Positions 1-62,668 of a stretch of DNA of 62,668 nucleotides are shown piece after piece. The stretch comes from a virus (taxonomy: Duplodnaviria; Caudoviricetes). The position numbers and the translations under genes were made by a program. The stretch lies in IMG/VR virus record IMGVR_UViG_3300032330_000840, positions 1 through 62,668 of that record, one strand, 5' to 3'. The notes below the pieces were generated by a model, which saw nothing but the letters and a program-made list of their open reading frames with translations, was not told the DNA's origin and searched no databases. Positions within the stretch are counted from its first letter, which is position 1. Every line of letters begins with the position of its first letter.

Positions 1-156
1 CTGACGGAGGAAGAGATTAAAACTACTTTGTCCCAGCTTTATTGCGATATAAATCAAATGAAAGTAACGCCTGATGATCGACCACAGAAAGAAACAGTAG
101 GATTTCTTTTTGCAAAAGGAATTGAAGCCAAGCTCAAGGAGAAGAATGGTTTATAA
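1..156 (+). CDS. 5'-truncated hypothetical phage protein
   Basis: Frame 1 reads LTEEEIK...FAKGIEAKLKEKNGL*, a C-terminal motif I recognise from small phage proteins; not in the ORF track. Confidence 0.7.
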   Translation: MTEEEIKTTLSQLYCDINQMKVTPDDRPQKETVGFLFAKGIEAKLKEKNGL

Positions 157-177
157 TGAAACGCAAGGAGCTTCACT

Positions 178-633
178 ATGAACATGGAAGAAATGATTTT
201 TGAGCATTTGAGATACACGCCACAAGATGGAAAAGTTTGGTGGATTAAACATCCAAGGCGATCCACATCTGATGGTGCAGAGGCGGGCAACATGATGCAA
301 AACGGATATCGCAAACTTAAATTTTGCGGCAAACAATTTTTGGTTCATCGTATTGCTTGGCTTTTGCATCATGGGGTTTGGCCTGTTGGTGACATTGACC
401 ACATTGATGGCAACCCAGCTAACAACAAACTTGAAAACTTGCGTGACGTATCGCATCGCGTCAACATTCAAAACCGCAAAGCAGCTACAGCCAAAAACAA
501 AACAGGTTTTCTTGGGGTGGTTAAACGCAGAAACAAGTTTGCTGCACATATCCATCGCAATGGAAAGCAAGTGTATTTGGGTTTATTTGCTACCGCAGAG
601 TTGGCGCACCAAGCATACAAGGAGAACACATGA
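178..633 (+). CDS. HNH endonuclease with C-terminal AP2-like DNA-binding domain
   Basis: HRIAW..HHG, IDHIDGNPANNKLENLR (HNH); TGFLGV, YLGLFATAELAHQAY (AP2-like). Confidence 0.9.
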   Translation: MNMEEMIFEHLRYTPQDGKVWWIKHPRRSTSDGAEAGNMMQNGYRKLKFCGKQFLVHRIAWLLHHGVWPVGDIDHIDGNPANNKLENLRDVSHRVNIQNRKAATAKNKTGFLGVVKRRNKFAAHIHRNGKQVYLGLFATAELAHQAYKENT

Positions 634-884
634 CCAAACGAGACTTTGAACTTGCAAAGCAGGTTGATCTCATTCAATGGGATGCATTACCTTCAGGCGC
701 TAAAACGCCAGATCATGCTAGTGTTGTTAAAGCACAAAAGTTCGCCGACCTAATCCGTGCTGATGAGCGTGAGGCTTGTGCGAAGGTGTGTGACGCACAT
801 AAGGCAAAAGAAAACCTATTTGCAGAAGAACGATACGCAGCGCATTGGCTTGCCGAGGCAATCCGAGCAAGGGGGAACACATGA
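630..884 (+). CDS. hypothetical phage protein
   Basis: AGGAG SD, ATGA overlap, FADLIRADEREACAKVCD motif common in phage ORFs. Confidence 0.75.
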   Translation: MTKRDFELAKQVDLIQWDALPSGAKTPDHASVVKAQKFADLIRADEREACAKVCDAHKAKENLFAEERYAAHWLAEAIRARGNT

Positions 885-1339
885 GGGTAGGTATCAGCCC
901 ACAGTTTGATATGTCCAAGCCCGATGTGATAGACAGGAATGGGCCAGGATGGTCGGTGCAAAGGGTTACGCAAGCCATCGCAACTGAATTGGTGTCAGAA
1001 ACAGGTACATACATCACAAGGAAAGCAAAAATGATTTCAACAGACTACGAAAAAGCATCTGAAATTGCAGAGACAGCAGAAAAAATGTTTAAGCGCAACG
1101 CCAGCAACTTAATGGGGGCGGCAGATGAACTGCAAGCCAACATCAAAAAGGTATCTGGCAACGTGCGTAAAGCAGCAGATGACCTGGCGTCAGGGTTAAT
1201 CAAGATGGAGAAGACCGCAAACTTTTCCAACCTGGAGCGCTACGTCACACTACTGGAACGTGCTGCAACTGCTTTATCTACCCTTGCGGAGCTTGAGAAA
1301 GAAGGCAAGCTAAACAAGATTACTACCGCCCTGAAGTAA
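881..1339 (+). CDS. hypothetical coiled-coil protein
   Basis: ATG at 881 overlaps the upstream stop; helical heptad-like C-terminal half. Confidence 0.7.
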   Translation: MRVGISPQFDMSKPDVIDRNGPGWSVQRVTQAIATELVSETGTYITRKAKMISTDYEKASEIAETAEKMFKRNASNLMGAADELQANIKKVSGNVRKAADDLASGLIKMEKTANFSNLERYVTLLERAATALSTLAELEKEGKLNKITTALK

Positions 1340-1351
1340 AGAGCGCAACCA

Positions 1352-1618
1352 ATGCGTAGTTACAACAAACAAATCCGACAAGCACTAAGGGATAACCCTG
1401 ATGGACTTACAGTGGCACAAATAGTAGCCTTGGTTCCCGCGCCAGAGAACACCGTCAACCGACAGTTACGCATGATGCCAGACACCTACATTGACCGCTG
1501 GCAAAAGCGCGGTACGCAAAACTATATCAGTGCCGTGTGGTGTGTAATTGTGCCCCCCGAGGATTGCCCTCGACCATTAACAGCAAAGGAAAAAAATGAG
1601 TCTATCTCCGTTTACTGA
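1352..1618 (+). CDS. small winged-helix/HTH-like protein
   Basis: IRQALRDNPDGLTVAQI..., YIDRW, VWCVIVPPEDCPRP. Confidence 0.65.
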   Translation: MRSYNKQIRQALRDNPDGLTVAQIVALVPAPENTVNRQLRMMPDTYIDRWQKRGTQNYISAVWCVIVPPEDCPRPLTAKEKNESISVY

Positions 1619-1859
1619 AGATCAACGCGCAATGATTAAGTCGTTGAGCAGGCTGCAACCAAGGGGTAGAGACTACTCTGCAGCCCCAAACAAGCCACTG
1701 GAGGCATACATCAAATCAATGCAAAAGCTGCACCCTGAGATGTTCCAGGATGTCAAATCAATGAGGGAGAGGGTCTTTGTGGATGAGCCCTACTCATGCA
1801 GTTTTAAGCGGGCGGTCCGAACTCTTTCCGAGTCACCGTACAGAGTTAGGAATGTTTAA
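1596..1859 (+). CDS. hypothetical protein
   Basis: AAGGA SD, tight operon packing. Confidence 0.65.
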   Translation: MSLSPFTEDQRAMIKSLSRLQPRGRDYSAAPNKPLEAYIKSMQKLHPEMFQDVKSMRERVFVDEPYSCSFKRAVRTLSESPYRVRNV

Positions 1860-1861
1860 AA

Positions 1862-2158
1862 ATGCTATCCACCTACCCGCCATGCTTCAGCTCGGAGAAG
1901 CAACACAAAGAATGGAAGGCGCTTGCTTTCAGAAGCAATTTAAAAAACTTCCACATCTGTGTTGACTGCACACCCAGCTACCAGGCTGAGATGATGTCGG
2001 TGGCGCGATGCCAATCCCCCGATGTTGATGTCAATGTTCTGCATCAGCGGGAAATGGAGGAAGCTATGAAACAAGAGGTGACCGAGGGCAAGATTAAGCC
2101 GGTGGTGGATCATTGGACGGAGATGATTAACCAACTAACCCCAAAGGTCAAAAAATGA
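1862..2158 (+). CDS. hypothetical Cys-containing protein
   Basis: YPPCF, ICVDCTPSYQ, RC; operon packing. Confidence 0.65.
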   Translation: MLSTYPPCFSSEKQHKEWKALAFRSNLKNFHICVDCTPSYQAEMMSVARCQSPDVDVNVLHQREMEEAMKQEVTEGKIKPVVDHWTEMINQLTPKVKK

Positions 2159-2328
2159 AAGATGACATACCAAACTTTGCCGCATGGAGCCACAGCAATT
2201 TGGCTCAATTTGCGGAGGAGTCGTACATTCGTATGCAGGCACAGCATGAGGCCATCAAGCAATTGCAAGGTGATCTCAAAGATGCAATGGTTCAGGTAAG
2301 ACAGTTACTCAAGGAAAAAAATGACTGA
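2155..2328 (+). CDS. 57-aa hypothetical protein
   Basis: Manual translation MKDDIPNFAAWSHSNLAQFAEE...KEKND*; overlaps both neighbours; below the ORF-track cut-off. Confidence 0.7.
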   Translation: MKDDIPNFAAWSHSNLAQFAEESYIRMQAQHEAIKQLQGDLKDAMVQVRQLLKEKND

Positions 2329-3130
2329 AAAAATTTTGCTGGAAAAAATCCGCCTCGATGGTGGAACGCAACCCCGTAAAGAGCTGGACAACAGCCTTGT
2401 ACAGCAGTACAAAGAGCACCTACTGGAGGGCAAGCAATTCCCCGCAGTTGACCTGGTGTTTGATGGCAAGCATTACTGGCTTTCTGATGGCTTTCACCGA
2501 GTACACGCCCACACCCAAGCTGGCTTCAAAGACATTTTGTCCAGCGTTAAAAAGGGAACAAAGCGCGATGCATTCATCTCCTCACTCAAGGCCAACTCTA
2601 CCCACGGCAAACAGCGCAGTCCCGATGAAAGCCGCTACGTTGTTCAGTTGGCTCTTGAGGATATTGAGTTGGGTGAGTTATCCGATAAGCAGATCGCAGA
2701 GATTTGCGATGTAAGCGCAATGACTGTTGGTCGGGTACGCAAGGCCATTGGCTTGGAGAAGAAGCCCACCATTGGTAAAGATGGAAAGCGCCGAGACACC
2801 ACCAACATTGGCCGCAAACCTGTTGTTAAGCCAGTAGAGCCAGCCTATGAAGAGCCAACTGACGATGAAAAATTAAGTGAGCTGGCAACGGAATTTACAG
2901 TGATATCGGAAGAGAATACTCGCCTCAAGGATATGCTTGCGGTTCAGTCCATGCCCGTTTCAGAAGAGGCAAAAGCTGAAGTGCAGGAAACCATTGAGAT
3001 GCTCCGTGAGCAGATCAAAGACCTTGAGTCACAGCTTCATTCCATGACCCAAAGTCGGAATGAGTTCATGTCCAAGAACGCTGAAATGCTGAAGCAGATC
3101 AACTACTGGAAAAAACGCGCAGAGAAGTAA
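2321..3130 (+). CDS. ParB-like N-terminal domain protein with HTH and coiled coil
   Basis: LDGGTQPR, WLSDGFHRVHA (ParB/Srx-like), LSDKQIAEICDVSAMTVGRVR (HTH). Confidence 0.8.
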   Translation: MTEKILLEKIRLDGGTQPRKELDNSLVQQYKEHLLEGKQFPAVDLVFDGKHYWLSDGFHRVHAHTQAGFKDILSSVKKGTKRDAFISSLKANSTHGKQRSPDESRYVVQLALEDIELGELSDKQIAEICDVSAMTVGRVRKAIGLEKKPTIGKDGKRRDTTNIGRKPVVKPVEPAYEEPTDDEKLSELATEFTVISEENTRLKDMLAVQSMPVSEEAKAEVQETIEMLREQIKDLESQLHSMTQSRNEFMSKNAEMLKQINYWKKRAEK

Positions 3131-3166
3131 ACACCGAAGCTGGGCGGTTTCCCAGCAGGAGAGAGC

Positions 3167-4627
3167 ATGATAAATTTAAGACCGCATCAAGCGGATGTTG
3201 TGGCTAAACTCGACCAAGGATTTGCCCATCACCGCTGCCAACTGTTGTATGCACCAACAGGATTTGGTAAGACAGAAGTAGCCATGCACGTTATGGCCGA
3301 ACACGCCAAGCGAGGCATCAAGGTGGCAATGGTATTGGATCGGATTGTGTTGGTTAACCAGACCAGCACACGCCTTTCCAAGTACAAAATCCCGCATGGC
3401 GTCATGCAGGCAGGCCACTGGAGATACCGCCCCCATGAGAGCATCCAAGTCTGCAGCGCACAGACCCTGGAGCGCCGGGTTGACTTCCCGGACGTTGGCC
3501 TCCTGATCATTGATGAGTGCCATGTCCAGCGTCAGAAGGTCATCCAGTACATTCAGGACAACCCACAAATCAAGGTCATTGGCTTGACCGCCACTCCCTT
3601 CACCAGTGGCTTGGGTAACACCTACACCCATGTGGTTGGGGCAAAGCCAACGGGAGAGCTGATTGATGATAAATGGCTGGTTCCGCTCAAGATCTTCATA
3701 GCCAAGGAGATTGACATGACTGGAGCGGATAAAGTTGCTGGAGAGTGGTCGCAGCGCGATACAACAGAGCGCGGAATGAAGCTTACCGGCGATATAGTTG
3801 ATGAGTGGATACAGAAAACCAATCAACTCTTCGGTGGACCGCGCAAGACTGTAGTCTTTGCCTCCGGTGTTGAGCATGGGCGTGATCTTGTACGTCAGTT
3901 TGCTGAGCGCGGCTACAACTTTGTGTCCATCAGCTACAAAGAGGAAGATGACTTCAAGCGTGAGATTATTGAAGACTTCAGCCGCCCTGATACCAAGATC
4001 ACCGGCCTGATCGCCACCGACATCCTCACGCGCGGGTTTGATGTGCCTGACGTAATGATCGGTGTGTCGGCTCGACCCTTCTCCAAGTCCTTCAGCAGCC
4101 ATGTCCAGCAGATGGGGCGCGTTATGCGTCCATGTGCAGGCAAGACGCACGGCGTTTGGTTAGACCACAGCGGCAACTATCTCAGGTTCCGCAAAGAGTG
4201 GGACGACCTGTTCACCGAGGGTGTTACAGAGCTACCCGAAGGTGGGGAGGCAACTAAAAAAGAGCCTCCTGAAAAGCTGAAGAAGGAGTCCAAGTGCGGT
4301 GGATGCGGCGCATTGTGGATTTGGCCTGAACGGCAATGTGGTGAGTGCGGCTGGATCAGACCCATGAAGGAAGTGTTGAACGTCCCAGGGAAGATGGTTG
4401 AGTTGGAGATGGGTAGCACCTCCACTATTGAGAACCAAAACTTGTACTCTGAACTTTTGTGTTACGGGAGGATGCGAGGCTACAAAGATGGTTGGGCGGC
4501 GCATAAGTACAAGGAGAAGTACGGCGTGTTCCCCCGAGGTCTTAGTACTGAGTCAAGGACTCCAAGCCTCAAGACGCTCAACTGGATTAAGAGTAGAAAT
4601 ATCGCATACGCAAAGGCTAGAGCATGA
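3167..4627 (+). CDS. SF2 DExH helicase with C-terminal Zn finger
   Basis: APTGFGKT, IIDECH, GLTATP, TRGFDVPD, QQMGRVMR; CxxC...CxxC. Confidence 0.93.
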   Translation: MINLRPHQADVVAKLDQGFAHHRCQLLYAPTGFGKTEVAMHVMAEHAKRGIKVAMVLDRIVLVNQTSTRLSKYKIPHGVMQAGHWRYRPHESIQVCSAQTLERRVDFPDVGLLIIDECHVQRQKVIQYIQDNPQIKVIGLTATPFTSGLGNTYTHVVGAKPTGELIDDKWLVPLKIFIAKEIDMTGADKVAGEWSQRDTTERGMKLTGDIVDEWIQKTNQLFGGPRKTVVFASGVEHGRDLVRQFAERGYNFVSISYKEEDDFKREIIEDFSRPDTKITGLIATDILTRGFDVPDVMIGVSARPFSKSFSSHVQQMGRVMRPCAGKTHGVWLDHSGNYLRFRKEWDDLFTEGVTELPEGGEATKKEPPEKLKKESKCGGCGALWIWPERQCGECGWIRPMKEVLNVPGKMVELEMGSTSTIENQNLYSELLCYGRMRGYKDGWAAHKYKEKYGVFPRGLSTESRTPSLKTLNWIKSRNIAYAKARA

Positions 4628-5409
4628 GTTTTGAAGAGTTTGCACAACAAAATGGCCTCCTGATCGACCACATAGTCGAGGGGCGTTGGATGCGAGTCCC
4701 CACAGTTGATCACCCGCGCAAAAAGAACGGGGCATATATCTTTGACGGCAGGAGTGGGCTGATACAGAACCACGCAGTCCATGAGTCACCGATCAGATAC
4801 CAGTCTGACGAGCCATACGTCCCTGATCCACACGCAGCAGCCAAGCGGGAGCGGAGAATTGCGGAACAGGCCAAGAAACAGGTGGATGCAGCAAGGAAGG
4901 CGGCGTACATCTTTAGCACTGTTACTGTTGAACCTCACCCGTACCTTGTTCGCAAGGGGTTTCCGGAACCAGCCAAGGTTTGGAATGGCCTCCTGACAGT
5001 TCCTATGCGTGTGGATGGTAGGCTGATTGGCCTCCAGCTAATACAAGAGGACGGGACGAAGCGTTTTTTGTCAGGCCAGCGCACAAAGGGAGCGAGTCTG
5101 ATCATCAACAATCACGGGCCTGATGTGTTGGTTGAAGGGCTTGCCACAGGGCTTTCGGTGCGCCGCGCTCTCAAATCCATGCGGAAGCGGTACACGATCC
5201 ACGTTTGTTTTTCGGCTGGGAACATGGTGGAGATCGCAAAGTCTGTCAAGAATCCACTAGTTATTGCCGACAACGATCCTATGGGTGTAAGTACAGCCAA
5301 AAAAATAGCCTCACGCTACTGGCTAGGTGAGGCTGGGGAAGATTTCAACGATTTCGAGCAGAGGGTCGGAGTCCAGGCGGCTTCCGAGTCCCTCCGCCCA
5401 TTCTTCTAG
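4624..5409 (+). CDS. TOPRIM-domain primase-like protein
   Basis: HPYLVRKG, LQLI..DGTKRFL, VEGLATGLS, IADND, DFND. Confidence 0.85.
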   Translation: MSFEEFAQQNGLLIDHIVEGRWMRVPTVDHPRKKNGAYIFDGRSGLIQNHAVHESPIRYQSDEPYVPDPHAAAKRERRIAEQAKKQVDAARKAAYIFSTVTVEPHPYLVRKGFPEPAKVWNGLLTVPMRVDGRLIGLQLIQEDGTKRFLSGQRTKGASLIINNHGPDVLVEGLATGLSVRRALKSMRKRYTIHVCFSAGNMVEIAKSVKNPLVIADNDPMGVSTAKKIASRYWLGEAGEDFNDFEQRVGVQAASESLRPFF

Positions 5410-5636
5410 AACGTACCTCGTCCCTTGCAGGTAAAGCAGGTTGTATCTTCGTGATACCCCTCCCCGCTCCCGTTGCAGGTTGGGCAAATGCCTGCTTCAT
5501 CATCTTCAGGTAGGTACGCCAGCAAACTTTCGCGCGGGAGGTCAGCAAGCAACTCCACCACGGCGGTGGAGTCCCCAATCTCAAAATCGCGCTTGATTTG
5601 CTCAATGACGTCATTGATTAATTTAGCGTTTTTCAT
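5406..5636 (-). CDS. hypothetical protein with CxxCxGxG Zn-finger repeats
   Basis: CPTCNGSG, CFTCKGRG; start taken as ATG at 5636. Confidence 0.65.
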   Translation of the reverse strand: MKNAKLINDVIEQIKRDFEIGDSTAVVELLADLPRESLLAYLPEDDEAGICPTCNGSGEGYHEDTTCFTCKGRGTF

Positions 5637-5641
5637 GTGGT

Positions 5642-6085
5642 TCACCATGATGATTGGTAGGTGAACCTCCACTCGTCGCCCAGTTCCCTGCTCAGCAGTT
5701 CCTTGAGTTCCTTGTGGGTGCGCTTGACCTGTTCCCAGTAATATCCATCCACTTCAGCGGCTCCGAAAAAGAACCCTCCTTGTGGTGGCAGTAGTTCCGC
5801 AGCCTTGTCGGGGTTGGCTATCACCTCCGCGCACAGTTCCATTAACTCCATCAAGTCGTCAAAACTGACGCAGTACTCCATGCAATTGTCCTCCCCGTCC
5901 TGCACGTTCTCCACAAACCAGTGGTGGATCGCGTTGGCTTTGCGCCAGTACATTCCCTCGTAGTTCAGGTAGGTCAACTTCATCCCATCGGCTTCCGGTA
6001 CGCCATTCGCTGTGGGTACGGCATCTTCAGGATCAGACGACCAGCTAGTAAATTTCTTCGCGTTCAAGTACATATCCAAACCCAT
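5642..6085 (-). CDS. conserved phage protein of unknown function
   Basis: AAGGAG SD before MGLDMYL; YWRKANAIHHWFVENVQ, GFFFG, YQSSW end. Confidence 0.8.
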   Translation of the reverse strand: MGLDMYLNAKKFTSWSSDPEDAVPTANGVPEADGMKLTYLNYEGMYWRKANAIHHWFVENVQDGEDNCMEYCVSFDDLMELMELCAEVIANPDKAAELLPPQGGFFFGAAEVDGYYWEQVKRTHKELKELLSRELGDEWRFTYQSSW

Positions 6086-6121
6086 ATCAATCTCCTTGTT
6101 ACAGTTGTAGCCATCGAATGA

Positions 6122-6159
6122 TGACCCACAAACCCAGCAAGCTGGGCTTGTAGATATCA
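6122..6159 (-). repeat. 38-nt intergenic hairpin, copy 1
   Basis: 35/38 identical to 8156-8193; stem CCCAGC/GCTGGG extended by G-U pairs on the minus strand. Confidence 0.85.
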
Positions 6160-6369
6160 CTCCAGTTCTTTCTTCATAAAATCCTTTGCCTTGCCCCACA
6201 GTAAGTAGGCATCAATCACAGACGTTGCATCGGGATACTGCTCGTAAATTTCATCCTCGTCCACGCCTGCCGCCAGCATCTCAGCGATATGCCTTACCTC
6301 GTCGGCATTGACGTAGGCCATGATGTTCTGATATGCGTCCACAAACGCTTGGATTTCTGCTTTGTTCAT
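6157..6369 (-). CDS. small acidic hypothetical protein
   Basis: GGAGG SD, ATGA overlap. Confidence 0.7.
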   Translation of the reverse strand: MNKAEIQAFVDAYQNIMAYVNADEVRHIAEMLAAGVDEDEIYEQYPDATSVIDAYLLWGKAKDFMKKELE

Positions 6370-6692
6370 TTCAGTTCCTCCGGTATTTCAATTTCCTTGC
6401 CCAGCGTTGCCGCTACATAGCACCGCATGGCGGCGATCAGAGGTGTTGATCCTGTTGCGCCCCATGCCGTCTCAGCAGACAGGTCGTAGCTTGCAAACCA
6501 CACGCCTTGGTCATCGCGCTCGATACCAATGCCCTCGAGTTCAATGATCGCCCCGCCTTGTGCCCAGTCGGTAGCCCAGCCCCACATCCCCCACTCGCTT
6601 GAGGTAACCTCATGGTCAAACCCTTGGCACTTCGTCACCGCCCAATCCAGCGCGGCTCCTGTCAGGTCGTTCACATTCTTAGTAGATTTCAT
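6366..6692 (-). CDS. NinX/DUF2591-family phage protein
   Basis: LTGAALDWAV, TDWAQGGAIIE, TPLIAAMRCYV, EIEIPEEL. Confidence 0.8.
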   Translation of the reverse strand: MKSTKNVNDLTGAALDWAVTKCQGFDHEVTSSEWGMWGWATDWAQGGAIIELEGIGIERDDQGVWFASYDLSAETAWGATGSTPLIAAMRCYVAATLGKEIEIPEELK

Positions 6693-6888
6693 GGGTTCCC
6701 TCCTTGGTGATTTTGACTACACGATAATTTTTGCGGTCATCAGGTATTCGCGCGGCTTGCATCATTTGCAAGTGATCATCCAGTTCGTCCAGCGCCTCGG
6801 CGCGAGTCCGGAATGTCAGCGGCTTATCGTCATCCGTCCAAGTGTTGATCCACTCTCCTGCGTGGTGCAGAGTTTCAACGTGCCACAT
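6679..6888 (-). CDS. hypothetical protein
   Basis: GGGAG SD; WINTW...F.TRAEA..ELD. Confidence 0.7.
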   Translation of the reverse strand: MWHVETLHHAGEWINTWTDDDKPLTFRTRAEALDELDDHLQMMQAARIPDDRKNYRVVKITKEGTHEIY

Positions 6889-7102
6889 GGTTGTCTCCCT
6901 TGATCAGTTGGTCGATTGGCGCCAGCATCTCGTCAAACTGCGCCAACACGTTCTCGCGGTTGCCCTTGAGGCCGAATTCCTTCTTGATAATCGCGTAAAA
7001 ACTCCGTCCTGTGCGGCGCATTCCCTTGACCTCCAGTCTCAGGCCAGCGCGTAGGGTCAGCATCCGGTACTGCATTATTTGGCTCGTTTCTGTCAACATC
7101 AT
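6875..7102 (-). CDS. hypothetical protein
   Basis: GGAGG SD; LRLEVKGMRR...YAIIKKEFGLKG. Confidence 0.7.
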   Translation of the reverse strand: MMLTETSQIMQYRMLTLRAGLRLEVKGMRRTGRSFYAIIKKEFGLKGNRENVLAQFDEMLAPIDQLIKGDNHVAR

Positions 7103-7279
7103 TTAAAAATCCTCCGGTTCAATTTGTTCATCAACATCTGCTTGGGTGTACCACTCCAAAATCTTGGGGTCGTATCGGCTCATCACTTGCTCGTAGCACT
7201 TGTCGCACACACGCGCCAGCGGTATGCCTCGTCCATCGTGCTCCCACCATGAGTCGGCTCGGGTATGGTTACAGTTCAT
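7103..7279 (-). CDS. 58-aa hypothetical protein with CxH/CxxC motifs
   Basis: Manual translation MNCNHTRADSWWEHDGRGIPLARVCDKC...EPEDF*; ATGA overlap. Confidence 0.7.
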   Translation of the reverse strand: MNCNHTRADSWWEHDGRGIPLARVCDKCYEQVMSRYDPKILEWYTQADVDEQIEPEDF

Positions 7280-7959
7280 TGGATTCTCGCAATTGGAATA
7301 ACACGACTAGCGCGTTGGTTGACGATCTTGGTTCTAGTTCCGTGGGCTCGGAAACCCACAATGCTCTTGCGGTCTACCTTTTGGCACAGTTGGCAAGTTG
7401 CACAGGTCATATCCTCTTGTGTCTGCGCGGGACAGACCACAATTGGGCGTCCTGCTGGCGTCATTGAATGGATTGGGGTGTTTACAGGCACAACACACAC
7501 AACAGGCCCCGCGCCAAGGTCAGCTAAATAGTCGGCGTCTGCGGCATCGTTGGCACTCAGATTGATTGTGTACCCCCAGGCATTTGCGTGACGTATCCAT
7601 TTGATTGCCTGCTTGGATCGCTTGTGGGTGTAAGTGAATCCGCGCCGTCCGAAGTTAGCCTGCACGATCATCCCCAGCTGGGTAGCGTCCACGCGCTCAC
7701 CCACGCCCACAATATCGCCCACCACCTCACCGCGCCACAGTTGCCCATCGGGCAGGGCGGCGATCTTGGCGGCTAGCGCGACAGTAGAAATGCCGTCGCG
7801 GTCTGCGCGGTTCCACGCTAATGAGGTGTGGAAGTCATCCCCATAACATCCCTTGCGGTACAGGGCACAGGACGGAGGGCATGACGCCCTCTCGCGGTAG
7901 GTGACAGGGATTGCCCCCACCTTCGAGTTGCCTGATTTGGCGACGAATAGGGTTCTCAC
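7276..7959 (-). CDS. Cys-rich probable metalloprotein (gp88/DUF7227-like)
   Basis: GTG start after GAGGAGG; SGNSKVG, SCPPSC..GCY, FTYTH, INLSA, CPAQ..TCATCQLC, FRAHG. Confidence 0.7.
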   Translation of the reverse strand: MRTLFVAKSGNSKVGAIPVTYRERASCPPSCALYRKGCYGDDFHTSLAWNRADRDGISTVALAAKIAALPDGQLWRGEVVGDIVGVGERVDATQLGMIVQANFGRRGFTYTHKRSKQAIKWIRHANAWGYTINLSANDAADADYLADLGAGPVVCVVPVNTPIHSMTPAGRPIVVCPAQTQEDMTCATCQLCQKVDRKSIVGFRAHGTRTKIVNQRASRVIPIARIQ

Positions 7960-8126
7960 TCTGTCACCTCCTCGTCCACCATGTACGTCGTCACAAGGTA
8001 GCCAGTGCACATCCCTGCCCAAATCAGGGCAAAGCTAGACACGCGCCCATCGGTAAATGCGCCCACGCAGTAGAACACCAGCGCTATGATCGCAATGCCA
8101 GTGTCTGCAATTACTTGTCCGTTCAT
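7956..8126 (-). CDS. small membrane protein (2 predicted TM segments)
   Basis: AAGGAG SD, two hydrophobic stretches. Confidence 0.65.
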   Translation of the reverse strand: MNGQVIADTGIAIIALVFYCVGAFTDGRVSSFALIWAGMCTGYLVTTYMVDEEVTE

Positions 8127-8155
8127 ATCACTCCTTTGGTTGTTGCGGTCAATGT

Positions 8156-8193
8156 TGACCCGCAAACCCAGCAAGCTGGGCTTGCAGATTTCA
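8156..8193 (-). repeat. 38-nt intergenic hairpin, copy 2
   Basis: See copy 1; carries a compensatory A-U to G-C change. Confidence 0.85.
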
Positions 8194-8757
8194 TTAGCGC
8201 GGTTCAATGCCGAAGGTTGTGTACATAAAAAAGTTCCGCACCTCCTTTTGCACCATGTCGTCCAGTTCCACCTCGTTCTCCAGCACTCGCTTTACATCGT
8301 CCGTGACGTCCACGTTGTCCCTGTTCCACGCCTCGATCTTGTCGTCCAGCTTGTCATCCGCCCAGCTATCAATGGCGTCGTCAAATTTGTCCGCAAAGAC
8401 AGCGTCCATGCGCTCGTCCAGTGCCTCGCCCACTTTGTCATTAAGTGCTAAGCAGCGCTCTACAGCTTGATCCACGCGCTCGTCCACCAGCGACAGCAAA
8501 GCGCTCACGGGATCAGGCCGTGCAGCCAGTTGTGCCTCTAGTGCTGACACCTCGGTGACGTACTTTGTGTGCTTTGCCGCCATCTCTTTGATGTGCATTT
8601 GGATCGCGGTATTGAGCACGATGTGGATTGCCGTCCGCATAGCGATAGAATCGGCGTGGCTCATGGCTTTGCTGGCCTCGCTCACCTGTAACAGCGCCTC
8701 ATCCAGCGTGTCACAGGTTGTAAATAGGTTGCTTGCGTAATTTGTGAGCATGATCAT
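8194..8757 (-). CDS. helical protein with highly acidic C-terminal half
   Basis: AAGGA SD; DKFDDAIDSWADDKLDDKIEAW. Confidence 0.75.
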   Translation of the reverse strand: MIMLTNYASNLFTTCDTLDEALLQVSEASKAMSHADSIAMRTAIHIVLNTAIQMHIKEMAAKHTKYVTEVSALEAQLAARPDPVSALLSLVDERVDQAVERCLALNDKVGEALDERMDAVFADKFDDAIDSWADDKLDDKIEAWNRDNVDVTDDVKRVLENEVELDDMVQKEVRNFFMYTTFGIEPR

Positions 8758-8770
8758 CCTTTGGTTAGTT

Positions 8771-8820
8771 GAGTAAGACCCCTCTCGGGGTTTCGCCGAT
8801 TCGCGGCTCGTCAGTTACCC
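8771..8820 (-). ncRNA. type I hammerhead ribozyme
   Basis: Minus strand GGGUAA-CUGACGA-GCCG cgaau CGGC-GAAA-CCCC gaga GGGG-UC/UUACUC: full CUGANGA/GAAA/UH core and all three stems. Confidence 0.92.
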
Positions 8821-9057
8821 TTGGCTTGCGTAGTAATCGGCATCCGCTTGCCGCTCGCGGTACACGGACACCACCGCCTTCAGCCGCTTCCATGCCTCGC
8901 GCTTGCTGAGTTGCTTGCCGCCCGAGCACGACACAAAAAGCGCCTCGTAGTCCTGTTGCGTCCAGCACTCCACCATCGTGTCCGCGCCTTCGTTGTAATG
9001 CTCATCGCACCACTGGCGCATCAGGGCGATCTCCGCTTGGATTTGCTCGGGCGTCAT
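8815..9057 (-). CDS. hypothetical protein
   Basis: ATG at 9057 overlaps the upstream stop; HYNEGADTMVECW. Confidence 0.7.
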   Translation of the reverse strand: MTPEQIQAEIALMRQWCDEHYNEGADTMVECWTQQDYEALFVSCSGGKQLSKREAWKRLKAVVSVYRERQADADYYASQG

Positions 9058-9326
9058 GCTTGCACCCCCATCAGCTCGTTGATCTTGTCGCACAGAGCAG
9101 GGATCAGGCCGTCGTATTCTTGGAATGCAATTCCACCGCCATATGCTTTGGTGTGATAGCGCTTGCCGCCCAGCTTTTTTGCCAGCTTGACCGCGAGTGC
9201 ATACCGCTCAGACACCGACAGAGGCGATTGCCAGCCGTGGGTATCGAGCAAGGTGAAGTGGCAGACATAGCGCGGATTGCCGTTAATGTCGTGCTTGATC
9301 TTGACGAAGTCATTAGGCTTGATCAT
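9054..9326 (-). CDS. conserved small phage protein
   Basis: HDINGNPRYVCHF, GGKRYH.KAYGGGIAFQ. Confidence 0.75.
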   Translation of the reverse strand: MIKPNDFVKIKHDINGNPRYVCHFTLLDTHGWQSPLSVSERYALAVKLAKKLGGKRYHTKAYGGGIAFQEYDGLIPALCDKINELMGVQA

Positions 9327-9327
9327 G

Positions 9328-9672
9328 TCAGGCTCCAACAGTCCAGCGCTCAGCGATATCAGCCCAGCATTTCACGCGGTATGCTCCGTCCCAGCGCACC
9401 AGCGTAGGAATATAGGGATCGCCAGCGTTGAGGTACAAACATATGCCGCGCTTTGTCTCAATCACTTCCACGCCGTGGTAATCACCCAAAGCATTCAAGC
9501 ACTCCATACGAATGTCGGGCGTGGAGGGCGGGTTGTAGCACTCATTGAATCGACGCAGGCCAACAGGCGTAGCGAGCAGCTCGTCGCGTGTCATTTCCAG
9601 CAGTTGCTTGGCGCGCTTAGCGTTGTCACCAAAGAGAGGGATCAGGGCTTTTGCAGAGGGGGTTCTCATCAT
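9328..9672 (-). CDS. hypothetical protein, first gene of the leftward cluster
   Basis: AGGAG SD; HGVE, YLNAGDPYIPTL. Confidence 0.75.
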   Translation of the reverse strand: MMRTPSAKALIPLFGDNAKRAKQLLEMTRDELLATPVGLRRFNECYNPPSTPDIRMECLNALGDYHGVEVIETKRGICLYLNAGDPYIPTLVRWDGAYRVKCWADIAERWTVGA

Positions 9673-9907
9673 TCACTCCTATCTATGTCATGCATGGCGT
9701 TATTGCCATGTCCTATATTTCAACACACTTTTTGCGCTTTGTGTGATAGTTCAAAAAATATTTTTTGCGCGTAGTTGACCAGGGGGACAGTTGCCAATTG
9801 TTGTGGCGGTTATCGGCGGTTGGCGGTCACACTCGCAGCAGGAATGCAGCCCGCAGCCGTGGATCGCGCTATCATCAGCCCGTTCTCAATTCATACCGGA
9901 CACAGCA

Positions 9908-10621
9908 ATGGCACGACAGGCAACACAGAAACTAACGCGGGCGCAGATAAAGGCAGGGCTCGACAGCATCCCAGTAGAGACACTACTAAGTAGCGGACAG
10001 GGCAAGACGCCACAGCTAACAGCAAAGCAGAGAGCATTCGCTCGTGCAGTTGCCACAGGGCAGACTAAGGCTCAGGCGTACAGACAGGCATATAAGGCAG
10101 ACCCAGCACCTAGCACAATACTCTCAGCCCCATATGAGTTGGCTCGTAACCCACAAGTGGCTCGCGAGATAGAGGCATATAAGGTCGCAATTGAGGCGGA
10201 GAAACACCGGACACCCCAGCAGCTTAAGGCGTTACTGGTGCAACAGCTGGTACAGCACTCACTAGATGATGATTTCCCACCGGCATCACGGGTTCAATGT
10301 CTCAAGCTTCTCGGCTCTCTCTTTGAGGTTGGTGCTTTCGTTGAACGCAAAGAGATAACAACAGTCAGTAGATCCGATGACATCAGGACGCGCTTAATGG
10401 ACAGGCTCAGGACTGTAACAGCTGGTGCAGATGCTCAGGCCAGTGATGCGCTTGACCTGCTAGAGGAAATTCAGGGCAGTCGCGCTACAGGCGCACCCAC
10501 CGGAGGGGTATCCCCGCATTCAGGCGTAGCCAGCGTGGGTGGCGCGCAACATACTATTCCACACAAAGGATTTCCTGAAGAATCGGATCCACCTGAAGAA
10601 TCCGACTTTGACCAGCCATAA
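9908..10621 (+). CDS. terS: terminase small subunit (probable)
   Basis: LTAKQRAFARAV..G.TKAQAYRQAY..AYELARNPQVAREI N-terminal motif; upstream of terL. Confidence 0.7.
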   Translation: MARQATQKLTRAQIKAGLDSIPVETLLSSGQGKTPQLTAKQRAFARAVATGQTKAQAYRQAYKADPAPSTILSAPYELARNPQVAREIEAYKVAIEAEKHRTPQQLKALLVQQLVQHSLDDDFPPASRVQCLKLLGSLFEVGAFVERKEITTVSRSDDIRTRLMDRLRTVTAGADAQASDALDLLEEIQGSRATGAPTGGVSPHSGVASVGGAQHTIPHKGFPEESDPPEESDFDQP

Positions 10622-10746
10622 CACCTGTTATAGACCCCCCCGGTCTGTTACTGTACAAAAAAGGGGTGGGGGGTATATTTTTTTACAATCACGCATAGAT
10701 GAAACACCCTAAGCTGTTACACACTGTTAAGAAGAAGGAGTACTAC

Positions 10747-10968
10747 ATGACGGAGAAGCAGAGGACTGTATTCCTTGTTATAGATGAATACTGGAAGAAT
10801 TTTGGCTATGGGCCGTCCATTGATGACATCATGTACCAGACCGGTGATAAGGGGCGCGGGAATGTTCATCGGATTGTGAAGAAGCTTTGTGAGCTGGGGA
10901 TTTGCAAGCGGATGAGCAGGAGTGCTCGAAGTGTGCGGCCAAGCTATTTGTCGATGAGGAACATATGA
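10747..10968 (+). CDS. stand-alone LexA-type DNA-binding domain protein
   Basis: MTEKQRTVF..I..YW..FGYGPSIDDI...VHRIVKKL..LG; AAGGAG SD; no peptidase domain. Confidence 0.8.
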   Translation: MTEKQRTVFLVIDEYWKNFGYGPSIDDIMYQTGDKGRGNVHRIVKKLCELGICKRMSRSARSVRPSYLSMRNI

Positions 10969-11024
10969 ATACCCTACCTACTGATGAAGACTACCTTGCG
11001 GCTCTTGGCCCTTGCGGTAAATGA
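10965..11024 (+). CDS. 19-aa micro-ORF between the LexA-like gene and terL
   Basis: MNTLPTDEDYLAALGPCGK*; ATGA overlaps at both ends, GAGGA SD. Confidence 0.45.
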   Translation: MNTLPTDEDYLAALGPCGK

Positions 11025-12520
11025 ATATTGATGCACTGAGTAAGGCTATTGCTCTTCTTCCTGTTAATGAGCAGGAGGCGTTCTTTGATGAGCTGGATGA
11101 GTACCGGGCCAGTCTTTTGCGCGAGGAGGCGCAGGAGGACTTCTTGAAGTTTGTTCACACAATGTGGCCGGGCTTTATTGATGGACGCCACCATAAGGTT
11201 ATGGCTCGTAAGTTCCAGGAGATTGCGTCGGGGAAGATTAAGCGGCTGATTATCAATATGCCACCCCGCCACACAAAGTCCGAGTTTGCTTCTTACATGT
11301 TGCCCGCCTGGTTCTTGGGCAAGTTCCCTAACAAGAAGATCATCCAGACTTCAAACACGGCTGAATTGGCTGTTGGATTTGGCCGGAAGGTGCGTAACCT
11401 TGTTGGCAGTGAGCAGTACTCAAAGATCTTCCCTAACGTGAATCTGCGCCAGGATAGTAAGGCGGCTGGCCGTTGGTCGACGAATAAGGATGGTGAGTAC
11501 TTCGCTATCGGTGTCGGCGGAACAGTAACTGGTAAGGGTGCTGATCTATTGATTATTGATGACCCGCACTCTGAGCAGGAGGCCGCGCTTGCTTCCGGAG
11601 ACCCATCAGTGTTTGATAAGGTGTACGAGTGGTACACATCTGGTCCACGCCAGCGTCTGCAGCCGGGCGGATCTATTGTTGTTGTTATGACCCGCTGGGC
11701 CAAACGAGATCTGACGGGCCGGATTATTCAGTCTTCCCTTGATAAGGATGGAAACGACGACTGGGAGGTAATTGACTTCCCCGCCATCCTGCCAAGCGAC
11801 AAACCCCTTTGGCCGGAGTTCTGGAAACTTGAAGAGCTGGAGGCGCTGCGCTCTGAACTGCCAGCCGCGAAGTGGAATGCACAGTACCAACAAAGCCCAA
11901 CCTCTGAAGAGGGCGCGATTGTTAAACGTGAGTGGTGGAAGATCTGGGAGAAGGAAGACCCGCCCCGCTGCGAGTTTGTTATCCAGAGCTGGGATACTGC
12001 TTTCTTGAAGACAGAGCGGTCTGATTACTCGGCTTGCACTACCTGGGGTGTGTTCTACATGAATGAAAACTCCGAGGACGCTCACATCATTCTGCTGGAT
12101 GCATTTAAAAAGCGGATGGAGTTCCCTGAGCTTAAAGCCAAGGCGTTTAACCATTACAAGGAGTGGGAGCCGGATGCGTTTATTGTTGAGGCCAAGGCTT
12201 CAGGAGCGCCGTTGATATTTGAATTGCGGGCGATGGGCATACCCGTCCAGGAATTTACTCCAAGTAGGGGAAATGATAAGATGGTACGGATTAACTCTGT
12301 AGCTGATCTATTTGCCAGTGGTAAGGTTTGGGCTCCGTCAACACGCTGGGCTGATGAATTAATTGAGGAGATGGCTGCATTTCCAAATTCAGACCACGAT
12401 GACTTGGTTGACTCCGCTACCCAGGCACTGATCCGCTTCAGAAAAGGCGGCTTCATTCGGCTGGCAACAGATGAGCAGGATGAAATTCGTTCATTCCGGC
12501 GCAAAACATCGTATTACTAA
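11021..12520 (+). CDS. terL: terminase large subunit
   Basis: MPPRHTKS (Walker A), LLIIDDP, VMTRW, SWDTA, DYSA, VEAKASG, HDDLVDS. Confidence 0.95.
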   Translation: MNIDALSKAIALLPVNEQEAFFDELDEYRASLLREEAQEDFLKFVHTMWPGFIDGRHHKVMARKFQEIASGKIKRLIINMPPRHTKSEFASYMLPAWFLGKFPNKKIIQTSNTAELAVGFGRKVRNLVGSEQYSKIFPNVNLRQDSKAAGRWSTNKDGEYFAIGVGGTVTGKGADLLIIDDPHSEQEAALASGDPSVFDKVYEWYTSGPRQRLQPGGSIVVVMTRWAKRDLTGRIIQSSLDKDGNDDWEVIDFPAILPSDKPLWPEFWKLEELEALRSELPAAKWNAQYQQSPTSEEGAIVKREWWKIWEKEDPPRCEFVIQSWDTAFLKTERSDYSACTTWGVFYMNENSEDAHIILLDAFKKRMEFPELKAKAFNHYKEWEPDAFIVEAKASGAPLIFELRAMGIPVQEFTPSRGNDKMVRINSVADLFASGKVWAPSTRWADELIEEMAAFPNSDHDDLVDSATQALIRFRKGGFIRLATDEQDEIRSFRRKTSYY

Positions 12521-12528
12521 GGACAAAT

Positions 12529-15033
12529 ATGTCTATTGAAAAGTCCCTCTCCTCCGCTCCAATGGGTTTGGAGTCACTTGCACCCCCAGAAGATGAGGGC
12601 ATTGAGATTGAGATTGAAGATCCGGAGTCGGTTGAGATCCATATTGGCGACCTTGATATCAAAATTGGCAGCGTCGAAGATGATTTTGATGCCAACCTGG
12701 TTGATGAGCTGGATTCGGACGTAGTTAGCCAGCTTGTTTCGGAGTTGATTGAAGATTTTGATGATGACGTTAACTCCCGCAAGGAGTGGATGCAGACTTA
12801 TGTAGACGGACTCGAGCTGCTGGGTATGAAAATTGAGGAGCGGGCCGAACCTTGGATTGGCGCTTGCGGTGTTTACCACCCGCTTTTGTCAGAGGCCGTC
12901 GTGAAATTCCAAGCCGAGGTGATGATGAGCACCTTTCCTGCGGCTGGACCCGTCAAAACCCAGATCATTGGCAAAGAAACCCCCGAAAAGAAGCAAGCCG
13001 CTACCCGGGTGGCTGCGGATATGAACTATGAACTCACGGATGTGATGACAGAGTTCCGCCCTGAGCATGAGCGTATGCTGTGGGGCTTGGGTTTGGCTGG
13101 TAACGCCTTCAAAAAGGTGTACTTTGACCCCAATCTTGACCGGCAGACCTCCATTTTCGTACCTGCTGAAGACCTAGTTGTCCCTTATGGCGCGTCAGAC
13201 CTTCAGACTGCTGACCGGATTACCCACGTTATGCGAAAAACGGAGAATGAAATCCGCAAACTGCAGGTTGCTGGCTTCTACTCGGACATTGACCTGGGTG
13301 AGCCCAACAATAACCTGGATGATGTTGAGAAAAAGATCGCCGAGAAGATGGGATTCCGTGCAACCACGGATGACCGCTACAAAATCCTGGAGATCAACGT
13401 CAATCTGGACCTTGAAGGGTTCGAAGATACGGACAAAGACGGTGAACCCACCGGTATTGCCCTGCCATACATTGTTACAGTTGAAAAAGGCAGTGAAAAG
13501 TGCCTGGCAATCCGCCGCAACTGGAACAAAGACGACAAGCTCAAAAGCAAACGCCAGCACTTTGTGCATTACGGCTACGTTCCTGGCTTTGGCTTCTACT
13601 GCTTTGGCTTGATCCACCTTGTAGGCGCGTTTGCCAAGTCCGGAACCTCCATCCTGCGCCAGCTCGTAGATGCTGGAACCCTGGCTAACCTACCTGGCGG
13701 CTTTAAGACCCGGGGATTGCGTGTTAAGGGTGATGACACCCCAATCGGCCCAGCAGAATGGCGCGATGTTGACGTACCCAGCGGGACTATTTCTGACAAC
13801 ATCATGGCTCTCCCCTACAAGGAGCCAAGCCAGGTACTGGCATTGCTGCTGGACAAGATTGTGGACGAGGGCCGCAAGTTTGCTTCCGCCGCCGACATCC
13901 AGGTGGCCGATATGTCCGCCAACTCTCCCGTCGGCACGACCCTGGCTATCCTTGAGCGCACCCTGAAAGTTATGACTGCGGTCCAAGCCCGTATTCACTA
14001 CTCCTTCAAGCAAGAGCTGATCCTGTTGCGCGACATCATCCGCGACTATACGCCTCCGACGTACAACTACGAGCCGGACGAGGGATCCCCCAAGGCTAAG
14101 CAGTCGGACTATGACCTTGTTACAGTTATCCCAGTGTCGGACCCCAATGCGGCCACGATGGCGCAGAAAATTGTCCAGTACCAAGCCGTTATCCAACTAT
14201 CCCAGCAAGCTCCTGACATCTACGACCTGCCGCAACTGCACCGCCAGATGCTGGATGTACTTGGCATCAAGAACGCAGAGAAGCTGGTCAAGCTTGAGGA
14301 GGATGAAGTTCCTGTTGATCCAGTCAGCGAGAACATGAACGCGCTCAATGGCAAGCCCATGAAGGCATTTATGTTCCAGGACCACAAAGCCCACATGACG
14401 GTCCACCAGATGTTTATGCAAGATCCAATGATCATGCAGACCATAGGCCAAAATCCCAAGGCCAACCAGATCATGGCGTCCTTGCAGGCTCACATTGCTG
14501 AGCACCTGGCCTTTGAGTATCGCAAACAAATTGAGCAGCAGATGGGTGTACCCCTCCCAGCCCCGGGTGAGCGCCTGCCGGAGGATGTGGAAGTTCAACT
14601 ATCTCAACTCATGGCTCAAGCCGGTCAGCAGGTCAACCAATCCAACTCTGCAGCAGCCCAGCAGCAGAAAGCGCAACAGATGGCTCAAGACCCGCTCATT
14701 CAAATGCAACAGCAGGAACTGCAACTCAAGAACGCAGAGATCCAGCGCAAGCAACAGAAGGATCAGCAAGAGATGCAAATCAAATCAAGCCAGTTGCAGC
14801 TTGATAGTATGGAGCTTCAAAACAAGAAAGATGTTGAGATGGCCCGTATCCAGGCTGAAGCAGCACGGACTCAAATGCAATTGCAATCCACATCAGCTAT
14901 TGCACAAGCAAAATTACAAGCAGAAACTCAACATAACCATCAAAAGAATGTAATTTCTGTAGCCCAATTAAAGTCACAAGCTGAAGCGGAACGTCAACGT
15001 AATTTGGCTAATTTTAATAAGGGCAACAAATGA
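12529..15033 (+). CDS. portal protein with long Gln-rich C-terminal coiled coil
   Basis: Follows terL; HPLLSEAVVKFQA, GNAFKKVYFD, LRQLVDAGTLANL; P22-like barrel tail. Confidence 0.88.
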   Translation: MSIEKSLSSAPMGLESLAPPEDEGIEIEIEDPESVEIHIGDLDIKIGSVEDDFDANLVDELDSDVVSQLVSELIEDFDDDVNSRKEWMQTYVDGLELLGMKIEERAEPWIGACGVYHPLLSEAVVKFQAEVMMSTFPAAGPVKTQIIGKETPEKKQAATRVAADMNYELTDVMTEFRPEHERMLWGLGLAGNAFKKVYFDPNLDRQTSIFVPAEDLVVPYGASDLQTADRITHVMRKTENEIRKLQVAGFYSDIDLGEPNNNLDDVEKKIAEKMGFRATTDDRYKILEINVNLDLEGFEDTDKDGEPTGIALPYIVTVEKGSEKCLAIRRNWNKDDKLKSKRQHFVHYGYVPGFGFYCFGLIHLVGAFAKSGTSILRQLVDAGTLANLPGGFKTRGLRVKGDDTPIGPAEWRDVDVPSGTISDNIMALPYKEPSQVLALLLDKIVDEGRKFASAADIQVADMSANSPVGTTLAILERTLKVMTAVQARIHYSFKQELILLRDIIRDYTPPTYNYEPDEGSPKAKQSDYDLVTVIPVSDPNAATMAQKIVQYQAVIQLSQQAPDIYDLPQLHRQMLDVLGIKNAEKLVKLEEDEVPVDPVSENMNALNGKPMKAFMFQDHKAHMTVHQMFMQDPMIMQTIGQNPKANQIMASLQAHIAEHLAFEYRKQIEQQMGVPLPAPGERLPEDVEVQLSQLMAQAGQQVNQSNSAAAQQQKAQQMAQDPLIQMQQQELQLKNAEIQRKQQKDQQEMQIKSSQLQLDSMELQNKKDVEMARIQAEAARTQMQLQSTSAIAQAKLQAETQHNHQKNVISVAQLKSQAEAERQRNLANFNKGNK

Positions 15034-15227
15034 TTGACAAATACCTGGACCATTTGTCTGCAAAGATAAATGAAAAAGTATCCCAACTCCAAGTGAACAT
15101 TGCTGATGGCAAGGCAATTGATTACGCGGATTACAAGAAAATGTGCGGAGAGGTTAAAGGTCTGCTCACCGCACGTTTATACATCACAGACCTACAGGAA
15201 AGACTGAAAACTAATGACGATGAGTAA
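15030..15227 (+). CDS. small head-module protein
   Basis: DYADYKKMCGEVKGL; position after portal. Confidence 0.75.
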   Translation: MIDKYLDHLSAKINEKVSQLQVNIADGKAIDYADYKKMCGEVKGLLTARLYITDLQERLKTNDDE

Positions 15228-15624
15228 TTTGGATCTTGTGAATGCTGTTGACTTGTCTCAAATTTTGAACAAGTCCGCAGAAGATAAAGCAAAGCAGCTT
15301 CCAAAGCCAAGTGGTTACCGCATTCTTTGCGCCGTACCCGAGGCGGAGGAAACTATTGATGGGTCCAGCCTTATTAAGTCCGCAGACATGATGCGGAATG
15401 AAGAGCTGCTAACTACAGTTCTGTTTGTGGTTGAGCTTGGCCCTGATTGCTACAAAGATGAAAAACGGTTCCCCAATGGACCGTACTGCAAACAAGGTGA
15501 TTTTGTTCTTGTCCGGCCCAACGCTGGTACTCGGCTTCTGATCCATGACCGTGAGTTCCGCATCATCAACGATGACAGCGTTGAGGGTGTTGTTCAAGAC
15601 CCCCGTGGTATTAAACGCAAATAA
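15214..15624 (+). CDS. GroES-like co-chaperonin
   Basis: PSGYRIL, VVELGPDCY, KQGDFVL, AGTRL, FRIINDDSVEGVV. Confidence 0.85.
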   Translation: MTMSNLDLVNAVDLSQILNKSAEDKAKQLPKPSGYRILCAVPEAEETIDGSSLIKSADMMRNEELLTTVLFVVELGPDCYKDEKRFPNGPYCKQGDFVLVRPNAGTRLLIHDREFRIINDDSVEGVVQDPRGIKRK

Positions 15625-15633
15625 GGAGCGTAC

Positions 15634-16545
15634 ATGAAATACGATGAATTTAAATTCCCTGACGAGAAGGATGACGACAAGATTGACGATGAGATCATCG
15701 TTGAGATTGAAGACGATACCCCTCCAGAGGACCGAAACAAAGACCCTTTGCCTGAAAAAATTAAGGAGGACCTTTACAACGATGAGTTGGAAGACTACTC
15801 CACCAAGGTGAAGAAGAAGCTTCTGCAAATGAAGAAGCTGGCGCATGATGAGCGCCGTGAAAAAGAAGCAGCCCTGCGCGAACAAAACCAAGCGGTTGAG
15901 TTTGCCCGTAAGTTGATGGATGAGAACAAAAAGCTCAAGTCCAACTTAAACAACAGTGAGAGTAATGTTATTGCAAGCGTTACCCGGGCTGTTGAAATGG
16001 AGATGGCTGCAGCCAAGAAGGAGTACCGCGAAGCGTATGACTCTGGCGATACCGACAAAGTAATGGAGGCCCAGGAAAAATTAACCGCTGCACAACTAAA
16101 AGCAGACAAGGTTAAGAACTTCCGTCCTCCTGTACAGGAAGAAGAATATGTGATACAACCGCCCCGGCAAGCGGTTAATACTCCTGCTCAAGATCCATCA
16201 GCGGTAGCTTGGCAACAAGATAACCCCTGGTTCGGTGAAGATGATGAAATGACCAGCCTGGCTTTGGGGTTGCATGAAAAGCTCCGCAAAGAGGGTGTTA
16301 GAGTTTCATCGCAGGAGTATTACAATCGCATCAACCAAACTATCCGCCAGCGCTTTCCAGAGAAATTTGTAGAGCAGGAGGAACAAGATACTCGGCCCAG
16401 CCGAAAAAGCTCGGTGGTTGCACCGGCTACACGGAGTACATCCGCAAAACGAGTCAAGTTGACCCAAGGTGAACTTAACTTGGCAAAGAAATTTAACCTT
16501 ACACCGGAGCAGTTTGCTTCGGAAAAAATCAAATTAGGATCATAA
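15634..16545 (+). CDS. capsid scaffolding protein (probable)
   Basis: Acidic N-terminus, coiled coil, W...NPWF, C-terminal helix; position before capsid genes. Confidence 0.75.
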   Translation: MKYDEFKFPDEKDDDKIDDEIIVEIEDDTPPEDRNKDPLPEKIKEDLYNDELEDYSTKVKKKLLQMKKLAHDERREKEAALREQNQAVEFARKLMDENKKLKSNLNNSESNVIASVTRAVEMEMAAAKKEYREAYDSGDTDKVMEAQEKLTAAQLKADKVKNFRPPVQEEEYVIQPPRQAVNTPAQDPSAVAWQQDNPWFGEDDEMTSLALGLHEKLRKEGVRVSSQEYYNRINQTIRQRFPEKFVEQEEQDTRPSRKSSVVAPATRSTSAKRVKLTQGELNLAKKFNLTPEQFASEKIKLGS

Positions 16546-16548
16546 ATC

Positions 16549-16998
16549 ATGGCCGAAAACAGAAAACCGCGAGAGCTTGAGGAACGATTGATGGCAGAGC
16601 GTCCAAAACAATGGTCGCAGGCAGAAACCCTGCCAGAGCCTGATAAACAACCTGGCTATGCGTACAGATGGATCCGTGTTTCTACTTTGAGTGTTGCTGA
16701 TCCCCGCAATATCTCTGGCAAATTCCGCGAGGGATGGGAGCCAGTTGCTATTGAGGAGCAACCGAAATTTAGAATGTTGTCCGATGCCAATAGCCGCTTT
16801 AGTGGCAATATTGAAATCGGCGGGTTGTTGCTCTGCAAGTGCCCTACTGAGTTTATGGAACAGCGAAACAAATATTTTGCTGACCAGGCTAAAGCTCAAG
16901 AGGTTGCTGTGGACAATAATTTGATGCGTCAAAGCGACCCTCGTATGCCACTCTTCAATGAGCGGAAATCGTCGACCAGCTTTGGCAAAGGCGCTTAA
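16549..16998 (+). CDS. conserved head-module protein
   Basis: PGYAYRWIR, REGWEPV, IEIGGLLLCK. Confidence 0.75.
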   Translation: MAENRKPRELEERLMAERPKQWSQAETLPEPDKQPGYAYRWIRVSTLSVADPRNISGKFREGWEPVAIEEQPKFRMLSDANSRFSGNIEIGGLLLCKCPTEFMEQRNKYFADQAKAQEVAVDNNLMRQSDPRMPLFNERKSSTSFGKGA

Positions 16999-17018
16999 TT
17001 ATTTTTTTGGAGTCTTAA

Positions 17019-17906
17019 ATGGCATATCCTACGGTTTCGGCCCCCTACGGCCTTAAGCCGGTCAATTTGATCGGAGGTCAGGTATTCTCTGGTTCTACAC
17101 GTAACGTGAAGGTCCAGTACGGATACGCTACCAATATCTTTTACGGCGATTTTGTTGCGATTACTCGTGGCTTTGTGACCCGTCTGGCAGTTACTGATGG
17201 CGGCTCTGCTTCCACCGGTGCGGCTGGTTACGGTCAAATCGGTATCTTCTTGGGTTGCTCTTACACCAACCCTCTGACCAAGCAAAAGCAGTTCAGCCAA
17301 TACTGGCCCGCTTCGACCTTGGCTGGTGATGCTGTTGCTATCGTGACTGATGACCCTGACACCATCTTCAAAGCTGCTGTTGTGACATCTCAAGGTGGAA
17401 CCACTATCGGTTCGGCTTCGAGCGCAATGGTTGGTTTGAACATGACCATCTCCAACCTGGCTGGTAACGTCAATACCGGTAACTCGTCGAACGGCATTTT
17501 GGCAAGCTCTGCTGCCACTACCGCTGCTCTGCCTGTGAAGATTATTGATGTTGTGCCTGACACTGCTGTTTCCTTGGGCACCGCCACTTGGTCCAGCGGC
17601 ACCACCACTTTGACTACCTCTGCTTTGCCTAACGCATTGCCAGTCGGTACTGAAGTTGGTTTCTTGGCCGCAAACGGTCAGTACGTTGGCGCAGCTAACT
17701 GGGTTTCTACAGCAGCTACTGCTGGCGCTACCTCTGTTGTTGTCAACGCACAATATGGCGTGGTTAACGCTGGCGGCGCTGCTGCTACTGCAACCGCAAT
17801 CCCAGCAGGCTCCGTGCTTGTGTTTACGCAGTACACCGAAGTTCTTTGCAAGATCAACTTTGGCTTCCACTCGTACTACACCGCGCTCGGTACTCAAACC
17901 GCCTAA
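17019..17906 (+). CDS. capsid-associated/decoration protein
   Basis: APYGLKPV, IFYGDFV, GIFLGCSYT, DDPD; Ala/Thr-rich; directly before the MCP. Confidence 0.7.
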   Translation: MAYPTVSAPYGLKPVNLIGGQVFSGSTRNVKVQYGYATNIFYGDFVAITRGFVTRLAVTDGGSASTGAAGYGQIGIFLGCSYTNPLTKQKQFSQYWPASTLAGDAVAIVTDDPDTIFKAAVVTSQGGTTIGSASSAMVGLNMTISNLAGNVNTGNSSNGILASSAATTAALPVKIIDVVPDTAVSLGTATWSSGTTTLTTSALPNALPVGTEVGFLAANGQYVGAANWVSTAATAGATSVVVNAQYGVVNAGGAAATATAIPAGSVLVFTQYTEVLCKINFGFHSYYTALGTQTA

Positions 17907-17922
17907 TAAGGAGTAACTTAAA

Positions 17923-18834
17923 ATGGCTATTTCACGCGCACAACTACTTAAAGAGTTGCTCCCCGGTCTGAATGCCCTGTTCGGTCTGGAATATGCCCGC
18001 TACGGCGAAGAGCATAAAGAGATCTACGAAACCGAAACCTCGGAGCGTAGCTTTGAAGAAGAGACGAAACTTTCTGGTTTCTCTGCTGCACCTGTTAAGA
18101 ACGAGGGTTCCGCCATCGCTTACGACAATGCACAGGAAGCATGGACAGCTCGTTACAACCACGAAACCATCGCTCTTGGCTTCAGCTTGACTGAAGAGGC
18201 TATCGAAGACAACCTGTATGACAGCTTGTCGGCTCGTTACACCAAGGGCCTGGCTCGTGCTATGGCGTACACCAAACAGGTGAAAGGTGCTGCCCCCCTG
18301 AACAACGGCTTTAGCGCTGCCTATACCGGCGGTGACGGCGTTGCTCTGTTCAGCACTGCTCACCCCTTGGTGAATGGTGGCACCAACAGCAACACCCCAA
18401 CCACTCAAGCTGACTTGAACGAGACTTCTCTGGAAGCCGCCGTTATTCAAATCGCCGCTTGGACGGACGAGCGTGGTCTGTTGATTGCAGCTAAGCCCAA
18501 GAAGCTGATCGTTCCTCCTGCTCTGCAATTCGTTGCCACTCGTCTGTTGGAAACCGAACTCCGCGTCGGCACCAACAATAACGATATCAATGCGTTGAAG
18601 AACAATGGTTCGGTGGCTGAAGGCTATACCATCAACCACTTCTTGACCGACAACAACGCTTGGTTCTTGACGACTGATGTGCCTAACGGTATGAAGCACT
18701 TTGTCCGTACTCCGCTGTCTAACAGCATGGACGGCGACTTCGATACCGGTAACGTGCGTTACAAGTCTCGTGAGCGTTACAGCTTCGGCTGGTCTGATCC
18801 TTTGGGTATGTTCGGCTCCAGCGGCTCGTACTAA
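17923..18834 (+). CDS. major capsid protein
   Basis: MAISRAQLLKELLPGLNALFG, SERSFEE, PKKLIVP, RERYSFG; strong SD; terminator follows. Confidence 0.9.
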   Translation: MAISRAQLLKELLPGLNALFGLEYARYGEEHKEIYETETSERSFEEETKLSGFSAAPVKNEGSAIAYDNAQEAWTARYNHETIALGFSLTEEAIEDNLYDSLSARYTKGLARAMAYTKQVKGAAPLNNGFSAAYTGGDGVALFSTAHPLVNGGTNSNTPTTQADLNETSLEAAVIQIAAWTDERGLLIAAKPKKLIVPPALQFVATRLLETELRVGTNNNDINALKNNGSVAEGYTINHFLTDNNAWFLTTDVPNGMKHFVRTPLSNSMDGDFDTGNVRYKSRERYSFGWSDPLGMFGSSGSY

Positions 18835-18851
18835 ACCATAAGGTTTTAAAG

Positions 18852-18875
18852 AAGGCTCCTCCGGGGGCCTTTTTT
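18852..18875 (+). terminator. intrinsic terminator after the MCP
   Basis: AAGGCTCC-TCCG-GGGGCCTT followed by a T run. Confidence 0.85.
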
Positions 18876-18876
18876 A

Positions 18877-18905
18877 TTGCACCTACTTTAAATTGGTGGT
18901 ATATT
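18877..18905 (+). promoter_or_regulatory. sigma70-like promoter
   Basis: TTGCAC-17 nt-TATATT with TGn extension. Confidence 0.6.
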
Positions 18906-18912
18906 GAGTTAT

Positions 18913-18980
18913 CTGGGTGATTGCCCTTACCGCCACTGCCCCAGCAGACGATGCAACGATTGGTAAGGGTTCTTTTGCAT
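18913..18980 (+). ncRNA. candidate multi-pseudoknot 5' leader RNA
   Basis: Three crossing helices: 18913-17/18940-44, 18923-32/18961-70, 18951-56/18975-80. Confidence 0.6.
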
Positions 18981-18994
18981 AAGGACTTTTTGTC

Positions 18995-19690
18995 ATGGCA
19001 CGTTCTACTTTCGAAGGCCCGATTCTCGCGGGCGACAACCGTTTTGGCCCTCTGCGTAATGTGGGTTCCCCTTTGCTGGCGCAACACATTGATATTAGCT
19101 TTGCCAACACAACCGTTGGAACAAACACTTACAGCGGAAGTTCCGGTGTTTTTGTAAACGGCAACACGATTCAAAACGTAAATGGCGTTGTTTACACCCC
19201 CGGCACCTCGACTTACGGAGCCGTAGCACTCCCCGCAGACACCGACACCAACGTCTATCGTGGCGCGGTTATGTATTTGCCTACGGGCTGTAACTTTGAT
19301 GGCGTCAACGTAGACTGCCAGACCGTTGTGGGCGTCGCAGGCGGCACTGCAGCACTGACCTCCGCTACCGTGTATGTATCCAACAACTACACCGCAGATG
19401 GCGGCACCGCTGCATACTTTAAAACCGGTGCCATCAGCGCTGTTGGTCGTCAGGCTTTGTCTACGTTCACTGCAACTCAGATCAACAACCAGTCAAGCAC
19501 ATCCGTTGACATCATCCAACCGAACGGACAACCAAACCTGTCTCAAGTTGTGATTACGGTGGCCATTGTTGGTACAGCTTTGGACACACGAACCTCTTTG
19601 ACGGGCGCTTTCTCGTTCCTTGCTCGTTACTTCCAAAACGACCCCAATGTTGGTACGCTCACCACCTACCCATTTGGCAACCTCGACTAA
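18995..19690 (+). CDS. probable virion structural protein
   Basis: MARSTFEGP N-terminus, Thr/Gly/Val-rich, position after the MCP. Confidence 0.7.
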   Translation: MARSTFEGPILAGDNRFGPLRNVGSPLLAQHIDISFANTTVGTNTYSGSSGVFVNGNTIQNVNGVVYTPGTSTYGAVALPADTDTNVYRGAVMYLPTGCNFDGVNVDCQTVVGVAGGTAALTSATVYVSNNYTADGGTAAYFKTGAISAVGRQALSTFTATQINNQSSTSVDIIQPNGQPNLSQVVITVAIVGTALDTRTSLTGAFSFLARYFQNDPNVGTLTTYPFGNLD

Positions 19691-19699
19691 TTGAGCAGT

Positions 19700-19721
19700 A
19701 GGGGCTTCGGCCCCTTTCTTT
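19700..19721 (+). terminator. intrinsic terminator
   Basis: AGGGGC-TTCG-GCCCCT followed by TTCTTT. Confidence 0.8.
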
Positions 19722-19738
19722 GGACTTAAGGAGCTAAT

Positions 19739-22573
19739 ATGTCTGGTGGATGGACCGTTGTTGACTACAACTCAAATAAGTCGTTGCCCATTACGGGTAT
19801 TGCTAGTTCTGGCACTGTAGCGCCGTTTGTTACCCCTGCACTTGGCTCTCAAGACCCAGTAGGTAAGTTTCGCGTATCTACGCCACAAGCCCTGATTGAC
19901 ACCGACTTTGAGTACGGCACACAGCCGACCAAGTGGGAAACCATTGCCCTGCAGAATAACCGCCAAAGCGTTTACTTCATCCAGCAGCAGCCCATCGGTG
20001 TTAACAGCATTACGGGCACGACTACCCTGACACTCACTGGCGCGTTTGTGGTTGCGGCTAACACCCCAATCTTCATCCAGAACGCCACCGACCCCAATGC
20101 AAACGGCTGGTGGTATACCGCTGCGGGTGGCACAAACTCCATGACCGTAATCCCCACTACGGCTTGTGCTGCAGGGGAAAAATATAGCGCAACTTCAACC
20201 TACACCTATGTGGGCTACTTCTACTCTAACTGTGGTATTGAGGTTGGGGCTAATGCGTTTACGACTGATGGCACTAGTAATGTGACCGTAGCTACATCCA
20301 ATGCCCACGGCTTGCAAGCTGGCAGCTATGTGTACATCCGAGGTACAACAAGCTCCGGTACTATTATTAACGGTGCTCAAATTGTTACTATTGTTGCGAC
20401 TTCCAACGCTTTTAGGTTTACCAATACCAATGGCTCTGTTGCTGCGGCTGCAATCACCAACTCTGCTGGCACTAACGTAGTTTATGCCCGTCCTTCTGGC
20501 TACACAGAGCCTCGCAGCTTTGATGGCGGCGTGGCCTTTACGGCTGGTGGCGGTACACCTAACCAACAGTTGATCCGCCAAACTCGTCGTTACTTCCGCT
20601 ACCAATCGGGTAAAGGTATTCAGTTCTCTACCGGCTCTTCACTGAAGCCCGCGCTGTTTGTTACCTCGTTGACCGGTAGCACTACTACGGCCACGGTAAC
20701 CACTCGATACGCCCACAACCTGACGGTTGGCGCAAACATTCAAGTTGTAAATGCAGACCAAGGTGTGTACAACGGCAACTTTACTGTTGTTACAGTTACA
20801 TCCCCCAACGTATTCACCTACACAACCGTGAATAGTGTTGGCGCAGCTACCACCGCTACCGGTATCATCCGTATTAGCCCAACTAGCTGGTACGGGTCGT
20901 CCAACCGCGTGGGTATGTTTGACCAGCAAAACGGCGTGTTCTTTGAGTTTGATGGACAGAAGCTGTACGCAGTTCTTCGCAACTCCATCAACCAAATCAA
21001 TGGCACGGTTGCAGTAACCAATGGCTCCGCTACGGTAACTGGAACAGGAACTGCTTTTGCTACCCAATTAGCTCCCGGCGACTACATTGTCATCCGTGGA
21101 CAGTCTTATAAAGTAGTTATTATTACCAGCAATACAGACTTAAAAATATCTCCTGAGTATCGTGGTTCAACCATCTCTGGCGCTCTGGTATCCAAGACTA
21201 TTGATGTCAGGGTTCCTCAGTCTCAGTGGTATGACAAGTGCGATGGTACGGGCGCATCTGGGTACAACATTGACTTGACAAGAATGCAGATGTTCTACAT
21301 CGACTACTCTTGGTACGGCGCTGGTGTGGTGCGTTATGGATTCCGTGCCACCAACGGACAAGTGACCTATGTCACCCAAATCCAGAACAACAACCGCCAG
21401 TTTGAAGCCTATATGCGCTCCGGTAACATGGCGGCGCACTATGAGTCCAATGGTCAGTCTCCTATTACCTTCTTGACCGCGACACTGCAGTCGAGCGGTA
21501 CTACTACCACAACAGCCGCAATTACCACCTCTAGCCTAAGCATACCCCTGACATCCGTCGCCAACTTTAATGCTGCTGGCGTGGTGCTTATCGGCAGTGA
21601 GTACATTTCTTACTCTGGAGTCTCGGGCACTACATTGGTAGGCTGTGTTCGTGGTTATGGCGGCACCACTGCGCGGGGCTATCCTTCCGGCACTACTGTT
21701 ACCGCATCCTCTATGGACATTGCAGACGGCACTGGGTTTGCTCCATCAGGCACTGTAAAAGTGCAAGCTGCTAGTGTTACGGGTGCTATTGAGTACATTC
21801 GGTACGCTGGTAACGATGGTAGCTTCCTGTACGGCCTGACTCGCGCCCAGACTGGTGGTCAAGCAGCAGCAACAACCTTCACCTTCAGCGCCACAGCGCC
21901 GACTGCAGTTGAGTTTGCCTCTCCTGATACCGTACCATCTTTGTCTCACTGGGGTTCTTCGGTCATCATGGACGGTCAGTTCAACGATGACAAGTCGCTG
22001 ATTTTCAACTACGGCACGAACGCCCAGTTGACCTTGGCTACGTCTACTACACAAGTGACCCCAATTTTGGCTATCCGTATCGCTCCATCTGTGGACAACG
22101 GTCAAGTAGGCTTGCTCGGTGCCAAAGAGATCATCAACCGTATGCAGTTGCAGTTGGTTGAGTTGGGTGTTGTAACTTCCGGCCCTGTGCTAATTAACTT
22201 GATTTTGAACGGCTATGTGTCGGGCGGAACATGGGGTAACTGGGCACCGCCATTGGCTTTGGGTTCCGGTGCTTACTCATCGTCTCTGGCGCAAGTAGCT
22301 GTGAATACTGGCCCAACCGGTACTCTGGTTGGCGGTGAGTCTGTGGCTGCAGCGTACACCAATACCAACGGTCAAACTACTCTGGACTTGAGCTTTGTGC
22401 GTGACTTGGGTAACTCCATCTTGGGCGGGGGCACTTCTAGCTCAGTGCCTACAGCACAGTCCAATGTGTACCCAGATGGCCCGGACATCTTGTATGTGTG
22501 CGCCACTAACGTGGTAACTGCAGCAACTCCAACTATTCTGGCTCGTCTAAGCTGGAAAGAAGCCCAGGCGTAA
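19739..22573 (+). CDS. large beta-rich virion surface protein (944 aa)
   Basis: GKFRVSTPQ, RQTRRYFRYQSGKG, IDYSWYGAG core interrupted by Thr-rich modules. Confidence 0.75.
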   Translation: MSGGWTVVDYNSNKSLPITGIASSGTVAPFVTPALGSQDPVGKFRVSTPQALIDTDFEYGTQPTKWETIALQNNRQSVYFIQQQPIGVNSITGTTTLTLTGAFVVAANTPIFIQNATDPNANGWWYTAAGGTNSMTVIPTTACAAGEKYSATSTYTYVGYFYSNCGIEVGANAFTTDGTSNVTVATSNAHGLQAGSYVYIRGTTSSGTIINGAQIVTIVATSNAFRFTNTNGSVAAAAITNSAGTNVVYARPSGYTEPRSFDGGVAFTAGGGTPNQQLIRQTRRYFRYQSGKGIQFSTGSSLKPALFVTSLTGSTTTATVTTRYAHNLTVGANIQVVNADQGVYNGNFTVVTVTSPNVFTYTTVNSVGAATTATGIIRISPTSWYGSSNRVGMFDQQNGVFFEFDGQKLYAVLRNSINQINGTVAVTNGSATVTGTGTAFATQLAPGDYIVIRGQSYKVVIITSNTDLKISPEYRGSTISGALVSKTIDVRVPQSQWYDKCDGTGASGYNIDLTRMQMFYIDYSWYGAGVVRYGFRATNGQVTYVTQIQNNNRQFEAYMRSGNMAAHYESNGQSPITFLTATLQSSGTTTTTAAITTSSLSIPLTSVANFNAAGVVLIGSEYISYSGVSGTTLVGCVRGYGGTTARGYPSGTTVTASSMDIADGTGFAPSGTVKVQAASVTGAIEYIRYAGNDGSFLYGLTRAQTGGQAAATTFTFSATAPTAVEFASPDTVPSLSHWGSSVIMDGQFNDDKSLIFNYGTNAQLTLATSTTQVTPILAIRIAPSVDNGQVGLLGAKEIINRMQLQLVELGVVTSGPVLINLILNGYVSGGTWGNWAPPLALGSGAYSSSLAQVAVNTGPTGTLVGGESVAAAYTNTNGQTTLDLSFVRDLGNSILGGGTSSSVPTAQSNVYPDGPDILYVCATNVVTAATPTILARLSWKEAQA

Positions 22574-22576
22574 TGT

Positions 22577-22825
22577 ATGGCTACCAAGTCACCAGCATGG
22601 ACTCGCAAGGAAGGCAAGAACCCCAACGGCGGCTTGAACGCCAAGGGGCGGGCCTCTGCGAAAAAACAAGGCATGAATTTGAAGCCTCCCCAGCCGGAAG
22701 GCGGCAGCAGGCGCGACTCTTTTTGTGCAAGAATGTCTGGAATGAAGAAGAAGCTTACCAGCGCCAAAACCGCCAACGACCCGAACTCGCGTATCAACAA
22801 GAGTCTTAAAGCTTGGAACTGCTGA
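22577..22825 (+). CDS. conserved small basic phage protein (DUF6321-like)
   Basis: AWTRKEGKNP.GGLNAKGRAS, SFCARM, SRINKSL.AWNC. Confidence 0.75.
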   Translation: MATKSPAWTRKEGKNPNGGLNAKGRASAKKQGMNLKPPQPEGGSRRDSFCARMSGMKKKLTSAKTANDPNSRINKSLKAWNC

Positions 22826-22826
22826 C

Positions 22827-23012
22827 ATGACTGAACATCACGACACCCTTAAAAACGCCATCGACATTCTTGCTCCTATAGCAGCAATTGGTGCGTTTCT
22901 TGAGTTCATTTCGCCGGTGTTTGGCCTTATCGGAGCAATTCTTGCGGTCATGCGTATCGCTGAGATGGTGACCGGTAAAGACTTTGTTGACCTCATCCGA
23001 CGCAAAAAATAA
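22827..23012 (+). CDS. small membrane protein
   Basis: Hydrophobic core, basic C-terminus. Confidence 0.65.
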   Translation: MTEHHDTLKNAIDILAPIAAIGAFLEFISPVFGLIGAILAVMRIAEMVTGKDFVDLIRRKK

Positions 23013-23022
23013 AGGATACATC

Positions 23023-23823
23023 ATGGCAATGGTTCCACCAAGCCCCTACGATAAGCTTACCAACATTAACCGTGGTATGCCTCAAGTTGCTCAGCCAGCA
23101 ACGACCACGCAGATGCGCCCATCTCCTCCAAGCTTGCGTGGTTTTATGAACCAGCATCATGGTCATTTTGGTGGCAGTCACTTTGGTATGCTCCCTCCAG
23201 GTATTGATCCACGCGCCATCGCTGCTAACCCTCAAGGTTACCAACAGTTTTTGCGTCAAGCTCAACAACAAGAGCAGCAGCGTCCTGGTACCACATTTTT
23301 GGGTCAAACTCCACAACCTGAGATGATGCCTGGACTGATGCCAAAATCCGCTGGCACTGGCCTGGATATGTTTAGCAATGACCAGGAAAAAGCAAAGGCA
23401 GCACAATACGCTGCAATGATGCAATACCAGCAAATGCAAAAAACAGCGGGTCAACAACCCGAAATGAAGCCAGGTTTAAGCCAGCAAGAACTGCAGAAAA
23501 AACTTTCTGAGCAGCAGTTGTATGGTCTTGGTCCAAATGACCAACCAATGCAGCCCATGCAGCCTGCAAATTATGGTGATCGTTTAACTCAACCAATGCA
23601 GCCCATGCAGCCGGGTATGGATTTTGGATTAAACCAGCCATCTCCACAACCTGGAATGCAACCTTCCCAATATGGAGGCTCTCCTCCTATGAGCTTGGGT
23701 AAATTTCAAAATACCATGCAGGGTACTCCAAGCAATCCTCCCATGAATTTGAGTGGACCTATGACTCAACCCTTGCAACCACTGCAATCCAACAATTTGA
23801 TGCAGCAAGTTGGAATGAAGTAA
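23023..23823 (+). CDS. Gln/Pro/Met-rich low-complexity protein
   Basis: AAGGA SD; QPMQPMQP repeats. Confidence 0.65.
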   Translation: MAMVPPSPYDKLTNINRGMPQVAQPATTTQMRPSPPSLRGFMNQHHGHFGGSHFGMLPPGIDPRAIAANPQGYQQFLRQAQQQEQQRPGTTFLGQTPQPEMMPGLMPKSAGTGLDMFSNDQEKAKAAQYAAMMQYQQMQKTAGQQPEMKPGLSQQELQKKLSEQQLYGLGPNDQPMQPMQPANYGDRLTQPMQPMQPGMDFGLNQPSPQPGMQPSQYGGSPPMSLGKFQNTMQGTPSNPPMNLSGPMTQPLQPLQSNNLMQQVGMK

Positions 23824-23824
23824 T

Positions 23825-24220
23825 ATGCCTTCGGTTAGTAAGAAGCAACACAATTTCATGGCTGCTGTGGCCCATAGCCCTGCTTTTGCCAAGAAAGTAG
23901 GAGTCTCACAGTCCGTGGGGCAAGACTTTAACAATGCCGATAAAGGCAAAAAATTCTCTAAAGGTGGTGATACTATGGCTACAAAAATGGATCCTCGCGT
24001 AATGCAAATGATGGCTGCTAAGGCTGCTGCTTCTCGCGCCCCTATGAAGCGCCCGATGCCTGCAGCTCCGGCTATGGCTCCTGGCATGAAAAAAGGTGGC
24101 GCTACTAAAAAGATGGCTGGCGGCGGATTGGCTGCTGGCCACAAAAGTGCTGATGGCGTTGCAACCAAAGGCAAAACTACAACCAAACAAATTGTTATGA
24201 AGAAAGGCGGGAAGTGCTAA
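23825..24220 (+). CDS. small basic protein with repeated (hydrophobic)xxGG motifs
   Basis: MPSVSKKQHNFMAAVAH; FSKGG, MKKGG x2, MAGGG, ADGVATKGKT. Confidence 0.75.
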   Translation: MPSVSKKQHNFMAAVAHSPAFAKKVGVSQSVGQDFNNADKGKKFSKGGDTMATKMDPRVMQMMAAKAAASRAPMKRPMPAAPAMAPGMKKGGATKKMAGGGLAAGHKSADGVATKGKTTTKQIVMKKGGKC

Positions 24221-24672
24221 TGGCTACTCAATCAAATTATGATGACTATGATGAAATGGCTGGAGTTGAAGATGCCATTGCAGCGCAAAAAGCAGCCGCT
24301 GATCAAGAGGATGATACTTCCGCTCTGAAAGCTTATAGTCCAGCGGCATCCGAAAATAAACCTGCTGTTAAAAAACCCAAACCAGCAGCTAAGCCAGCGG
24401 CTAAAACCTATACTTCAAATTATTCAAATGAAGGTAGTAAATACAAAGCGCCTGCAAGCACCTCCACCCCAACTGATGTAACTCAAATGTCGGTTAATGA
24501 TCGTCTAAAGGCTGCAAAAAACAAATCTCGTGAAGGAACCACTGATTCGCGTTCCGTAAATGAACGATTTCGTTCGGCATTTGGGTTTAAGTCTGGAGGA
24601 GCTGTTAGTTCCGCATCACGCAGAGCTGATGGTATTGCCACCAAAGGTAAAACTCGTGGAAAGATGTGTTAA
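24220..24672 (+). CDS. small protein with GG/ADG-KGKT C-terminal motif
   Basis: FKSGG..SASRRADGIATKGKTRG. Confidence 0.75.
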   Translation: MATQSNYDDYDEMAGVEDAIAAQKAAADQEDDTSALKAYSPAASENKPAVKKPKPAAKPAAKTYTSNYSNEGSKYKAPASTSTPTDVTQMSVNDRLKAAKNKSREGTTDSRSVNERFRSAFGFKSGGAVSSASRRADGIATKGKTRGKMC

Positions 24673-24674
24673 TC

Positions 24675-25034
24675 ATGGCAAACGCTACCCCCCAAAACGT
24701 GGATGAGCCAGTTGGATCCAAAAATACAAAGTTTGAGGATTACGAAAGCTTGATCCGTGTGGATGGAAAGCCTGTGCAAAAAAGCACTCCGCAAACAAAA
24801 TATGGAATAGCTGGTAAATTAAAAAATTCTGGCAATGCCGTCAACTACGGAGTAGCAAGTCGTCCTAAAAACCCTGACGCCGCTACCAGCGACAGCAAAA
24901 CTAACGCTATGGGTGATACCTACGCCAAGGGCGGCATGACCGCATCCAGACGCGCTGATGGTATTGCTCAACGTGGCAAGACAAAGGGCACGATGGTTAT
25001 GTGTGGTGGCGGCATGGCTAGGGGTCGCAAGTGA
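24675..25034 (+). CDS. small protein with GG/ADG-RGKT C-terminal motif
   Basis: YAKGG..ASRRADGIAQRGKTKG. Confidence 0.75.
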   Translation: MANATPQNVDEPVGSKNTKFEDYESLIRVDGKPVQKSTPQTKYGIAGKLKNSGNAVNYGVASRPKNPDAATSDSKTNAMGDTYAKGGMTASRRADGIAQRGKTKGTMVMCGGGMARGRK

Positions 25035-25264
25035 GAGCCAGTCGCGGCATGGGGGACATCAATCCCTCTAAAATGCCATCAGCCAGGAAGGTTGCCCGCC
25101 GTGACAACACTGACTTCACGGAGTACGCAAAAGGTGGTCCGGTTGGTTTGTACGCCAACATTAACGCCAAGCGGAAACGTGGAGCAAAGATGCGTAAGCC
25201 AGGCGCTAAAGGCGCACCCACAGATCAAGCATTCATTGATTCAGCAAAAACTGCAAAGAAGTAA
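25031..25264 (+). CDS. small basic protein
   Basis: GTG start; YAKGG, GLYANINAKRKR, PGAKGAPT. Confidence 0.75.
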   Translation: MRASRGMGDINPSKMPSARKVARRDNTDFTEYAKGGPVGLYANINAKRKRGAKMRKPGAKGAPTDQAFIDSAKTAKK

Positions 25265-25273
25265 GGAAACAAC

Positions 25274-25486
25274 ATGTCCCAATTCACATTGACCACTGAA
25301 GAAGATGCATTGGTTATTACTGCATTGCGTAACAAAGCAACGCAGTATTCAGCCATGTTTGGATCTTCCGACCCTGCACTAGATGCATTGATCGCCAAGG
25401 TTGAGGGGCAATTAACCCCCGTGGCCCAAGAGGTTCAAGCCGTAGAAGAAAAGCCCGTCAAGGCCAAAAAATCCAAGGCTGAGTAA
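25274..25486 (+). CDS. hypothetical protein
   Basis: AAGGA SD. Confidence 0.7.
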   Translation: MSQFTLTTEEDALVITALRNKATQYSAMFGSSDPALDALIAKVEGQLTPVAQEVQAVEEKPVKAKKSKAE

Positions 25487-25488
25487 AC

Positions 25489-26418
25489 ATGACCACCTCC
25501 GGCTCCACCGCCTTCAATCTTGAGTTTGTAGAACTTGCTGAAGAAGCCTGGGAGAGAGCTGGCCGCGAGATGAGGTCTGGTTATGACTTGCGTACTGCAC
25601 GTAGGTCAATGAACCTTATGACCATTGAGTGGGCCAATCGCGGGTTAAACATGTGGACGATTGAGACTGGGACCATAACCTTGACCCAGGGCTTGAATAC
25701 GTATGCGCTACCTACAGACACGATTGATCTACTTGATCATGTGATCCGTACTCAGCCCAACGTAGCATCCACTCAATCCGATTTGAGCATTACCAGGATT
25801 AGCGTATCCACTTACGCAACAATCCCCAACAAGTTGACTCAAGGGCGTCCAATCCAAGTATGGATACAGCGTCTTTCAGGCCAGGTGAACCCTACCAGCG
25901 CAACGCTTAGCTCAACCATCTCCTCCACGGATACGTCTATAACACTCAGTACAGTTGTTGGGCTTGCCGGGTCTGGCTACATCCGCCTGGACTCAGAGGA
26001 CATTTACTACACCTACATCTCAGGTAACACGCTTGGCGGAGTGTTTCGTGGTCAGAACAATACCACCGCAGCATCTCATACGGCTGGCGCTGCTGTTAGT
26101 GTTCCACAGCTCCCGGCCATAACGGTGTGGCCTACGCCAGATGGATCTCAGACATACCAGTTTGTGTACTACCGCCTGCGTCGGGTTCAGGATGCTGGGG
26201 ATGGTAGCAACACTGCCGATATGAATTTCAGGTTCCTGCCTGCTGTTACGGCTGGCTTGGCCTACTACATAGCCATGAAGGTTCCTGAGTTTCAGAACCG
26301 CCTTGATATGTTGAAGGCTGTTTATGATGAGCAATTTAAGCTGGCTGCTGGCGAAGACCATGAAAAAGCTACGTTGCGGCTTGCTCCAAGAATTGCATAC
26401 ATTGGTGGCGGCTATTAA
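25489..26418 (+). CDS. head-tail adaptor-like protein with an inserted beta module
   Basis: EEAWERAG, ARRSMNLM..EWANRG, VWPTPD, GLAYYIA. Confidence 0.75.
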   Translation: MTTSGSTAFNLEFVELAEEAWERAGREMRSGYDLRTARRSMNLMTIEWANRGLNMWTIETGTITLTQGLNTYALPTDTIDLLDHVIRTQPNVASTQSDLSITRISVSTYATIPNKLTQGRPIQVWIQRLSGQVNPTSATLSSTISSTDTSITLSTVVGLAGSGYIRLDSEDIYYTYISGNTLGGVFRGQNNTTAASHTAGAAVSVPQLPAITVWPTPDGSQTYQFVYYRLRRVQDAGDGSNTADMNFRFLPAVTAGLAYYIAMKVPEFQNRLDMLKAVYDEQFKLAAGEDHEKATLRLAPRIAYIGGGY

Positions 26419-26807
26419 TGGCTTCTCCATACGCATCAGGCAAATACTCGATTGCCGAGTGTGATAGGTGCGGCCAGCGTTTCAAGCTTAAGCAGTTGAA
26501 GATTGAGGTTATAAAGACTAAACTGTATCAATTGAAGGTGTGTGAAGTATGCTGGGATCCAGACCAGCCGCAGCTTCAATTGGGCATGTACCCAGTTAAT
26601 GATCCACAAGCAGTGTATCAACCAAGGCCAGATACAACCTATGTTTCCGCCGGTCTTAACACTTCCGGATTTAATACTGGTGGATCTCGTGATATTCAAT
26701 GGGGTTGGAATCCAGTTGGTGGTTCCAGCCAATTTGATGCAACCTTAACGCCCAATTACTTGGTTGGAACCACAAGTGTTGGTACAGTAACAGTAACGGT
26801 TTCGTAG
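26418..26807 (+). CDS. conserved Zn-ribbon protein of the tail module
   Basis: CDRCG, VCEVCWDPDQPQL, PRPD. Confidence 0.75.
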   Translation: MASPYASGKYSIAECDRCGQRFKLKQLKIEVIKTKLYQLKVCEVCWDPDQPQLQLGMYPVNDPQAVYQPRPDTTYVSAGLNTSGFNTGGSRDIQWGWNPVGGSSQFDATLTPNYLVGTTSVGTVTVTVS

Positions 26808-26816
26808 GAGTAAATT

Positions 26817-27008
26817 ATGGCTAAAGAAAACATGAAGATGGACATGGCGCAAGACAAAGCCATGATCAAAAAAGCATTCAAGCAGCATGACGCTCAAGAG
26901 CACAAGGGCGGCAAAGGCACTTCCTTGAAACTCAAAAAAGGTGGCGTCACCGGTAAAGCTATGCGAGCTGTTGGCCGCAACATGGCCCGTGCAAACAATC
27001 AAAAGTAA
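26817..27008 (+). CDS. small basic protein
   Basis: AGGAG SD; LKKGG. Confidence 0.7.
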   Translation: MAKENMKMDMAQDKAMIKKAFKQHDAQEHKGGKGTSLKLKKGGVTGKAMRAVGRNMARANNQK

Positions 27009-27016
27009 GGTCAATC

Positions 27017-27298
27017 ATGGCTACATTTAGTAAAAAAATGATGGGCAAAGAGGTTGGTTCTGCTGATGTGTACGCGCAGCCGCACACCATGTCTGGCAAG
27101 AAAATGACCCAGGCACCGGTGGAGTTTGGAACCAACCCCGGCTTTCCTCCCAACAAAAGCAAGCTTGAGAATATTGATGTGAGCGTTGGCAACATCAGTA
27201 AGTCTGCTGGCAATGAGCCAATCAAAACCTCCGGCATCAAAATGCGCGGTACTGGTTGCGCTACCAAAGGCACAATGTCCAGAGGTCCGATGGCATGA
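27017..27298 (+). CDS. small protein
   Basis: C-terminal IKMRGTGCATKG. Confidence 0.7.
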   Translation: MATFSKKMMGKEVGSADVYAQPHTMSGKKMTQAPVEFGTNPGFPPNKSKLENIDVSVGNISKSAGNEPIKTSGIKMRGTGCATKGTMSRGPMA

Positions 27299-27957
27299 AC
27301 TACGCTGCGCTTGTAGTTGCGATTTCCGATTACACGGAGAACACCTTTGAAACGGTGGATGTAAACCTGTTTATTACGCAGGCAGAGCAACGCATCTATA
27401 ACTCAGTTCAGTTCCCCTCGTTGCGTAAAAACGTAACGGGAGCAATCACATCCGGCAACAAGTATATTTCCTGCCCAGATGATTTCCTGGCACCTTACTC
27501 TTTGGCAATCTATCCCCAGGCTGGTGGAAGTTACACATACTTACTCAACAAAGATGTTAACTTCATGCGTGAAGCATATCCAAACCCAGCAAGCACGGGC
27601 ACTCCAAAGTATTACGCAATTTTTGGCCCAACCGTAAACTCTGGAACTATAACCAATGAGTTGACACTGATTCTTGGGCCAACCCCGGACGCTGTATATA
27701 GCACGGAGCTGCATTACTACTATTACCCAGAGTCAATCACTACCGCCTCCACAACTTGGCTTGGCGATAACTTTGACTCGGTGCTTTTGTATGGTGCTCT
27801 GGTTGAGGCTTACACCTACATGAAGGGTGAGGCCGACATGATTACCCTGTACAACCAAAAGTACATGGAAGCACTTGCGCTTGCTAAACGTCTGGGTGAT
27901 GGTATGGAGCGCCAGGATGCCTATCGCAGTGGTCAACTAAGGGCGAAGGTTAACTGA
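27295..27957 (+). CDS. second adaptor/tail tubular-like protein
   Basis: FITQAEQRI, GTPKYYA, GPTPD..Y..EL.YY, LLYGALVEA. Confidence 0.75.
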   Translation: MNYAALVVAISDYTENTFETVDVNLFITQAEQRIYNSVQFPSLRKNVTGAITSGNKYISCPDDFLAPYSLAIYPQAGGSYTYLLNKDVNFMREAYPNPASTGTPKYYAIFGPTVNSGTITNELTLILGPTPDAVYSTELHYYYYPESITTASTTWLGDNFDSVLLYGALVEAYTYMKGEADMITLYNQKYMEALALAKRLGDGMERQDAYRSGQLRAKVN

Positions 27958-28373
27958 TGGCTATCATTCAAACCCAAACCACCAGCTTCAAAGAAGAGCT
28001 GTACCAGGCTGTGCATAACCTGTTGACAGATAATATCAAGATTGCGCTGTACACAGGTAATGCCAATATTGGACCAGACACTACTGTGTACACAACTTCC
28101 AATGAGGTTGTAGCTTCCGGGTATACGGCTGGTGGAAACACACTAACAGGTGTTACAGTTAATAGCTCTGGATACACGGCTTATGTAAACTTTGCCAACA
28201 CAAGTTGGACTGGGTCTATCACCGCCCGCTGCGCTTTAATTTACAACTCAAGCAAGAGTAATAAGTCAATTGCTGTTATTGACTTTGGATCTGACAAGTC
28301 TTCAACTACTACGTTCTTGATTACTATGCCAGCTAATACCTCAACCACCGCATTAATACGGAGTTCAAATTGA
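27957..28373 (+). CDS. tail structural protein (paralog A)
   Basis: SFKEEL..HN..KIALY..NEV..GYTAGG. Confidence 0.7.
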   Translation: MAIIQTQTTSFKEELYQAVHNLLTDNIKIALYTGNANIGPDTTVYTTSNEVVASGYTAGGNTLTGVTVNSSGYTAYVNFANTSWTGSITARCALIYNSSKSNKSIAVIDFGSDKSSTTTFLITMPANTSTTALIRSSN

Positions 28374-28561
28374 TTGTTACCACCACTAAAGGCGACATGG
28401 ATGATTCTTTGCTTAACAGGAAAGCAGGGGTTGTTGATAATGAAAATGAGTACACAACCTGGGTAGAGTACTGGCTAGACGATGAGCTTGTTCATCGTTC
28501 CGCTCATGTAACACTGAAAAAGATGCCGGGGCTTACTACTGGCGAAGCTGGCACCATTTAA
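28370..28561 (+). CDS. conserved small tail-module protein
   Basis: TTG start; TTKGDMDDSLL, VEYWLDDELVHRS. Confidence 0.7.
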   Translation: MIVTTTKGDMDDSLLNRKAGVVDNENEYTTWVEYWLDDELVHRSAHVTLKKMPGLTTGEAGTI

Positions 28562-28570
28562 GGAAATATC

Positions 28571-29047
28571 ATGGCAAATACCCAATCAATGTGTACCTCG
28601 TTCCTTGGTGAACTGATGACTGCTACGCATAATTTTGGCGTTGCACCTACTCGTGGAACAACCGCAGCAGACACCTTCAAGGCGGCCTTGTACTACACCA
28701 CAGCTACTGTAAACGCAGCAACTACGGCCTACTCAGCTACTGGTGAAGTTTCTGGCACGGGCTATACAGCGGGCGGTACTACAGTAACAAATGCAACAGC
28801 CCCGGCATCAACAAATACCTCGACTACTGCAGGAACAGGATACTGGACGCCGTCTGCAAGCTTTACTTGGACTACAGTGACGATTAGCACGGCGTTTGAT
28901 ACTGTGCTGCTCTACAACTCCACCCAGTCCAATAAGGCCGTCAGTGTCCACACGTTTGGCTCTCAGACCATCACTGCAGGGAACATCACCATCACGATGC
29001 CTGCCAATGCGGCTGGGACTGCTTTACTGCGCTTGGTTACAACCTAA
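28571..29047 (+). CDS. tail structural protein (paralog B)
   Basis: SFLGEL..HNF..DTFKAALY..GEV.GTGYTAGG. Confidence 0.7.
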   Translation: MANTQSMCTSFLGELMTATHNFGVAPTRGTTAADTFKAALYYTTATVNAATTAYSATGEVSGTGYTAGGTTVTNATAPASTNTSTTAGTGYWTPSASFTWTTVTISTAFDTVLLYNSTQSNKAVSVHTFGSQTITAGNITITMPANAAGTALLRLVTT

Positions 29048-29074
29048 CCTGTCGCTTCCCAGAGGGAAGTTTGT

Positions 29075-29362
29075 ATGCGTATTGCTAATCGCTTATCAAG
29101 TATTACATACCTTGGTGTGGTGATTAATATATATGAAGCTAATGCCGGTGAAGGTATACCAATGCATACACATCTTTTTTCTCATGGAACTGTATGCCAA
29201 ACTGGATCCTGCAAAATTACAATTGATGAAAATTCTTTTGTTATACCAAGCGGCATGTTTTATGAAATGCCAGCAAATACAGCGCATGAAATTGAAGCTT
29301 TGGAAGATGGAACCATTATTGTTAATATAGTTCCAAACCAAGGAATTATGGTAAATGCATAA
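29075..29362 (+). CDS. cupin-fold protein
   Basis: IPMHTH..SH....GS, MPANTAHEIEALEDG. Confidence 0.8.
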   Translation: MRIANRLSSITYLGVVINIYEANAGEGIPMHTHLFSHGTVCQTGSCKITIDENSFVIPSGMFYEMPANTAHEIEALEDGTIIVNIVPNQGIMVNA

Positions 29363-31263
29363 TGGCGCAAATAATTCTTTACCCAACAAATACTCCTCAA
29401 TCTTGGAATCTTCCGGCTGATTGGAATGACGCTGCAAATACCATTGAAATATATGGTGCTGGAGGAAGTGGAAGAAATGGAGATGCAGCTTTTTCAGGTA
29501 CCGGTGGTGGTGGCGGCGCATACGTACTAGCAACTAATGTACCGCTTAAAGCAGCAGATGCCGCTGGATATGTAATTGACAAAATTTATAGCTCTGGCTA
29601 TTTATGGTATGGAGTTGTTGCGATTGACGGTTGCACTGGATTACCAATTATTGGTAGTTTAGTATTTGCGGCTAATGGCACTAATGGTTTAAATGGTGGT
29701 CAAGGTGGTCCGTATGGCGGCGCTCAAATAGCTGGCGCTGTTTACACTACAATTTCAAGGGCTGGTGGTAACGGCGGTTTAGGAAGAACTTCAACTACTG
29801 CTGCCGGTGGTGGAGGTGGTGGTGCGGCTGGACCTAATGGAAATGGCGGCGCAGGTGGTGCAAACACTGCAACACTTGGGACAACAGGTCGAGGCGGCGG
29901 AGGCGGTAATGGTGGAACGGCTGGGTCCAGTACCTCTGCAACAGGCGGAACTGCAGGAACAGGCGCTGGCGCTGGAGGTACGGGTGGTGCCGCATCTAAT
30001 TCAGGTAGCGCGGGCGGAAATGGCACTTCTGTTTACTCTGGTGGTGGTGGGGGCGGTGCTGGTGATGGTACAGGAACTACTGTTGGCGGTGCTGGTGGAA
30101 CTTATGGCGGCGGTGGTGGCGGTGGTGCTTCTTCCGTTATTTCAACGGGTGGAGCTGGTGGTGCAAGTATTATCATCATCAATTACACCCCAATCCCAAC
30201 TGTAACTGTAGCTCTAACATCCGCATCAGCCTCTGGCAGTTTGGGTGCACTTGTTTTTTCAAAGAGTGTAGCTATAACTTCTACAGCTGCATCTGGTTTT
30301 TCCTCTACCCCGAGGTACACCTATTCAACGCTCCTTGGCAATAATACGGCGAGCGGTTTCGCGGGAACTGAAACCTACGCTTCTGATGTGCAGGTAAATG
30401 CAACCGGGGTTATTGCATCTGGTTTTGCCGCAACACCCATTTATGCTTTAACCAATTCCACTACAGGCACAAGCGCGCTCGGACAAACAGCTACACCGGT
30501 GTATGCGCTTACATCACCTATCTCAAACACAAGTGCTGCCGGGCAAGTAGCCTTTCCGGCATATGCGGTTTCCTTAGCTACTTCTGGTGTAGCTACATCA
30601 GGGCTGCTGGGCACTGTTGTATTTTCAACAACTATAACTTTTGACATAACAGCAGTCACAGCCTCCGGCTATGCCTCAGACACAACCATGTCTTTGGGTG
30701 CGGAGCTTACCTCTGCCCCCTCTACAGGAGTCCTTCAAACGCTAGTGTATGGAATAACGCCAAGCCTTACATCTGTGGTAGGATCAGGATCAGCGTCTGG
30801 GTTTGCCTCTTATGCTGTAACGCAGGCACTTACAGGGACGTATGCAAACGGCTATATTGGTCAGGTTGTATCTGTTGGCTGGAGGGTGATACCAACACCA
30901 CAAACCCCTGGCTGGGATGATGTTGGTAACGCGCAAACGTCAAGTTGGAGCACTGTAAGCAACATGCAAACTTTGAATTGGACCGATGTTAGCAACACTC
31001 AGACGTCAAATTGGGGTGCTATAAACAACTTGCAAACAGCAAATTGGACTGCTGTTGGCAATACCCAAACATCAAACTGGACTGATGTTAGCAACACGCA
31101 AGCTTCGAATTGGGGTGCTGTTGGTAACACGCAGAATCCAAACTGGAATGGCATTGGTAACAATCAAAATTCAAATTGGGGTGGTGTTAGCAATACCCAA
31201 GCGCCAGGCTGGGATGCTGTAAACAACCCTCAAGACCCAGGATGGGTAGACGTTAACACTTAA
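29362..31263 (+). CDS. fibre protein: Gly-rich domain, repeat stalk, Trp repeats
   Basis: GAGGSG/GGGGG blocks, TxxxAxGxx stalk repeats, 11-aa Trp repeats. Confidence 0.75.
   Translation: MAQIILYPTNTPQSWNLPADWNDAANTIEIYGAGGSGRNGDAAFSGTGGGGGAYVLATNVPLKAADAAGYVIDKIYSSGYLWYGVVAIDGCTGLPIIGSLVFAANGTNGLNGGQGGPYGGAQIAGAVYTTISRAGGNGGLGRTSTTAAGGGGGGAAGPNGNGGAGGANTATLGTTGRGGGGGNGGTAGSSTSATGGTAGTGAGAGGTGGAASNSGSAGGNGTSVYSGGGGGGAGDGTGTTVGGAGGTYGGGGGGGASSVISTGGAGGASIIIINYTPIPTVTVALTSASASGSLGALVFSKSVAITSTAASGFSSTPRYTYSTLLGNNTASGFAGTETYASDVQVNATGVIASGFAATPIYALTNSTTGTSALGQTATPVYALTSPISNTSAAGQVAFPAYAVSLATSGVATSGLLGTVVFSTTITFDITAVTASGYASDTTMSLGAELTSAPSTGVLQTLVYGITPSLTSVVGSGSASGFASYAVTQALTGTYANGYIGQVVSVGWRVIPTPQTPGWDDVGNAQTSSWSTVSNMQTLNWTDVSNTQTSNWGAINNLQTANWTAVGNTQTSNWTDVSNTQASNWGAVGNTQNPNWNGIGNNQNSNWGGVSNTQAPGWDAVNNPQDPGWVDVNT
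30877..31260 (+). repeat. coding tandem repeat, 33 bp/11 aa, 11 full copies plus a partial
   Basis: (G/N/S)WxxVxNxQxx. Confidence 0.9.
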
Positions 31264-31272
31264 GGATTAGCT

Positions 31273-32424
31273 ATGGCTGTCAATTACACATCTTTACTGA
31301 ACCTGGCGCAGCCCGTAAACGGTACGGAATCTGGAACCTGGGGAAGTGATGTAAACAACGGCATCTCGTCGTATCTGGACATTGCTATTGCTGGCGGCTT
31401 GGCGGTAACTGTAACTGCTTCTGATGTGACGCTTGCACCTACCCAAGGAACAAGCTCTGGAACAAACATCACCTCAACAACCTCGCAGTACGCCATTCTG
31501 AACGTAAGCGGCCTGATGACTGCTGCGCGTAACCTGATTGTCCCAAGTACCAGCAAGTGGTACATCATTAACAACGATACCACCGGCGGCTTTGCACTTA
31601 CGGTAAAAGGCGCGGCAACTTCAGGCGTGGCTCTTGTCAATGGCGAGAGAGCACTTGTTGCCTGGAATGGAACTGACTTCGTAAAGATTTCCGGGGTGTC
31701 TGGTCCTGGTGTATTCACTTCAGTCACAGCTACCTCTGTTACAGACTCCGGGCTTACCTCTGGGCGTGTGACCTATGCATCCACCGGTGGACTGCTGGTT
31801 GACTCTGCCAACATGACATTTAACGGCACGGTGCTCACATCGAGCTTTGCCGGGCCAGTTGCCGCCACAACCCTTAGCGCATCCAGCACGGTGAGTGGGG
31901 CAGGGTTCACCACTTACTTGGCAAGCCCTCCAGCCATTGGCGGTACGGCTGCTGCGGCTGGATCGTTCACTACGCTGTCTGCCTCGTCTACGGTAAGCGG
32001 GACAGGTTTTTCTACCTACCTAGCAAGCCCCCCGGCTATCGGCGGCACAGCAGCGGCTGCAGGCGCGTTCACTACCCTGACGGCGTCAACCAGCTTTGTT
32101 GGCCGGATCAACCCCCGCGTCCTTGCCAGCACCGCTAACAGCGCCACGCCTACCATCAACACCGACAGCTACGACATAGTGGTTATCACGGCGCAATCCG
32201 CAGCCATTACCTCGTTTACCACCAACCTGACCGGAACCCCGGTCAACGGCCAGAAGCTGTGGATTTCCATAACTGGTACGGGCGCTATTGCAATTACTTG
32301 GGGCGCTTCGTTCGAGTCCTCCACAGTCACACTGCCCACCACCACGGTAACCACCAACCGACTTGATGTTGGCTTTGTCTGGAACGTGGCTACTAGCAAG
32401 TGGCGTTGTGTTGCTACCGCGTAA
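31273..32424 (+). CDS. tail fibre protein
   Basis: GTESGTWG..N N-terminus; internal 34-aa duplication; WRCVA end. Confidence 0.75.
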   Translation: MAVNYTSLLNLAQPVNGTESGTWGSDVNNGISSYLDIAIAGGLAVTVTASDVTLAPTQGTSSGTNITSTTSQYAILNVSGLMTAARNLIVPSTSKWYIINNDTTGGFALTVKGAATSGVALVNGERALVAWNGTDFVKISGVSGPGVFTSVTATSVTDSGLTSGRVTYASTGGLLVDSANMTFNGTVLTSSFAGPVAATTLSASSTVSGAGFTTYLASPPAIGGTAAAAGSFTTLSASSTVSGTGFSTYLASPPAIGGTAAAAGAFTTLTASTSFVGRINPRVLASTANSATPTINTDSYDIVVITAQSAAITSFTTNLTGTPVNGQKLWISITGTGAIAITWGASFESSTVTLPTTTVTTNRLDVGFVWNVATSKWRCVATA

Positions 32425-32433
32425 GGAGACGGC

Positions 32434-32619
32434 ATGTCAAAGTGTGCTGTCTGCGTAAACAACGTAGTTGTCAACATCATCGTTGCCGATGTGGACGCGC
32501 CGTGCCCTGTGGAGAATGGGGTATTGGTCGCAGTTGATGACATTGATTGCGATATTGGCTGGGTGTACACGGGCACAGGGTTCGTCAACCCCAACCCTCC
32601 CGAATGGAGTGATTTGTAA
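32434..32619 (+). CDS. small fibre-associated protein
   Basis: [19 protein letters not shown]. Confidence 0.7.
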
Positions 32620-33761
32620 TGACTACAGTCGTCTTAACAAGCGGGACAACGTGGACGGTCCCAAGCGACTGGACAAGCTCAGGCGCGACCCTTGAAGTCA
32701 TCGGTGCTGGTGGCTCAGGGCGTGTTGGTGGTAACGGTAACGGCTCTGCCGCTGCCGGTGGCGGAGGGTATTCAAGAAATACGGTAGCAGCGCTGACTGC
32801 GGGGCAGTCCATCACCATTGCAATTGGTGCTGGTGGAGGGGCTAAAAGCGCTACCTCAACCGACGGTACAGCGGGCGGCGACACTTACCTCGGTGCGGCT
32901 GTTGTAACCGGCTCAATCTCGTCAACCACGTTAACGGTTACCGGAGTAACGTCTGGCACCCTTTATGTCGGCTCGTACATTACGGGGACGAGCGTAACGG
33001 CGGGGTCTTACATCACGGCATTTGGCACGGGTTCTGGTGGGGTTGGTACTTACACCGTCTCCGCATCGTCAAGCGCAGGCTCCACGACCATCACAGGGTA
33101 TCTAGCTCTTGCTAAAGGCGGAGGCGCTGGAGTTTCAGGTTCGGGTGGCGCGGGTGGGGCTGCGGCATCGGGTTACGGGACTACAAAATACTCGGGTGGG
33201 AATGGTGGGGAACCTGGTGCAGGTGGTACTGGCGGTGCTGGCGGCGGCGGTGCTGGCGGCTATGCCGGTAACGGTGGCGCAGGAGGGGCTGTTGGTAGTT
33301 CTCCGGGGGGCATGGGCGGCGGCGGTGCCGGTGGCTTAACCGGAGCTGGGTCTGTAGGTGCAACAAGCTCGGGATCAAACGGAGCAGCAGGTGGAGCGTC
33401 AGGTTACTCTGGAAGCTCCCCGGGTTCAGGTGGTACATCAGGGTCACAAGCAGGGGGCGCTGGCTCCAATGGTGCTGGTGGTGGCGGTGGTTATGCCGGT
33501 GCAAGCGGCACGGGCGGTGCGGGCGGCGCGGGACCTGACGCGAGTGTTCTAGGCCAATACTCTGGTGGCGGCGGTGGTGGTGCGGGGCGAGTGGGTACGG
33601 TAACAAACCCTGCTGGTGGGTCTGGCGGTGGTTATGGCGGCGGCGGCTCTGGTGGTATCGGCGGGTCCACAACCCCCGGCGCTTCAGGAGCTGGTTCTAA
33701 CGGCGTGATTGTCATCAACTACACCAGCGCCGCAAACGGAAACTTCTTCTTTTTGTTCTAA
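32619..33761 (+). CDS. glycine-rich domain protein
   Basis: [31 protein letters not shown] end. Confidence 0.75.
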
Positions 33762-33762
33762 C

Positions 33763-34230
33763 ATGATTGACCCGATTACCGCTTTCGCCACAGCCCAAGC
33801 GGCCATCAAGGGGATCCAGGCCGCGATCAAGATGGGCAAGGACATTGGAGCCATCTCCGGTGACCTGATGAAGTTTTTTGAGGCCAAGGACGTTGTTGCC
33901 AAGGCAGCGGTGAAACCGGGCAAGTCGGACACCGCGCAGGCGCTTGAGAACGTACTTAGGGCTAAGCAACTGCAAGACGCCGAGGACGAGATTAAGCGGA
34001 CATTAATTTGGTCAGGACACGCGGACGTATGGGAAGCCCTTTTGGTGGAGCGGAATAAGCTGGTGCAAAATCGCAAAGCGGAGGAAGCGGCTATGGAAAA
34101 AGAAAAAGCCAAGCGCAAGAAAGAAATTGAAGAAGTTATTGAAATGGTATTGTTGGTGATCCTCATCTCCCTGGTGATTACACTGGGCGTGTGGGGCACT
34201 ATGGAATACATTGACTTTATGCGGAAATAA
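33763..34230 (+). CDS. coiled-coil protein with C-terminal TM segment
   Basis: MIDPITAFA start; hydrophobic C-terminus; precedes the holin. Confidence 0.7.
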   Translation: MIDPITAFATAQAAIKGIQAAIKMGKDIGAISGDLMKFFEAKDVVAKAAVKPGKSDTAQALENVLRAKQLQDAEDEIKRTLIWSGHADVWEALLVERNKLVQNRKAEEAAMEKEKAKRKKEIEEVIEMVLLVILISLVITLGVWGTMEYIDFMRK

Positions 34231-34231
34231 T

Positions 34232-34729
34232 ATGAATGAACTACTTGGAATACTTAAAGGCATTGCTCCTGCTGTCGCAACTGCTGTTGGAGGGCCTCTT
34301 GGTGGTCTTGCTGTTACCGCTATTGCCAACAAGTTTGGCGTGGCTGATGACGTTAAAGCCGTGGCGCAAGCAATCGCAGGAGACCCGGAAGCGGCGACCA
34401 AACTGGCTGAACTAGACCTCAAGCAGTTTGAGTTGGAGAACGCTGACCGCGACTCTGCTCGGCATATGCAGGAAACTGCGCTGAACCAAGACGATAAGTT
34501 TGCCAAGCACTTCATCTATTGGTTTGCATGGTTCTGGTCGGTAGGTTCAATGGCCTACTTTTTTGCCATCACGTTTGGGCAGGTTCCAGCCAGCGGCAAG
34601 GACTTCGGTAACATCATCCTTGGCTTTTTGCTGGGTACTGCCGTGGCTACCATCATTTCGTTTTTTTACGGCTCCAGCAAGTCCAGTAAAGACAAGACGG
34701 ACACCATGACAAAAGGGGTTTTGAAATGA
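34232..34729 (+). CDS. holin-like protein
   Basis: APAVATAVGGPLGG, DRDSAR.MQ, two TM segments, FFYGSS; overlaps endolysin start. Confidence 0.7.
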   Translation: MNELLGILKGIAPAVATAVGGPLGGLAVTAIANKFGVADDVKAVAQAIAGDPEAATKLAELDLKQFELENADRDSARHMQETALNQDDKFAKHFIYWFAWFWSVGSMAYFFAITFGQVPASGKDFGNIILGFLLGTAVATIISFFYGSSKSSKDKTDTMTKGVLK

Positions 34730-35154
34730 ATTTAACAGAACACTTCACCCTTGCAGAACTAACCCACACAGACCACCGTCAGTTTGACAACACACCCAAT
34801 GACCAAGAGCTTGCAAATCTGGTTCGCGTTGCTGAATTATTGGAGCAGGTCAAGTCTGCCATCGGAGGTAAGCCCATCATGGTCAACTCTGCTTTCCGCA
34901 GCAAGCAGGTCAATGACGCCGTCGGATCCAAAGATACCAGCCAGCATCGACTGGGTTGCGCCGCAGACATCCGCGTCCCAGGCATGACTCCAGACCAGGT
35001 GGTTCGTGCTGTCATTGCTGCCAAGCTTCCTTTTGACCAGATCATCAGGGAGTTTGATGCTTGGACGCATATCAGTGTAGTAAATGACATTGGTCACTCC
35101 CCCCGCCGACAAGCACTCATCATTGACAAAGCAGGCACTCGCGCATTTGCCTGA
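34726..35154 (+). CDS. endolysin, peptidase M15 family
   Basis: HFTLAEL, NSAFRS..VN.AVG, SQH..GCAAD, FDQIIRE, WTHIS. Confidence 0.9.
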   Translation: MNLTEHFTLAELTHTDHRQFDNTPNDQELANLVRVAELLEQVKSAIGGKPIMVNSAFRSKQVNDAVGSKDTSQHRLGCAADIRVPGMTPDQVVRAVIAAKLPFDQIIREFDAWTHISVVNDIGHSPRRQALIIDKAGTRAFA

Positions 35155-35172
35155 TTCATGGGAAAATGAGTT

Positions 35173-37560
35173 ATGCCACTAAAAAAGATTTCCCTCAAGC
35201 CTGGTGTTAACCGTGAGAACACGCGCTACACCAATGAGGGTGGCTACTATGAATCGAACCTGGTTCGGTTTCGTCAAGGTACGCCTGAAAAAATCGGTGG
35301 CTGGCTGCAAATTTCTGCCAGTACATTTTTGGGTGTTTGCAGGTCTTTATGGAACTGGGTAACTCTTGGTGCACAAAACTTAATGGGCGTTGGCACAAAC
35401 CTCAAGTACTACATTGAGAATGGTGGAGCTTACTACGACATTACACCAATTCGAGCTGAGTCCACTCTTACCAACCCATTCACTACGGTATATCTATCAA
35501 CAACAATTACAGTAACAGATGCTTCTGGTGGGTATAGTAACGGTGATTTTGTTACGTTCTCCCCATCTGTTACTGTTGGTGGAATTACGATTGGCGGTGA
35601 ATATCAAATAACCGCATCAACCGGGGCCACCACCTACACCATTACCTCAACATCAGCAGCTACCTCTGGGGCAACTGGTGGTGGTACTGTATATGCCGTT
35701 TACCAGGTTTCGGTTGGTCCCGAGTATGCGGTCCCCTTATCTGGCTGGGGTGCCGGACCTTGGGGTGGTGGAACCTGGGGCGTTGGCTCCACAGCATCAG
35801 ACTCCATACGCATTTGGAACGCCAGCAACTTTGGTCAGGACCTGGTGTACGGCCCACGCGGCGGGGCTTTGTATCTTTGGAATGCAAACATAGGAATTAG
35901 CTCTCCAGCGGTAACTATAACTATTGCAAGCCCAGCGGTAGTTACAAGTACATTCACAATAGTAAATAACACGGCTATTCAGCTCCAAACCACTGGAGCG
36001 CTACCCACTGGATTGACGGTTGGAACCACTTATTACATTAAGTATTTAACCTCAACCACATTTAATCTGGCAACGTCGGCCACATCAAGTGCGGTATTGT
36101 CTGGCGTGGTAATTACTGGTACGGCAGGTCAGTTTAGTTGTACCGCCTCAAGCGTTCCCCTAGCTATCGGTCAATCCCTGACGATTATCGGAACCTATGG
36201 CGGCACAGGATCCATTACAGGATATGCCAACCCAACAACGTACTACATTATTGCCACCAATGGCTCTACTACGTTTACGCTATCCACTACGGCTGGAGGT
36301 TCCGGGGTTACAACTACAGCTGGAACTCCAACTGGACTTACCTACACGCTGTCTACGACAATTAACACATCAGGCACACAGTCTGGTGTGAATAGTGTAT
36401 CGGTGCGTGGAATACCGCTATCCAGCCTTAACGGCGCAAGTTCTGTTCCGCTGTATCAAAACTACCTGCTCATCTCCGATGTGAGCCGCATAACCATTGT
36501 TTTTGGAACCAATGACTATGGCAGCACAACCCTGGATCCAATGTTGATCCGATGGTCTGACAAGGAGTCTTTGGTTGAGTGGCAACCATCCGCCACCACC
36601 GAGGCTGGGTCGGTTCGTTTTTCACATGGATCAAGAATTGTCACCGCACTGCAAAGCCGACAAGAGATTGTGGTTTGGACTGATTCCACAATTTACTCCA
36701 TGCAGTATGCCGGTCCACCCAATGTGTTTAACACACAGTTGCTTGCAGACAATGTATCCATTGCAGGTCCGAATGCTATGGCGGTGGCTGCTAATGTGGT
36801 TTACTGGATGGGTGTGGATAAATTCTACAAATACGATGGCCGGGTCCAAACATTGCGATGTGACTTGCGCCAGTTCATTTACAGCGACATTAACCCACTT
36901 CAGTTTGATCAGGTGTATTCAAGCACCAACGAAGGCTTTAATGAAGTCTGGTGGTTTTACTGCACTGAAAACTCAAACCAAATAGACCGGTACGTTGTCT
37001 ACAACTACTTTGAAGATGTTTGGTATTACGGTTCTCTTGGTCGAACCGCATGGATTGATACTGGACTACGCAGCTACCCTGTTGCCGCCACTTACTCCAA
37101 TAACCTTGTTAACCAGGAGTATGGTGTGGATGATGGCACTAGCGGAACCCTGGTTCCAATGGAATCATTTATCACTACATCGCAGTTTGATATTGATGAT
37201 GGACACAACTTTGCTTTTGTGTGGCGGATGCTGCCTGACTTGACATTCCGTGGTTCTACAGATGGAACAGAGCCAAGCTTAACGATACAGTTGCAGCCAT
37301 TGCAGAATTCTGGATCCAGCTATAACAGCCCAATCTCCGTAGGTGGAACAAGCTCCACTGGAACGCAGACTGTTAACACAGCCAAGAATGGAATTGCGCC
37401 ACTGTACACTTACCCGCAAGATCCGGACATCTTTACTGGGCAGTTGAACATTCGTGTGCGTGGTCGACAAATGTCAATGAAGATTACGTGCAACACGCTC
37501 GGTACGCAGTGGCAGCTTGGCGCTCCTCGTATTGATATTCGCGCAGACGGAAGGCGGTAA
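35173..37560 (+). CDS. tail nozzle/hub protein (P22 gp10/T7 gp12-like role)
   Basis: PEKIGGW, PMLIRWSD, VYWMG, EVWWFY, YVVYNY, RTAWID, GRR end. Confidence 0.75.
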   Translation: MPLKKISLKPGVNRENTRYTNEGGYYESNLVRFRQGTPEKIGGWLQISASTFLGVCRSLWNWVTLGAQNLMGVGTNLKYYIENGGAYYDITPIRAESTLTNPFTTVYLSTTITVTDASGGYSNGDFVTFSPSVTVGGITIGGEYQITASTGATTYTITSTSAATSGATGGGTVYAVYQVSVGPEYAVPLSGWGAGPWGGGTWGVGSTASDSIRIWNASNFGQDLVYGPRGGALYLWNANIGISSPAVTITIASPAVVTSTFTIVNNTAIQLQTTGALPTGLTVGTTYYIKYLTSTTFNLATSATSSAVLSGVVITGTAGQFSCTASSVPLAIGQSLTIIGTYGGTGSITGYANPTTYYIIATNGSTTFTLSTTAGGSGVTTTAGTPTGLTYTLSTTINTSGTQSGVNSVSVRGIPLSSLNGASSVPLYQNYLLISDVSRITIVFGTNDYGSTTLDPMLIRWSDKESLVEWQPSATTEAGSVRFSHGSRIVTALQSRQEIVVWTDSTIYSMQYAGPPNVFNTQLLADNVSIAGPNAMAVAANVVYWMGVDKFYKYDGRVQTLRCDLRQFIYSDINPLQFDQVYSSTNEGFNEVWWFYCTENSNQIDRYVVYNYFEDVWYYGSLGRTAWIDTGLRSYPVAATYSNNLVNQEYGVDDGTSGTLVPMESFITTSQFDIDDGHNFAFVWRMLPDLTFRGSTDGTEPSLTIQLQPLQNSGSSYNSPISVGGTSSTGTQTVNTAKNGIAPLYTYPQDPDIFTGQLNIRVRGRQMSMKITCNTLGTQWQLGAPRIDIRADGRR

Positions 37561-37562
37561 TC

Positions 37563-37862
37563 ATGGCTCAAAAGAATGTTATAGCACCTCGACTGCCAAA
37601 TGCTACTGAAGAGTACGACAGCCAGATGATGAATCAGTTCATCAACATATTGCGGTTGTATTTTAATCAGATTGATAATGCGGGGCCTATTTCTGCAGCC
37701 TCACAATTTAGCGGCACATCCGTTGTTTCTGGATTAAGTTTTTACCCTAACCCCGGGTCAACTACACCCAGTTTGCCAACTGAAGCCAATCTTGCTAACT
37801 TGCGTCTTGGTGATATTTACTATGACACCACCGCAAACAATGTACTGAAAGTGAAGGTTTAA
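37563..37862 (+). CDS. small tail protein
   Basis: LPNATEEYD..NQ..NILRLYFNQID. Confidence 0.7.
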   Translation: MAQKNVIAPRLPNATEEYDSQMMNQFINILRLYFNQIDNAGPISAASQFSGTSVVSGLSFYPNPGSTTPSLPTEANLANLRLGDIYYDTTANNVLKVKV

Positions 37863-37863
37863 T

Positions 37864-39543
37864 ATGCCAGGACGCGCAGATTATGTTCCGGTTCAAACAC
37901 CGGTAAATTACTCTCCAAATGTGGGTGGTGGATACGGAAGTAGAGAGGCTGCTATTAAGGCGGCAATTTCTGCTCTTCCACCAGAAATGCAGGAGCTGGT
38001 TAAGTCTGGTGCTTTAATACCCAATATTAAACAAAGTGGTGGTGTTGGGCAGGGCGGATCAAGTGATGCGTCCTACGAAGCAAATGGTTTTACCAAAGAT
38101 CTGGGTGACGGCACTTTTAACGAATACGACCCAAGTGGTAAATTTGTTGGCGTCGGTCAATCTGGCGGTGGCGGAGATTTTTTAACAAGATTTATTCACA
38201 AGAATGGTGAAAATCTTTTAAACGCCGGTATTCTTGCTGGTGGTGCGGCACTACTTGGGGGTGCAAATTTTGGTGGTGAAGGGCTTCTAGGCGGAGGAGG
38301 GGGTGATGCTTTAGCTTCGGGTGCTTTGGAGGGCGGGGCATCTGGGATTGAGTCGATTCTTACTGCTGGTAGCGCACCAGGGGCAGAACTTGCAGCTACT
38401 ACCGGTGCTGCAGATCTCGCTTCTGCCGGTGGCATTGGCTCTCTTGGTTCTACCGTCCCATCTATCAATGAAATGATTGCGGCTGGCATGGCTCCTGGAT
38501 CGGCTGGTGCCGCAGGTGCTGCAAGTGGCGTATTGACGGGGGAGGCGTTAGCTGCTGCAGGAGGGGTTGGCTCCGCAGGTCTGGGTGCTTTGGGGGCCGC
38601 AGGATCTGCAGTGCCTTCCATCAATGAGATGGTCGCGTCAGGCATGGGTCCAGGTTCTGCTGGCGCTGCTGGCGCTGCAAGCGGAGCGTTAACAGGAGAT
38701 GCACTGGCTGCTGCCTCTGGCGTGGGCACGGCCACCTCCCTTACCGCTGCACAGATTGCTCAAGGACTTAAAGATGCCAAGGCTGCTGCAGATCTACTTA
38801 AGGCCGCAGGAGTTGGAGCAGGCGCTGTAGCTCTAGGGAAGGGATTGACTGGTGGCGGCGGAAACAGCTCTTACCAAGGAACCGTACCGAAGTACACAGC
38901 TTCTAGAACGCAAAAGCCCGTAAGCGAAACAAGAGCTGGGATTGATGGAAAGCCCTACCGTCCAGGTCAAGGTGGGGTCACTTATTTCAGCCCTATGGTT
39001 TACACCCCAGTGCAGGCCGCAGCCAAGGGTGGATTGATGGGTCTTGCTAGTGGCGGTGAGATTGGCAATGAAGCGCCGCAATTTAATATTTCACTGAACA
39101 CAGATCAAGGTAACAACTACCCTGTTCAAGGATACCCGTCTCGTGATGGCGGGGTGGAGCAAAACGGGATCACTCAAAGCTCTCTGCCTCAAACATCAGG
39201 GCTTCAAAGTTTGTATGGTCCATCCATGCAGGGCTTTAACAGTGGTGGCGCTATTCCTGGGCAATCAAATCTCGGCTCCTACTCGGATGGTGGGCGCTTG
39301 CTGAAAGGCCCGGGCGATGGTGTTTCTGATTCCATTCCTGCCATAATTGGTCAAAAGCAACCGGCCCGCCTTGCTACGGGTGAGTTTGTTATACCGGCTC
39401 GGATTGTGTCTGAACTTGGAAATGGCTCTACAGAAGCTGGCGCTCAACGTCTGTATGAAATGATGGACCGCATCCAGAAGACGCGCCGCAAAACCAAAAA
39501 TGTTGCTGCCAATACAAACGCAGCTAAGTACTTACCTGCTTAA
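37864..39543 (+). CDS. probable internal virion/ejection protein 1
   Basis: Gly/Ala-rich; internal duplication; GPGDGVSDSIPA..ARLATGEFVIPA. Confidence 0.7.
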   Translation: MPGRADYVPVQTPVNYSPNVGGGYGSREAAIKAAISALPPEMQELVKSGALIPNIKQSGGVGQGGSSDASYEANGFTKDLGDGTFNEYDPSGKFVGVGQSGGGGDFLTRFIHKNGENLLNAGILAGGAALLGGANFGGEGLLGGGGGDALASGALEGGASGIESILTAGSAPGAELAATTGAADLASAGGIGSLGSTVPSINEMIAAGMAPGSAGAAGAASGVLTGEALAAAGGVGSAGLGALGAAGSAVPSINEMVASGMGPGSAGAAGAASGALTGDALAAASGVGTATSLTAAQIAQGLKDAKAAADLLKAAGVGAGAVALGKGLTGGGGNSSYQGTVPKYTASRTQKPVSETRAGIDGKPYRPGQGGVTYFSPMVYTPVQAAAKGGLMGLASGGEIGNEAPQFNISLNTDQGNNYPVQGYPSRDGGVEQNGITQSSLPQTSGLQSLYGPSMQGFNSGGAIPGQSNLGSYSDGGRLLKGPGDGVSDSIPAIIGQKQPARLATGEFVIPARIVSELGNGSTEAGAQRLYEMMDRIQKTRRKTKNVAANTNAAKYLPA

Positions 39544-39552
39544 GGAATCATC

Positions 39553-40674
39553 ATGGCAGATCAACCAGCACTCACTAACAACCTCTCCACTGGTGGAACT
39601 AACTCCCAAGGTCTTGCAAACTGGGCTGGGGAATACACCACCGACATGCTCGGTAAAGCCAAGGCATTGTCCGGAGAGGGCTACCAGACATACCAAGGCC
39701 CACTGACCGCTGGTGCATCTGATTTACAGAACACGGCATTTACGGGACTGGCTGGGCTTACAGTTCCAACCGGTGCGGCGGATGCAACTAAAACTGCTGG
39801 TAATGTTGCAACAAATTTGCAGGGATTGAGTTACGACCCAACTAAGTTCACCAACCAATATGCGGCTCCCGTAAGCTCTGCTTTTGATGCGACTCAAGCC
39901 CAGGCTTACATGAATCCATATCTGCAAGCTTCACTTGACGCTCAATTGAAAGAGCTTCAACGACAAGCGCAGATCAATAACATGATGACTGGGTCAAGGA
40001 TGGCGCAGGCTGGTGCTTATGGTGGTGGCCGTCAAGCTATTTTGCAGGGAGAGGAAAACCGGAACCTGCTGGAAAAATCTCAAAATTTAATTAACACCGG
40101 ATATAACACCGCCTACGATAAAGCTATGGCCCAGTTTAATGCTGAGCAAAACCGCAAAGTGCAAGAGGCTCAAAACCAAGCGCAGTACGGATTGAGCGCA
40201 CAGCAAGAAACCGAAAGGTCCAAACAGTATGGATCTAAATATGATATTGACGCTCAAAATGCAGCTCTTGCCGCCGCTCAAGCGCAAGGTAGTTTGGCTA
40301 ATACACAAAATCAACTTACATTGAGTAATCTCAATGCACAGCTTGCTGGTGGCGCAATAGATCGAGGCATTACTGCAGAGGGTATTGCTGCAGATAAGTC
40401 TGAGTTTGAAAAGCAGCGCGACTATCCAAAAGAACAGTTGAAGTTTGAAAAAGATATGTTGGCTGGACTTCCAATTGCCGCCGTTACAAACACTCCAGGG
40501 GATATGACTGACCTCGGGGCCTTACTTGCTGGTACAGGTGGGCTTGGGCAAATTGCATCCGCAGCAGGATACAAGAGCACAGATGAGTTGCTGCAAGATC
40601 TTTATAGCGGGGTTGGCAAGGCCAAGGATGCTGTTACCTCTTCCGATTGGTATAAATCCATTTTTGGACCCTAA
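39553..40674 (+). CDS. probable internal virion/ejection protein 2
   Basis: YMNPY, AGAYGGGRQA; Gln/Ala-rich helices. Confidence 0.7.
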   Translation: MADQPALTNNLSTGGTNSQGLANWAGEYTTDMLGKAKALSGEGYQTYQGPLTAGASDLQNTAFTGLAGLTVPTGAADATKTAGNVATNLQGLSYDPTKFTNQYAAPVSSAFDATQAQAYMNPYLQASLDAQLKELQRQAQINNMMTGSRMAQAGAYGGGRQAILQGEENRNLLEKSQNLINTGYNTAYDKAMAQFNAEQNRKVQEAQNQAQYGLSAQQETERSKQYGSKYDIDAQNAALAAAQAQGSLANTQNQLTLSNLNAQLAGGAIDRGITAEGIAADKSEFEKQRDYPKEQLKFEKDMLAGLPIAAVTNTPGDMTDLGALLAGTGGLGQIASAAGYKSTDELLQDLYSGVGKAKDAVTSSDWYKSIFGP

Positions 40675-40699
40675 TAACTTACTGAGTTAAGAGAACAAC

Positions 40700-42304
40700 A
40701 TGAATCTTATTCAAATTCAAGAAAACCTGAAGGACCTTCCTACTCAGGCAATCATGTCTTACGCCAACGGGCAGAACCCACAAGTTCCGCCATACATGGC
40801 GCTGAGCGAGTTGAACCGTCGTAAGTCTATGGAGCAGCGGGCGGCTCAGCAGCCGACGGCATCCGTCAAGGATCAGCTTGAAGCGGCAGTCACGCATCAA
40901 CCACCTCCAGGACAACCTATGCCCCCTGGGCAACCTATGCCTCCTGGTGCCCCTCAGATGCCCCAAGGCCCACAAGGTATTGCCCAGCTGCCATCACAAG
41001 CTCCTCAAGCTCCTCAAGGACAGCCTCAAGGGCAACCGCCAGGCGCTCCGCCGGGCATGGCAGGCGGTGGCTTGGCTGGTCTTCATGTGGATGATGAGAT
41101 GTTTAACTATGCCCCTGGTGGTATTGTTGCCTTTGCTGCAGGAGATCTTGTTGAGGGCTACAACCCTAACGCCAGCCCATCAAGTGACACTGGGTTGGAT
41201 GCGGTGATAACAGACTCCTCTACATTGGATGAAACTTTGCGCGACTCTGGTCCGCACCGCATTACAAAACCACAAGGAGCCCCAGCCGGACTTGGATCTC
41301 TTGAACCACAAATTGCAGCAATTTTGTCAAAAGGACTGCGCGGTGAGTTGGACAGCGCAGAACCACGCAATCCAGAAGTAGTTCGTAAAGAGATCATGGA
41401 CAAGTATCCAGAGATGGCTGCACTGGTTAACAAGATGCCAGGCTCTGAATTGAAGGAGCTTTCGCAACAACTGAAAGAGCAAAACAAAGCCAACAAGGAT
41501 AAGTTCCAAGAGGGCCAAGGCCGTATGGGTCTGGCTGGACTATCCCAAGCTTTGATTGCTGCTGGTGAAGCTACTCGCGGCCATAAGGGTATGGCTATGG
41601 GTGAAGCCCTGGGCGGCTTTGGTAAGTCTTACGCAAACTTTACGGCTGAAGACGTTAAACGCCAGCAGGCTCAACAGGCACTGGAGCGCCAACAACTCAT
41701 TGAAGTCGCCAAGCTTGACTCTGAAATTGGAGTGCTGCAGCAGGCATATGCCAAAGCCATGATTGATGGCCGGACTGCAGATGCGGTTAACTTTGAAAAG
41801 CAAATGGCTGATCGTCTGGATAAGAAGCAAGCGCTGCAGATTGGCACTGCTGAAAAATCAGGCACCTTGTTCAATCAAAACAGGGAAATTCAAAACCGCT
41901 CTGATCAAGCTGCTGCTACGTTGGCTGAAATGCAAAGGCACCACGATGCCCAGAAGGCTCAATGGGCCGCTGAAGCTGCTAACCGTGCAGAACAATTAAG
42001 AATTATGCGGGAAACTAAGCCCACCACTGAAGATAGGGCTATTGGTAAAATTAATCAAACCATGCCACAAAGGGTTAAGAGCTTGGAGCTCAAGCAAAAA
42101 GATCTGGAGTTTGGTAGCGATGAGTGGAACAAGCTGCAAGACAGGATTGATGACCTGTATGATCAGGCATACGAAATGTATAAAATAACACCTCCTCCAA
42201 GAATTCCACGGCCAAAGATTGAGCAGCCAAAAGAGAAGCCGGGGTTCTTTAGCGGTTTGTTTGGTAGCTCTCCTCCTCCACAGAAAATAATTAAACTTGA
42301 TTAA
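40700..42304 (+). CDS. probable internal virion/ejection protein 3
   Basis: VPPYMALSELNRR, YAPGGIVAFAAG, coiled coils. Confidence 0.7.
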   Translation: MNLIQIQENLKDLPTQAIMSYANGQNPQVPPYMALSELNRRKSMEQRAAQQPTASVKDQLEAAVTHQPPPGQPMPPGQPMPPGAPQMPQGPQGIAQLPSQAPQAPQGQPQGQPPGAPPGMAGGGLAGLHVDDEMFNYAPGGIVAFAAGDLVEGYNPNASPSSDTGLDAVITDSSTLDETLRDSGPHRITKPQGAPAGLGSLEPQIAAILSKGLRGELDSAEPRNPEVVRKEIMDKYPEMAALVNKMPGSELKELSQQLKEQNKANKDKFQEGQGRMGLAGLSQALIAAGEATRGHKGMAMGEALGGFGKSYANFTAEDVKRQQAQQALERQQLIEVAKLDSEIGVLQQAYAKAMIDGRTADAVNFEKQMADRLDKKQALQIGTAEKSGTLFNQNREIQNRSDQAAATLAEMQRHHDAQKAQWAAEAANRAEQLRIMRETKPTTEDRAIGKINQTMPQRVKSLELKQKDLEFGSDEWNKLQDRIDDLYDQAYEMYKITPPPRIPRPKIEQPKEKPGFFSGLFGSSPPPQKIIKLD

Positions 42305-42312
42305 GGTTTGTT

Positions 42313-45300
42313 ATGCCAATTTATGAGTACAAGGGCCAGCAGTACGATATTTCAACGGATGATCCGGCTGCTGCAAAAGCTAAAATTCTTAGCTACCTTG
42401 ATACGCAGCCAATTGCTTCTGAAGAAGTAGCTACCGCTCCGCCCGAACCTCAAACTGGCTTTTCTGCTTTTGGCCCAGCGGTAATGCGTGGTGTCCGGGG
42501 CCTTGCTTCCCTTACGGGGGATGTTGCTCCCGCAATGATAGCGAAGGCTGTTGGAGCCAATGACTATGCCAAGCAGCAAATGAAAGAAGCTGCGGCGTAT
42601 CAAAAAGAAACCGAAGCCCTCTATCCATCGGCTGTACCTTCGTTTACCAACATCAAGGGTGCTGGTGATGCGTTAACGTACATTGTTGAGGCTGTTGGTG
42701 AAGCAATCCCCACTCTTATCCCAAGCTTGTTTACCGGTGGTGCAGCAGCAGTTGCGGGCCGTGGAGCTGTAGCGGCTGCTAGAGTTGCGGCGGAAAAGGC
42801 GGCAACCACCAGTATGGCGGCAGGCGTAACCGCTGAAGCGGCCAAAGACATTGCCCTTAAAGCGGGCGTTGATGCAGCTAAGCGCGAAGCGTTGAAGTAC
42901 GAGGTAGCCGGAGCATTGGTTGGCTCTGCGGCTCAAAACATCCCAGATGTGTACCAAGGACTTTACGAAAAGGGTTACGACAACTTGCCAGTGGCGTTGG
43001 CATTTGGAGCATTTAACTCCGTCCTGGATGCTGTTACGCCCATTAATTTGCTGCGTAAATCCAAGCTTGCTGGCATTCCTGAAAATGAAATCATTGGGGC
43101 TTGGTACAAACGAGCAGGCAAAGGTGCGCTTGAGGGTATGGTGTCCGAGGGTGCTACTGAAGCCATCCAGGAAATGTCCAGTGCGGCTGCTGAAAAGTTT
43201 GTTGACAGTAACAATGACTTCTTTACCGCGCAAAATTTTGAGCGTTTTATCAATGCTGGACTCAAAGGTGGTCTTGGTGGTGCTGGTATCTCTGCCGCTA
43301 CCAACGTAGCATTTGGCCGCAAAGAAGCGGAGGAAACCCCGCCAGGTGGCCTGGCTTCTCTACCAACAGCTACACCTATTCCGCCAACCAACGCGCCTAT
43401 CGTTGCAACGACTACCGTGCAGCAGGGTGGCAAAACAAGTATCAAGGTAACTCGTAGTGATGGTAGTGTTGACATTGATGGGGTCCAAGTCACCCCGCCA
43501 ACCGGTCCCGTCGCGCCAACCGGTGGCATTGCCACATTGACGCCGCAAGAGATCACGGACGAAGAGTCCCAGGACCAACAGCAACTGATTGATGAGGCCA
43601 ATCAAATCCTTGGTACGCCTGCTGTAACACCTGTTACTGTTGAGCAGCCACAAGATATAACTGACCTCCTCCCTAAACCACCAGCAATCGAAGGAAAACC
43701 AAGTGGCATTGAAACCCCTGAAGCCGAGCAAACAGAAACGCAAAGACCAGCAGAACCAGAAACCCCAGTAATTACTGGCGGTCCTGCTATACCTCCAGTT
43801 GTTACTCCCAAGCAACCAGAGCTTAATCCTCCAGCAACCCCGGCCAATCCTCCAGCAACCCCGGCGGAAAAGACCGACCTTGAAAAAATCCACGAGGCAT
43901 ATGCCACGTATAAGGGTAAAGATTATCAAGGAACAAAAGAACTGGCTGACTTCAAAGTTGGCAGGTTGCAAGAAGTAGCCAATGAAAAAAATACGCCCAT
44001 CAAAGTATGGATGCACCAAGGTCAAATTGTTACTACTGGTGCCGATGTTGAACGTCCAAAGGGTGCTCGTTTAATTGGAACTATCAACCCTGTTATAGAG
44101 CAAAAACCGGAAACTACTGCCGGTCCATCCATCCCCGCCGGTGGTAAGCCAACTGAAGAGCAAGCTCCGATTGAAGAGCCAAAGAACGCTCCATCGGAAG
44201 AAGCGCCGCCAGAGTCTCCTACAGATGAGGCACCTGCCGAAGCTCCCGCCGAAGAGTCGACTGAAGGTGCGGCTCCTGCTGAAGAAGCTCCAACCGAAGT
44301 GCCTACTGAAGAGGCTCCTGTTGAGGGTACAGCTCCAACTGAAGAGGGTACAGAGACTCCTGCTACGCCAACAGAAACCACAGAAGAGGGGGCTGCTCCC
44401 GCAACTCCTCCTGCCGCAACTCCTGAAGAAGGCGGAGAGAAGCCCGCCGAGGGTGGGACCACTGCTGGCCCATCTACGCCGGCTAAAACCAAACAAAAGC
44501 AAGTTTGGCATATTTTGTATAAATCTGGACGGCAAGCAAATGGCCGCGCAGTGAATATTGATTTTGATACAGAGCAGGAAGCCAAAGAACATTTAAATAA
44601 AAACTTCACCGCTCCCTGGGAATACAAAATCAAAGCCAAGACTATTGATGTCCCGGTGGAAACTACTGCTGGTCCAGCCAAACCCCCAAAGGTTAAGCTG
44701 ACCGACGAAGAGAAGGCTAAGGCCGCTGAAGAGAAGAAGGCGGCTGATGAGGCCAAAGCTAAAGCTGCGGAAGAAAAAGCTGCGGCTGACAAGGCTGAAG
44801 AAGAGCGTAAGAAAAAGCTGGAAGAATTCAACAAGCAGCCAATGAAGGTTGCAATGGATGAGGGTGATGCCGCTAAAGTTGCGGAACTACTGTATGGCAA
44901 AACCGTATCGGAAGAATTTTTTCCATCCATGCAGACAGAAGGATTGATCCGCATTCCCGTAGAGTTGAAGGATGTTGCCGCCATTGAAACGGCACTAAAG
45001 AAATATGGCTTTACCATTAACGGTGCAGATGTTTTTACCAGCAATGATCCATCTACACCAGGCCCAGAGCGCGTAACCATTTCAGCGGTATACAAGCCGG
45101 AAAAAGTCAGCATTCAAGGAGGCGGCGCTGAATTTATTGGTAATCGTAAAGGTAAGGTAACTGCTCCACCAGTACCAAAAAATCCTACTGATGTAGCAAT
45201 TTCCAAGATGTTGGCAGCAGCCAGCAAAGATGCGTTACTTGACATCCACTCCAATGTAAATAACTCGTTTGGAGCAATGATGTACAAGGAGGGTCTTGCA

Positions 45301-48300
45301 CACTACCTTGTGACTCCAGCAGATTTCCTGTTGCAAAATCTCAAGTCCATTGGAAGCCTACCAATTACTCCAAAAACACAAGGTCCTGGAGCCATAAAAA
45401 TGGCTTTGGCGCAGGGGAAAAATACTGAAGTAGAAATGTTGCTTCAGTATTACGTTGAAGCATTAAATGGCTTGCAACAAGTTTTTAATGAACATTCCCG
45501 CGTTGATGCATTAAATGCAGCAATCAAAGAAAAATATATTAAAGATCCGTATTCCGGTAAATTAGCTGAACGATACACGCACGATGGCGTAAATTTGTCA
45601 TCAAAATTCAATAACAAAAATTTGGATTTGGTTAAATTGAATGACAGGTTGTATTCATTGTTTGCAGCCAATGAAGATTCCACTGATCAAACAAAACGTA
45701 TTGTTAAAAAAGATGCTGAATTTCCACCAACTATGGAACGCATTATTCGCCGAGGTATGCGGGATCACCGCCAAGGCCGTCCTGCGGATGTCCAGGATTT
45801 TATTGATACCTTTGGCTTTTTCCCAGGAGGAATTGATTTTGGTAATTGGGTTAACCAGACTGAACGTGCAGACCATTTAAATGCAATCTATGACGCCATG
45901 CATGACTTGGCTGATTTGTCTGGCATCTCTCCCAAGATGTTGGGGTTGGGTCAGCAACTAAAACTAGCAGTTGGAGCGCAAGGCCGCGGCGGCAGAACTG
46001 CAGCACATTACATTGCCAAAGACAACCAAGGTAAATGGGTTAATGAAATAAACCTGACAAAAACTAAAGGTGATGGATCACTGGGGCATGAGTGGCAACA
46101 TGGCCTGGACTTTAACTTGCAGCGTACTGAAAACGGCAAGACGCTAATGGAGGAAACTGCCTCCATGCTTCAAGCTCAAATGAAGCTTGAACTGGTTGAA
46201 GAAACTTTGCGTAACATTTTGAAAAATGTTTCTTCCACCACTGAAAACCGTAACTTACCTCCAAAGAAGGCACTGTTTGCGGCCATTACTCAAGGCCCAT
46301 ACAGTCAGCGCCCATCTATTTATAGCAATGCAACTGAAGATACACAATTTGCGCGTGATGCCCGTGCTTTAGATCGGGAAGAAAACAGGGAGCCAATTTA
46401 TTGGGCATCAAACAAAGAATTGTTGTCTCGTGGATTTGAGGCAATGTTATTTGACGCCTCCAAGGGTGGGTCACCATATCTGGTTGGTCCGGCTGTAGCC
46501 GATGGATACATCAGTAAACCGAATGGATATGCTGGAACAGCGTACCCATCTGGTTCAGAGCGTCCCATTCTGAATGAAATTTTTAAACAGATGCTGGACC
46601 AGATTGATCCGGAAACTTTAAAAGTAAAGACTTACAAAGCTGAAACCCGTATTGTTCACATTGAAGAGCTGGGTTACGCCATCTTGGACCAGCACAACAT
46701 GGGTTCCAGAAATGGTGGATCACTGTTTTGGTATAAAAACAAACAAGAAGCTGAAGATGCCATGGAGTACCGGGAGGGTCGTGAAGAGATTTTGACTCCT
46801 TACCGGCTACAAATTGGAAAAGTCAATGAGCGCATCCTGGATATTGCCAATCGTGTAGATGCAATCATGGATGAAATGGGCTTGTTTAAATGGCCTGAAA
46901 TTAAAAATGACTCCATGTCTGAGTCCATGTTTAACCACATGCGCCAAGGGTGGTGGCCGAAAAGTAACCGTGAGTTAATTGAGTACGGCATTAAAGCGTA
47001 CTTGCAAAAACCAGAGTTGCTTGGTTTCAATCCAATCAAAGACAAGCGTGAAATTGATCAGTACAAAATTGCCGACTTTGAAAATGACCGGGTCAAGCTC
47101 AAGCAAACTCAAGAAGACTTTGAAGCTGCAGCGGTGCGCTATGTTGCTCAGATCATCACCGACATGCGGACAACTGGCTCTGACACCAAAGCCATCTATG
47201 ACCACATTCTTGGCATGTACAAAAACCAGCCCATGCTGGAAATCAAGTCCATCTTGAGTAAGACCAACAATTCTTACTCTACGCCAATGCCGATTGCCTT
47301 CTTGGCTGGTATGTTGGCCCGCGTTAAATCTACTACTACCGTACTTGATCCGACTGGTGGTAACGGCATGTTGGTGGTTTCGGCTAACCCTCGCAATGTT
47401 ACGACCTTTGAAATTGATCCTCACCGCGCCAACAACTTGCAGTTAATGCAATTTGGCAAAGTGGTTGAAGGCGATGCTACTGAAGAAGTAGCCAAGCTGA
47501 AGAATCAAGAAGTTGATGTAGTCTTGGCTCATCCCCCTGCTAGTACCCTATCTTCTGCCATCAATATTAAATCTTGGGACGGCAAGGAATACAAGATTGG
47601 CACGTTGGATCAACAGATTGCTGCGGAGTCTTTACATGCCATAGCTAATGATGGCCGTGCCGTATTGTTGGTACAGGCGCATCCCAACATGGGGACCATT
47701 ACTTCAACAGATAAGCAGTTTTTAAATTGGCTCTACAGCAACTATAACGTAGCAGACCATTTTGAAATTGCGGGCAACTTGTACCATCCGCAAAGTGCCT
47801 CTGCGCCAATGCGTATTTTGGTAATTGCTGGGCGCAACCAAACCGAAAACCTTTACCCAACCAACTTTACGGTTGATCGGATAAATACATTTGATGAACT
47901 TTGGAGTAGATATGTTCAAACCAGTAATCGTAGCGAAAAAGTCGTGGTGGGTGCCGGAAAGAAACGGCCAGCTACTGGCGGTGCAAATAAGCCACGAGGA
48001 GGAGTACCAACAGGCGATACGTTGGAAGATGATGAAAATGGTGCAGGATTGGGGATTGGAGAGGGCGCTGGCGTCGGCGAACCACTACTTACAACAGGAG
48101 GGGGCACTGGCACTTCCGGAACCGGGGGACGCGGAGCAACTGGTAGAAATGGTTCTGGACAACAACAGTCGGATAATGGAGAAGGTCAATCAGGGGGATC
48201 CGGTGGTGTCGGATCCAGCGGAACCGAAGGAGGCCAAGGAAATGGTCCAGGATCAGGAGCTGAACTGGGAGGACTTCCTGACCTAGATGATTTACTAAAC

Positions 48301-51300
48301 TTCATTGACAACTTGGGTGACGATGAAACGCCCAAGAGTAAGCCGCGCACCGCGGGGCCACGCACACCTAGAGGAGATTCCACAGGCAAGGGTGGAACAC
48401 GCGCACCCAGAGCGCCAAAGACTACAGAACTCCCACCTGAGTTCCAGGGCAATCCTGAAATTGAAGCCATTCTCAAAGGGTTAGATGCGGCCATGAAAGG
48501 GACCGCGCCAGCGGAAACCAGTAAAACTACTACTGCGCCCAACAGCCAAGAGCGACTGGATAGTCAAACAAATGATGCGGCTCGTCGTACTGCCCAGCAG
48601 GCTAAGGATGAAAAAAATAATCAAGGCCAGTACTCACGTAAAGGTCAGCATGATTACGCTGATGTTCAGCCATTTATTCAGCAGCTCTGGAATGCTCTTT
48701 CCGGCATGGTAAAAGATGTCAAGCAGCGGTTTTTAAAAATTTATCAAACTTTGGTGCAGCGATATGGAAACGCCATCAAAGAACATTTAAATACCTTTGC
48801 GGCCTCTTTGTACACCAAAGAAAAGAAGGTTCCTAGGAACCAGACTCCGGTTCAGGGAGAGCCAATTGACACTGCATCACGGGTTGTTTATTTGGGCAAG
48901 TCACGCTTCTCGAATGACGGCATTTATTTGCCCCGCGCTCAATCGGAATATGCTTATTCAGCTTTGGAAAATCTGGAAGCACAAGTTGGCGACATCGATG
49001 AATTTGTTGCCAAAGAGTTGGGCTACTCTTCCGTGGAGCAAATGCGCCAACCAACAGATGACCGTAACTCTGGCTTGGCTGGCTACCAAGTTGATGGCCT
49101 GGCTCTGGCTATTCAAGCCAATAAGCTTGGCAAGGGATTCATCATTGGTGATGACACTGGCGTTGGTAAAGGCCGCGCTGCTGCAGCAATGTTGGTATGG
49201 GCTAAGAAGAATGGGAAGATCCCAATTTTTGTTACCCTCAATGACTCTTTGTACTCTGCCATGTATGAAGACCTGACCAGCATTGGGCATGAAGACATCA
49301 AGATTGGAATGACCCATACCGATGGAGTTATTACCAAAGATCTTGGCGGTGGTAAAAGCAAACCTGTTTTCCAGAACAAAGGTTCAGATAGCAAAAAATT
49401 AATTGAGTACATCACCAAGAATGGTGCATTGCCCAAGGGCATGGATGCATTGTTTACGTCCTACTCTCAATTAAATGGCGGGGCAGGATCTCCAGCTCGA
49501 CAACAAGCCATAGCTTCTTTGGTTGCTGCTGGTAAAGCTGTGTTGGTTATGGATGAAGCCCATAACGCAGCAGGTGTTCCATCCGATGATGAAGATTCAA
49601 TGGGCCAAAACGCCTTCTTCATGTCCTTACTGACGGGTAAAAACTTACTTGGTAAAGAAAAAGATGCTCCCGACAACTGGAAGCCACCATCCGCCCTGTA
49701 TCTGTCCGCCACGTTTGCCAAGCGGCCAGACAACATGCCACTGTACATCCACACCAACTTGCGCTATGCAGCCAACACTCCAGAAGAGTTGACCGCATTG
49801 TTTGGTAAGGGTGTGAAGACCGATGTGCTGCAACAAGTATCTTCTGAGATGCTTGTGGCATCTGGTTCCATGTTACGCCGCGAGAGATCGTATGAAGGCG
49901 TAAAAATGAATTTTTTTACAGATGAAGAAAATGCTCCGCGTGACTCCAGGGAGTTTGATAAAGTTACCAACATTCTGCGGTCACTGGTCAATGCAGATCG
50001 CGCTTTAAAGCAATGGGTTAAAAAGCATGAAACCCAAAAAATGCTGGTGGAAACTTTTGGTGGACCAGAAGCCACATTTGGTACAGAAGGTCCAAATGCA
50101 TTCCGTGGAGTTAGTGCTAATCCATTTACATCCGTAGTCCACAACTACATCTCTGACTTATTGCTGTCGACTAAAACTCAAACAACAATCAATATGATTG
50201 TTGACAACATGAACAACGGTGAAAAAGTTGTTGTTGGCTTGAAGAGTACCAGCGGTGCTGCACTAGATGATTATGTTAAAAAAGAAAATATTGCAGTAGG
50301 TTCTGAAATCCAGAATTTTGGTTGGCAAACCATGCTGCAACGTGCAGTTAACTCAACTTTAAGAGCTAACTTACAGTCAGCATCCAAAGACCCGGCAAAA
50401 AATAAACCGATTGATATTCCTGTAGATGCGCTGCCAGGGTATGTAAAAGAAGGTTATGCCAAAGTGGCTGAAATGATTAAGAGTTTCCACTCTGATTTAT
50501 CTGCCGCTCCAATTGATTACATACGGGCAGAATTGCAGAAGAAATATGTCTGGAACATTAATGGAAAAGTCCATGTTGGTGATGAGGCCCCGGCTGGAGT
50601 TAAAGCTCGTCATTTAGTAGTCCGAGAAATTACTGGACGCAATAATGCCATTGACTACAGTGGTGATGTTCCAAAATATATTACGCTGAATCAACCAGAT
50701 CGCGTACAAACTATTTCTCAATTCCAAGACGGAGAAGACTCTGACAAGGGGCCAGTTGATGTCTTGATCATTAACTCTGCTGGCGCTACCGGTATTTCTT
50801 TACATGCATCTGTAAAGGCATTTGACCAGCGTCCTCGCCGGATGATTGTTATGCAGCCACATGGAGACATTAGCGTCTTCATCCAGTTGCTAGGCCGTAT
50901 TCACAGGACGGGTCAAGTTGAGTGGCCCTCCTTTACCATTCTGGCTACTGGCATTCCAGCAGAGCGGCGTATTCTGGCTATGTTGCAAAAGAAGCTTGGC
51001 AGCTTAAAGTCCAATACTTCTGGTGGATCTAGCAGCACCCAGATTGACACTAGTGTTGACTTTATCAACCAGTATGGTGATGTTGCTACATCTTTATACT
51101 TGAATGAACATCCGGAAATTAATGAGTTTTTGGGTGCGCCTAAATATGCCAATCCAGAAAAAGCTGCCGGAACGGACTTGGCGCATAAAGCATCCGGAAC
51201 GGCTGGACTTTTGTCAGTTGTTGATCAGCAAGAGTTTTTTGATTCCATTGAAGCCACTTACTTGGCTGACATTGAACTACGCAACTCTACCGGCACCAAT

Positions 51301-54300
51301 GCCTTGCAGCGCCGTGTGCTTCCTTTGAATGCAGAAATCATTAAAGAGAACTTGATTGAAGAGGGGTTGGACAACTCCAATCCATTTTTGGCAGATGTGG
51401 TAATGGCCCAGTTCAATGTGGACGTTATTGGCTCAACACCTACTCAGCAAGAAATTAAAGATGACATTGCTCAAGCATTGAATGGCCGCACCTCCGACCA
51501 AGTAGTAAAAGAAATTGATGCTGAACTCAACACCATTTTTGTTGAAGTACGTAATCAAATTATTTTGAAGCAGCAAGCTTTGGATGCATCAATTGCAGAT
51601 CCAGAATCTACTGAAAAAGATAGAGCTGAATTTCAAAAATTAAAAAAAGCGCTGGATGAACAATTTGCAACTTTAAATGATCGTAGAAAAAAAACCATAG
51701 ATGCATTAACGTATGACTTCCCTATTGGACAAGGGTTTAAAAAGTTTGAAATGCATGGCGTTCCAGCCAGTGCAGTTGTTATTGGTATTAAGGTGGATAA
51801 AAACCGGATTGGTAAATCCAAAACTGGAAATCCTTATGCGCCATCAAACTTCCAGATAATCTTAAAACGCAATATTCCTGATGGCCGGGTTGCCCCTACT
51901 TTGGCAACACTGGAAGGTAAAAGCATTTATAAAGAAGGACCAACATACTTTCCACCGTTGGATCAGTGGTTTGCTTTAAGGTCTGTAACAGGTGGACGCA
52001 CTACACGATACATTGCGCTTGGAAATATTTTGCGGGCCGCACAACTGTTTGAGTTTTCTGGCGGGGAAATTGCAAAATTTACATTGCAAGACAACAAAGC
52101 AGTTGGCTCGGAATCGGAGTTAGATAAAGAAAAAACATCCATCACTGGCGTGGTAATGCCATCCAGATATAAACCGTTGCCCGTGAGTGCACAGCCAGTT
52201 CGGATGCGTAATGCAGAGTCGTCTGTGCAGTACGTTCTGGCAGCATGGCATGAGTTCTTGCGGCAGAAGTATGAAGACACCCAGTTTGATTCATACAAAC
52301 AGGCGGCTGACAAGGTTAAGCCATTCTTGCTGGACAACCTTCCAGACTTTGGTCCATTTCGGGAAGCTAACCGATATGAGGCAACGATTTTGCGTGGAAT
52401 GAAAAACACATGGGCGCTTACGCTGGATGGTTATCGCCCAAGCAATGGTTTTAGAGTTAGCCTTAATAAAGATGTTCCAAGCAATTTTGTGGAAAAAGCA
52501 CAATTGTTGGTTGGGAAATTGCCAAAAACACGGAACGCTGACTATGAAATGCCTTCCGGGTATTACATTGAGTCTCCTGAAAAAGTTATAGAACTGGTCA
52601 AGTTCTTGCACAAAAACTTCCCTGCTGATGTAGGTGCATCTGAAGCCGAATTGGCGCGTCAGGTGATGAAGGTAGAGTTTCAAAACAATGAGTCCAAGCG
52701 GGGCATGTTGTCCCGGGCGGTAGCCGAAGGTGGGCAAAGCGTTGAGGCTGTGCAGTCTCAACTGTTCCCAATCGAAGGTATCACTGTTAATGTTGTGCAG
52801 TCCGCCGACAACCTTCCGGACGATGCAGCTCCATCAGACGTAGAAGGCGCTTGGTACTCCGGTACTACCGTGTATCTGGTGGCTGATAACCTCCCCAATG
52901 CCAAGCGTGTGCAAGAAGTACTGGCGCACGAGGCTATTGGTCACGCTGCCTTGGAGTCCATGCTTGGACCGGACATGATGAAGGATCTGGTAAAGAAAAT
53001 CCAGACCCTTGAGAAGAACTCTGGCATGATCCAGAAGGTTGCACAGCATGTGGACCGTACACAGCCCGGTCTGTCTGCTGAAAGTCGGGCCAAAGAGATT
53101 GTGGCCGTCATGGCAGAGCGCGGCTTGCACAAAGGGTTGGTCCAACGGGTATTCCAAGCGGTGCGTAACTTCCTGAAGAAGTTGGGCTTCACCATTCAGT
53201 TCTCTGACGGTGATGTGTTGGCCTTGCTCCGCAATGCTGAGAAGTTTGTTGGTGGTCAGTTCAGCCCGGGTGGAGAGGGCCTCTACTCCGTCAACTATAA
53301 AGGCAACCCAGCGCCATTGGCCTCTTTCCAGGCTCCAACAGAGCTGAATAAGCTGGATACCTTCCTGTACAAGTATCAAGACAAGCACATTGATACCAAG
53401 CGCATCCTTGAGATCATCCAGAAGCAAAATGTGGACATCAAGGACAACTGGGATCCGTACCTGAAAGAAGAACTCTATCACGGTAGAGTTGCCAAGCAGA
53501 CCAAGGACTTCATTGAAGATGAGTTCCGTCCTCTGTTGGAGGATATGAACAAACGCAAGATTACAGTTCTGCAGTTTGAGGAGTACCTGCACAACCGCCA
53601 CGCAAAAATTCGTAATGCATTTATTGCGGAGCGCAATCAACGCCCTGACATGCAGGATGGCGGCTCAGGACTCTTTGACACAGAAGTTGATGATTACATG
53701 CAGGATCTGGATACCCAACCAGAACTCAAGAAGAATTTTGAAGAGTTGGCGGAGAAGGTCGATGCAATGGTCAAGGAAACCCAAGACCTCATGGTTTCTA
53801 CCGGTCTGGAAAAGCAAAGCACCATTGATGCGTATCGGGAAAAGCTACCCTTTTACGTGCCACTGAAGCGCGATCCTGATGAGCTGGAGTTTGTCAATGC
53901 AAGCAGCGGCATGGGTCGTGGCTTCAATGTCAAAGGTTCAACCTCTAAGGCCGCTATTGGCTCTCACAAGACCGTTGTCAATATCTTGGGTAACCTGGCC
54001 CTGGAGCGTGAGAAAGTAGTCGTTCGTGGGGAGAAGGCTTTGATTGGCCGTGCGCTGTACGCTTTGGCAATCCAGAACCCCAACACCAACTTCTGGAAGC
54101 CCATCAATCCAGAGGCCATCAAAAACAAGCAGAAGCTTATTGATGAAATGCTGGACATGGACATGACATTGCGTGATGCTGAAAACATCATCCAAGAGTC
54201 CAAGACGGGTCGTCTGGATAAGCAGACTGGGTTGGTTAAGTATGAAATCAACCCCATGCTGCGCGATTCACCTAACGTCCTGGCCGTCAGGATTAATGGG

Positions 54301-56031
54301 GAAGACCGCTATGTATTCTTCAACCCTGGCAACAAGACAGCCTTGCGGATGGTGGAGTCACTGAAGAATCTTGATGCCGCCCAAATGGATGGTTTTATTA
54401 AGCAGGCTTCTGCGGTTACCCGCTTCATTGCGGCAGTAAGTACTCAGTACAACCCTGTCTTTGGCGCGTTCAACTTCTTCCGTGATGTGCAGAGTGCGGC
54501 CATCAACTTGTCCAGCACTCCAATTGCTGACAAGAAGTTTCAGGTGGTAAACGACTCCCGCTCTGCGGTTCGGGCCATCTATCGCAATCTGCGCGGCAAA
54601 CCAGCTACTACTCCGGAGATGCAGAAGTGGATGGATCTGTTTGAGAAATACCAGAATGCTGGTGGTGCAACAGGGTTCCGCGATCAGTTCAGCAAGAACG
54701 ACGAGAAAGAAACTCTTGTTGAGCGTGAGCTTGGACGTTTGAACCGCAACAATGTGAAGAAGGCGGTTGATGCAGTTGCTGATTGGCTTTCCAACTATAA
54801 CGATGCTATGGAGAATGCTGTACGTCTGTCAGCCTTTAAAGCAGCGCTTGATGTTCCGGGCATGTCCGTAGACCGTGCGGCCAGCATTGCCAAGAACCTG
54901 ACCGTTAACTTCAACCGTAAGGGTGCAAGCACTCAAACGATTGGCGCTCTTTATGCGTTCTTCAATGCGGCTGTGCAAGGTAGCGCCAGGTTGGCGCAGA
55001 CTCTTGTTACCCGCAACGCAGACGGAAAACTTCGCCTTAGCCCGGCTGGCATGAAAATTATTGCTGGTGGGGTATTGATTGGTGTTGCACAAACAGCAAT
55101 TCTGGCGATGGCTGGCTTTGGACCTGATGATCCATCCGAGTGGATTAAGGAAAAGAACCTGATCATTCCAACCGGTGGCGGTGGCTACCTGACTATCCCA
55201 ATGCCGCTTGGCTTCAACTTGTTCCCGAACCTGGGTCGCGTGTTGTCTGAGTACATGATGGTTCAGTCTGGAGCCATGAAGGGTAAGCGCGACATCAAGA
55301 AGACCGTAACCTACTTGGCTACCTCTATCTTGGATACCTTCAACCCGCTTGGATCCAGCACCTTTGCACAAACACTAACTCCAACCCTTGTTGATCCGTT
55401 GGTTGCGGTTTCTGAAAACAAAGATGCTTTTGGTCGCCCCATCTCCAAGGAAGACCGGGGTCTGAAACCTACTCCGGGCTACGAGCGCAGCCGTGATTCA
55501 GCCAATGGATTGAGTCAGGCGATTGCTTATGCGCTGAACTACGTCACTGGTGGCGGGGAAAAGGGGATTGGCTTGATCAGCCCCACCGCTGATCAGCTTA
55601 GCTATATTGCCGGTCAATACACTGGTGGAGTTGGTAAGCTGGGCATCCAGAGCTACGAATACGCCAAGTCCAAAATTACCGGTGATGAGGTCCAGTCATA
55701 CCAAGTTCCAGTTGCTGGAAAGCTGTATGGTGACATCAATACTCCTGCCGCAATATCCGGCAAGTTCTACGAGAACCTGAAGGATATGTCGCAGCACGAG
55801 CGCATCATCAAGGACATGAAGGGTAAGGGCGTAGCAGAGTACATAAAAGAAAACCCTGAAGCCGCATTGCGGAACAGGGCTAACTATGTTGAAAATGAAA
55901 TTGTCCGCCTGAAGAAAGAGAAGAAGGCTTTGGTAGAAAGAAACGCTCCGGACGAGCAGATCAAACGCAAAGATGATCGAATCAAGGAGCTGATGGACAA
56001 CTTTAACAAGTCGGTTATAAAACTCCAATGA
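42313..56031 (+). CDS. 4572-aa polyvalent protein (DarB/DdrB-like): LPD1-like, MTase fold, Strawberry-notch-type SF2 helicase, zincin-like peptidase, LPD38-like
   Basis: IDFGNWV..HEWQH; VLDPTGGNG..HPPA; GDDTGVGKG, DEAH, SAT, QLLGRIHRTG; HEAIGH; IPMPLGF..NKDAFGRPI. Confidence 0.85.
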   Translation: MPIYEYKGQQYDISTDDPAAAKAKILSYLDTQPIASEEVATAPPEPQTGFSAFGPAVMRGVRGLASLTGDVAPAMIAKAVGANDYAKQQMKEAAAYQKETEALYPSAVPSFTNIKGAGDALTYIVEAVGEAIPTLIPSLFTGGAAAVAGRGAVAAARVAAEKAATTSMAAGVTAEAAKDIALKAGVDAAKREALKYEVAGALVGSAAQNIPDVYQGLYEKGYDNLPVALAFGAFNSVLDAVTPINLLRKSKLAGIPENEIIGAWYKRAGKGALEGMVSEGATEAIQEMSSAAAEKFVDSNNDFFTAQNFERFINAGLKGGLGGAGISAATNVAFGRKEAEETPPGGLASLPTATPIPPTNAPIVATTTVQQGGKTSIKVTRSDGSVDIDGVQVTPPTGPVAPTGGIATLTPQEITDEESQDQQQLIDEANQILGTPAVTPVTVEQPQDITDLLPKPPAIEGKPSGIETPEAEQTETQRPAEPETPVITGGPAIPPVVTPKQPELNPPATPANPPATPAEKTDLEKIHEAYATYKGKDYQGTKELADFKVGRLQEVANEKNTPIKVWMHQGQIVTTGADVERPKGARLIGTINPVIEQKPETTAGPSIPAGGKPTEEQAPIEEPKNAPSEEAPPESPTDEAPAEAPAEESTEGAAPAEEAPTEVPTEEAPVEGTAPTEEGTETPATPTETTEEGAAPATPPAATPEEGGEKPAEGGTTAGPSTPAKTKQKQVWHILYKSGRQANGRAVNIDFDTEQEAKEHLNKNFTAPWEYKIKAKTIDVPVETTAGPAKPPKVKLTDEEKAKAAEEKKAADEAKAKAAEEKAAADKAEEERKKKLEEFNKQPMKVAMDEGDAAKVAELLYGKTVSEEFFPSMQTEGLIRIPVELKDVAAIETALKKYGFTINGADVFTSNDPSTPGPERVTISAVYKPEKVSIQGGGAEFIGNRKGKVTAPPVPKNPTDVAISKMLAAASKDALLDIHSNVNNSFGAMMYKEGLAHYLVTPADFLLQNLKSIGSLPITPKTQGPGAIKMALAQGKNTEVEMLLQYYVEALNGLQQVFNEHSRVDALNAAIKEKYIKDPYSGKLAERYTHDGVNLSSKFNNKNLDLVKLNDRLYSLFAANEDSTDQTKRIVKKDAEFPPTMERIIRRGMRDHRQGRPADVQDFIDTFGFFPGGIDFGNWVNQTERADHLNAIYDAMHDLADLSGISPKMLGLGQQLKLAVGAQGRGGRTAAHYIAKDNQGKWVNEINLTKTKGDGSLGHEWQHGLDFNLQRTENGKTLMEETASMLQAQMKLELVEETLRNILKNVSSTTENRNLPPKKALFAAITQGPYSQRPSIYSNATEDTQFARDARALDREENREPIYWASNKELLSRGFEAMLFDASKGGSPYLVGPAVADGYISKPNGYAGTAYPSGSERPILNEIFKQMLDQIDPETLKVKTYKAETRIVHIEELGYAILDQHNMGSRNGGSLFWYKNKQEAEDAMEYREGREEILTPYRLQIGKVNERILDIANRVDAIMDEMGLFKWPEIKNDSMSESMFNHMRQGWWPKSNRELIEYGIKAYLQKPELLGFNPIKDKREIDQYKIADFENDRVKLKQTQEDFEAAAVRYVAQIITDMRTTGSDTKAIYDHILGMYKNQPMLEIKSILSKTNNSYSTPMPIAFLAGMLARVKSTTTVLDPTGGNGMLVVSANPRNVTTFEIDPHRANNLQLMQFGKVVEGDATEEVAKLKNQEVDVVLAHPPASTLSSAINIKSWDGKEYKIGTLDQQIAAESLHAIANDGRAVLLVQAHPNMGTITSTDKQFLNWLYSNYNVADHFEIAGNLYHPQSASAPMRILVIAGRNQTENLYPTNFTVDRINTFDELWSRYVQTSNRSEKVVVGAGKKRPATGGANKPRGGVPTGDTLEDDENGAGLGIGEGAGVGEPLLTTGGGTGTSGTGGRGATGRNGSGQQQSDNGEGQSGGSGGVGSSGTEGGQGNGPGSGAELGGLPDLDDLLNFIDNLGDDETPKSKPRTAGPRTPRGDSTGKGGTRAPRAPKTTELPPEFQGNPEIEAILKGLDAAMKGTAPAETSKTTTAPNSQERLDSQTNDAARRTAQQAKDEKNNQGQYSRKGQHDYADVQPFIQQLWNALSGMVKDVKQRFLKIYQTLVQRYGNAIKEHLNTFAASLYTKEKKVPRNQTPVQGEPIDTASRVVYLGKSRFSNDGIYLPRAQSEYAYSALENLEAQVGDIDEFVAKELGYSSVEQMRQPTDDRNSGLAGYQVDGLALAIQANKLGKGFIIGDDTGVGKGRAAAAMLVWAKKNGKIPIFVTLNDSLYSAMYEDLTSIGHEDIKIGMTHTDGVITKDLGGGKSKPVFQNKGSDSKKLIEYITKNGALPKGMDALFTSYSQLNGGAGSPARQQAIASLVAAGKAVLVMDEAHNAAGVPSDDEDSMGQNAFFMSLLTGKNLLGKEKDAPDNWKPPSALYLSATFAKRPDNMPLYIHTNLRYAANTPEELTALFGKGVKTDVLQQVSSEMLVASGSMLRRERSYEGVKMNFFTDEENAPRDSREFDKVTNILRSLVNADRALKQWVKKHETQKMLVETFGGPEATFGTEGPNAFRGVSANPFTSVVHNYISDLLLSTKTQTTINMIVDNMNNGEKVVVGLKSTSGAALDDYVKKENIAVGSEIQNFGWQTMLQRAVNSTLRANLQSASKDPAKNKPIDIPVDALPGYVKEGYAKVAEMIKSFHSDLSAAPIDYIRAELQKKYVWNINGKVHVGDEAPAGVKARHLVVREITGRNNAIDYSGDVPKYITLNQPDRVQTISQFQDGEDSDKGPVDVLIINSAGATGISLHASVKAFDQRPRRMIVMQPHGDISVFIQLLGRIHRTGQVEWPSFTILATGIPAERRILAMLQKKLGSLKSNTSGGSSSTQIDTSVDFINQYGDVATSLYLNEHPEINEFLGAPKYANPEKAAGTDLAHKASGTAGLLSVVDQQEFFDSIEATYLADIELRNSTGTNALQRRVLPLNAEIIKENLIEEGLDNSNPFLADVVMAQFNVDVIGSTPTQQEIKDDIAQALNGRTSDQVVKEIDAELNTIFVEVRNQIILKQQALDASIADPESTEKDRAEFQKLKKALDEQFATLNDRRKKTIDALTYDFPIGQGFKKFEMHGVPASAVVIGIKVDKNRIGKSKTGNPYAPSNFQIILKRNIPDGRVAPTLATLEGKSIYKEGPTYFPPLDQWFALRSVTGGRTTRYIALGNILRAAQLFEFSGGEIAKFTLQDNKAVGSESELDKEKTSITGVVMPSRYKPLPVSAQPVRMRNAESSVQYVLAAWHEFLRQKYEDTQFDSYKQAADKVKPFLLDNLPDFGPFREANRYEATILRGMKNTWALTLDGYRPSNGFRVSLNKDVPSNFVEKAQLLVGKLPKTRNADYEMPSGYYIESPEKVIELVKFLHKNFPADVGASEAELARQVMKVEFQNNESKRGMLSRAVAEGGQSVEAVQSQLFPIEGITVNVVQSADNLPDDAAPSDVEGAWYSGTTVYLVADNLPNAKRVQEVLAHEAIGHAALESMLGPDMMKDLVKKIQTLEKNSGMIQKVAQHVDRTQPGLSAESRAKEIVAVMAERGLHKGLVQRVFQAVRNFLKKLGFTIQFSDGDVLALLRNAEKFVGGQFSPGGEGLYSVNYKGNPAPLASFQAPTELNKLDTFLYKYQDKHIDTKRILEIIQKQNVDIKDNWDPYLKEELYHGRVAKQTKDFIEDEFRPLLEDMNKRKITVLQFEEYLHNRHAKIRNAFIAERNQRPDMQDGGSGLFDTEVDDYMQDLDTQPELKKNFEELAEKVDAMVKETQDLMVSTGLEKQSTIDAYREKLPFYVPLKRDPDELEFVNASSGMGRGFNVKGSTSKAAIGSHKTVVNILGNLALEREKVVVRGEKALIGRALYALAIQNPNTNFWKPINPEAIKNKQKLIDEMLDMDMTLRDAENIIQESKTGRLDKQTGLVKYEINPMLRDSPNVLAVRINGEDRYVFFNPGNKTALRMVESLKNLDAAQMDGFIKQASAVTRFIAAVSTQYNPVFGAFNFFRDVQSAAINLSSTPIADKKFQVVNDSRSAVRAIYRNLRGKPATTPEMQKWMDLFEKYQNAGGATGFRDQFSKNDEKETLVERELGRLNRNNVKKAVDAVADWLSNYNDAMENAVRLSAFKAALDVPGMSVDRAASIAKNLTVNFNRKGASTQTIGALYAFFNAAVQGSARLAQTLVTRNADGKLRLSPAGMKIIAGGVLIGVAQTAILAMAGFGPDDPSEWIKEKNLIIPTGGGGYLTIPMPLGFNLFPNLGRVLSEYMMVQSGAMKGKRDIKKTVTYLATSILDTFNPLGSSTFAQTLTPTLVDPLVAVSENKDAFGRPISKEDRGLKPTPGYERSRDSANGLSQAIAYALNYVTGGGEKGIGLISPTADQLSYIAGQYTGGVGKLGIQSYEYAKSKITGDEVQSYQVPVAGKLYGDINTPAAISGKFYENLKDMSQHERIIKDMKGKGVAEYIKENPEAALRNRANYVENEIVRLKKEKKALVERNAPDEQIKRKDDRIKELMDNFNKSVIKLQ

Positions 56032-56302
56032 TCTCCCGCTCAAAGAGCTGACCGATAGTCCGGCGGTGTGCTTCCTCCCACATCTCCAGCCTTTCGGCTC
56101 GGCTCATATTAGCGCCCTGGTCCAGCTCGGAGTGGCACTTAAAGCACAATGACGCAATCCTGTAGTCATTGGCTTTAAGGCTGCGTCCTTTACCGTCACG
56201 CATCTGGTTGCTGTGAGCTGCCACTACCGTACCGTCTTCAGTACCACAGTGTTGGCAGGGCAACTCACGGGCCGCATCCAGTAGCTTACGATTCCGGTAC
56301 AT
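56015..56302 (-). CDS. DUF1364/YbcO-like Zn-binding nuclease-fold protein
   Basis: MYRNRKLLDAARELPCQHCG, TVVAAHSN, GKG..LKAND, LCFKCHSELD. Confidence 0.8.
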   Translation of the reverse strand: MYRNRKLLDAARELPCQHCGTEDGTVVAAHSNQMRDGKGRSLKANDYRIASLCFKCHSELDQGANMSRAERLEMWEEAHRRTIGQLFEREIIGVL

Positions 56303-56480
56303 CTTTTTTTCGCTTCTTGATTGTGGCAAGACCACCATCAGGTTTACGCCCAAGCATGTACTCATCTGCCAATTCAAAAGAAAGCTTGATGATGTTGGCA
56401 TCTTGCTTCCCCCTGATGAGCAGACCAGCCATTGCAAACATCGCGGCGATATCGCGCAGGTTTTGGTCGTGCTCAGTCAT
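56286..56480 (-). CDS. hypothetical protein
   Basis: LRDIAAMFAMAGLL..ADEYML. Confidence 0.7.
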   Translation of the reverse strand: MTEHDQNLRDIAAMFAMAGLLIRGKQDANIIKLSFELADEYMLGRKPDGGLATIKKRKKDVPES

Positions 56481-56698
56481 TAGTGGACCTCGTGTAGCTT
56501 GTAAGCTTCTCTTGATGAGTTCAATGTAACTAAAACAGCGTTACAGACCTGGCGGTCATCGTCCATCTTAATTTGCACAAGGATGTCGCACATAACGCAG
56601 CAAAGTGCCATAACGGCATCCATTGGATCCTCGCAAGGAGAATCCATGATGGTTGATTCAACGGCGCGTAGCATTTTGATAAATGACTCTTCCATCAC
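56480..56698 (-). CDS. hypothetical protein
   Basis: Operon packing. Confidence 0.65.
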   Translation of the reverse strand: MMEESFIKMLRAVESTIMDSPCEDPMDAVMALCCVMCDILVQIKMDDDRQVCNAVLVTLNSSREAYKLHEVH

Positions 56699-56967
56699 AT
56701 CTCCAGTTCTTTGATGGCGTCAGTAAGCAGGTCGTTGAGATACTTGCTGCGAACAGCAATATGCTCAATCTCCTCCACCTGGTCAACGCACTTGATGCAG
56801 TCACGCAGGGCCTTGTTGTATCCAGCCTTGTAGGCATCGTTGCCATCAAGGATCATTGCTATGGCGTCACGCACCATAGAGGATGCCTTGCGTTGCTGCG
56901 CCAGCACCTTGATCTTCTCGTAGTGCTCAATCGGCAGGTACACGCTGTACGGTACTAGTTTTTTCAT
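56695..56967 (-). CDS. ribbon-helix-helix-like DNA-binding protein
   Basis: GGAGG SD; PYSVYLP..HYEKIK....ASSMVRDAI. Confidence 0.6.
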   Translation of the reverse strand: MKKLVPYSVYLPIEHYEKIKVLAQQRKASSMVRDAIAMILDGNDAYKAGYNKALRDCIKCVDQVEEIEHIAVRSKYLNDLLTDAIKELEM

Positions 56968-57386
56968 TGTTTCCTCCATGCCTCAAAGGCTTCTTTGAGT
57001 CGATTAAATAGGGCTCGGGCGTCTTCATCAGTCTTCAGCTCCTTGCGGGACTCAATACCAAGATAGTCGCTCAACCATTCGGCACATGCCTTCTCGTTCT
57101 GATCTTCCAAGAGCTTCTTCTGGCTAAGCCACTCCCAGAACTCAGGGTCACGGCACAGCATCCCAGCCATCTTCACGGCATGGTCGCCCGGGAACTCTTG
57201 CTCACGGTTCATTGGCCGCTCATCATCACCCAGCCGAACCATGACCACCACATAGCGTGAGCCAACAAAGTCACGCATCAGGTCATCTGGCAGGTCATCG
57301 GGATGGACGGCCATCGTCAACACGTAGCCGTCCTTGGACTGTTTCAGCCCAGTCTTGATGCCCTCAAACTGAATCGGCTCGCTCAA
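56964..57386 (-). CDS. hypothetical protein
   Basis: AGMLCRDPEFWEWL, GIESRKEL. Confidence 0.7.
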   Translation of the reverse strand: MSEPIQFEGIKTGLKQSKDGYVLTMAVHPDDLPDDLMRDFVGSRYVVVMVRLGDDERPMNREQEFPGDHAVKMAGMLCRDPEFWEWLSQKKLLEDQNEKACAEWLSDYLGIESRKELKTDEDARALFNRLKEAFEAWRKQ

Positions 57387-57582
57387 GCTTCATCTCCAGG
57401 TAATTAATGATGCCAGCAGCTTTGATCATTGCAGTTTTCAGTTCATCGTAGTTGGCTTTAGTCTCTTCAAGAGCTGCAATCAGCTCCTCCTCCTGCTGAA
57501 TAGATAGCCGAAGAGCTGCATCAAGGTTGTTGCAGACCTTCTCCCAGCCCTCAACAGTAGTTGGCTTTTTACTTTTAGTCAT
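57364..57582 (-). CDS. small coiled-coil protein
   Basis: Operon packing. Confidence 0.65.
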   Translation of the reverse strand: MTKSKKPTTVEGWEKVCNNLDAALRLSIQQEEELIAALEETKANYDELKTAMIKAAGIINYLEMKLERADSV

Positions 57583-57829
57583 CCCAGGGATCCTTTTGCG
57601 TTGTCATCGGTTTTGGATTGGTATCCGCTTTAATGGAAATCATGCGGTTGCCGTTCTTGTCCTTCTTCAACCAAGCGCCAAGCTTGATCACAACAACCTC
57701 ATCCTCGGAGGCGTCAATCATGGCCAGAAGATAGTCCCGCTCAAACTTGATGTCGCCATTCATGTCTGGCTGTTTGTCGGTAGTCTTGCGCGTGTTGGTG
57801 AGAAGTAGTCCGCTGTTTGGGTAGTCCAT
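57575..57829 (-). CDS. small SSB-like protein
   Basis: NSGLL..N..K..DKQPD..G.I, AWLK, acidic-aromatic tail DPWDD; next to ERF. Confidence 0.6.
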   Translation of the reverse strand: MDYPNSGLLLTNTRKTTDKQPDMNGDIKFERDYLLAMIDASEDEVVVIKLGAWLKKDKNGNRMISIKADTNPKPMTTQKDPWDD

Positions 57830-58554
57830 TATTGATCCTTAAATTTTGCTTTGTTTTCTTTGAACATGTCCATGACCTCGTCATAGACCTCGGGGTGGGA
57901 AGTTTTCACTGCGCTGTACAACTCGCGGTTGACCTTGAACATTTCCTTGACCTGCTCTTCGCTAGTTGCGTAGCTCAGCTTCAGTTTGGTCGCGCTCAAC
58001 AGTAACTTGTTATGGTCGTCAGCATCCTCGGCGTGGATGGTGATGGTCCACTCGGGGTTCTTCTCCTCGTAGGGAGGCGGCAATGTATCACCTTTCACGC
58101 GCTTGGCTGGTGCCTGGACGATGGGAGGGCGTGGCACAAAGATTGATGGCTCTTTGGCAACCGGGCGCTCTTCCTTTACGTCTGCTGGCTTGGAGGCGTC
58201 CAGCACATCATGCTCAACGATCTCCATTGCAGTCATCCACAGGTAGCGGCGCTGGTAGGTTTCAACTGCACCCAGGTTCTGGATGGGGTGTGCACCCTTC
58301 AGCTCGGCCTTAGCCATAGGGCTGGTGATCACGATGGCGGTTCCATCATCTATATCAGTGATAGTGAGCACGGCGTACTCTGTTGTGTAAGAGACAACTC
58401 CGCACAGGCCAACATCGGAAAAGATGTTTTGGATCTCGGGCAGGAAGTCGCCCAACTCAAAGTAGCTGTAGCCAGCAAACTTGTTCTGTCCCGTCTTCTT
58501 CAACTTGGTTCCCTGCAGACGAATCCGCGCGACCATTAATTTGTTATGTACCAT
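57829..58554 (-). CDS. erf: ERF-family single-strand annealing protein
   Basis: KKTGQNKFAGYSYFELGD, QNLGAVETYQRRYL..AMEIVEHD. Confidence 0.88.
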   Translation of the reverse strand: MVHNKLMVARIRLQGTKLKKTGQNKFAGYSYFELGDFLPEIQNIFSDVGLCGVVSYTTEYAVLTITDIDDGTAIVITSPMAKAELKGAHPIQNLGAVETYQRRYLWMTAMEIVEHDVLDASKPADVKEERPVAKEPSIFVPRPPIVQAPAKRVKGDTLPPPYEEKNPEWTITIHAEDADDHNKLLLSATKLKLSYATSEEQVKEMFKVNRELYSAVKTSHPEVYDEVMDMFKENKAKFKDQ

Positions 58555-58572
58555 TTTTTTTCCTAAAAGGTG

Positions 58573-58631
58573 GGGTGTTGTGTCTGACCCTTCAAATCAG
58601 GAGGCAACTATGACCTCGACGCCAACACCCC
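58573..58631 (-). ncRNA. candidate three-way-junction RNA upstream of erf
   Basis: GGGGUGUUG/CAACACCCC closing stem; inner GAGG/CCUC and CUGAUU/GGUCAG arms. Confidence 0.5.
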
Positions 58632-58637
58632 TGAAAA

Positions 58638-58730
58638 TTACTTACTCATTTGTCCAGCCTTGTAGCCAAGGAACCAACAGATCGCGCAAGGTACTGCTAC
58701 ACCTAATGCAATAAGGATGTCGAGTGCCAT
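58638..58730 (-). CDS. 30-aa single-TM peptide
   Basis: MALDILIALGVAVPCAICWFLGYKAGQMSK*; overlaps the lipoprotein stop. Confidence 0.55.
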   Translation of the reverse strand: MALDILIALGVAVPCAICWFLGYKAGQMSK

Positions 58731-59137
58731 CATTTTGCGATCTTTGGCAGGGGGTATGGCACCTTGTTGGTGGGCTGGCAGTGACCATCGTCCGAGGCAA
58801 AGGGTTTGGTTTTGAAGTCAGCGTCTTCCAGGCAGCTTGTGTTGGCCGACACGGTTGAGCACTTCACTTTGACCAAGCTGGTTTTGTTGGGGGCAACAAA
58901 GTCCATCGTGGCCCATCCATCACCTTGAGGGCAGGCGTTGTCCTGGCTTGAGTCGCCCCGGCCAACAATGTCCCAACCCTTAAACAGGACGTTCTCTTGC
59001 CGATAGCGTTGTGCGTTCCACATTGCGTTCTCACGCGCTGTTCCCTTGGCTTCTTCCAATGAGGCAAAGCTAACTTCATCACCCTTGCAGGCGGTCAGTA
59101 GTGCTGCGACTGACAGAGTAATCAGTAGTCCCTTCAT
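58730..59137 (-). CDS. lipoprotein
   Basis: MKGLLITLSVAALLTA-C lipobox; four further Cys. Confidence 0.8.
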   Translation of the reverse strand: MKGLLITLSVAALLTACKGDEVSFASLEEAKGTARENAMWNAQRYRQENVLFKGWDIVGRGDSSQDNACPQGDGWATMDFVAPNKTSLVKVKCSTVSANTSCLEDADFKTKPFASDDGHCQPTNKVPYPLPKIAK

Positions 59138-59138
59138 G

Positions 59139-59354
59139 TCATACTCCCTCGATAGTTGCCTGCTCGGGTACGCTGACCGCCGTCTCAAGGACCGCGCCAT
59201 TGCTCATCAACTGAGCAACATCCAAGGTCTTGGCGATGCGTACATCAAAGGTTTTGCCAGCGATGTGGCGGATGGCTTGTGCCTGGCTTGCGGCCTGCAC
59301 GAGGTGTTGTGTGCCACCATTGGTGACTACGTAAATGCGTTGTTCTGCTGCCAT
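59139..59354 (-). CDS. hypothetical protein
   Basis: RIYVV, LVQAASQAQAIRHIA. Confidence 0.75.
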   Translation of the reverse strand: MAAEQRIYVVTNGGTQHLVQAASQAQAIRHIAGKTFDVRIAKTLDVAQLMSNGAVLETAVSVPEQATIEGV

Positions 59355-59626
59355 TATTTCTCTCCAGTTTTAATCAAAGTAATAAAGACGGGAGTCAAGT
59401 CCCCCATCCATGCCCCAATTGTGTTGAACTCAAAAAACTCAATGGCCTCGGTTTCATCCATGCCATCAGCCATCAAGATATCAATCACCTTCTCCATGTC
59501 GTAGGCCACTACTGGGTGCATCCCGCATCGTTCTGCAATCCCAGCAATAGCTACGTCATATCCATCAGGCTCCAAGAACATAGCGTCCTCCAAAGCCTCC
59601 ATAATTTGTTCGCGTGGTGCGTCCAT
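59354..59626 (-). CDS. conserved acidic phage protein
   Basis: DGYDVAIAG, VAYDMEKVIDIL, EAIEFFEFNTIGAWMG..TPVF; start re-set to ATG 59626. Confidence 0.75.
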   Translation of the reverse strand: MDAPREQIMEALEDAMFLEPDGYDVAIAGIAERCGMHPVVAYDMEKVIDILMADGMDETEAIEFFEFNTIGAWMGDLTPVFITLIKTGEK

Positions 59627-59793
59627 CACCATGCTCCAAACCAAATGCCCGTCCCGTGAATCCATGCGATGGGAAACAGGATCGCCCCCGCCAACAAGAA
59701 TCCCCATGATGCAGTCTTCAGGCACACAAAGATGTGTGTGAGCCATGAAGCCGCAATCCAAATGACCAGTGCTGGCCCCCAAAAATCTTTCAT
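59626..59793 (-). CDS. 55-aa Trp-rich membrane protein
   Basis: Manual translation MKDFWGPALVIWIAASWLTHIFVC...FPIAWIHGTGIWFGAW*; AAGGAG SD. Confidence 0.75.
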   Translation of the reverse strand: MKDFWGPALVIWIAASWLTHIFVCLKTASWGFLLAGAILFPIAWIHGTGIWFGAW

Positions 59794-59795
59794 TC

Positions 59796-60674
59796 TTACT
59801 CCTTGGTTTTAAGATAGTCCTGGTACTGATTGCACCAACGACTGACTGAGCAGAAGTTGGCACAGCGCGTCCGTTCACCTGGGCGCACCTCAATCTCGTA
59901 CTCCTTTCCGTACTCAGCCACCTTGGCCTGAGCTTCATCAATGGTGTCGCAGACGTTGCGGGCTTTGACGCCACCAATCTTTTTGACCGCGTAGGTCGTT
60001 TGCTTTTCCCACATCTCTTCTGGAGTGCAGTGGGGTAATTCATCACCAGTCTCAAGATCAAACAGGGCGTTGGAGTGAAGCTCAACGCGCTTCTCAATGA
60101 ACTCCTGTTGCTCCTCGTAAGACCAGAGCCGGATGGGGATAACCTTGACTGGCGCATCGGGATAGTTGGCCTTGAGGGCGGCATCACGGCGGCTCCAATC
60201 ACGGATGATGGCTACGATCTCCAGCTTGCTTACGTCCGACTTCTTGACCTTGCGGACCAGCCATGCGTAGATGTTGAGCTGCAGCTCCCAGTCGATCTTC
60301 TCGTTCATCACCGACCAGGCCCCAACAGTCTTGTAGTCGTTGACGGTTATGGTTTCATCCTCATTGATGATCTGCAGATCTATAGCACCTGATATAGACC
60401 AGCCGTCAACGGTGGTGTGCAGGCGTTCTTCAACAAGGTGGCTGTCATCGCGGCCATGCTCCAGTACGCCGTGGATAGCCGTACCAAAGATGGACCAGAC
60501 CATCTCGCTGACATCCTGCTCAATCTCGTCAGCGTGGATCTTGCGGAGCTGGACAATGCGGGGCGAGGAGATCAGCTCGGTAGCCGAAATGTTGGCCTTA
60601 CCTTTGGAGTAGGTGGGGCGGCGCAGGACGTTAACGAATGTCTGCGGCAGGTTGTGTTTGTTGGTGAGGATCAC
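59796..60674 (-). CDS. PD-(D/E)xK Cas4-like exonuclease
   Basis: GTG start after AGGAG; GTAIHGVLE, ISGAIDL, DYKT, QLNIY, C..W..RC..FC..WC. Confidence 0.85.
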   Translation of the reverse strand: MILTNKHNLPQTFVNVLRRPTYSKGKANISATELISSPRIVQLRKIHADEIEQDVSEMVWSIFGTAIHGVLEHGRDDSHLVEERLHTTVDGWSISGAIDLQIINEDETITVNDYKTVGAWSVMNEKIDWELQLNIYAWLVRKVKKSDVSKLEIVAIIRDWSRRDAALKANYPDAPVKVIPIRLWSYEEQQEFIEKRVELHSNALFDLETGDELPHCTPEEMWEKQTTYAVKKIGGVKARNVCDTIDEAQAKVAEYGKEYEIEVRPGERTRCANFCSVSRWCNQYQDYLKTKE

Positions 60675-60709
60675 GCTTTTCTCCTGTAAAATTTGGGGTG
60701 GTGCAACAC

Positions 60710-60739
60710 ATTGTACCCATATCTTATCATGTATTGCAA
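60710..60739 (-). promoter_or_regulatory. sigma70-like promoter for the recombination module
   Basis: TTGCAA-18 nt-TACAAT on the minus strand. Confidence 0.55.
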
Positions 60740-60759
60740 TCACTTGGAAAAATAAATTT

Positions 60760-61074
60760 ATGGCCGTCACAACAACGCAGCGCAGCCTCAAGTACATGAG
60801 GGACAACGGCTTCTACGCAGAGGTGGTGGAGCGGTACAACTCCTTCACAAAGCGCAAGAATGACTTTGCTGGCTTCATTGACATCCTGTGCCTGGGGCAG
60901 GGTGCGGTGATTGGGGTGCAGACCACGAGCTGGGGACACACATCAGACCGGTTGAAGAAGATCCTTGAGCACGAGAACCTGGACATCGTGCGTGACGCCG
61001 GTATCAAGATCGAGGTCCACGGCTGGCATAAGAAGGACAACCGTTGGCAGGTAAAAATTATCCATGTAGAATAA
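60760..61074 (+). CDS. small PD-(D/E)xK nuclease, Holliday-junction-resolvase-like
   Basis: TQRSLKYMR..G..AEVVE, DFAGFIDIL, GVQTTS, IEVHGW. Confidence 0.75.
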   Translation: MAVTTTQRSLKYMRDNGFYAEVVERYNSFTKRKNDFAGFIDILCLGQGAVIGVQTTSWGHTSDRLKKILEHENLDIVRDAGIKIEVHGWHKKDNRWQVKIIHVE

Positions 61075-61111
61075 AGCCGTGCTTCTCTCCTTGGCTCTTT
61101 ACGGAGTCCTT

Positions 61112-61139
61112 GACCCCTGGGAAACTGGGGGTCTTCTTT
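61112..61139 (+). terminator. probable intrinsic terminator
   Basis: GACCCCTGG-GAAA-CTGGGGGTC followed by TTCTTT. Confidence 0.65.
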
Positions 61140-61151
61140 AACAGCTGTTAG

Positions 61152-61482
61152 AGTCAACGCGCATGGGGATTGATCTCGGCAAACAAGGTAGGCGTGGGCA
61201 GGAACGATAAGCCCGTTACCACGCACAGTCTCCAGCCGTGTTGGTTAAACCTGAAGGGCAACTGCGTAGCGGAAGCCCCGAAACTGTCCCTGTGAAGGTA
61301 GCGCTGCCGATGAACGGGTTACCCTTGCTGGATTCATGGGGCCAACAACTAACACGCATGGGGATTGTTCCTAGCTACTATTTGGAATAGTCACCAGCCG
61401 TGTTGGTGGTCTATCGGGTTAGCGCCGGTATGCTCAACTCCAAGGTTGTTTCATAACACACTGCTTCATGTGAGCCACCAAC
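61152..61482 (+). ncRNA. chain of four overlapping structured RNA units (A1-B-A2-C)
   Basis: Direct repeats CGCATGGGGATTG (61160, 61355) and CCAGCCGTGTTGGT (61232, 61394) that pair with each other; GUUGG/CCAAC closing stems. Confidence 0.7.
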
Positions 61483-61502
61483 AAATATTTTTCAAAAAGA
61501 TC

Positions 61503-61530
61503 TTGCACACCACAAAAATTGGTGTATAGT
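61503..61530 (+). promoter_or_regulatory. sigma70-like promoter
   Basis: TTGCAC-16 nt-TATAGT with an A/T-rich upstream tract. Confidence 0.6.
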
Positions 61531-61537
61531 GATCCCC

Positions 61538-61634
61538 GTTGCAGTCGTGTGCAATAGATTGAAAGCCGTTACTCATGCATTGGCCTCTAGGGATTCTTGG
61601 AGGACACGACCCAGTGCAGTAGTAACGGCTTTTT
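61538..61634 (+). ncRNA. C4/CI-like antisense RNA with upstream target hairpin
   Basis: 12-bp and 8-bp stems around a CA/GU loop; bulge ACACGAC (61604-10) complementary to GUCGUGU (61544-50); U tail. Confidence 0.7.
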
Positions 61635-61639
61635 GCATT

Positions 61640-61965
61640 TGCGCGGCAACCGGACTCCATCCGTAGCAAGTGGTTGTATCGCCAGCGTGGAAGAAAAGAC
61701 AGAACCTCGGTGTGACCCGCACCTCCGAAGTAGCGCAAGCCAAAAGGAATAAACAAGATTGTCAGCAATGACACAAACCCTAGTACGCTGGGAGATGATC
61801 GACAAGCCGGTGAGAACTGGCTTTATCGGGATTCCAGGGGAGGGCGGCATGGCCTGCCGTAGACTGCTTAACAACCAGTCATCCGCATCTTGATAAAGAG
61901 TCGTAGACCATCCAGCCAATACCAGGGGAGGGAGGGTAGACGGGTAAGAGGGACTAGCAGTGATG
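61640..61965 (+). other. non-coding structured region with GNRA hairpins and G-tracts (ncRNA or origin)
   Basis: UGUCA-GCAA-UGACA, AAGCCGGU-GAGA-ACUGGCUU, CCAGCGU/ACGCUGG; no credible ORF. Confidence 0.5.
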
Positions 61966-61974
61966 ATGTAACAG

Positions 61975-62004
61975 TTGACATTGCTGGAATTCATGTGTTA
62001 TGAT
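61975..62004 (+). promoter_or_regulatory. near-consensus sigma70-like promoter
   Basis: TTGACA-18 nt-TATGAT with TGn extension. Confidence 0.75.
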
Positions 62005-62022
62005 ATTGCCAAGGAGCAAACA

Positions 62023-62211
62023 ATGATTGATTGGATGAAGAACCTGTGCCGCCCACCATCCCCACAAGCGATGGCGTTGCGTGAACTTGAGATAGCCAAA
62101 CGGGAGAAGCTTGATGCTGAATCCGGTGTGGACTATGCAAAGTCCGTTGTGGACTACAACAATGCTCGTATTGAGCGCCTCGAAAACTTTCTTTATGGAG
62201 AGACAAAATGA
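62023..62211 (+). CDS. hypothetical protein
   Basis: AAGGAG SD; PSPQAMALRELE.A.R..L.AES..DYA..YN.ARIERL. Confidence 0.75.
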   Translation: MIDWMKNLCRPPSPQAMALRELEIAKREKLDAESGVDYAKSVVDYNNARIERLENFLYGETK

Positions 62212-62630
62212 ACTGGAACATTTTTAAACGTATCGAAGAACTGGAAGCTACTGTTAACAAGTTGCGCCTTCAATTGGTTGAGCACACCTTTAAAATTGAT
62301 GATCTCGAAAACAAGGATAACGCTGTTACTGTTGAACAGTTCCCCATCATCACCGACCTTGGCCGCGCAGTGGTGAAGGCAGAGGGTCAGCCAATCCCCA
62401 TGTTTGAGTCCGAACTCAAGCGTGAGCGCCTGGCACAAAGAAAGCGCGAGTACTACCAGCGCAACCGCGAACAGATCCTGGCTAAGCAGAGGGCTAAAAA
62501 GCGTGATGAAGAGCGTAAGCGCAAGTCTCGTGAGTACGCCAAAAAGTACTACGCCAAGAAGAAGGCTGAACAGATGGCGAAACATGCCGAACAGCGGTTC
62601 CAAGAGAAGTTTAACCCGATAGCGGCATGA
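62208..62630 (+). CDS. basic coiled-coil protein
   Basis: KREYYQRNREQILAKQR; GGAG SD. Confidence 0.7.
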   Translation: MNWNIFKRIEELEATVNKLRLQLVEHTFKIDDLENKDNAVTVEQFPIITDLGRAVVKAEGQPIPMFESELKRERLAQRKREYYQRNREQILAKQRAKKRDEERKRKSREYAKKYYAKKKAEQMAKHAEQRFQEKFNPIAA

Positions 62631-62668
62631 AAGCCCTGTACGACCTTATCACCCGAGGTCTGTCAGCC
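62627..62668 (+). CDS. 3'-truncated ORF
   Basis: ATGA overlap; open to the window end. Confidence 0.4.
   Translation, partial: MKALYDLITRGLSA

What the first reader, a model, noticed from the sequence alone, without database searches (positions are those of the whole stretch)
61152..61482. Chain of overlapping small-RNA units with a constant scaffold and variable interior
Seen: unit A1 (61152-61246) and unit A2 (61349-61406) share left (CGCAUGGGGAUUG) and right (CCAGCCGUGUUGGU) arms that pair around a 2x2 CA/GC internal loop, but enclose unrelated inserts (59 vs 26 nt between the repeats). Each is followed by a different unit, B (61240-61346) and C (61402-61482), closed by GUUGG...CCAAC. The 5' strand of B and C is the same sequence as the 3' strand of the preceding A unit, so neighbouring folds compete. 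G-U pairs favour the + strand. The ACN-CA-UG/CA-GY-NGU loop signature recurs in the C4-like RNA at 61571-61623. Inference: an expandable cassette of processed small RNAs (antisense guides, decoys or anti-immunity RNAs), or a chain of RNA switches. I do not recognise it as a named family. This is my best candidate for an undescribed system.
Basis: partly seen in the sequence, partly recalled or inferred. Interest (0 to 1): 0.85.

Follow-up and report, generated by a model that had tools for sequence, protein, structure and literature searches.

The report
Modular phage small-RNA array, variable cargo
A phage non-coding stretch holds a chain of small folded RNA units, long hairpins alternating with tRNA-like folds, that keep constant stems around highly variable interiors; the same building blocks recur in many uncultured freshwater phages and match no described RNA family.

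Summary
A1 (61153-61245) and A2 (61348-61407) share a 9-bp lower stem, a 2x2 CA/GC loop and a 9-bp upper stem around unrelated 59- and 26-nt interiors. The scaffold recurs in 72 of 152 sources examined (97 units, 72 interior types). Covariation supports it (8 of 18 pairs changed on both sides; 0 of 500 shuffles), and so does a clear + strand bias.

B and C are real too. They begin with the preceding A unit's GUUGGU and end in CCAAC(A). C belongs to a cloverleaf-like family with a 7-15 bp closing stem, two hairpins and a covarying loop-loop pair (12 of 19 pairs covary).

In one relative, Rfam's tRNA model scores the unit in this position. In others, real tRNA-Met genes follow the array. The same interiors turn up in different scaffolds. 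Unit number differs between close relatives (0-3 A units).

Arrays usually sit just after sigma-70-like promoters. They end at an RBS, a tRNA or a U-run. Rfam 15 has no match, and five literature searches found none.

Best reading (0.45): a co-transcribed, processed array of scaffolded small RNAs with exchangeable cargo. Expression, processing and function are not shown.

The parts
61112..61140 (+). Intrinsic-terminator-like hairpin plus U-rich tail after the upstream 104-aa gene (60760-61074)
   Evidence: Terminator scan, (9 pairs, 6 G-C, tail TTCTTTAACA). Conserved in relatives.
61146..61154 (+). Candidate extended -10 element (TGTTAGAGT) for the array. Uncertain: it overlaps the first bases of A1.
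   Evidence: Found by eye. TGTTAnAGT is conserved 5-7 nt before the first A unit in L002, L006, L011 and L013. The consensus scan did not call it because there is no -35.
61153..61245 (+).
   Evidence: Model R1 scores 57.8 bits. Covariation. RNAalifold predicts the same stems.
61240..61346 (+). Unit B: closing stem GUUGGU (shared with A1) / GGCCAAC, with internal hairpins. Rare type: three examples (window, L016, L174).
   Evidence: RNAalifold keeps 27 pairs; 4 pairs changed on both sides in a swapped hairpin tip.
61348..61407 (+). Unit A2: same scaffold as A1, with a 20-nt interior beyond the upper stem (26 nt between the repeats)
   Evidence: z -5.6. Model R1 scores 59.6 bits.
61402..61482 (+). 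Unit C: cloverleaf-like RNA. P1 GUUGGUGGU/GCCACCAAC (5' strand shared with A2), P2 hairpin with loop GUUAGCG, variable middle, P3 CAC[UGCUUCAU]GUG, and a loop-loop pair AGC:GCU.
   Evidence: Model R2 scores 77.4 bits. Covariation.
61483..61492 (+). A-then-U-rich run (AAAUAUUUUU) directly after C's closing stem; a possible end of the array transcript
   Evidence: Arrays in relatives that have no gene downstream also end in U-runs (12 of 62).
61503..61530 (+). Candidate promoter (TTGCAC, 16 nt, TATAGT) of the next small RNA
   Evidence: Found by eye and conserved in relatives. Not called by the scan, because the -35 matches only 3 of 6.
61537..61635 (+). Small RNA: a 5' hairpin, then a long hairpin (arms 61562-61583 / 61611-61632) that carries the same ACN-CA-UG / CA-GY-N'GU internal loop and a variable tip, then a U-run
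   Evidence: Rfam gives only sub-threshold microRNA matches.
58572..58631 (-). Related unit on the other strand, just upstream of the RBS of the ERF-family gene: closing stem GGGGUGUUG/CAACACCCC around the same two-hairpin interior that sits inside an A scaffold in L016

Best explanation
The stretch 61146-61492 is read as a non-coding RNA gene made of four modules in a row.

Two kinds of holder alternate. The A holder is a ~20-bp stalk, 9 bp + a CA/GY 2x2 loop + 9 bp. The second holder is a tRNA-like closure: an acceptor-like stem that is most often 7 bp, beginning GUUGGU and ending ACCAAC-A. Each holder encloses a small folded 'cargo' domain drawn from a large pool that phages exchange.

Shown by the analysis:
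- the folds, and that they lie on the + strand;
- their conservation and covariation;
- the tRNA-likeness of the second holder;
- the same cargo appearing in different holders;
- the turnover of units between close relatives;
- the placement just after promoters.

Inferred only:
- The array is transcribed as one precursor. The A stalk forms first and holds the GUUGGU strand.
- A double-strand-specific nuclease of the RNase III kind cuts at the conserved internal loop, or the downstream ACCAAC strand displaces the stalk's outer helix. Either event frees GUUGGU to close the next unit.
- Host tRNA-processing enzymes then trim the units (RNase P before the G of GUUGG, 3' trimming after the unpaired A).
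- The holders provide folding insulation, processing signals and stability.
- The variable cargo does the work in trans, most likely binding host or phage proteins or RNAs in phage-host conflict.
For: A scaffold:
- On 41 units, one per interior type, 95.9% of cells pair. 8 of 18 pairs changed on both sides (21 cells). 0 of 500 shuffles reach this, and slid controls pair 31-45%.
- RNAalifold predicts the same stems on its own.

Strand:
- Model R1 scores about 40-69 bits for most places on one strand and 19-40 bits for the same places on the other. The window's reverse strand does not reach E 0.01.
- The folding energies agree.

Spread and variability:
- 97 units in 72 of 152 sources, with 90 distinct interiors in 72 similarity types.
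- The terminase large subunits next to arrays are as little as 24% identical.

C family:
- 22 matches to model R2, each on one strand only, none on the opposite strand.
- 96.3% of cells pair. 12 of 19 pairs changed on both sides (56 cells), including the loop-loop pair (A-U 18, G-C 4). 0 of 500 shuffles.
- P1 is 7-15 bp in 19 of 19, with 14 variants.

tRNA link:
- The unit after an A unit in L113 scores 39.3 bits on Rfam tRNA (gathering score 29). It has acceptor, D and T arms, and 53 nt in place of the anticodon arm.
- Real tRNA-Met(CAU) genes start 13-14 nt after the array end in 4 of 62 arrays. L107 also has a tRNA there.
- The closing helix is at least 7 bp in 57 of 78 distinct units, with 7 bp the commonest length. 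The next base is A in 71 of 78.

Cargo exchange:
- The L016 A3 interior also sits in the window's minus-strand hairpin at 58572-58631.
- The L147/L038 interior hairpin also sits in a different holder in L016/L015.
- The L061 A unit encloses a whole C core.

Turnover:
- L002 has 96.5% identical flanks but one A unit with a different interior. Six loci brought in by the flanking gene (L004, L005, L007-L010) go straight from terminator to the small RNA.

Transcription context:
- A sigma-70-like promoter lies within 250 nt upstream on the same strand in 26 of 58 arrays, against 5 of 58 on the opposite strand and 6 of 58 in control windows.
- Arrays end at an RBS plus start codon (15 of 62), a U-run (12 of 62) or a tRNA (4 of 62).
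Against: - There are no expression data. No RNA run holds the stretch, so transcription, ends and processing are unproven.
- The window's own promoter is doubtful. The scan calls none before A1 and calls a terminator at 61112-61133.
- The thermodynamic fold of the whole 346-nt stretch keeps both A stalks closed and does not close C. The proposed refolding therefore needs cleavage or kinetics.
- The arms are conserved in sequence, not just in pairing. That fits protein or DNA recognition as well as an RNase III site, and RNase III needs no such sequence.
- The internal loop is closed to Watson-Crick pairs in L015.
- The outer part of the A lower stem has most of the unpaired cells (23 of 30) and only one compensated change. 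RNAalifold leaves three of its pairs out.
- The window's B and C are not recognised as tRNA at E up to 10, and ARAGORN finds no tRNA in the window.
- No target or partner of any cargo was found.
- Collection bias: units were picked by requiring both arms and at least 13 of 15 pairs. Alignment A5 was fitted to the model. Many loci are close relatives, so the covariation cells are not independent events.
Confidence: 0.45

Rival explanations
1. Cis-acting leader. The chain is a co-transcriptional switch or stabiliser for the downstream operon. The mutually exclusive helices (A outer stem versus the next unit's closing stem) would act as attenuator, antiterminator or 5'-end protection, and the interiors would be mostly unconstrained filler.
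For: - Arrays lie right after promoters (26 of 58) and end about 16-50 nt before an RBS and start codon in 15 of 62.
- In the window and in L036/L103 an intrinsic-terminator hairpin lies just before the first unit.
- The shared GUUGG strand gives true alternative pairings.
- In A-first arrays the -10 element ends 9-13 nt before the stalk, so the stalk would be a 5'-terminal hairpin.
- The unit at 58572-58631 sits directly before the RBS of the ERF-family gene.
Against: - The window's array is followed by a U-run and then a separate promoter-like site and small RNA, not by a gene.
- Close relatives have 0 to 3 A units, so no fixed switch is needed.
- The interiors are themselves conserved within types, covary, and reappear in other holders and on the other strand.
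- Real tRNA genes follow some arrays.
Confidence: 0.2
2. Decayed and shuffled remnants of phage tRNA clusters. The closing stems and stalks would be what is left of pre-tRNA processing signals, kept because they still allow neighbouring tRNAs or mRNAs to mature. The interiors would have no function of their own.
For: - One unit still scores as tRNA with its anticodon arm replaced.
- tRNA-Met genes lie next to arrays.
- The closing stem is most often 7 bp and is followed by an unpaired A.
- T-arm-like hairpins occur inside some interiors (seen by eye: L097, L113, L106, L052).
Against: - The C family keeps a covarying loop-loop pair and invariant loop sequences across 22 members. That points to selection on the fold itself.
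- Identical small cargo hairpins are kept in unrelated holders, with compensated closing pairs.
- Most arrays have no tRNA next to them (58 of 62).
- The A scaffold is nearly invariant across phages whose terminases are 24-36% identical.
Confidence: 0.2
3. DNA-level element. The arms would be imperfect terminal inverted repeats or single-strand DNA hairpin sites, of the miniature-transposon or integron-attC kind, used by a recombinase to insert and exchange small cassettes. The RNA folds would be a by-product.
For: - The arms are near-palindromic and conserved in sequence (the reverse strand still scores 19-40 bits).
- Interiors are replaced outright between relatives with 87-96% identical flanks.
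- Every module is bounded by the same short core in alternating orientation.
- The layout (outer helix, small unpaired spacer, inner helix, variable tip) resembles a folded attC site. This resemblance is recalled, not tested.
Against: - There is a consistent one-strand bias with conserved G-U pairs, for example U-G in 36 of 41 at one position.
- Cargo orientation follows the direction of transcription, not the orientation of the flanking core. The C core has the same orientation inside the GUUGG...CCAAC closure and inside the A scaffold, whose flanking core runs the other way (CCAAC...GUUGG).
- Arrays point the same way as promoters and downstream genes.
- No recombinase family recurs among neighbours within 4 kb. 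The commonest clusters look like terminase, ERF, nuclease, HNH and ParB-like proteins, judged by eye from the sequences.
- The covarying loop-loop pair in C has no DNA rationale.
Confidence: 0.1

Closest known systems
Phage tRNA gene clusters with co-transcribed small stable RNAs, such as the T4 tRNA region with its extra 'species 1/2' RNAs (recalled, not checked here)
   Same: Several small structured RNAs lie in a row in a phage accessory region. Their 5' and 3' ends pair in acceptor-like stems, they sit next to real tRNA genes, and host tRNA-processing enzymes presumably cut them out.
   Different: Here most units are not tRNAs. Two holder types alternate and share a strand. The interiors are extremely variable and move between holders. 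There are no tRNA genes in the window at all.
Bacterial and phage Y RNAs (YrlA) bound by Rsr/Ro60 (PMC4201824, passages read)
   Same: Modular non-coding RNAs in which a stem formed by the 5' and 3' ends carries a protein-binding site and the interior mimics tRNA. They are sometimes tandem and are found in phages.
   Different: No TROVE/Rsr gene in this genome. By eye, the arms lack the Rsr-site motif that the paper gives (GNCGAAN0-1G). No Rfam Y RNA or YrlA match at E up to 10.
RNase III processing stalks, as in T7 early mRNA sites and the stems flanking rRNAs (recalled)
   Same: About two helical turns of duplex are interrupted by a small internal loop, placed between functional RNAs in a polycistronic transcript. 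The sites within one genome resemble each other in sequence.
   Different: Cleavage is untested. The stalk here encloses variable cargo instead of a simple loop. Its sequence is conserved across very different phages. One relative (L015) closes the internal loop.
tRNA-linked small RNA units of murine gammaherpesvirus 68, in which tRNA-like RNAs are followed by hairpins and cut by tRNA 3' processing (recalled)
   Same: tRNA-like folds and hairpins alternate in repeated units of a viral genome, with tRNA enzymes used to dice them.
   Different: That is a eukaryotic virus using RNA polymerase III and the microRNA pathway. No sequence or structural homology was tested or is expected.
C4 antisense RNA of phages P1/P7
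   Same: A small phage RNA hairpin with its own promoter and terminator in an early or immunity-type region.
   Different: No Rfam match to any C4-type family at E up to 10. No complementary target longer than 12 nt in this genome.
TIGR and CRISPR guide arrays (TIGR-Tas: PMC12045711, seen only as a search listing with abstract)
   Same: Tandem units in phages have conserved edges and variable parts, which suggests processed RNAs with variable specificity.
   Different: Interiors are 20-104 nt, of no fixed length, and folded. Unit types are mixed. No recurrent associated protein was seen within 4 kb (by eye; not scanned against Cas or Tas profiles).

Membership tests
Any Rfam 15 family | Match at or above the family's gathering score | tested here: not met
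   0 matches in the whole window. At E up to 10 over 60900-62100 there were only sub-threshold microRNA, sRNA and lncRNA matches, none on A1, B, A2 or C.
tRNA (RF00005 / ARAGORN) | Cloverleaf with acceptor, D, anticodon and T arms that scores above threshold | tested here: not met
   Window: no ARAGORN gene and no tRNA match at E up to 10. The unit in the same position in relative L113 does score: 39.3 bits against a gathering score of 29, with the anticodon arm replaced by 53 nt. So the class is tRNA-like, but the window's units are not members.
Y RNA / YrlA | Encoded near an Rsr (TROVE) gene | tested here: not met
   No TROVE match in the 62.7-kb genome, while the controls rang in 2 genomes. 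A host-encoded Rsr cannot be excluded.
Y RNA / YrlA | Rsr-site motif GNCGAAN0-1G in the terminal stem (PMC4201824), and a covariance-model match | tested here: not met
   The motif is absent from both arms on reading. No Rfam match.
C4 antisense RNA (P1/P7) | Match to the Rfam C4 model, with loops complementary to a target in the same phage | tested here: not met
   No match at E up to 10. The best complement of the small RNA elsewhere in the genome is 12 nt (E 0.29).
RNase III processing stalk | About 20 bp of duplex with a central internal loop between RNAs of one transcript | tested here: met
   9 bp + a 2x2 loop + 9 bp, conserved and covarying.
RNase III processing stalk | Cleavage by RNase III at or near the internal loop | not testable with these tools
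   No RNA data.
Integron attC site / other single-strand DNA recombination hairpin | Nearby integron-type integrase; extrahelical bases in the inner helix; core sites at both ends | tested here: inconclusive
   No recurrent recombinase among neighbour clusters (by eye; no profile scan was run). There are no bulged bases in the scaffold. The end motifs only partly resemble the core consensus, which is recalled. The strand bias would fit either RNA or one DNA strand.
CRISPR / TIGR arrays | Regular repeat-spacer units of fixed length with an associated effector gene | tested here: not met
   Interiors are 20-104 nt and the holder types are mixed. No tandem regularity. Effector genes were not searched with profiles.

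The most novel reading that the evidence does not exclude
The phages carry a natural RNA 'display' system. A large, horizontally shared pool of small folded RNA domains is plugged into interchangeable holders: a sequence-conserved stalk with a CA/GY loop, or a tRNA-like closure. The holders are strung into arrays through shared GUUGG/CCAAC strands and are diced by host rRNA- and tRNA-processing enzymes. The hypervariable cargo would act as decoys, sponges or aptamers against host defence or rival phages. That would make this an RNA counterpart of protein anti-defence islands, and the stalk motif would be the handle for a still unknown binding protein or nuclease.
Probability: 0.25. Interest if true: 0.92.

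Novelty: new variant of a known kind. Interest (0 to 1): 0.8.

Why it matters
In one capped sample, 63 of 120 loci pulled out by a single 14-mer carried the full scaffold. The design principle is unusual: constant holders with exchangeable, very diverse cargo.

- It would give a natural precedent for tRNA-scaffold and stalk-scaffold RNA expression.
- It offers a handle for finding new RNA-protein interactions in freshwater phage-host pairs. The conserved ACN-CA-UG / CA-GY-NGU loop is shared by two holder types.
- It is a candidate RNA-based layer of phage-host conflict.
- The covariance models built here make the family searchable.
- The shared-strand architecture gives a directly testable model of ordered folding and processing.

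Tried and rejected
- Rfam at gathering score and at E up to 10: nothing on the units.
- ARAGORN on the window: no tRNA.
- blastn of the 949-nt gap and of A2+C at E up to 10 against 50,697 cultured-phage records: only three chance 23-nt matches in Erwinia jumbo phages. No cultured relative is known.
- Antisense idea: blastn-short of the two interiors, B, C and the small RNA against the window gave at most 11-12 nt matches (E 0.19-1.1), which is chance level.
- All 97 interiors against 1.23 Mb of loci with the arrays masked: the longer matches I inspected (5 of 13) were the same cargo in another unit or holder, except one 18-nt match left unexplained (L130/L049); no antisense target was found.
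- Y RNA idea: no TROVE gene and no Rsr motif.
- Sequencing runs: no RNA holder listed; 20 DNA holders, mostly labelled freshwater metagenome. Read laying was not used because only assembled DNA contigs were on offer.
- Genome-contig scan with a 19-mer: 8 hits. 4 are real and all lie on 2-3.4 kb contigs of metagenome bins (3 Burkholderiales, 1 Flavobacterium bin). The other 4 lack the left arm and are chance. This is only a weak hint at the host.
- More B units: a 16-mer scan of viral contigs gave 15 loci. Only L174 was new (L168 is the L016 contig); the rest were chance matches in coding DNA.
- Motif scan of the window for other holder types: mostly noise. The candidates at 57621 and 56587 lie inside densely coding DNA and were dropped.
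- No array lies upstream of the window's terminase; 10622-11020 holds a small ORF.
- The MAFFT alignment of the C family (A3) misplaced the 3' strands of long closing stems. It was replaced by my own pairing table and a model-based alignment.
- Five literature searches found no description of this array. PMC10690425 (passages read) lists 8,495 candidate structured RNAs from IMG/VR in supplementary files that I could not open, so single units of this family may already be catalogued there.
Full report
**Setting.** The window is a 62.7-kb virus record rated 98% complete. It has a large terminase subunit at 11021-12520 and a portal at 12529-15033. It also has a 4572-aa polyvalent protein. The finding lies in a 950-nt gap without credible ORFs (61075-62022). 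The gap sits between a 104-aa gene of no Pfam family (60760-61074, +) and small + strand genes starting at 62023. Upstream, on the minus strand, lie a PD-(D/E)XK nuclease gene and an ERF-family gene.

They enclose 59 and 26 nt. Each A unit folds into a 9-bp lower stem, a 2x2 loop (CA opposite GC) and a 9-bp upper stem. The + strand folds much better than the - strand: -35.5 against -26.2 kcal/mol for A1, and -28.2 against -15.8 for A2. B and C are closed by GUUGGU.../...CCAAC, and that GUUGGU is also the 3' strand of the preceding A unit. Only the GUUGG strand is shared.

**Relatives of the A scaffold.**
- The upstream gene brought in 31 related viral loci.
- A strict search for both arms found 15 A units in 11 of these loci, with 39-82 nt between the arms.
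- Covariance model R1 found forward matches in 11 of the 26 relatives searched, at 1 to 3 copies each. It found exactly two in the window, at 57.8 and 59.6 bits.
- The region is a mosaic of modules. L002 has flanks 96.5% identical to the window but a single A unit with a different interior, followed directly by a C unit.
- Six loci (L004, L005, L007-L010) pass from the terminator straight to the small RNA.
- L016 shares B at 87% identity but has other interiors on both sides of it.

**Spread beyond the relatives.**
63 of them carry the complete scaffold.
- With a relaxed search I collected 97 units in 72 of 152 sources. They have 90 distinct interiors of 20-104 nt in 72 similarity types.
- The phages are diverse. 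The terminase genes that follow many arrays are 24-99% identical to each other (median 36%), and some are 67% identical to the window's terminase.
- No cultured phage carries the scaffold.
- In 185,579 species genomes, the only real matches are four short contigs of freshwater metagenome bins.

**Is the A scaffold a structure?**
- I aligned 41 units, one per interior type, with MAFFT and without fitting to any structure. On this alignment 95.9% of cells pair and 8 of 18 pairs changed on both sides (21 cells). No shuffle out of 500 reaches this, and slid controls pair only 31-45%.
- RNAalifold predicts the same two stems and the same internal loop without being told.
- Conserved wobble pairs (U-G in 36 of 41 units at one position) would be A-C mismatches on the other strand.
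- Model R1 scores about 30 bits less on the reverse strand of the same places.
- Caveat on selection: I chose units by requiring both arms and at least 13 of 15 pairs. That inflates the paired percentage but not the compensated changes.
- Caveat on the outer lower stem: it holds 23 of the 30 unpaired cells and has only one compensated change. RNAalifold leaves three of its pairs out.

**The units between the A units.**
- In 87 of 97 cases, the sequence after an A unit reaches a CCAAC-type end within 300 nt.
- These X units fall into recurrent families. Each family again has conserved ends and a variable middle.
- The closing helix has at least 7 consecutive pairs in 57 of 78 distinct units, and 7 bp is the commonest length. 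My search rule guaranteed only 5 of those pairs. The next base is A in 71 of 78.

**The C family.**
- The window's C belongs to the best-sampled family.
- It has P1 of 7-15 bp, a P2 hairpin with loop GUUAGCG, a 24-37-nt variable middle, and a P3 of 3 bp with an 8-nt loop.
- It also has a loop-loop pair that changes from A-U to G-C in step.
- Model R2 finds 22 members, each on one strand only, none on the opposite strand.
- On the model-fitted alignment, 12 of 19 pairs changed on both sides (56 cells) and 0 of 500 shuffles reach this.
- P1 varies freely beyond GUUGGU and stays paired. In L120 even GUUGG/CCAAC itself changes in step.
- Some C units are first in their array, right after a promoter and with no A unit before them.
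- The closing helix of C is therefore real, and it uses the strand that A2 also needs.
- The layout matches a tRNA cloverleaf: a closing stem, two hairpins whose loops touch, and a variable arm between them.

**B.** B is rare, with three examples. RNAalifold keeps its closing stem and finds one hairpin tip swapped with full compensation.

**Links to tRNA.**
- Rfam's tRNA model scores the X unit that follows the A unit in L113 at 39.3 bits. It has the acceptor stem GUUGGUG/CAUCAAC, D and T arms and an unpaired A, but 53 nt stand where the anticodon arm should be.
- Real tRNA-Met(CAU) genes begin 13-14 nt after the last unit in L013, L052, L093 and L120. L107 also has a tRNA there.
- The window's own B and C do not score as tRNA.

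**Cargo moves between holders.**
- A two-hairpin interior of the third A unit of L016 recurs in the window on the minus strand at 58572-58631. There it sits inside a different closing stem, just before the RBS of the ERF-family gene. One hairpin stem covaries while its 7-nt loop is kept.
- A small hairpin inside the A units of L147 and L038 recurs inside another holder type in L016 and L015, with a compensated closing pair.
- The A unit of L061 encloses a complete C core: P2, middle and P3.
- The interiors are therefore units of selection in their own right, and the stems around them are interchangeable.

**The neighbouring small RNA.** The hairpin at 61562-61632 has a promoter-like site (by eye) and a U-run. 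It carries the same internal-loop motif as the A stalk, a covarying flanking pair and a variable tip.

**Transcription context.**
- Sigma-70-like promoters lie within 250 nt upstream on the same strand in 26 of 58 non-redundant arrays. The figures are 5 of 58 for the opposite strand and 6 of 58 for control windows. Distances cluster at 9-13 nt (A unit first) or 46-151 nt (another unit first).
- Arrays end 16-50 nt before an RBS and start codon in 15 of 62, at a U-run in 12, at a tRNA in 4, otherwise in 27, and without a recognisable end in 4. My parsing of ends is rough.
- In the window, the scan calls a terminator at 61112-61133 and no promoter before A1.
- A conserved TGTTAnAGT lies before the first unit in the close relatives and may be an extended -10 element. 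In the window it abuts A1, so the true 5' end is open.
- After C comes AAAUAUUUUU and then the next promoter-like site. The window's array therefore looks like a stand-alone RNA of about 340 nt.

**What it most likely is.** I read the array as a co-transcribed chain of scaffolded small RNAs. Three points are shown. The folds are real and lie on the + strand. The holders are of two kinds, one of them tRNA-like. The cargo is exchangeable and turns over fast. The rest is inferred. The stalk has the shape of an RNase III processing site: about 20 bp with a central loop, between RNAs of one transcript. Cutting it, or strand displacement by the downstream ACCAAC, would free GUUGGU to close the next unit. 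That unit would then be trimmed like a pre-tRNA.

The thermodynamic fold of the whole stretch keeps the A stalks closed, so this order of events is plausible but not required. The function of the cargo is unknown. I found no complement in the phage genome and no partner. The high diversity and rapid replacement, at positions where phages keep accessory genes, point to a role in conflict with hosts or other phages. That is inference only.

**Known families.**
- Nothing in Rfam 15 matches.
- It is not a Y RNA: there is no TROVE gene, no Rsr-site motif and no model match.
- It is not a C4-type RNA.
- It is not a CRISPR- or TIGR-like array.
- A DNA-level reading (inverted-repeat cassette sites) is weakened by the strand bias, by cargo orientation following transcription, and by the covarying tertiary pair. 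It is not excluded.
- Five literature searches found no description.
- A 2023 catalogue of candidate structured RNAs from IMG/VR may contain single units in supplements I could not read.

**Verdict.** The finding is real, widespread and structurally well supported, and as far as I could check it is undescribed. Its mechanism and function remain hypotheses. No RNA data were available.

Noticed in passing
window 61647-61960 (+): About 310 nt of non-coding sequence is more conserved among relatives (91-96% for 61641-61800) than the neighbouring protein gene (84-89%). Substitutions show no three-base periodicity. It contains two copies of a 17-nt repeat holding CCAGGGGAGGG, 88 nt apart. It could be another structured RNA or a DNA site such as a replication origin.
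   Followed up: partly
window 58572-58631 (-): A hairpin unit directly upstream of the RBS of the ERF-family gene, with closing stem GGGGUGUUG/CAACACCCC. Its interior is the same two-hairpin cargo found inside an A scaffold in L016. Units of this system therefore also occur singly inside operons on the other strand.
   Followed up: partly
window 61537-61635 (+): A small RNA candidate with a promoter-like site, a 5' hairpin, and a long terminator hairpin that shares the A-stalk loop motif. Its tip varies among relatives (L006, L011, L013, L055, L093, L122).
   Followed up: partly
window 42313-56031 (+): A 4572-aa ORF with LPD1, LPD38 and Strawberry-notch-type helicase domains. This is a 'polyvalent protein' of the kind described in phages and conjugative elements (that description is recalled).
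   Followed up: partly
L013 1689-1760, L052 3810-3881, L107 3716-3787, L120 8315-8466, L093: tRNA genes follow the arrays within 13-14 nt. ARAGORN calls Met (anticodon CAU) in L013, L052, L093 and L120. It is always the same anticodon in the four loci where I looked.
   Followed up: partly
L052, L079, L097, L107, L120, L121, L142; L006, L011, L033, L095, L097, L100, L106, L133, L138: Two further recurrent holder families have conserved ends and variable middles. One begins GAAAGCGGAUGC and ends GUAGCGAGUAGCCAACA. The other begins GAAUGCGCAGGCUGAUGCGC and ends in a hairpin before CCACCAACA. Neither was modelled.
   Followed up: no
window 61136-61153 (+): An 11-nt palindrome (CTTTAACAGCT/AGCTGTTAGAG) lies between the terminator and A1. 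Relatives have a different palindrome at the same place (L016, L017). It overlaps the candidate extended -10 element.
   Followed up: no
window 61975-62004 (+): A strong sigma-70-like promoter (TTGACA, 18 nt, TATGAT, 11 of 12 matches, TG before the -10) lies just before the downstream small genes.
   Followed up: no
L015 4392-4466: An A-unit variant in which the CA/GC internal loop is replaced by two Watson-Crick pairs, with further compensated changes in the lower stem. The loop is therefore not strictly required in every copy.
   Followed up: no
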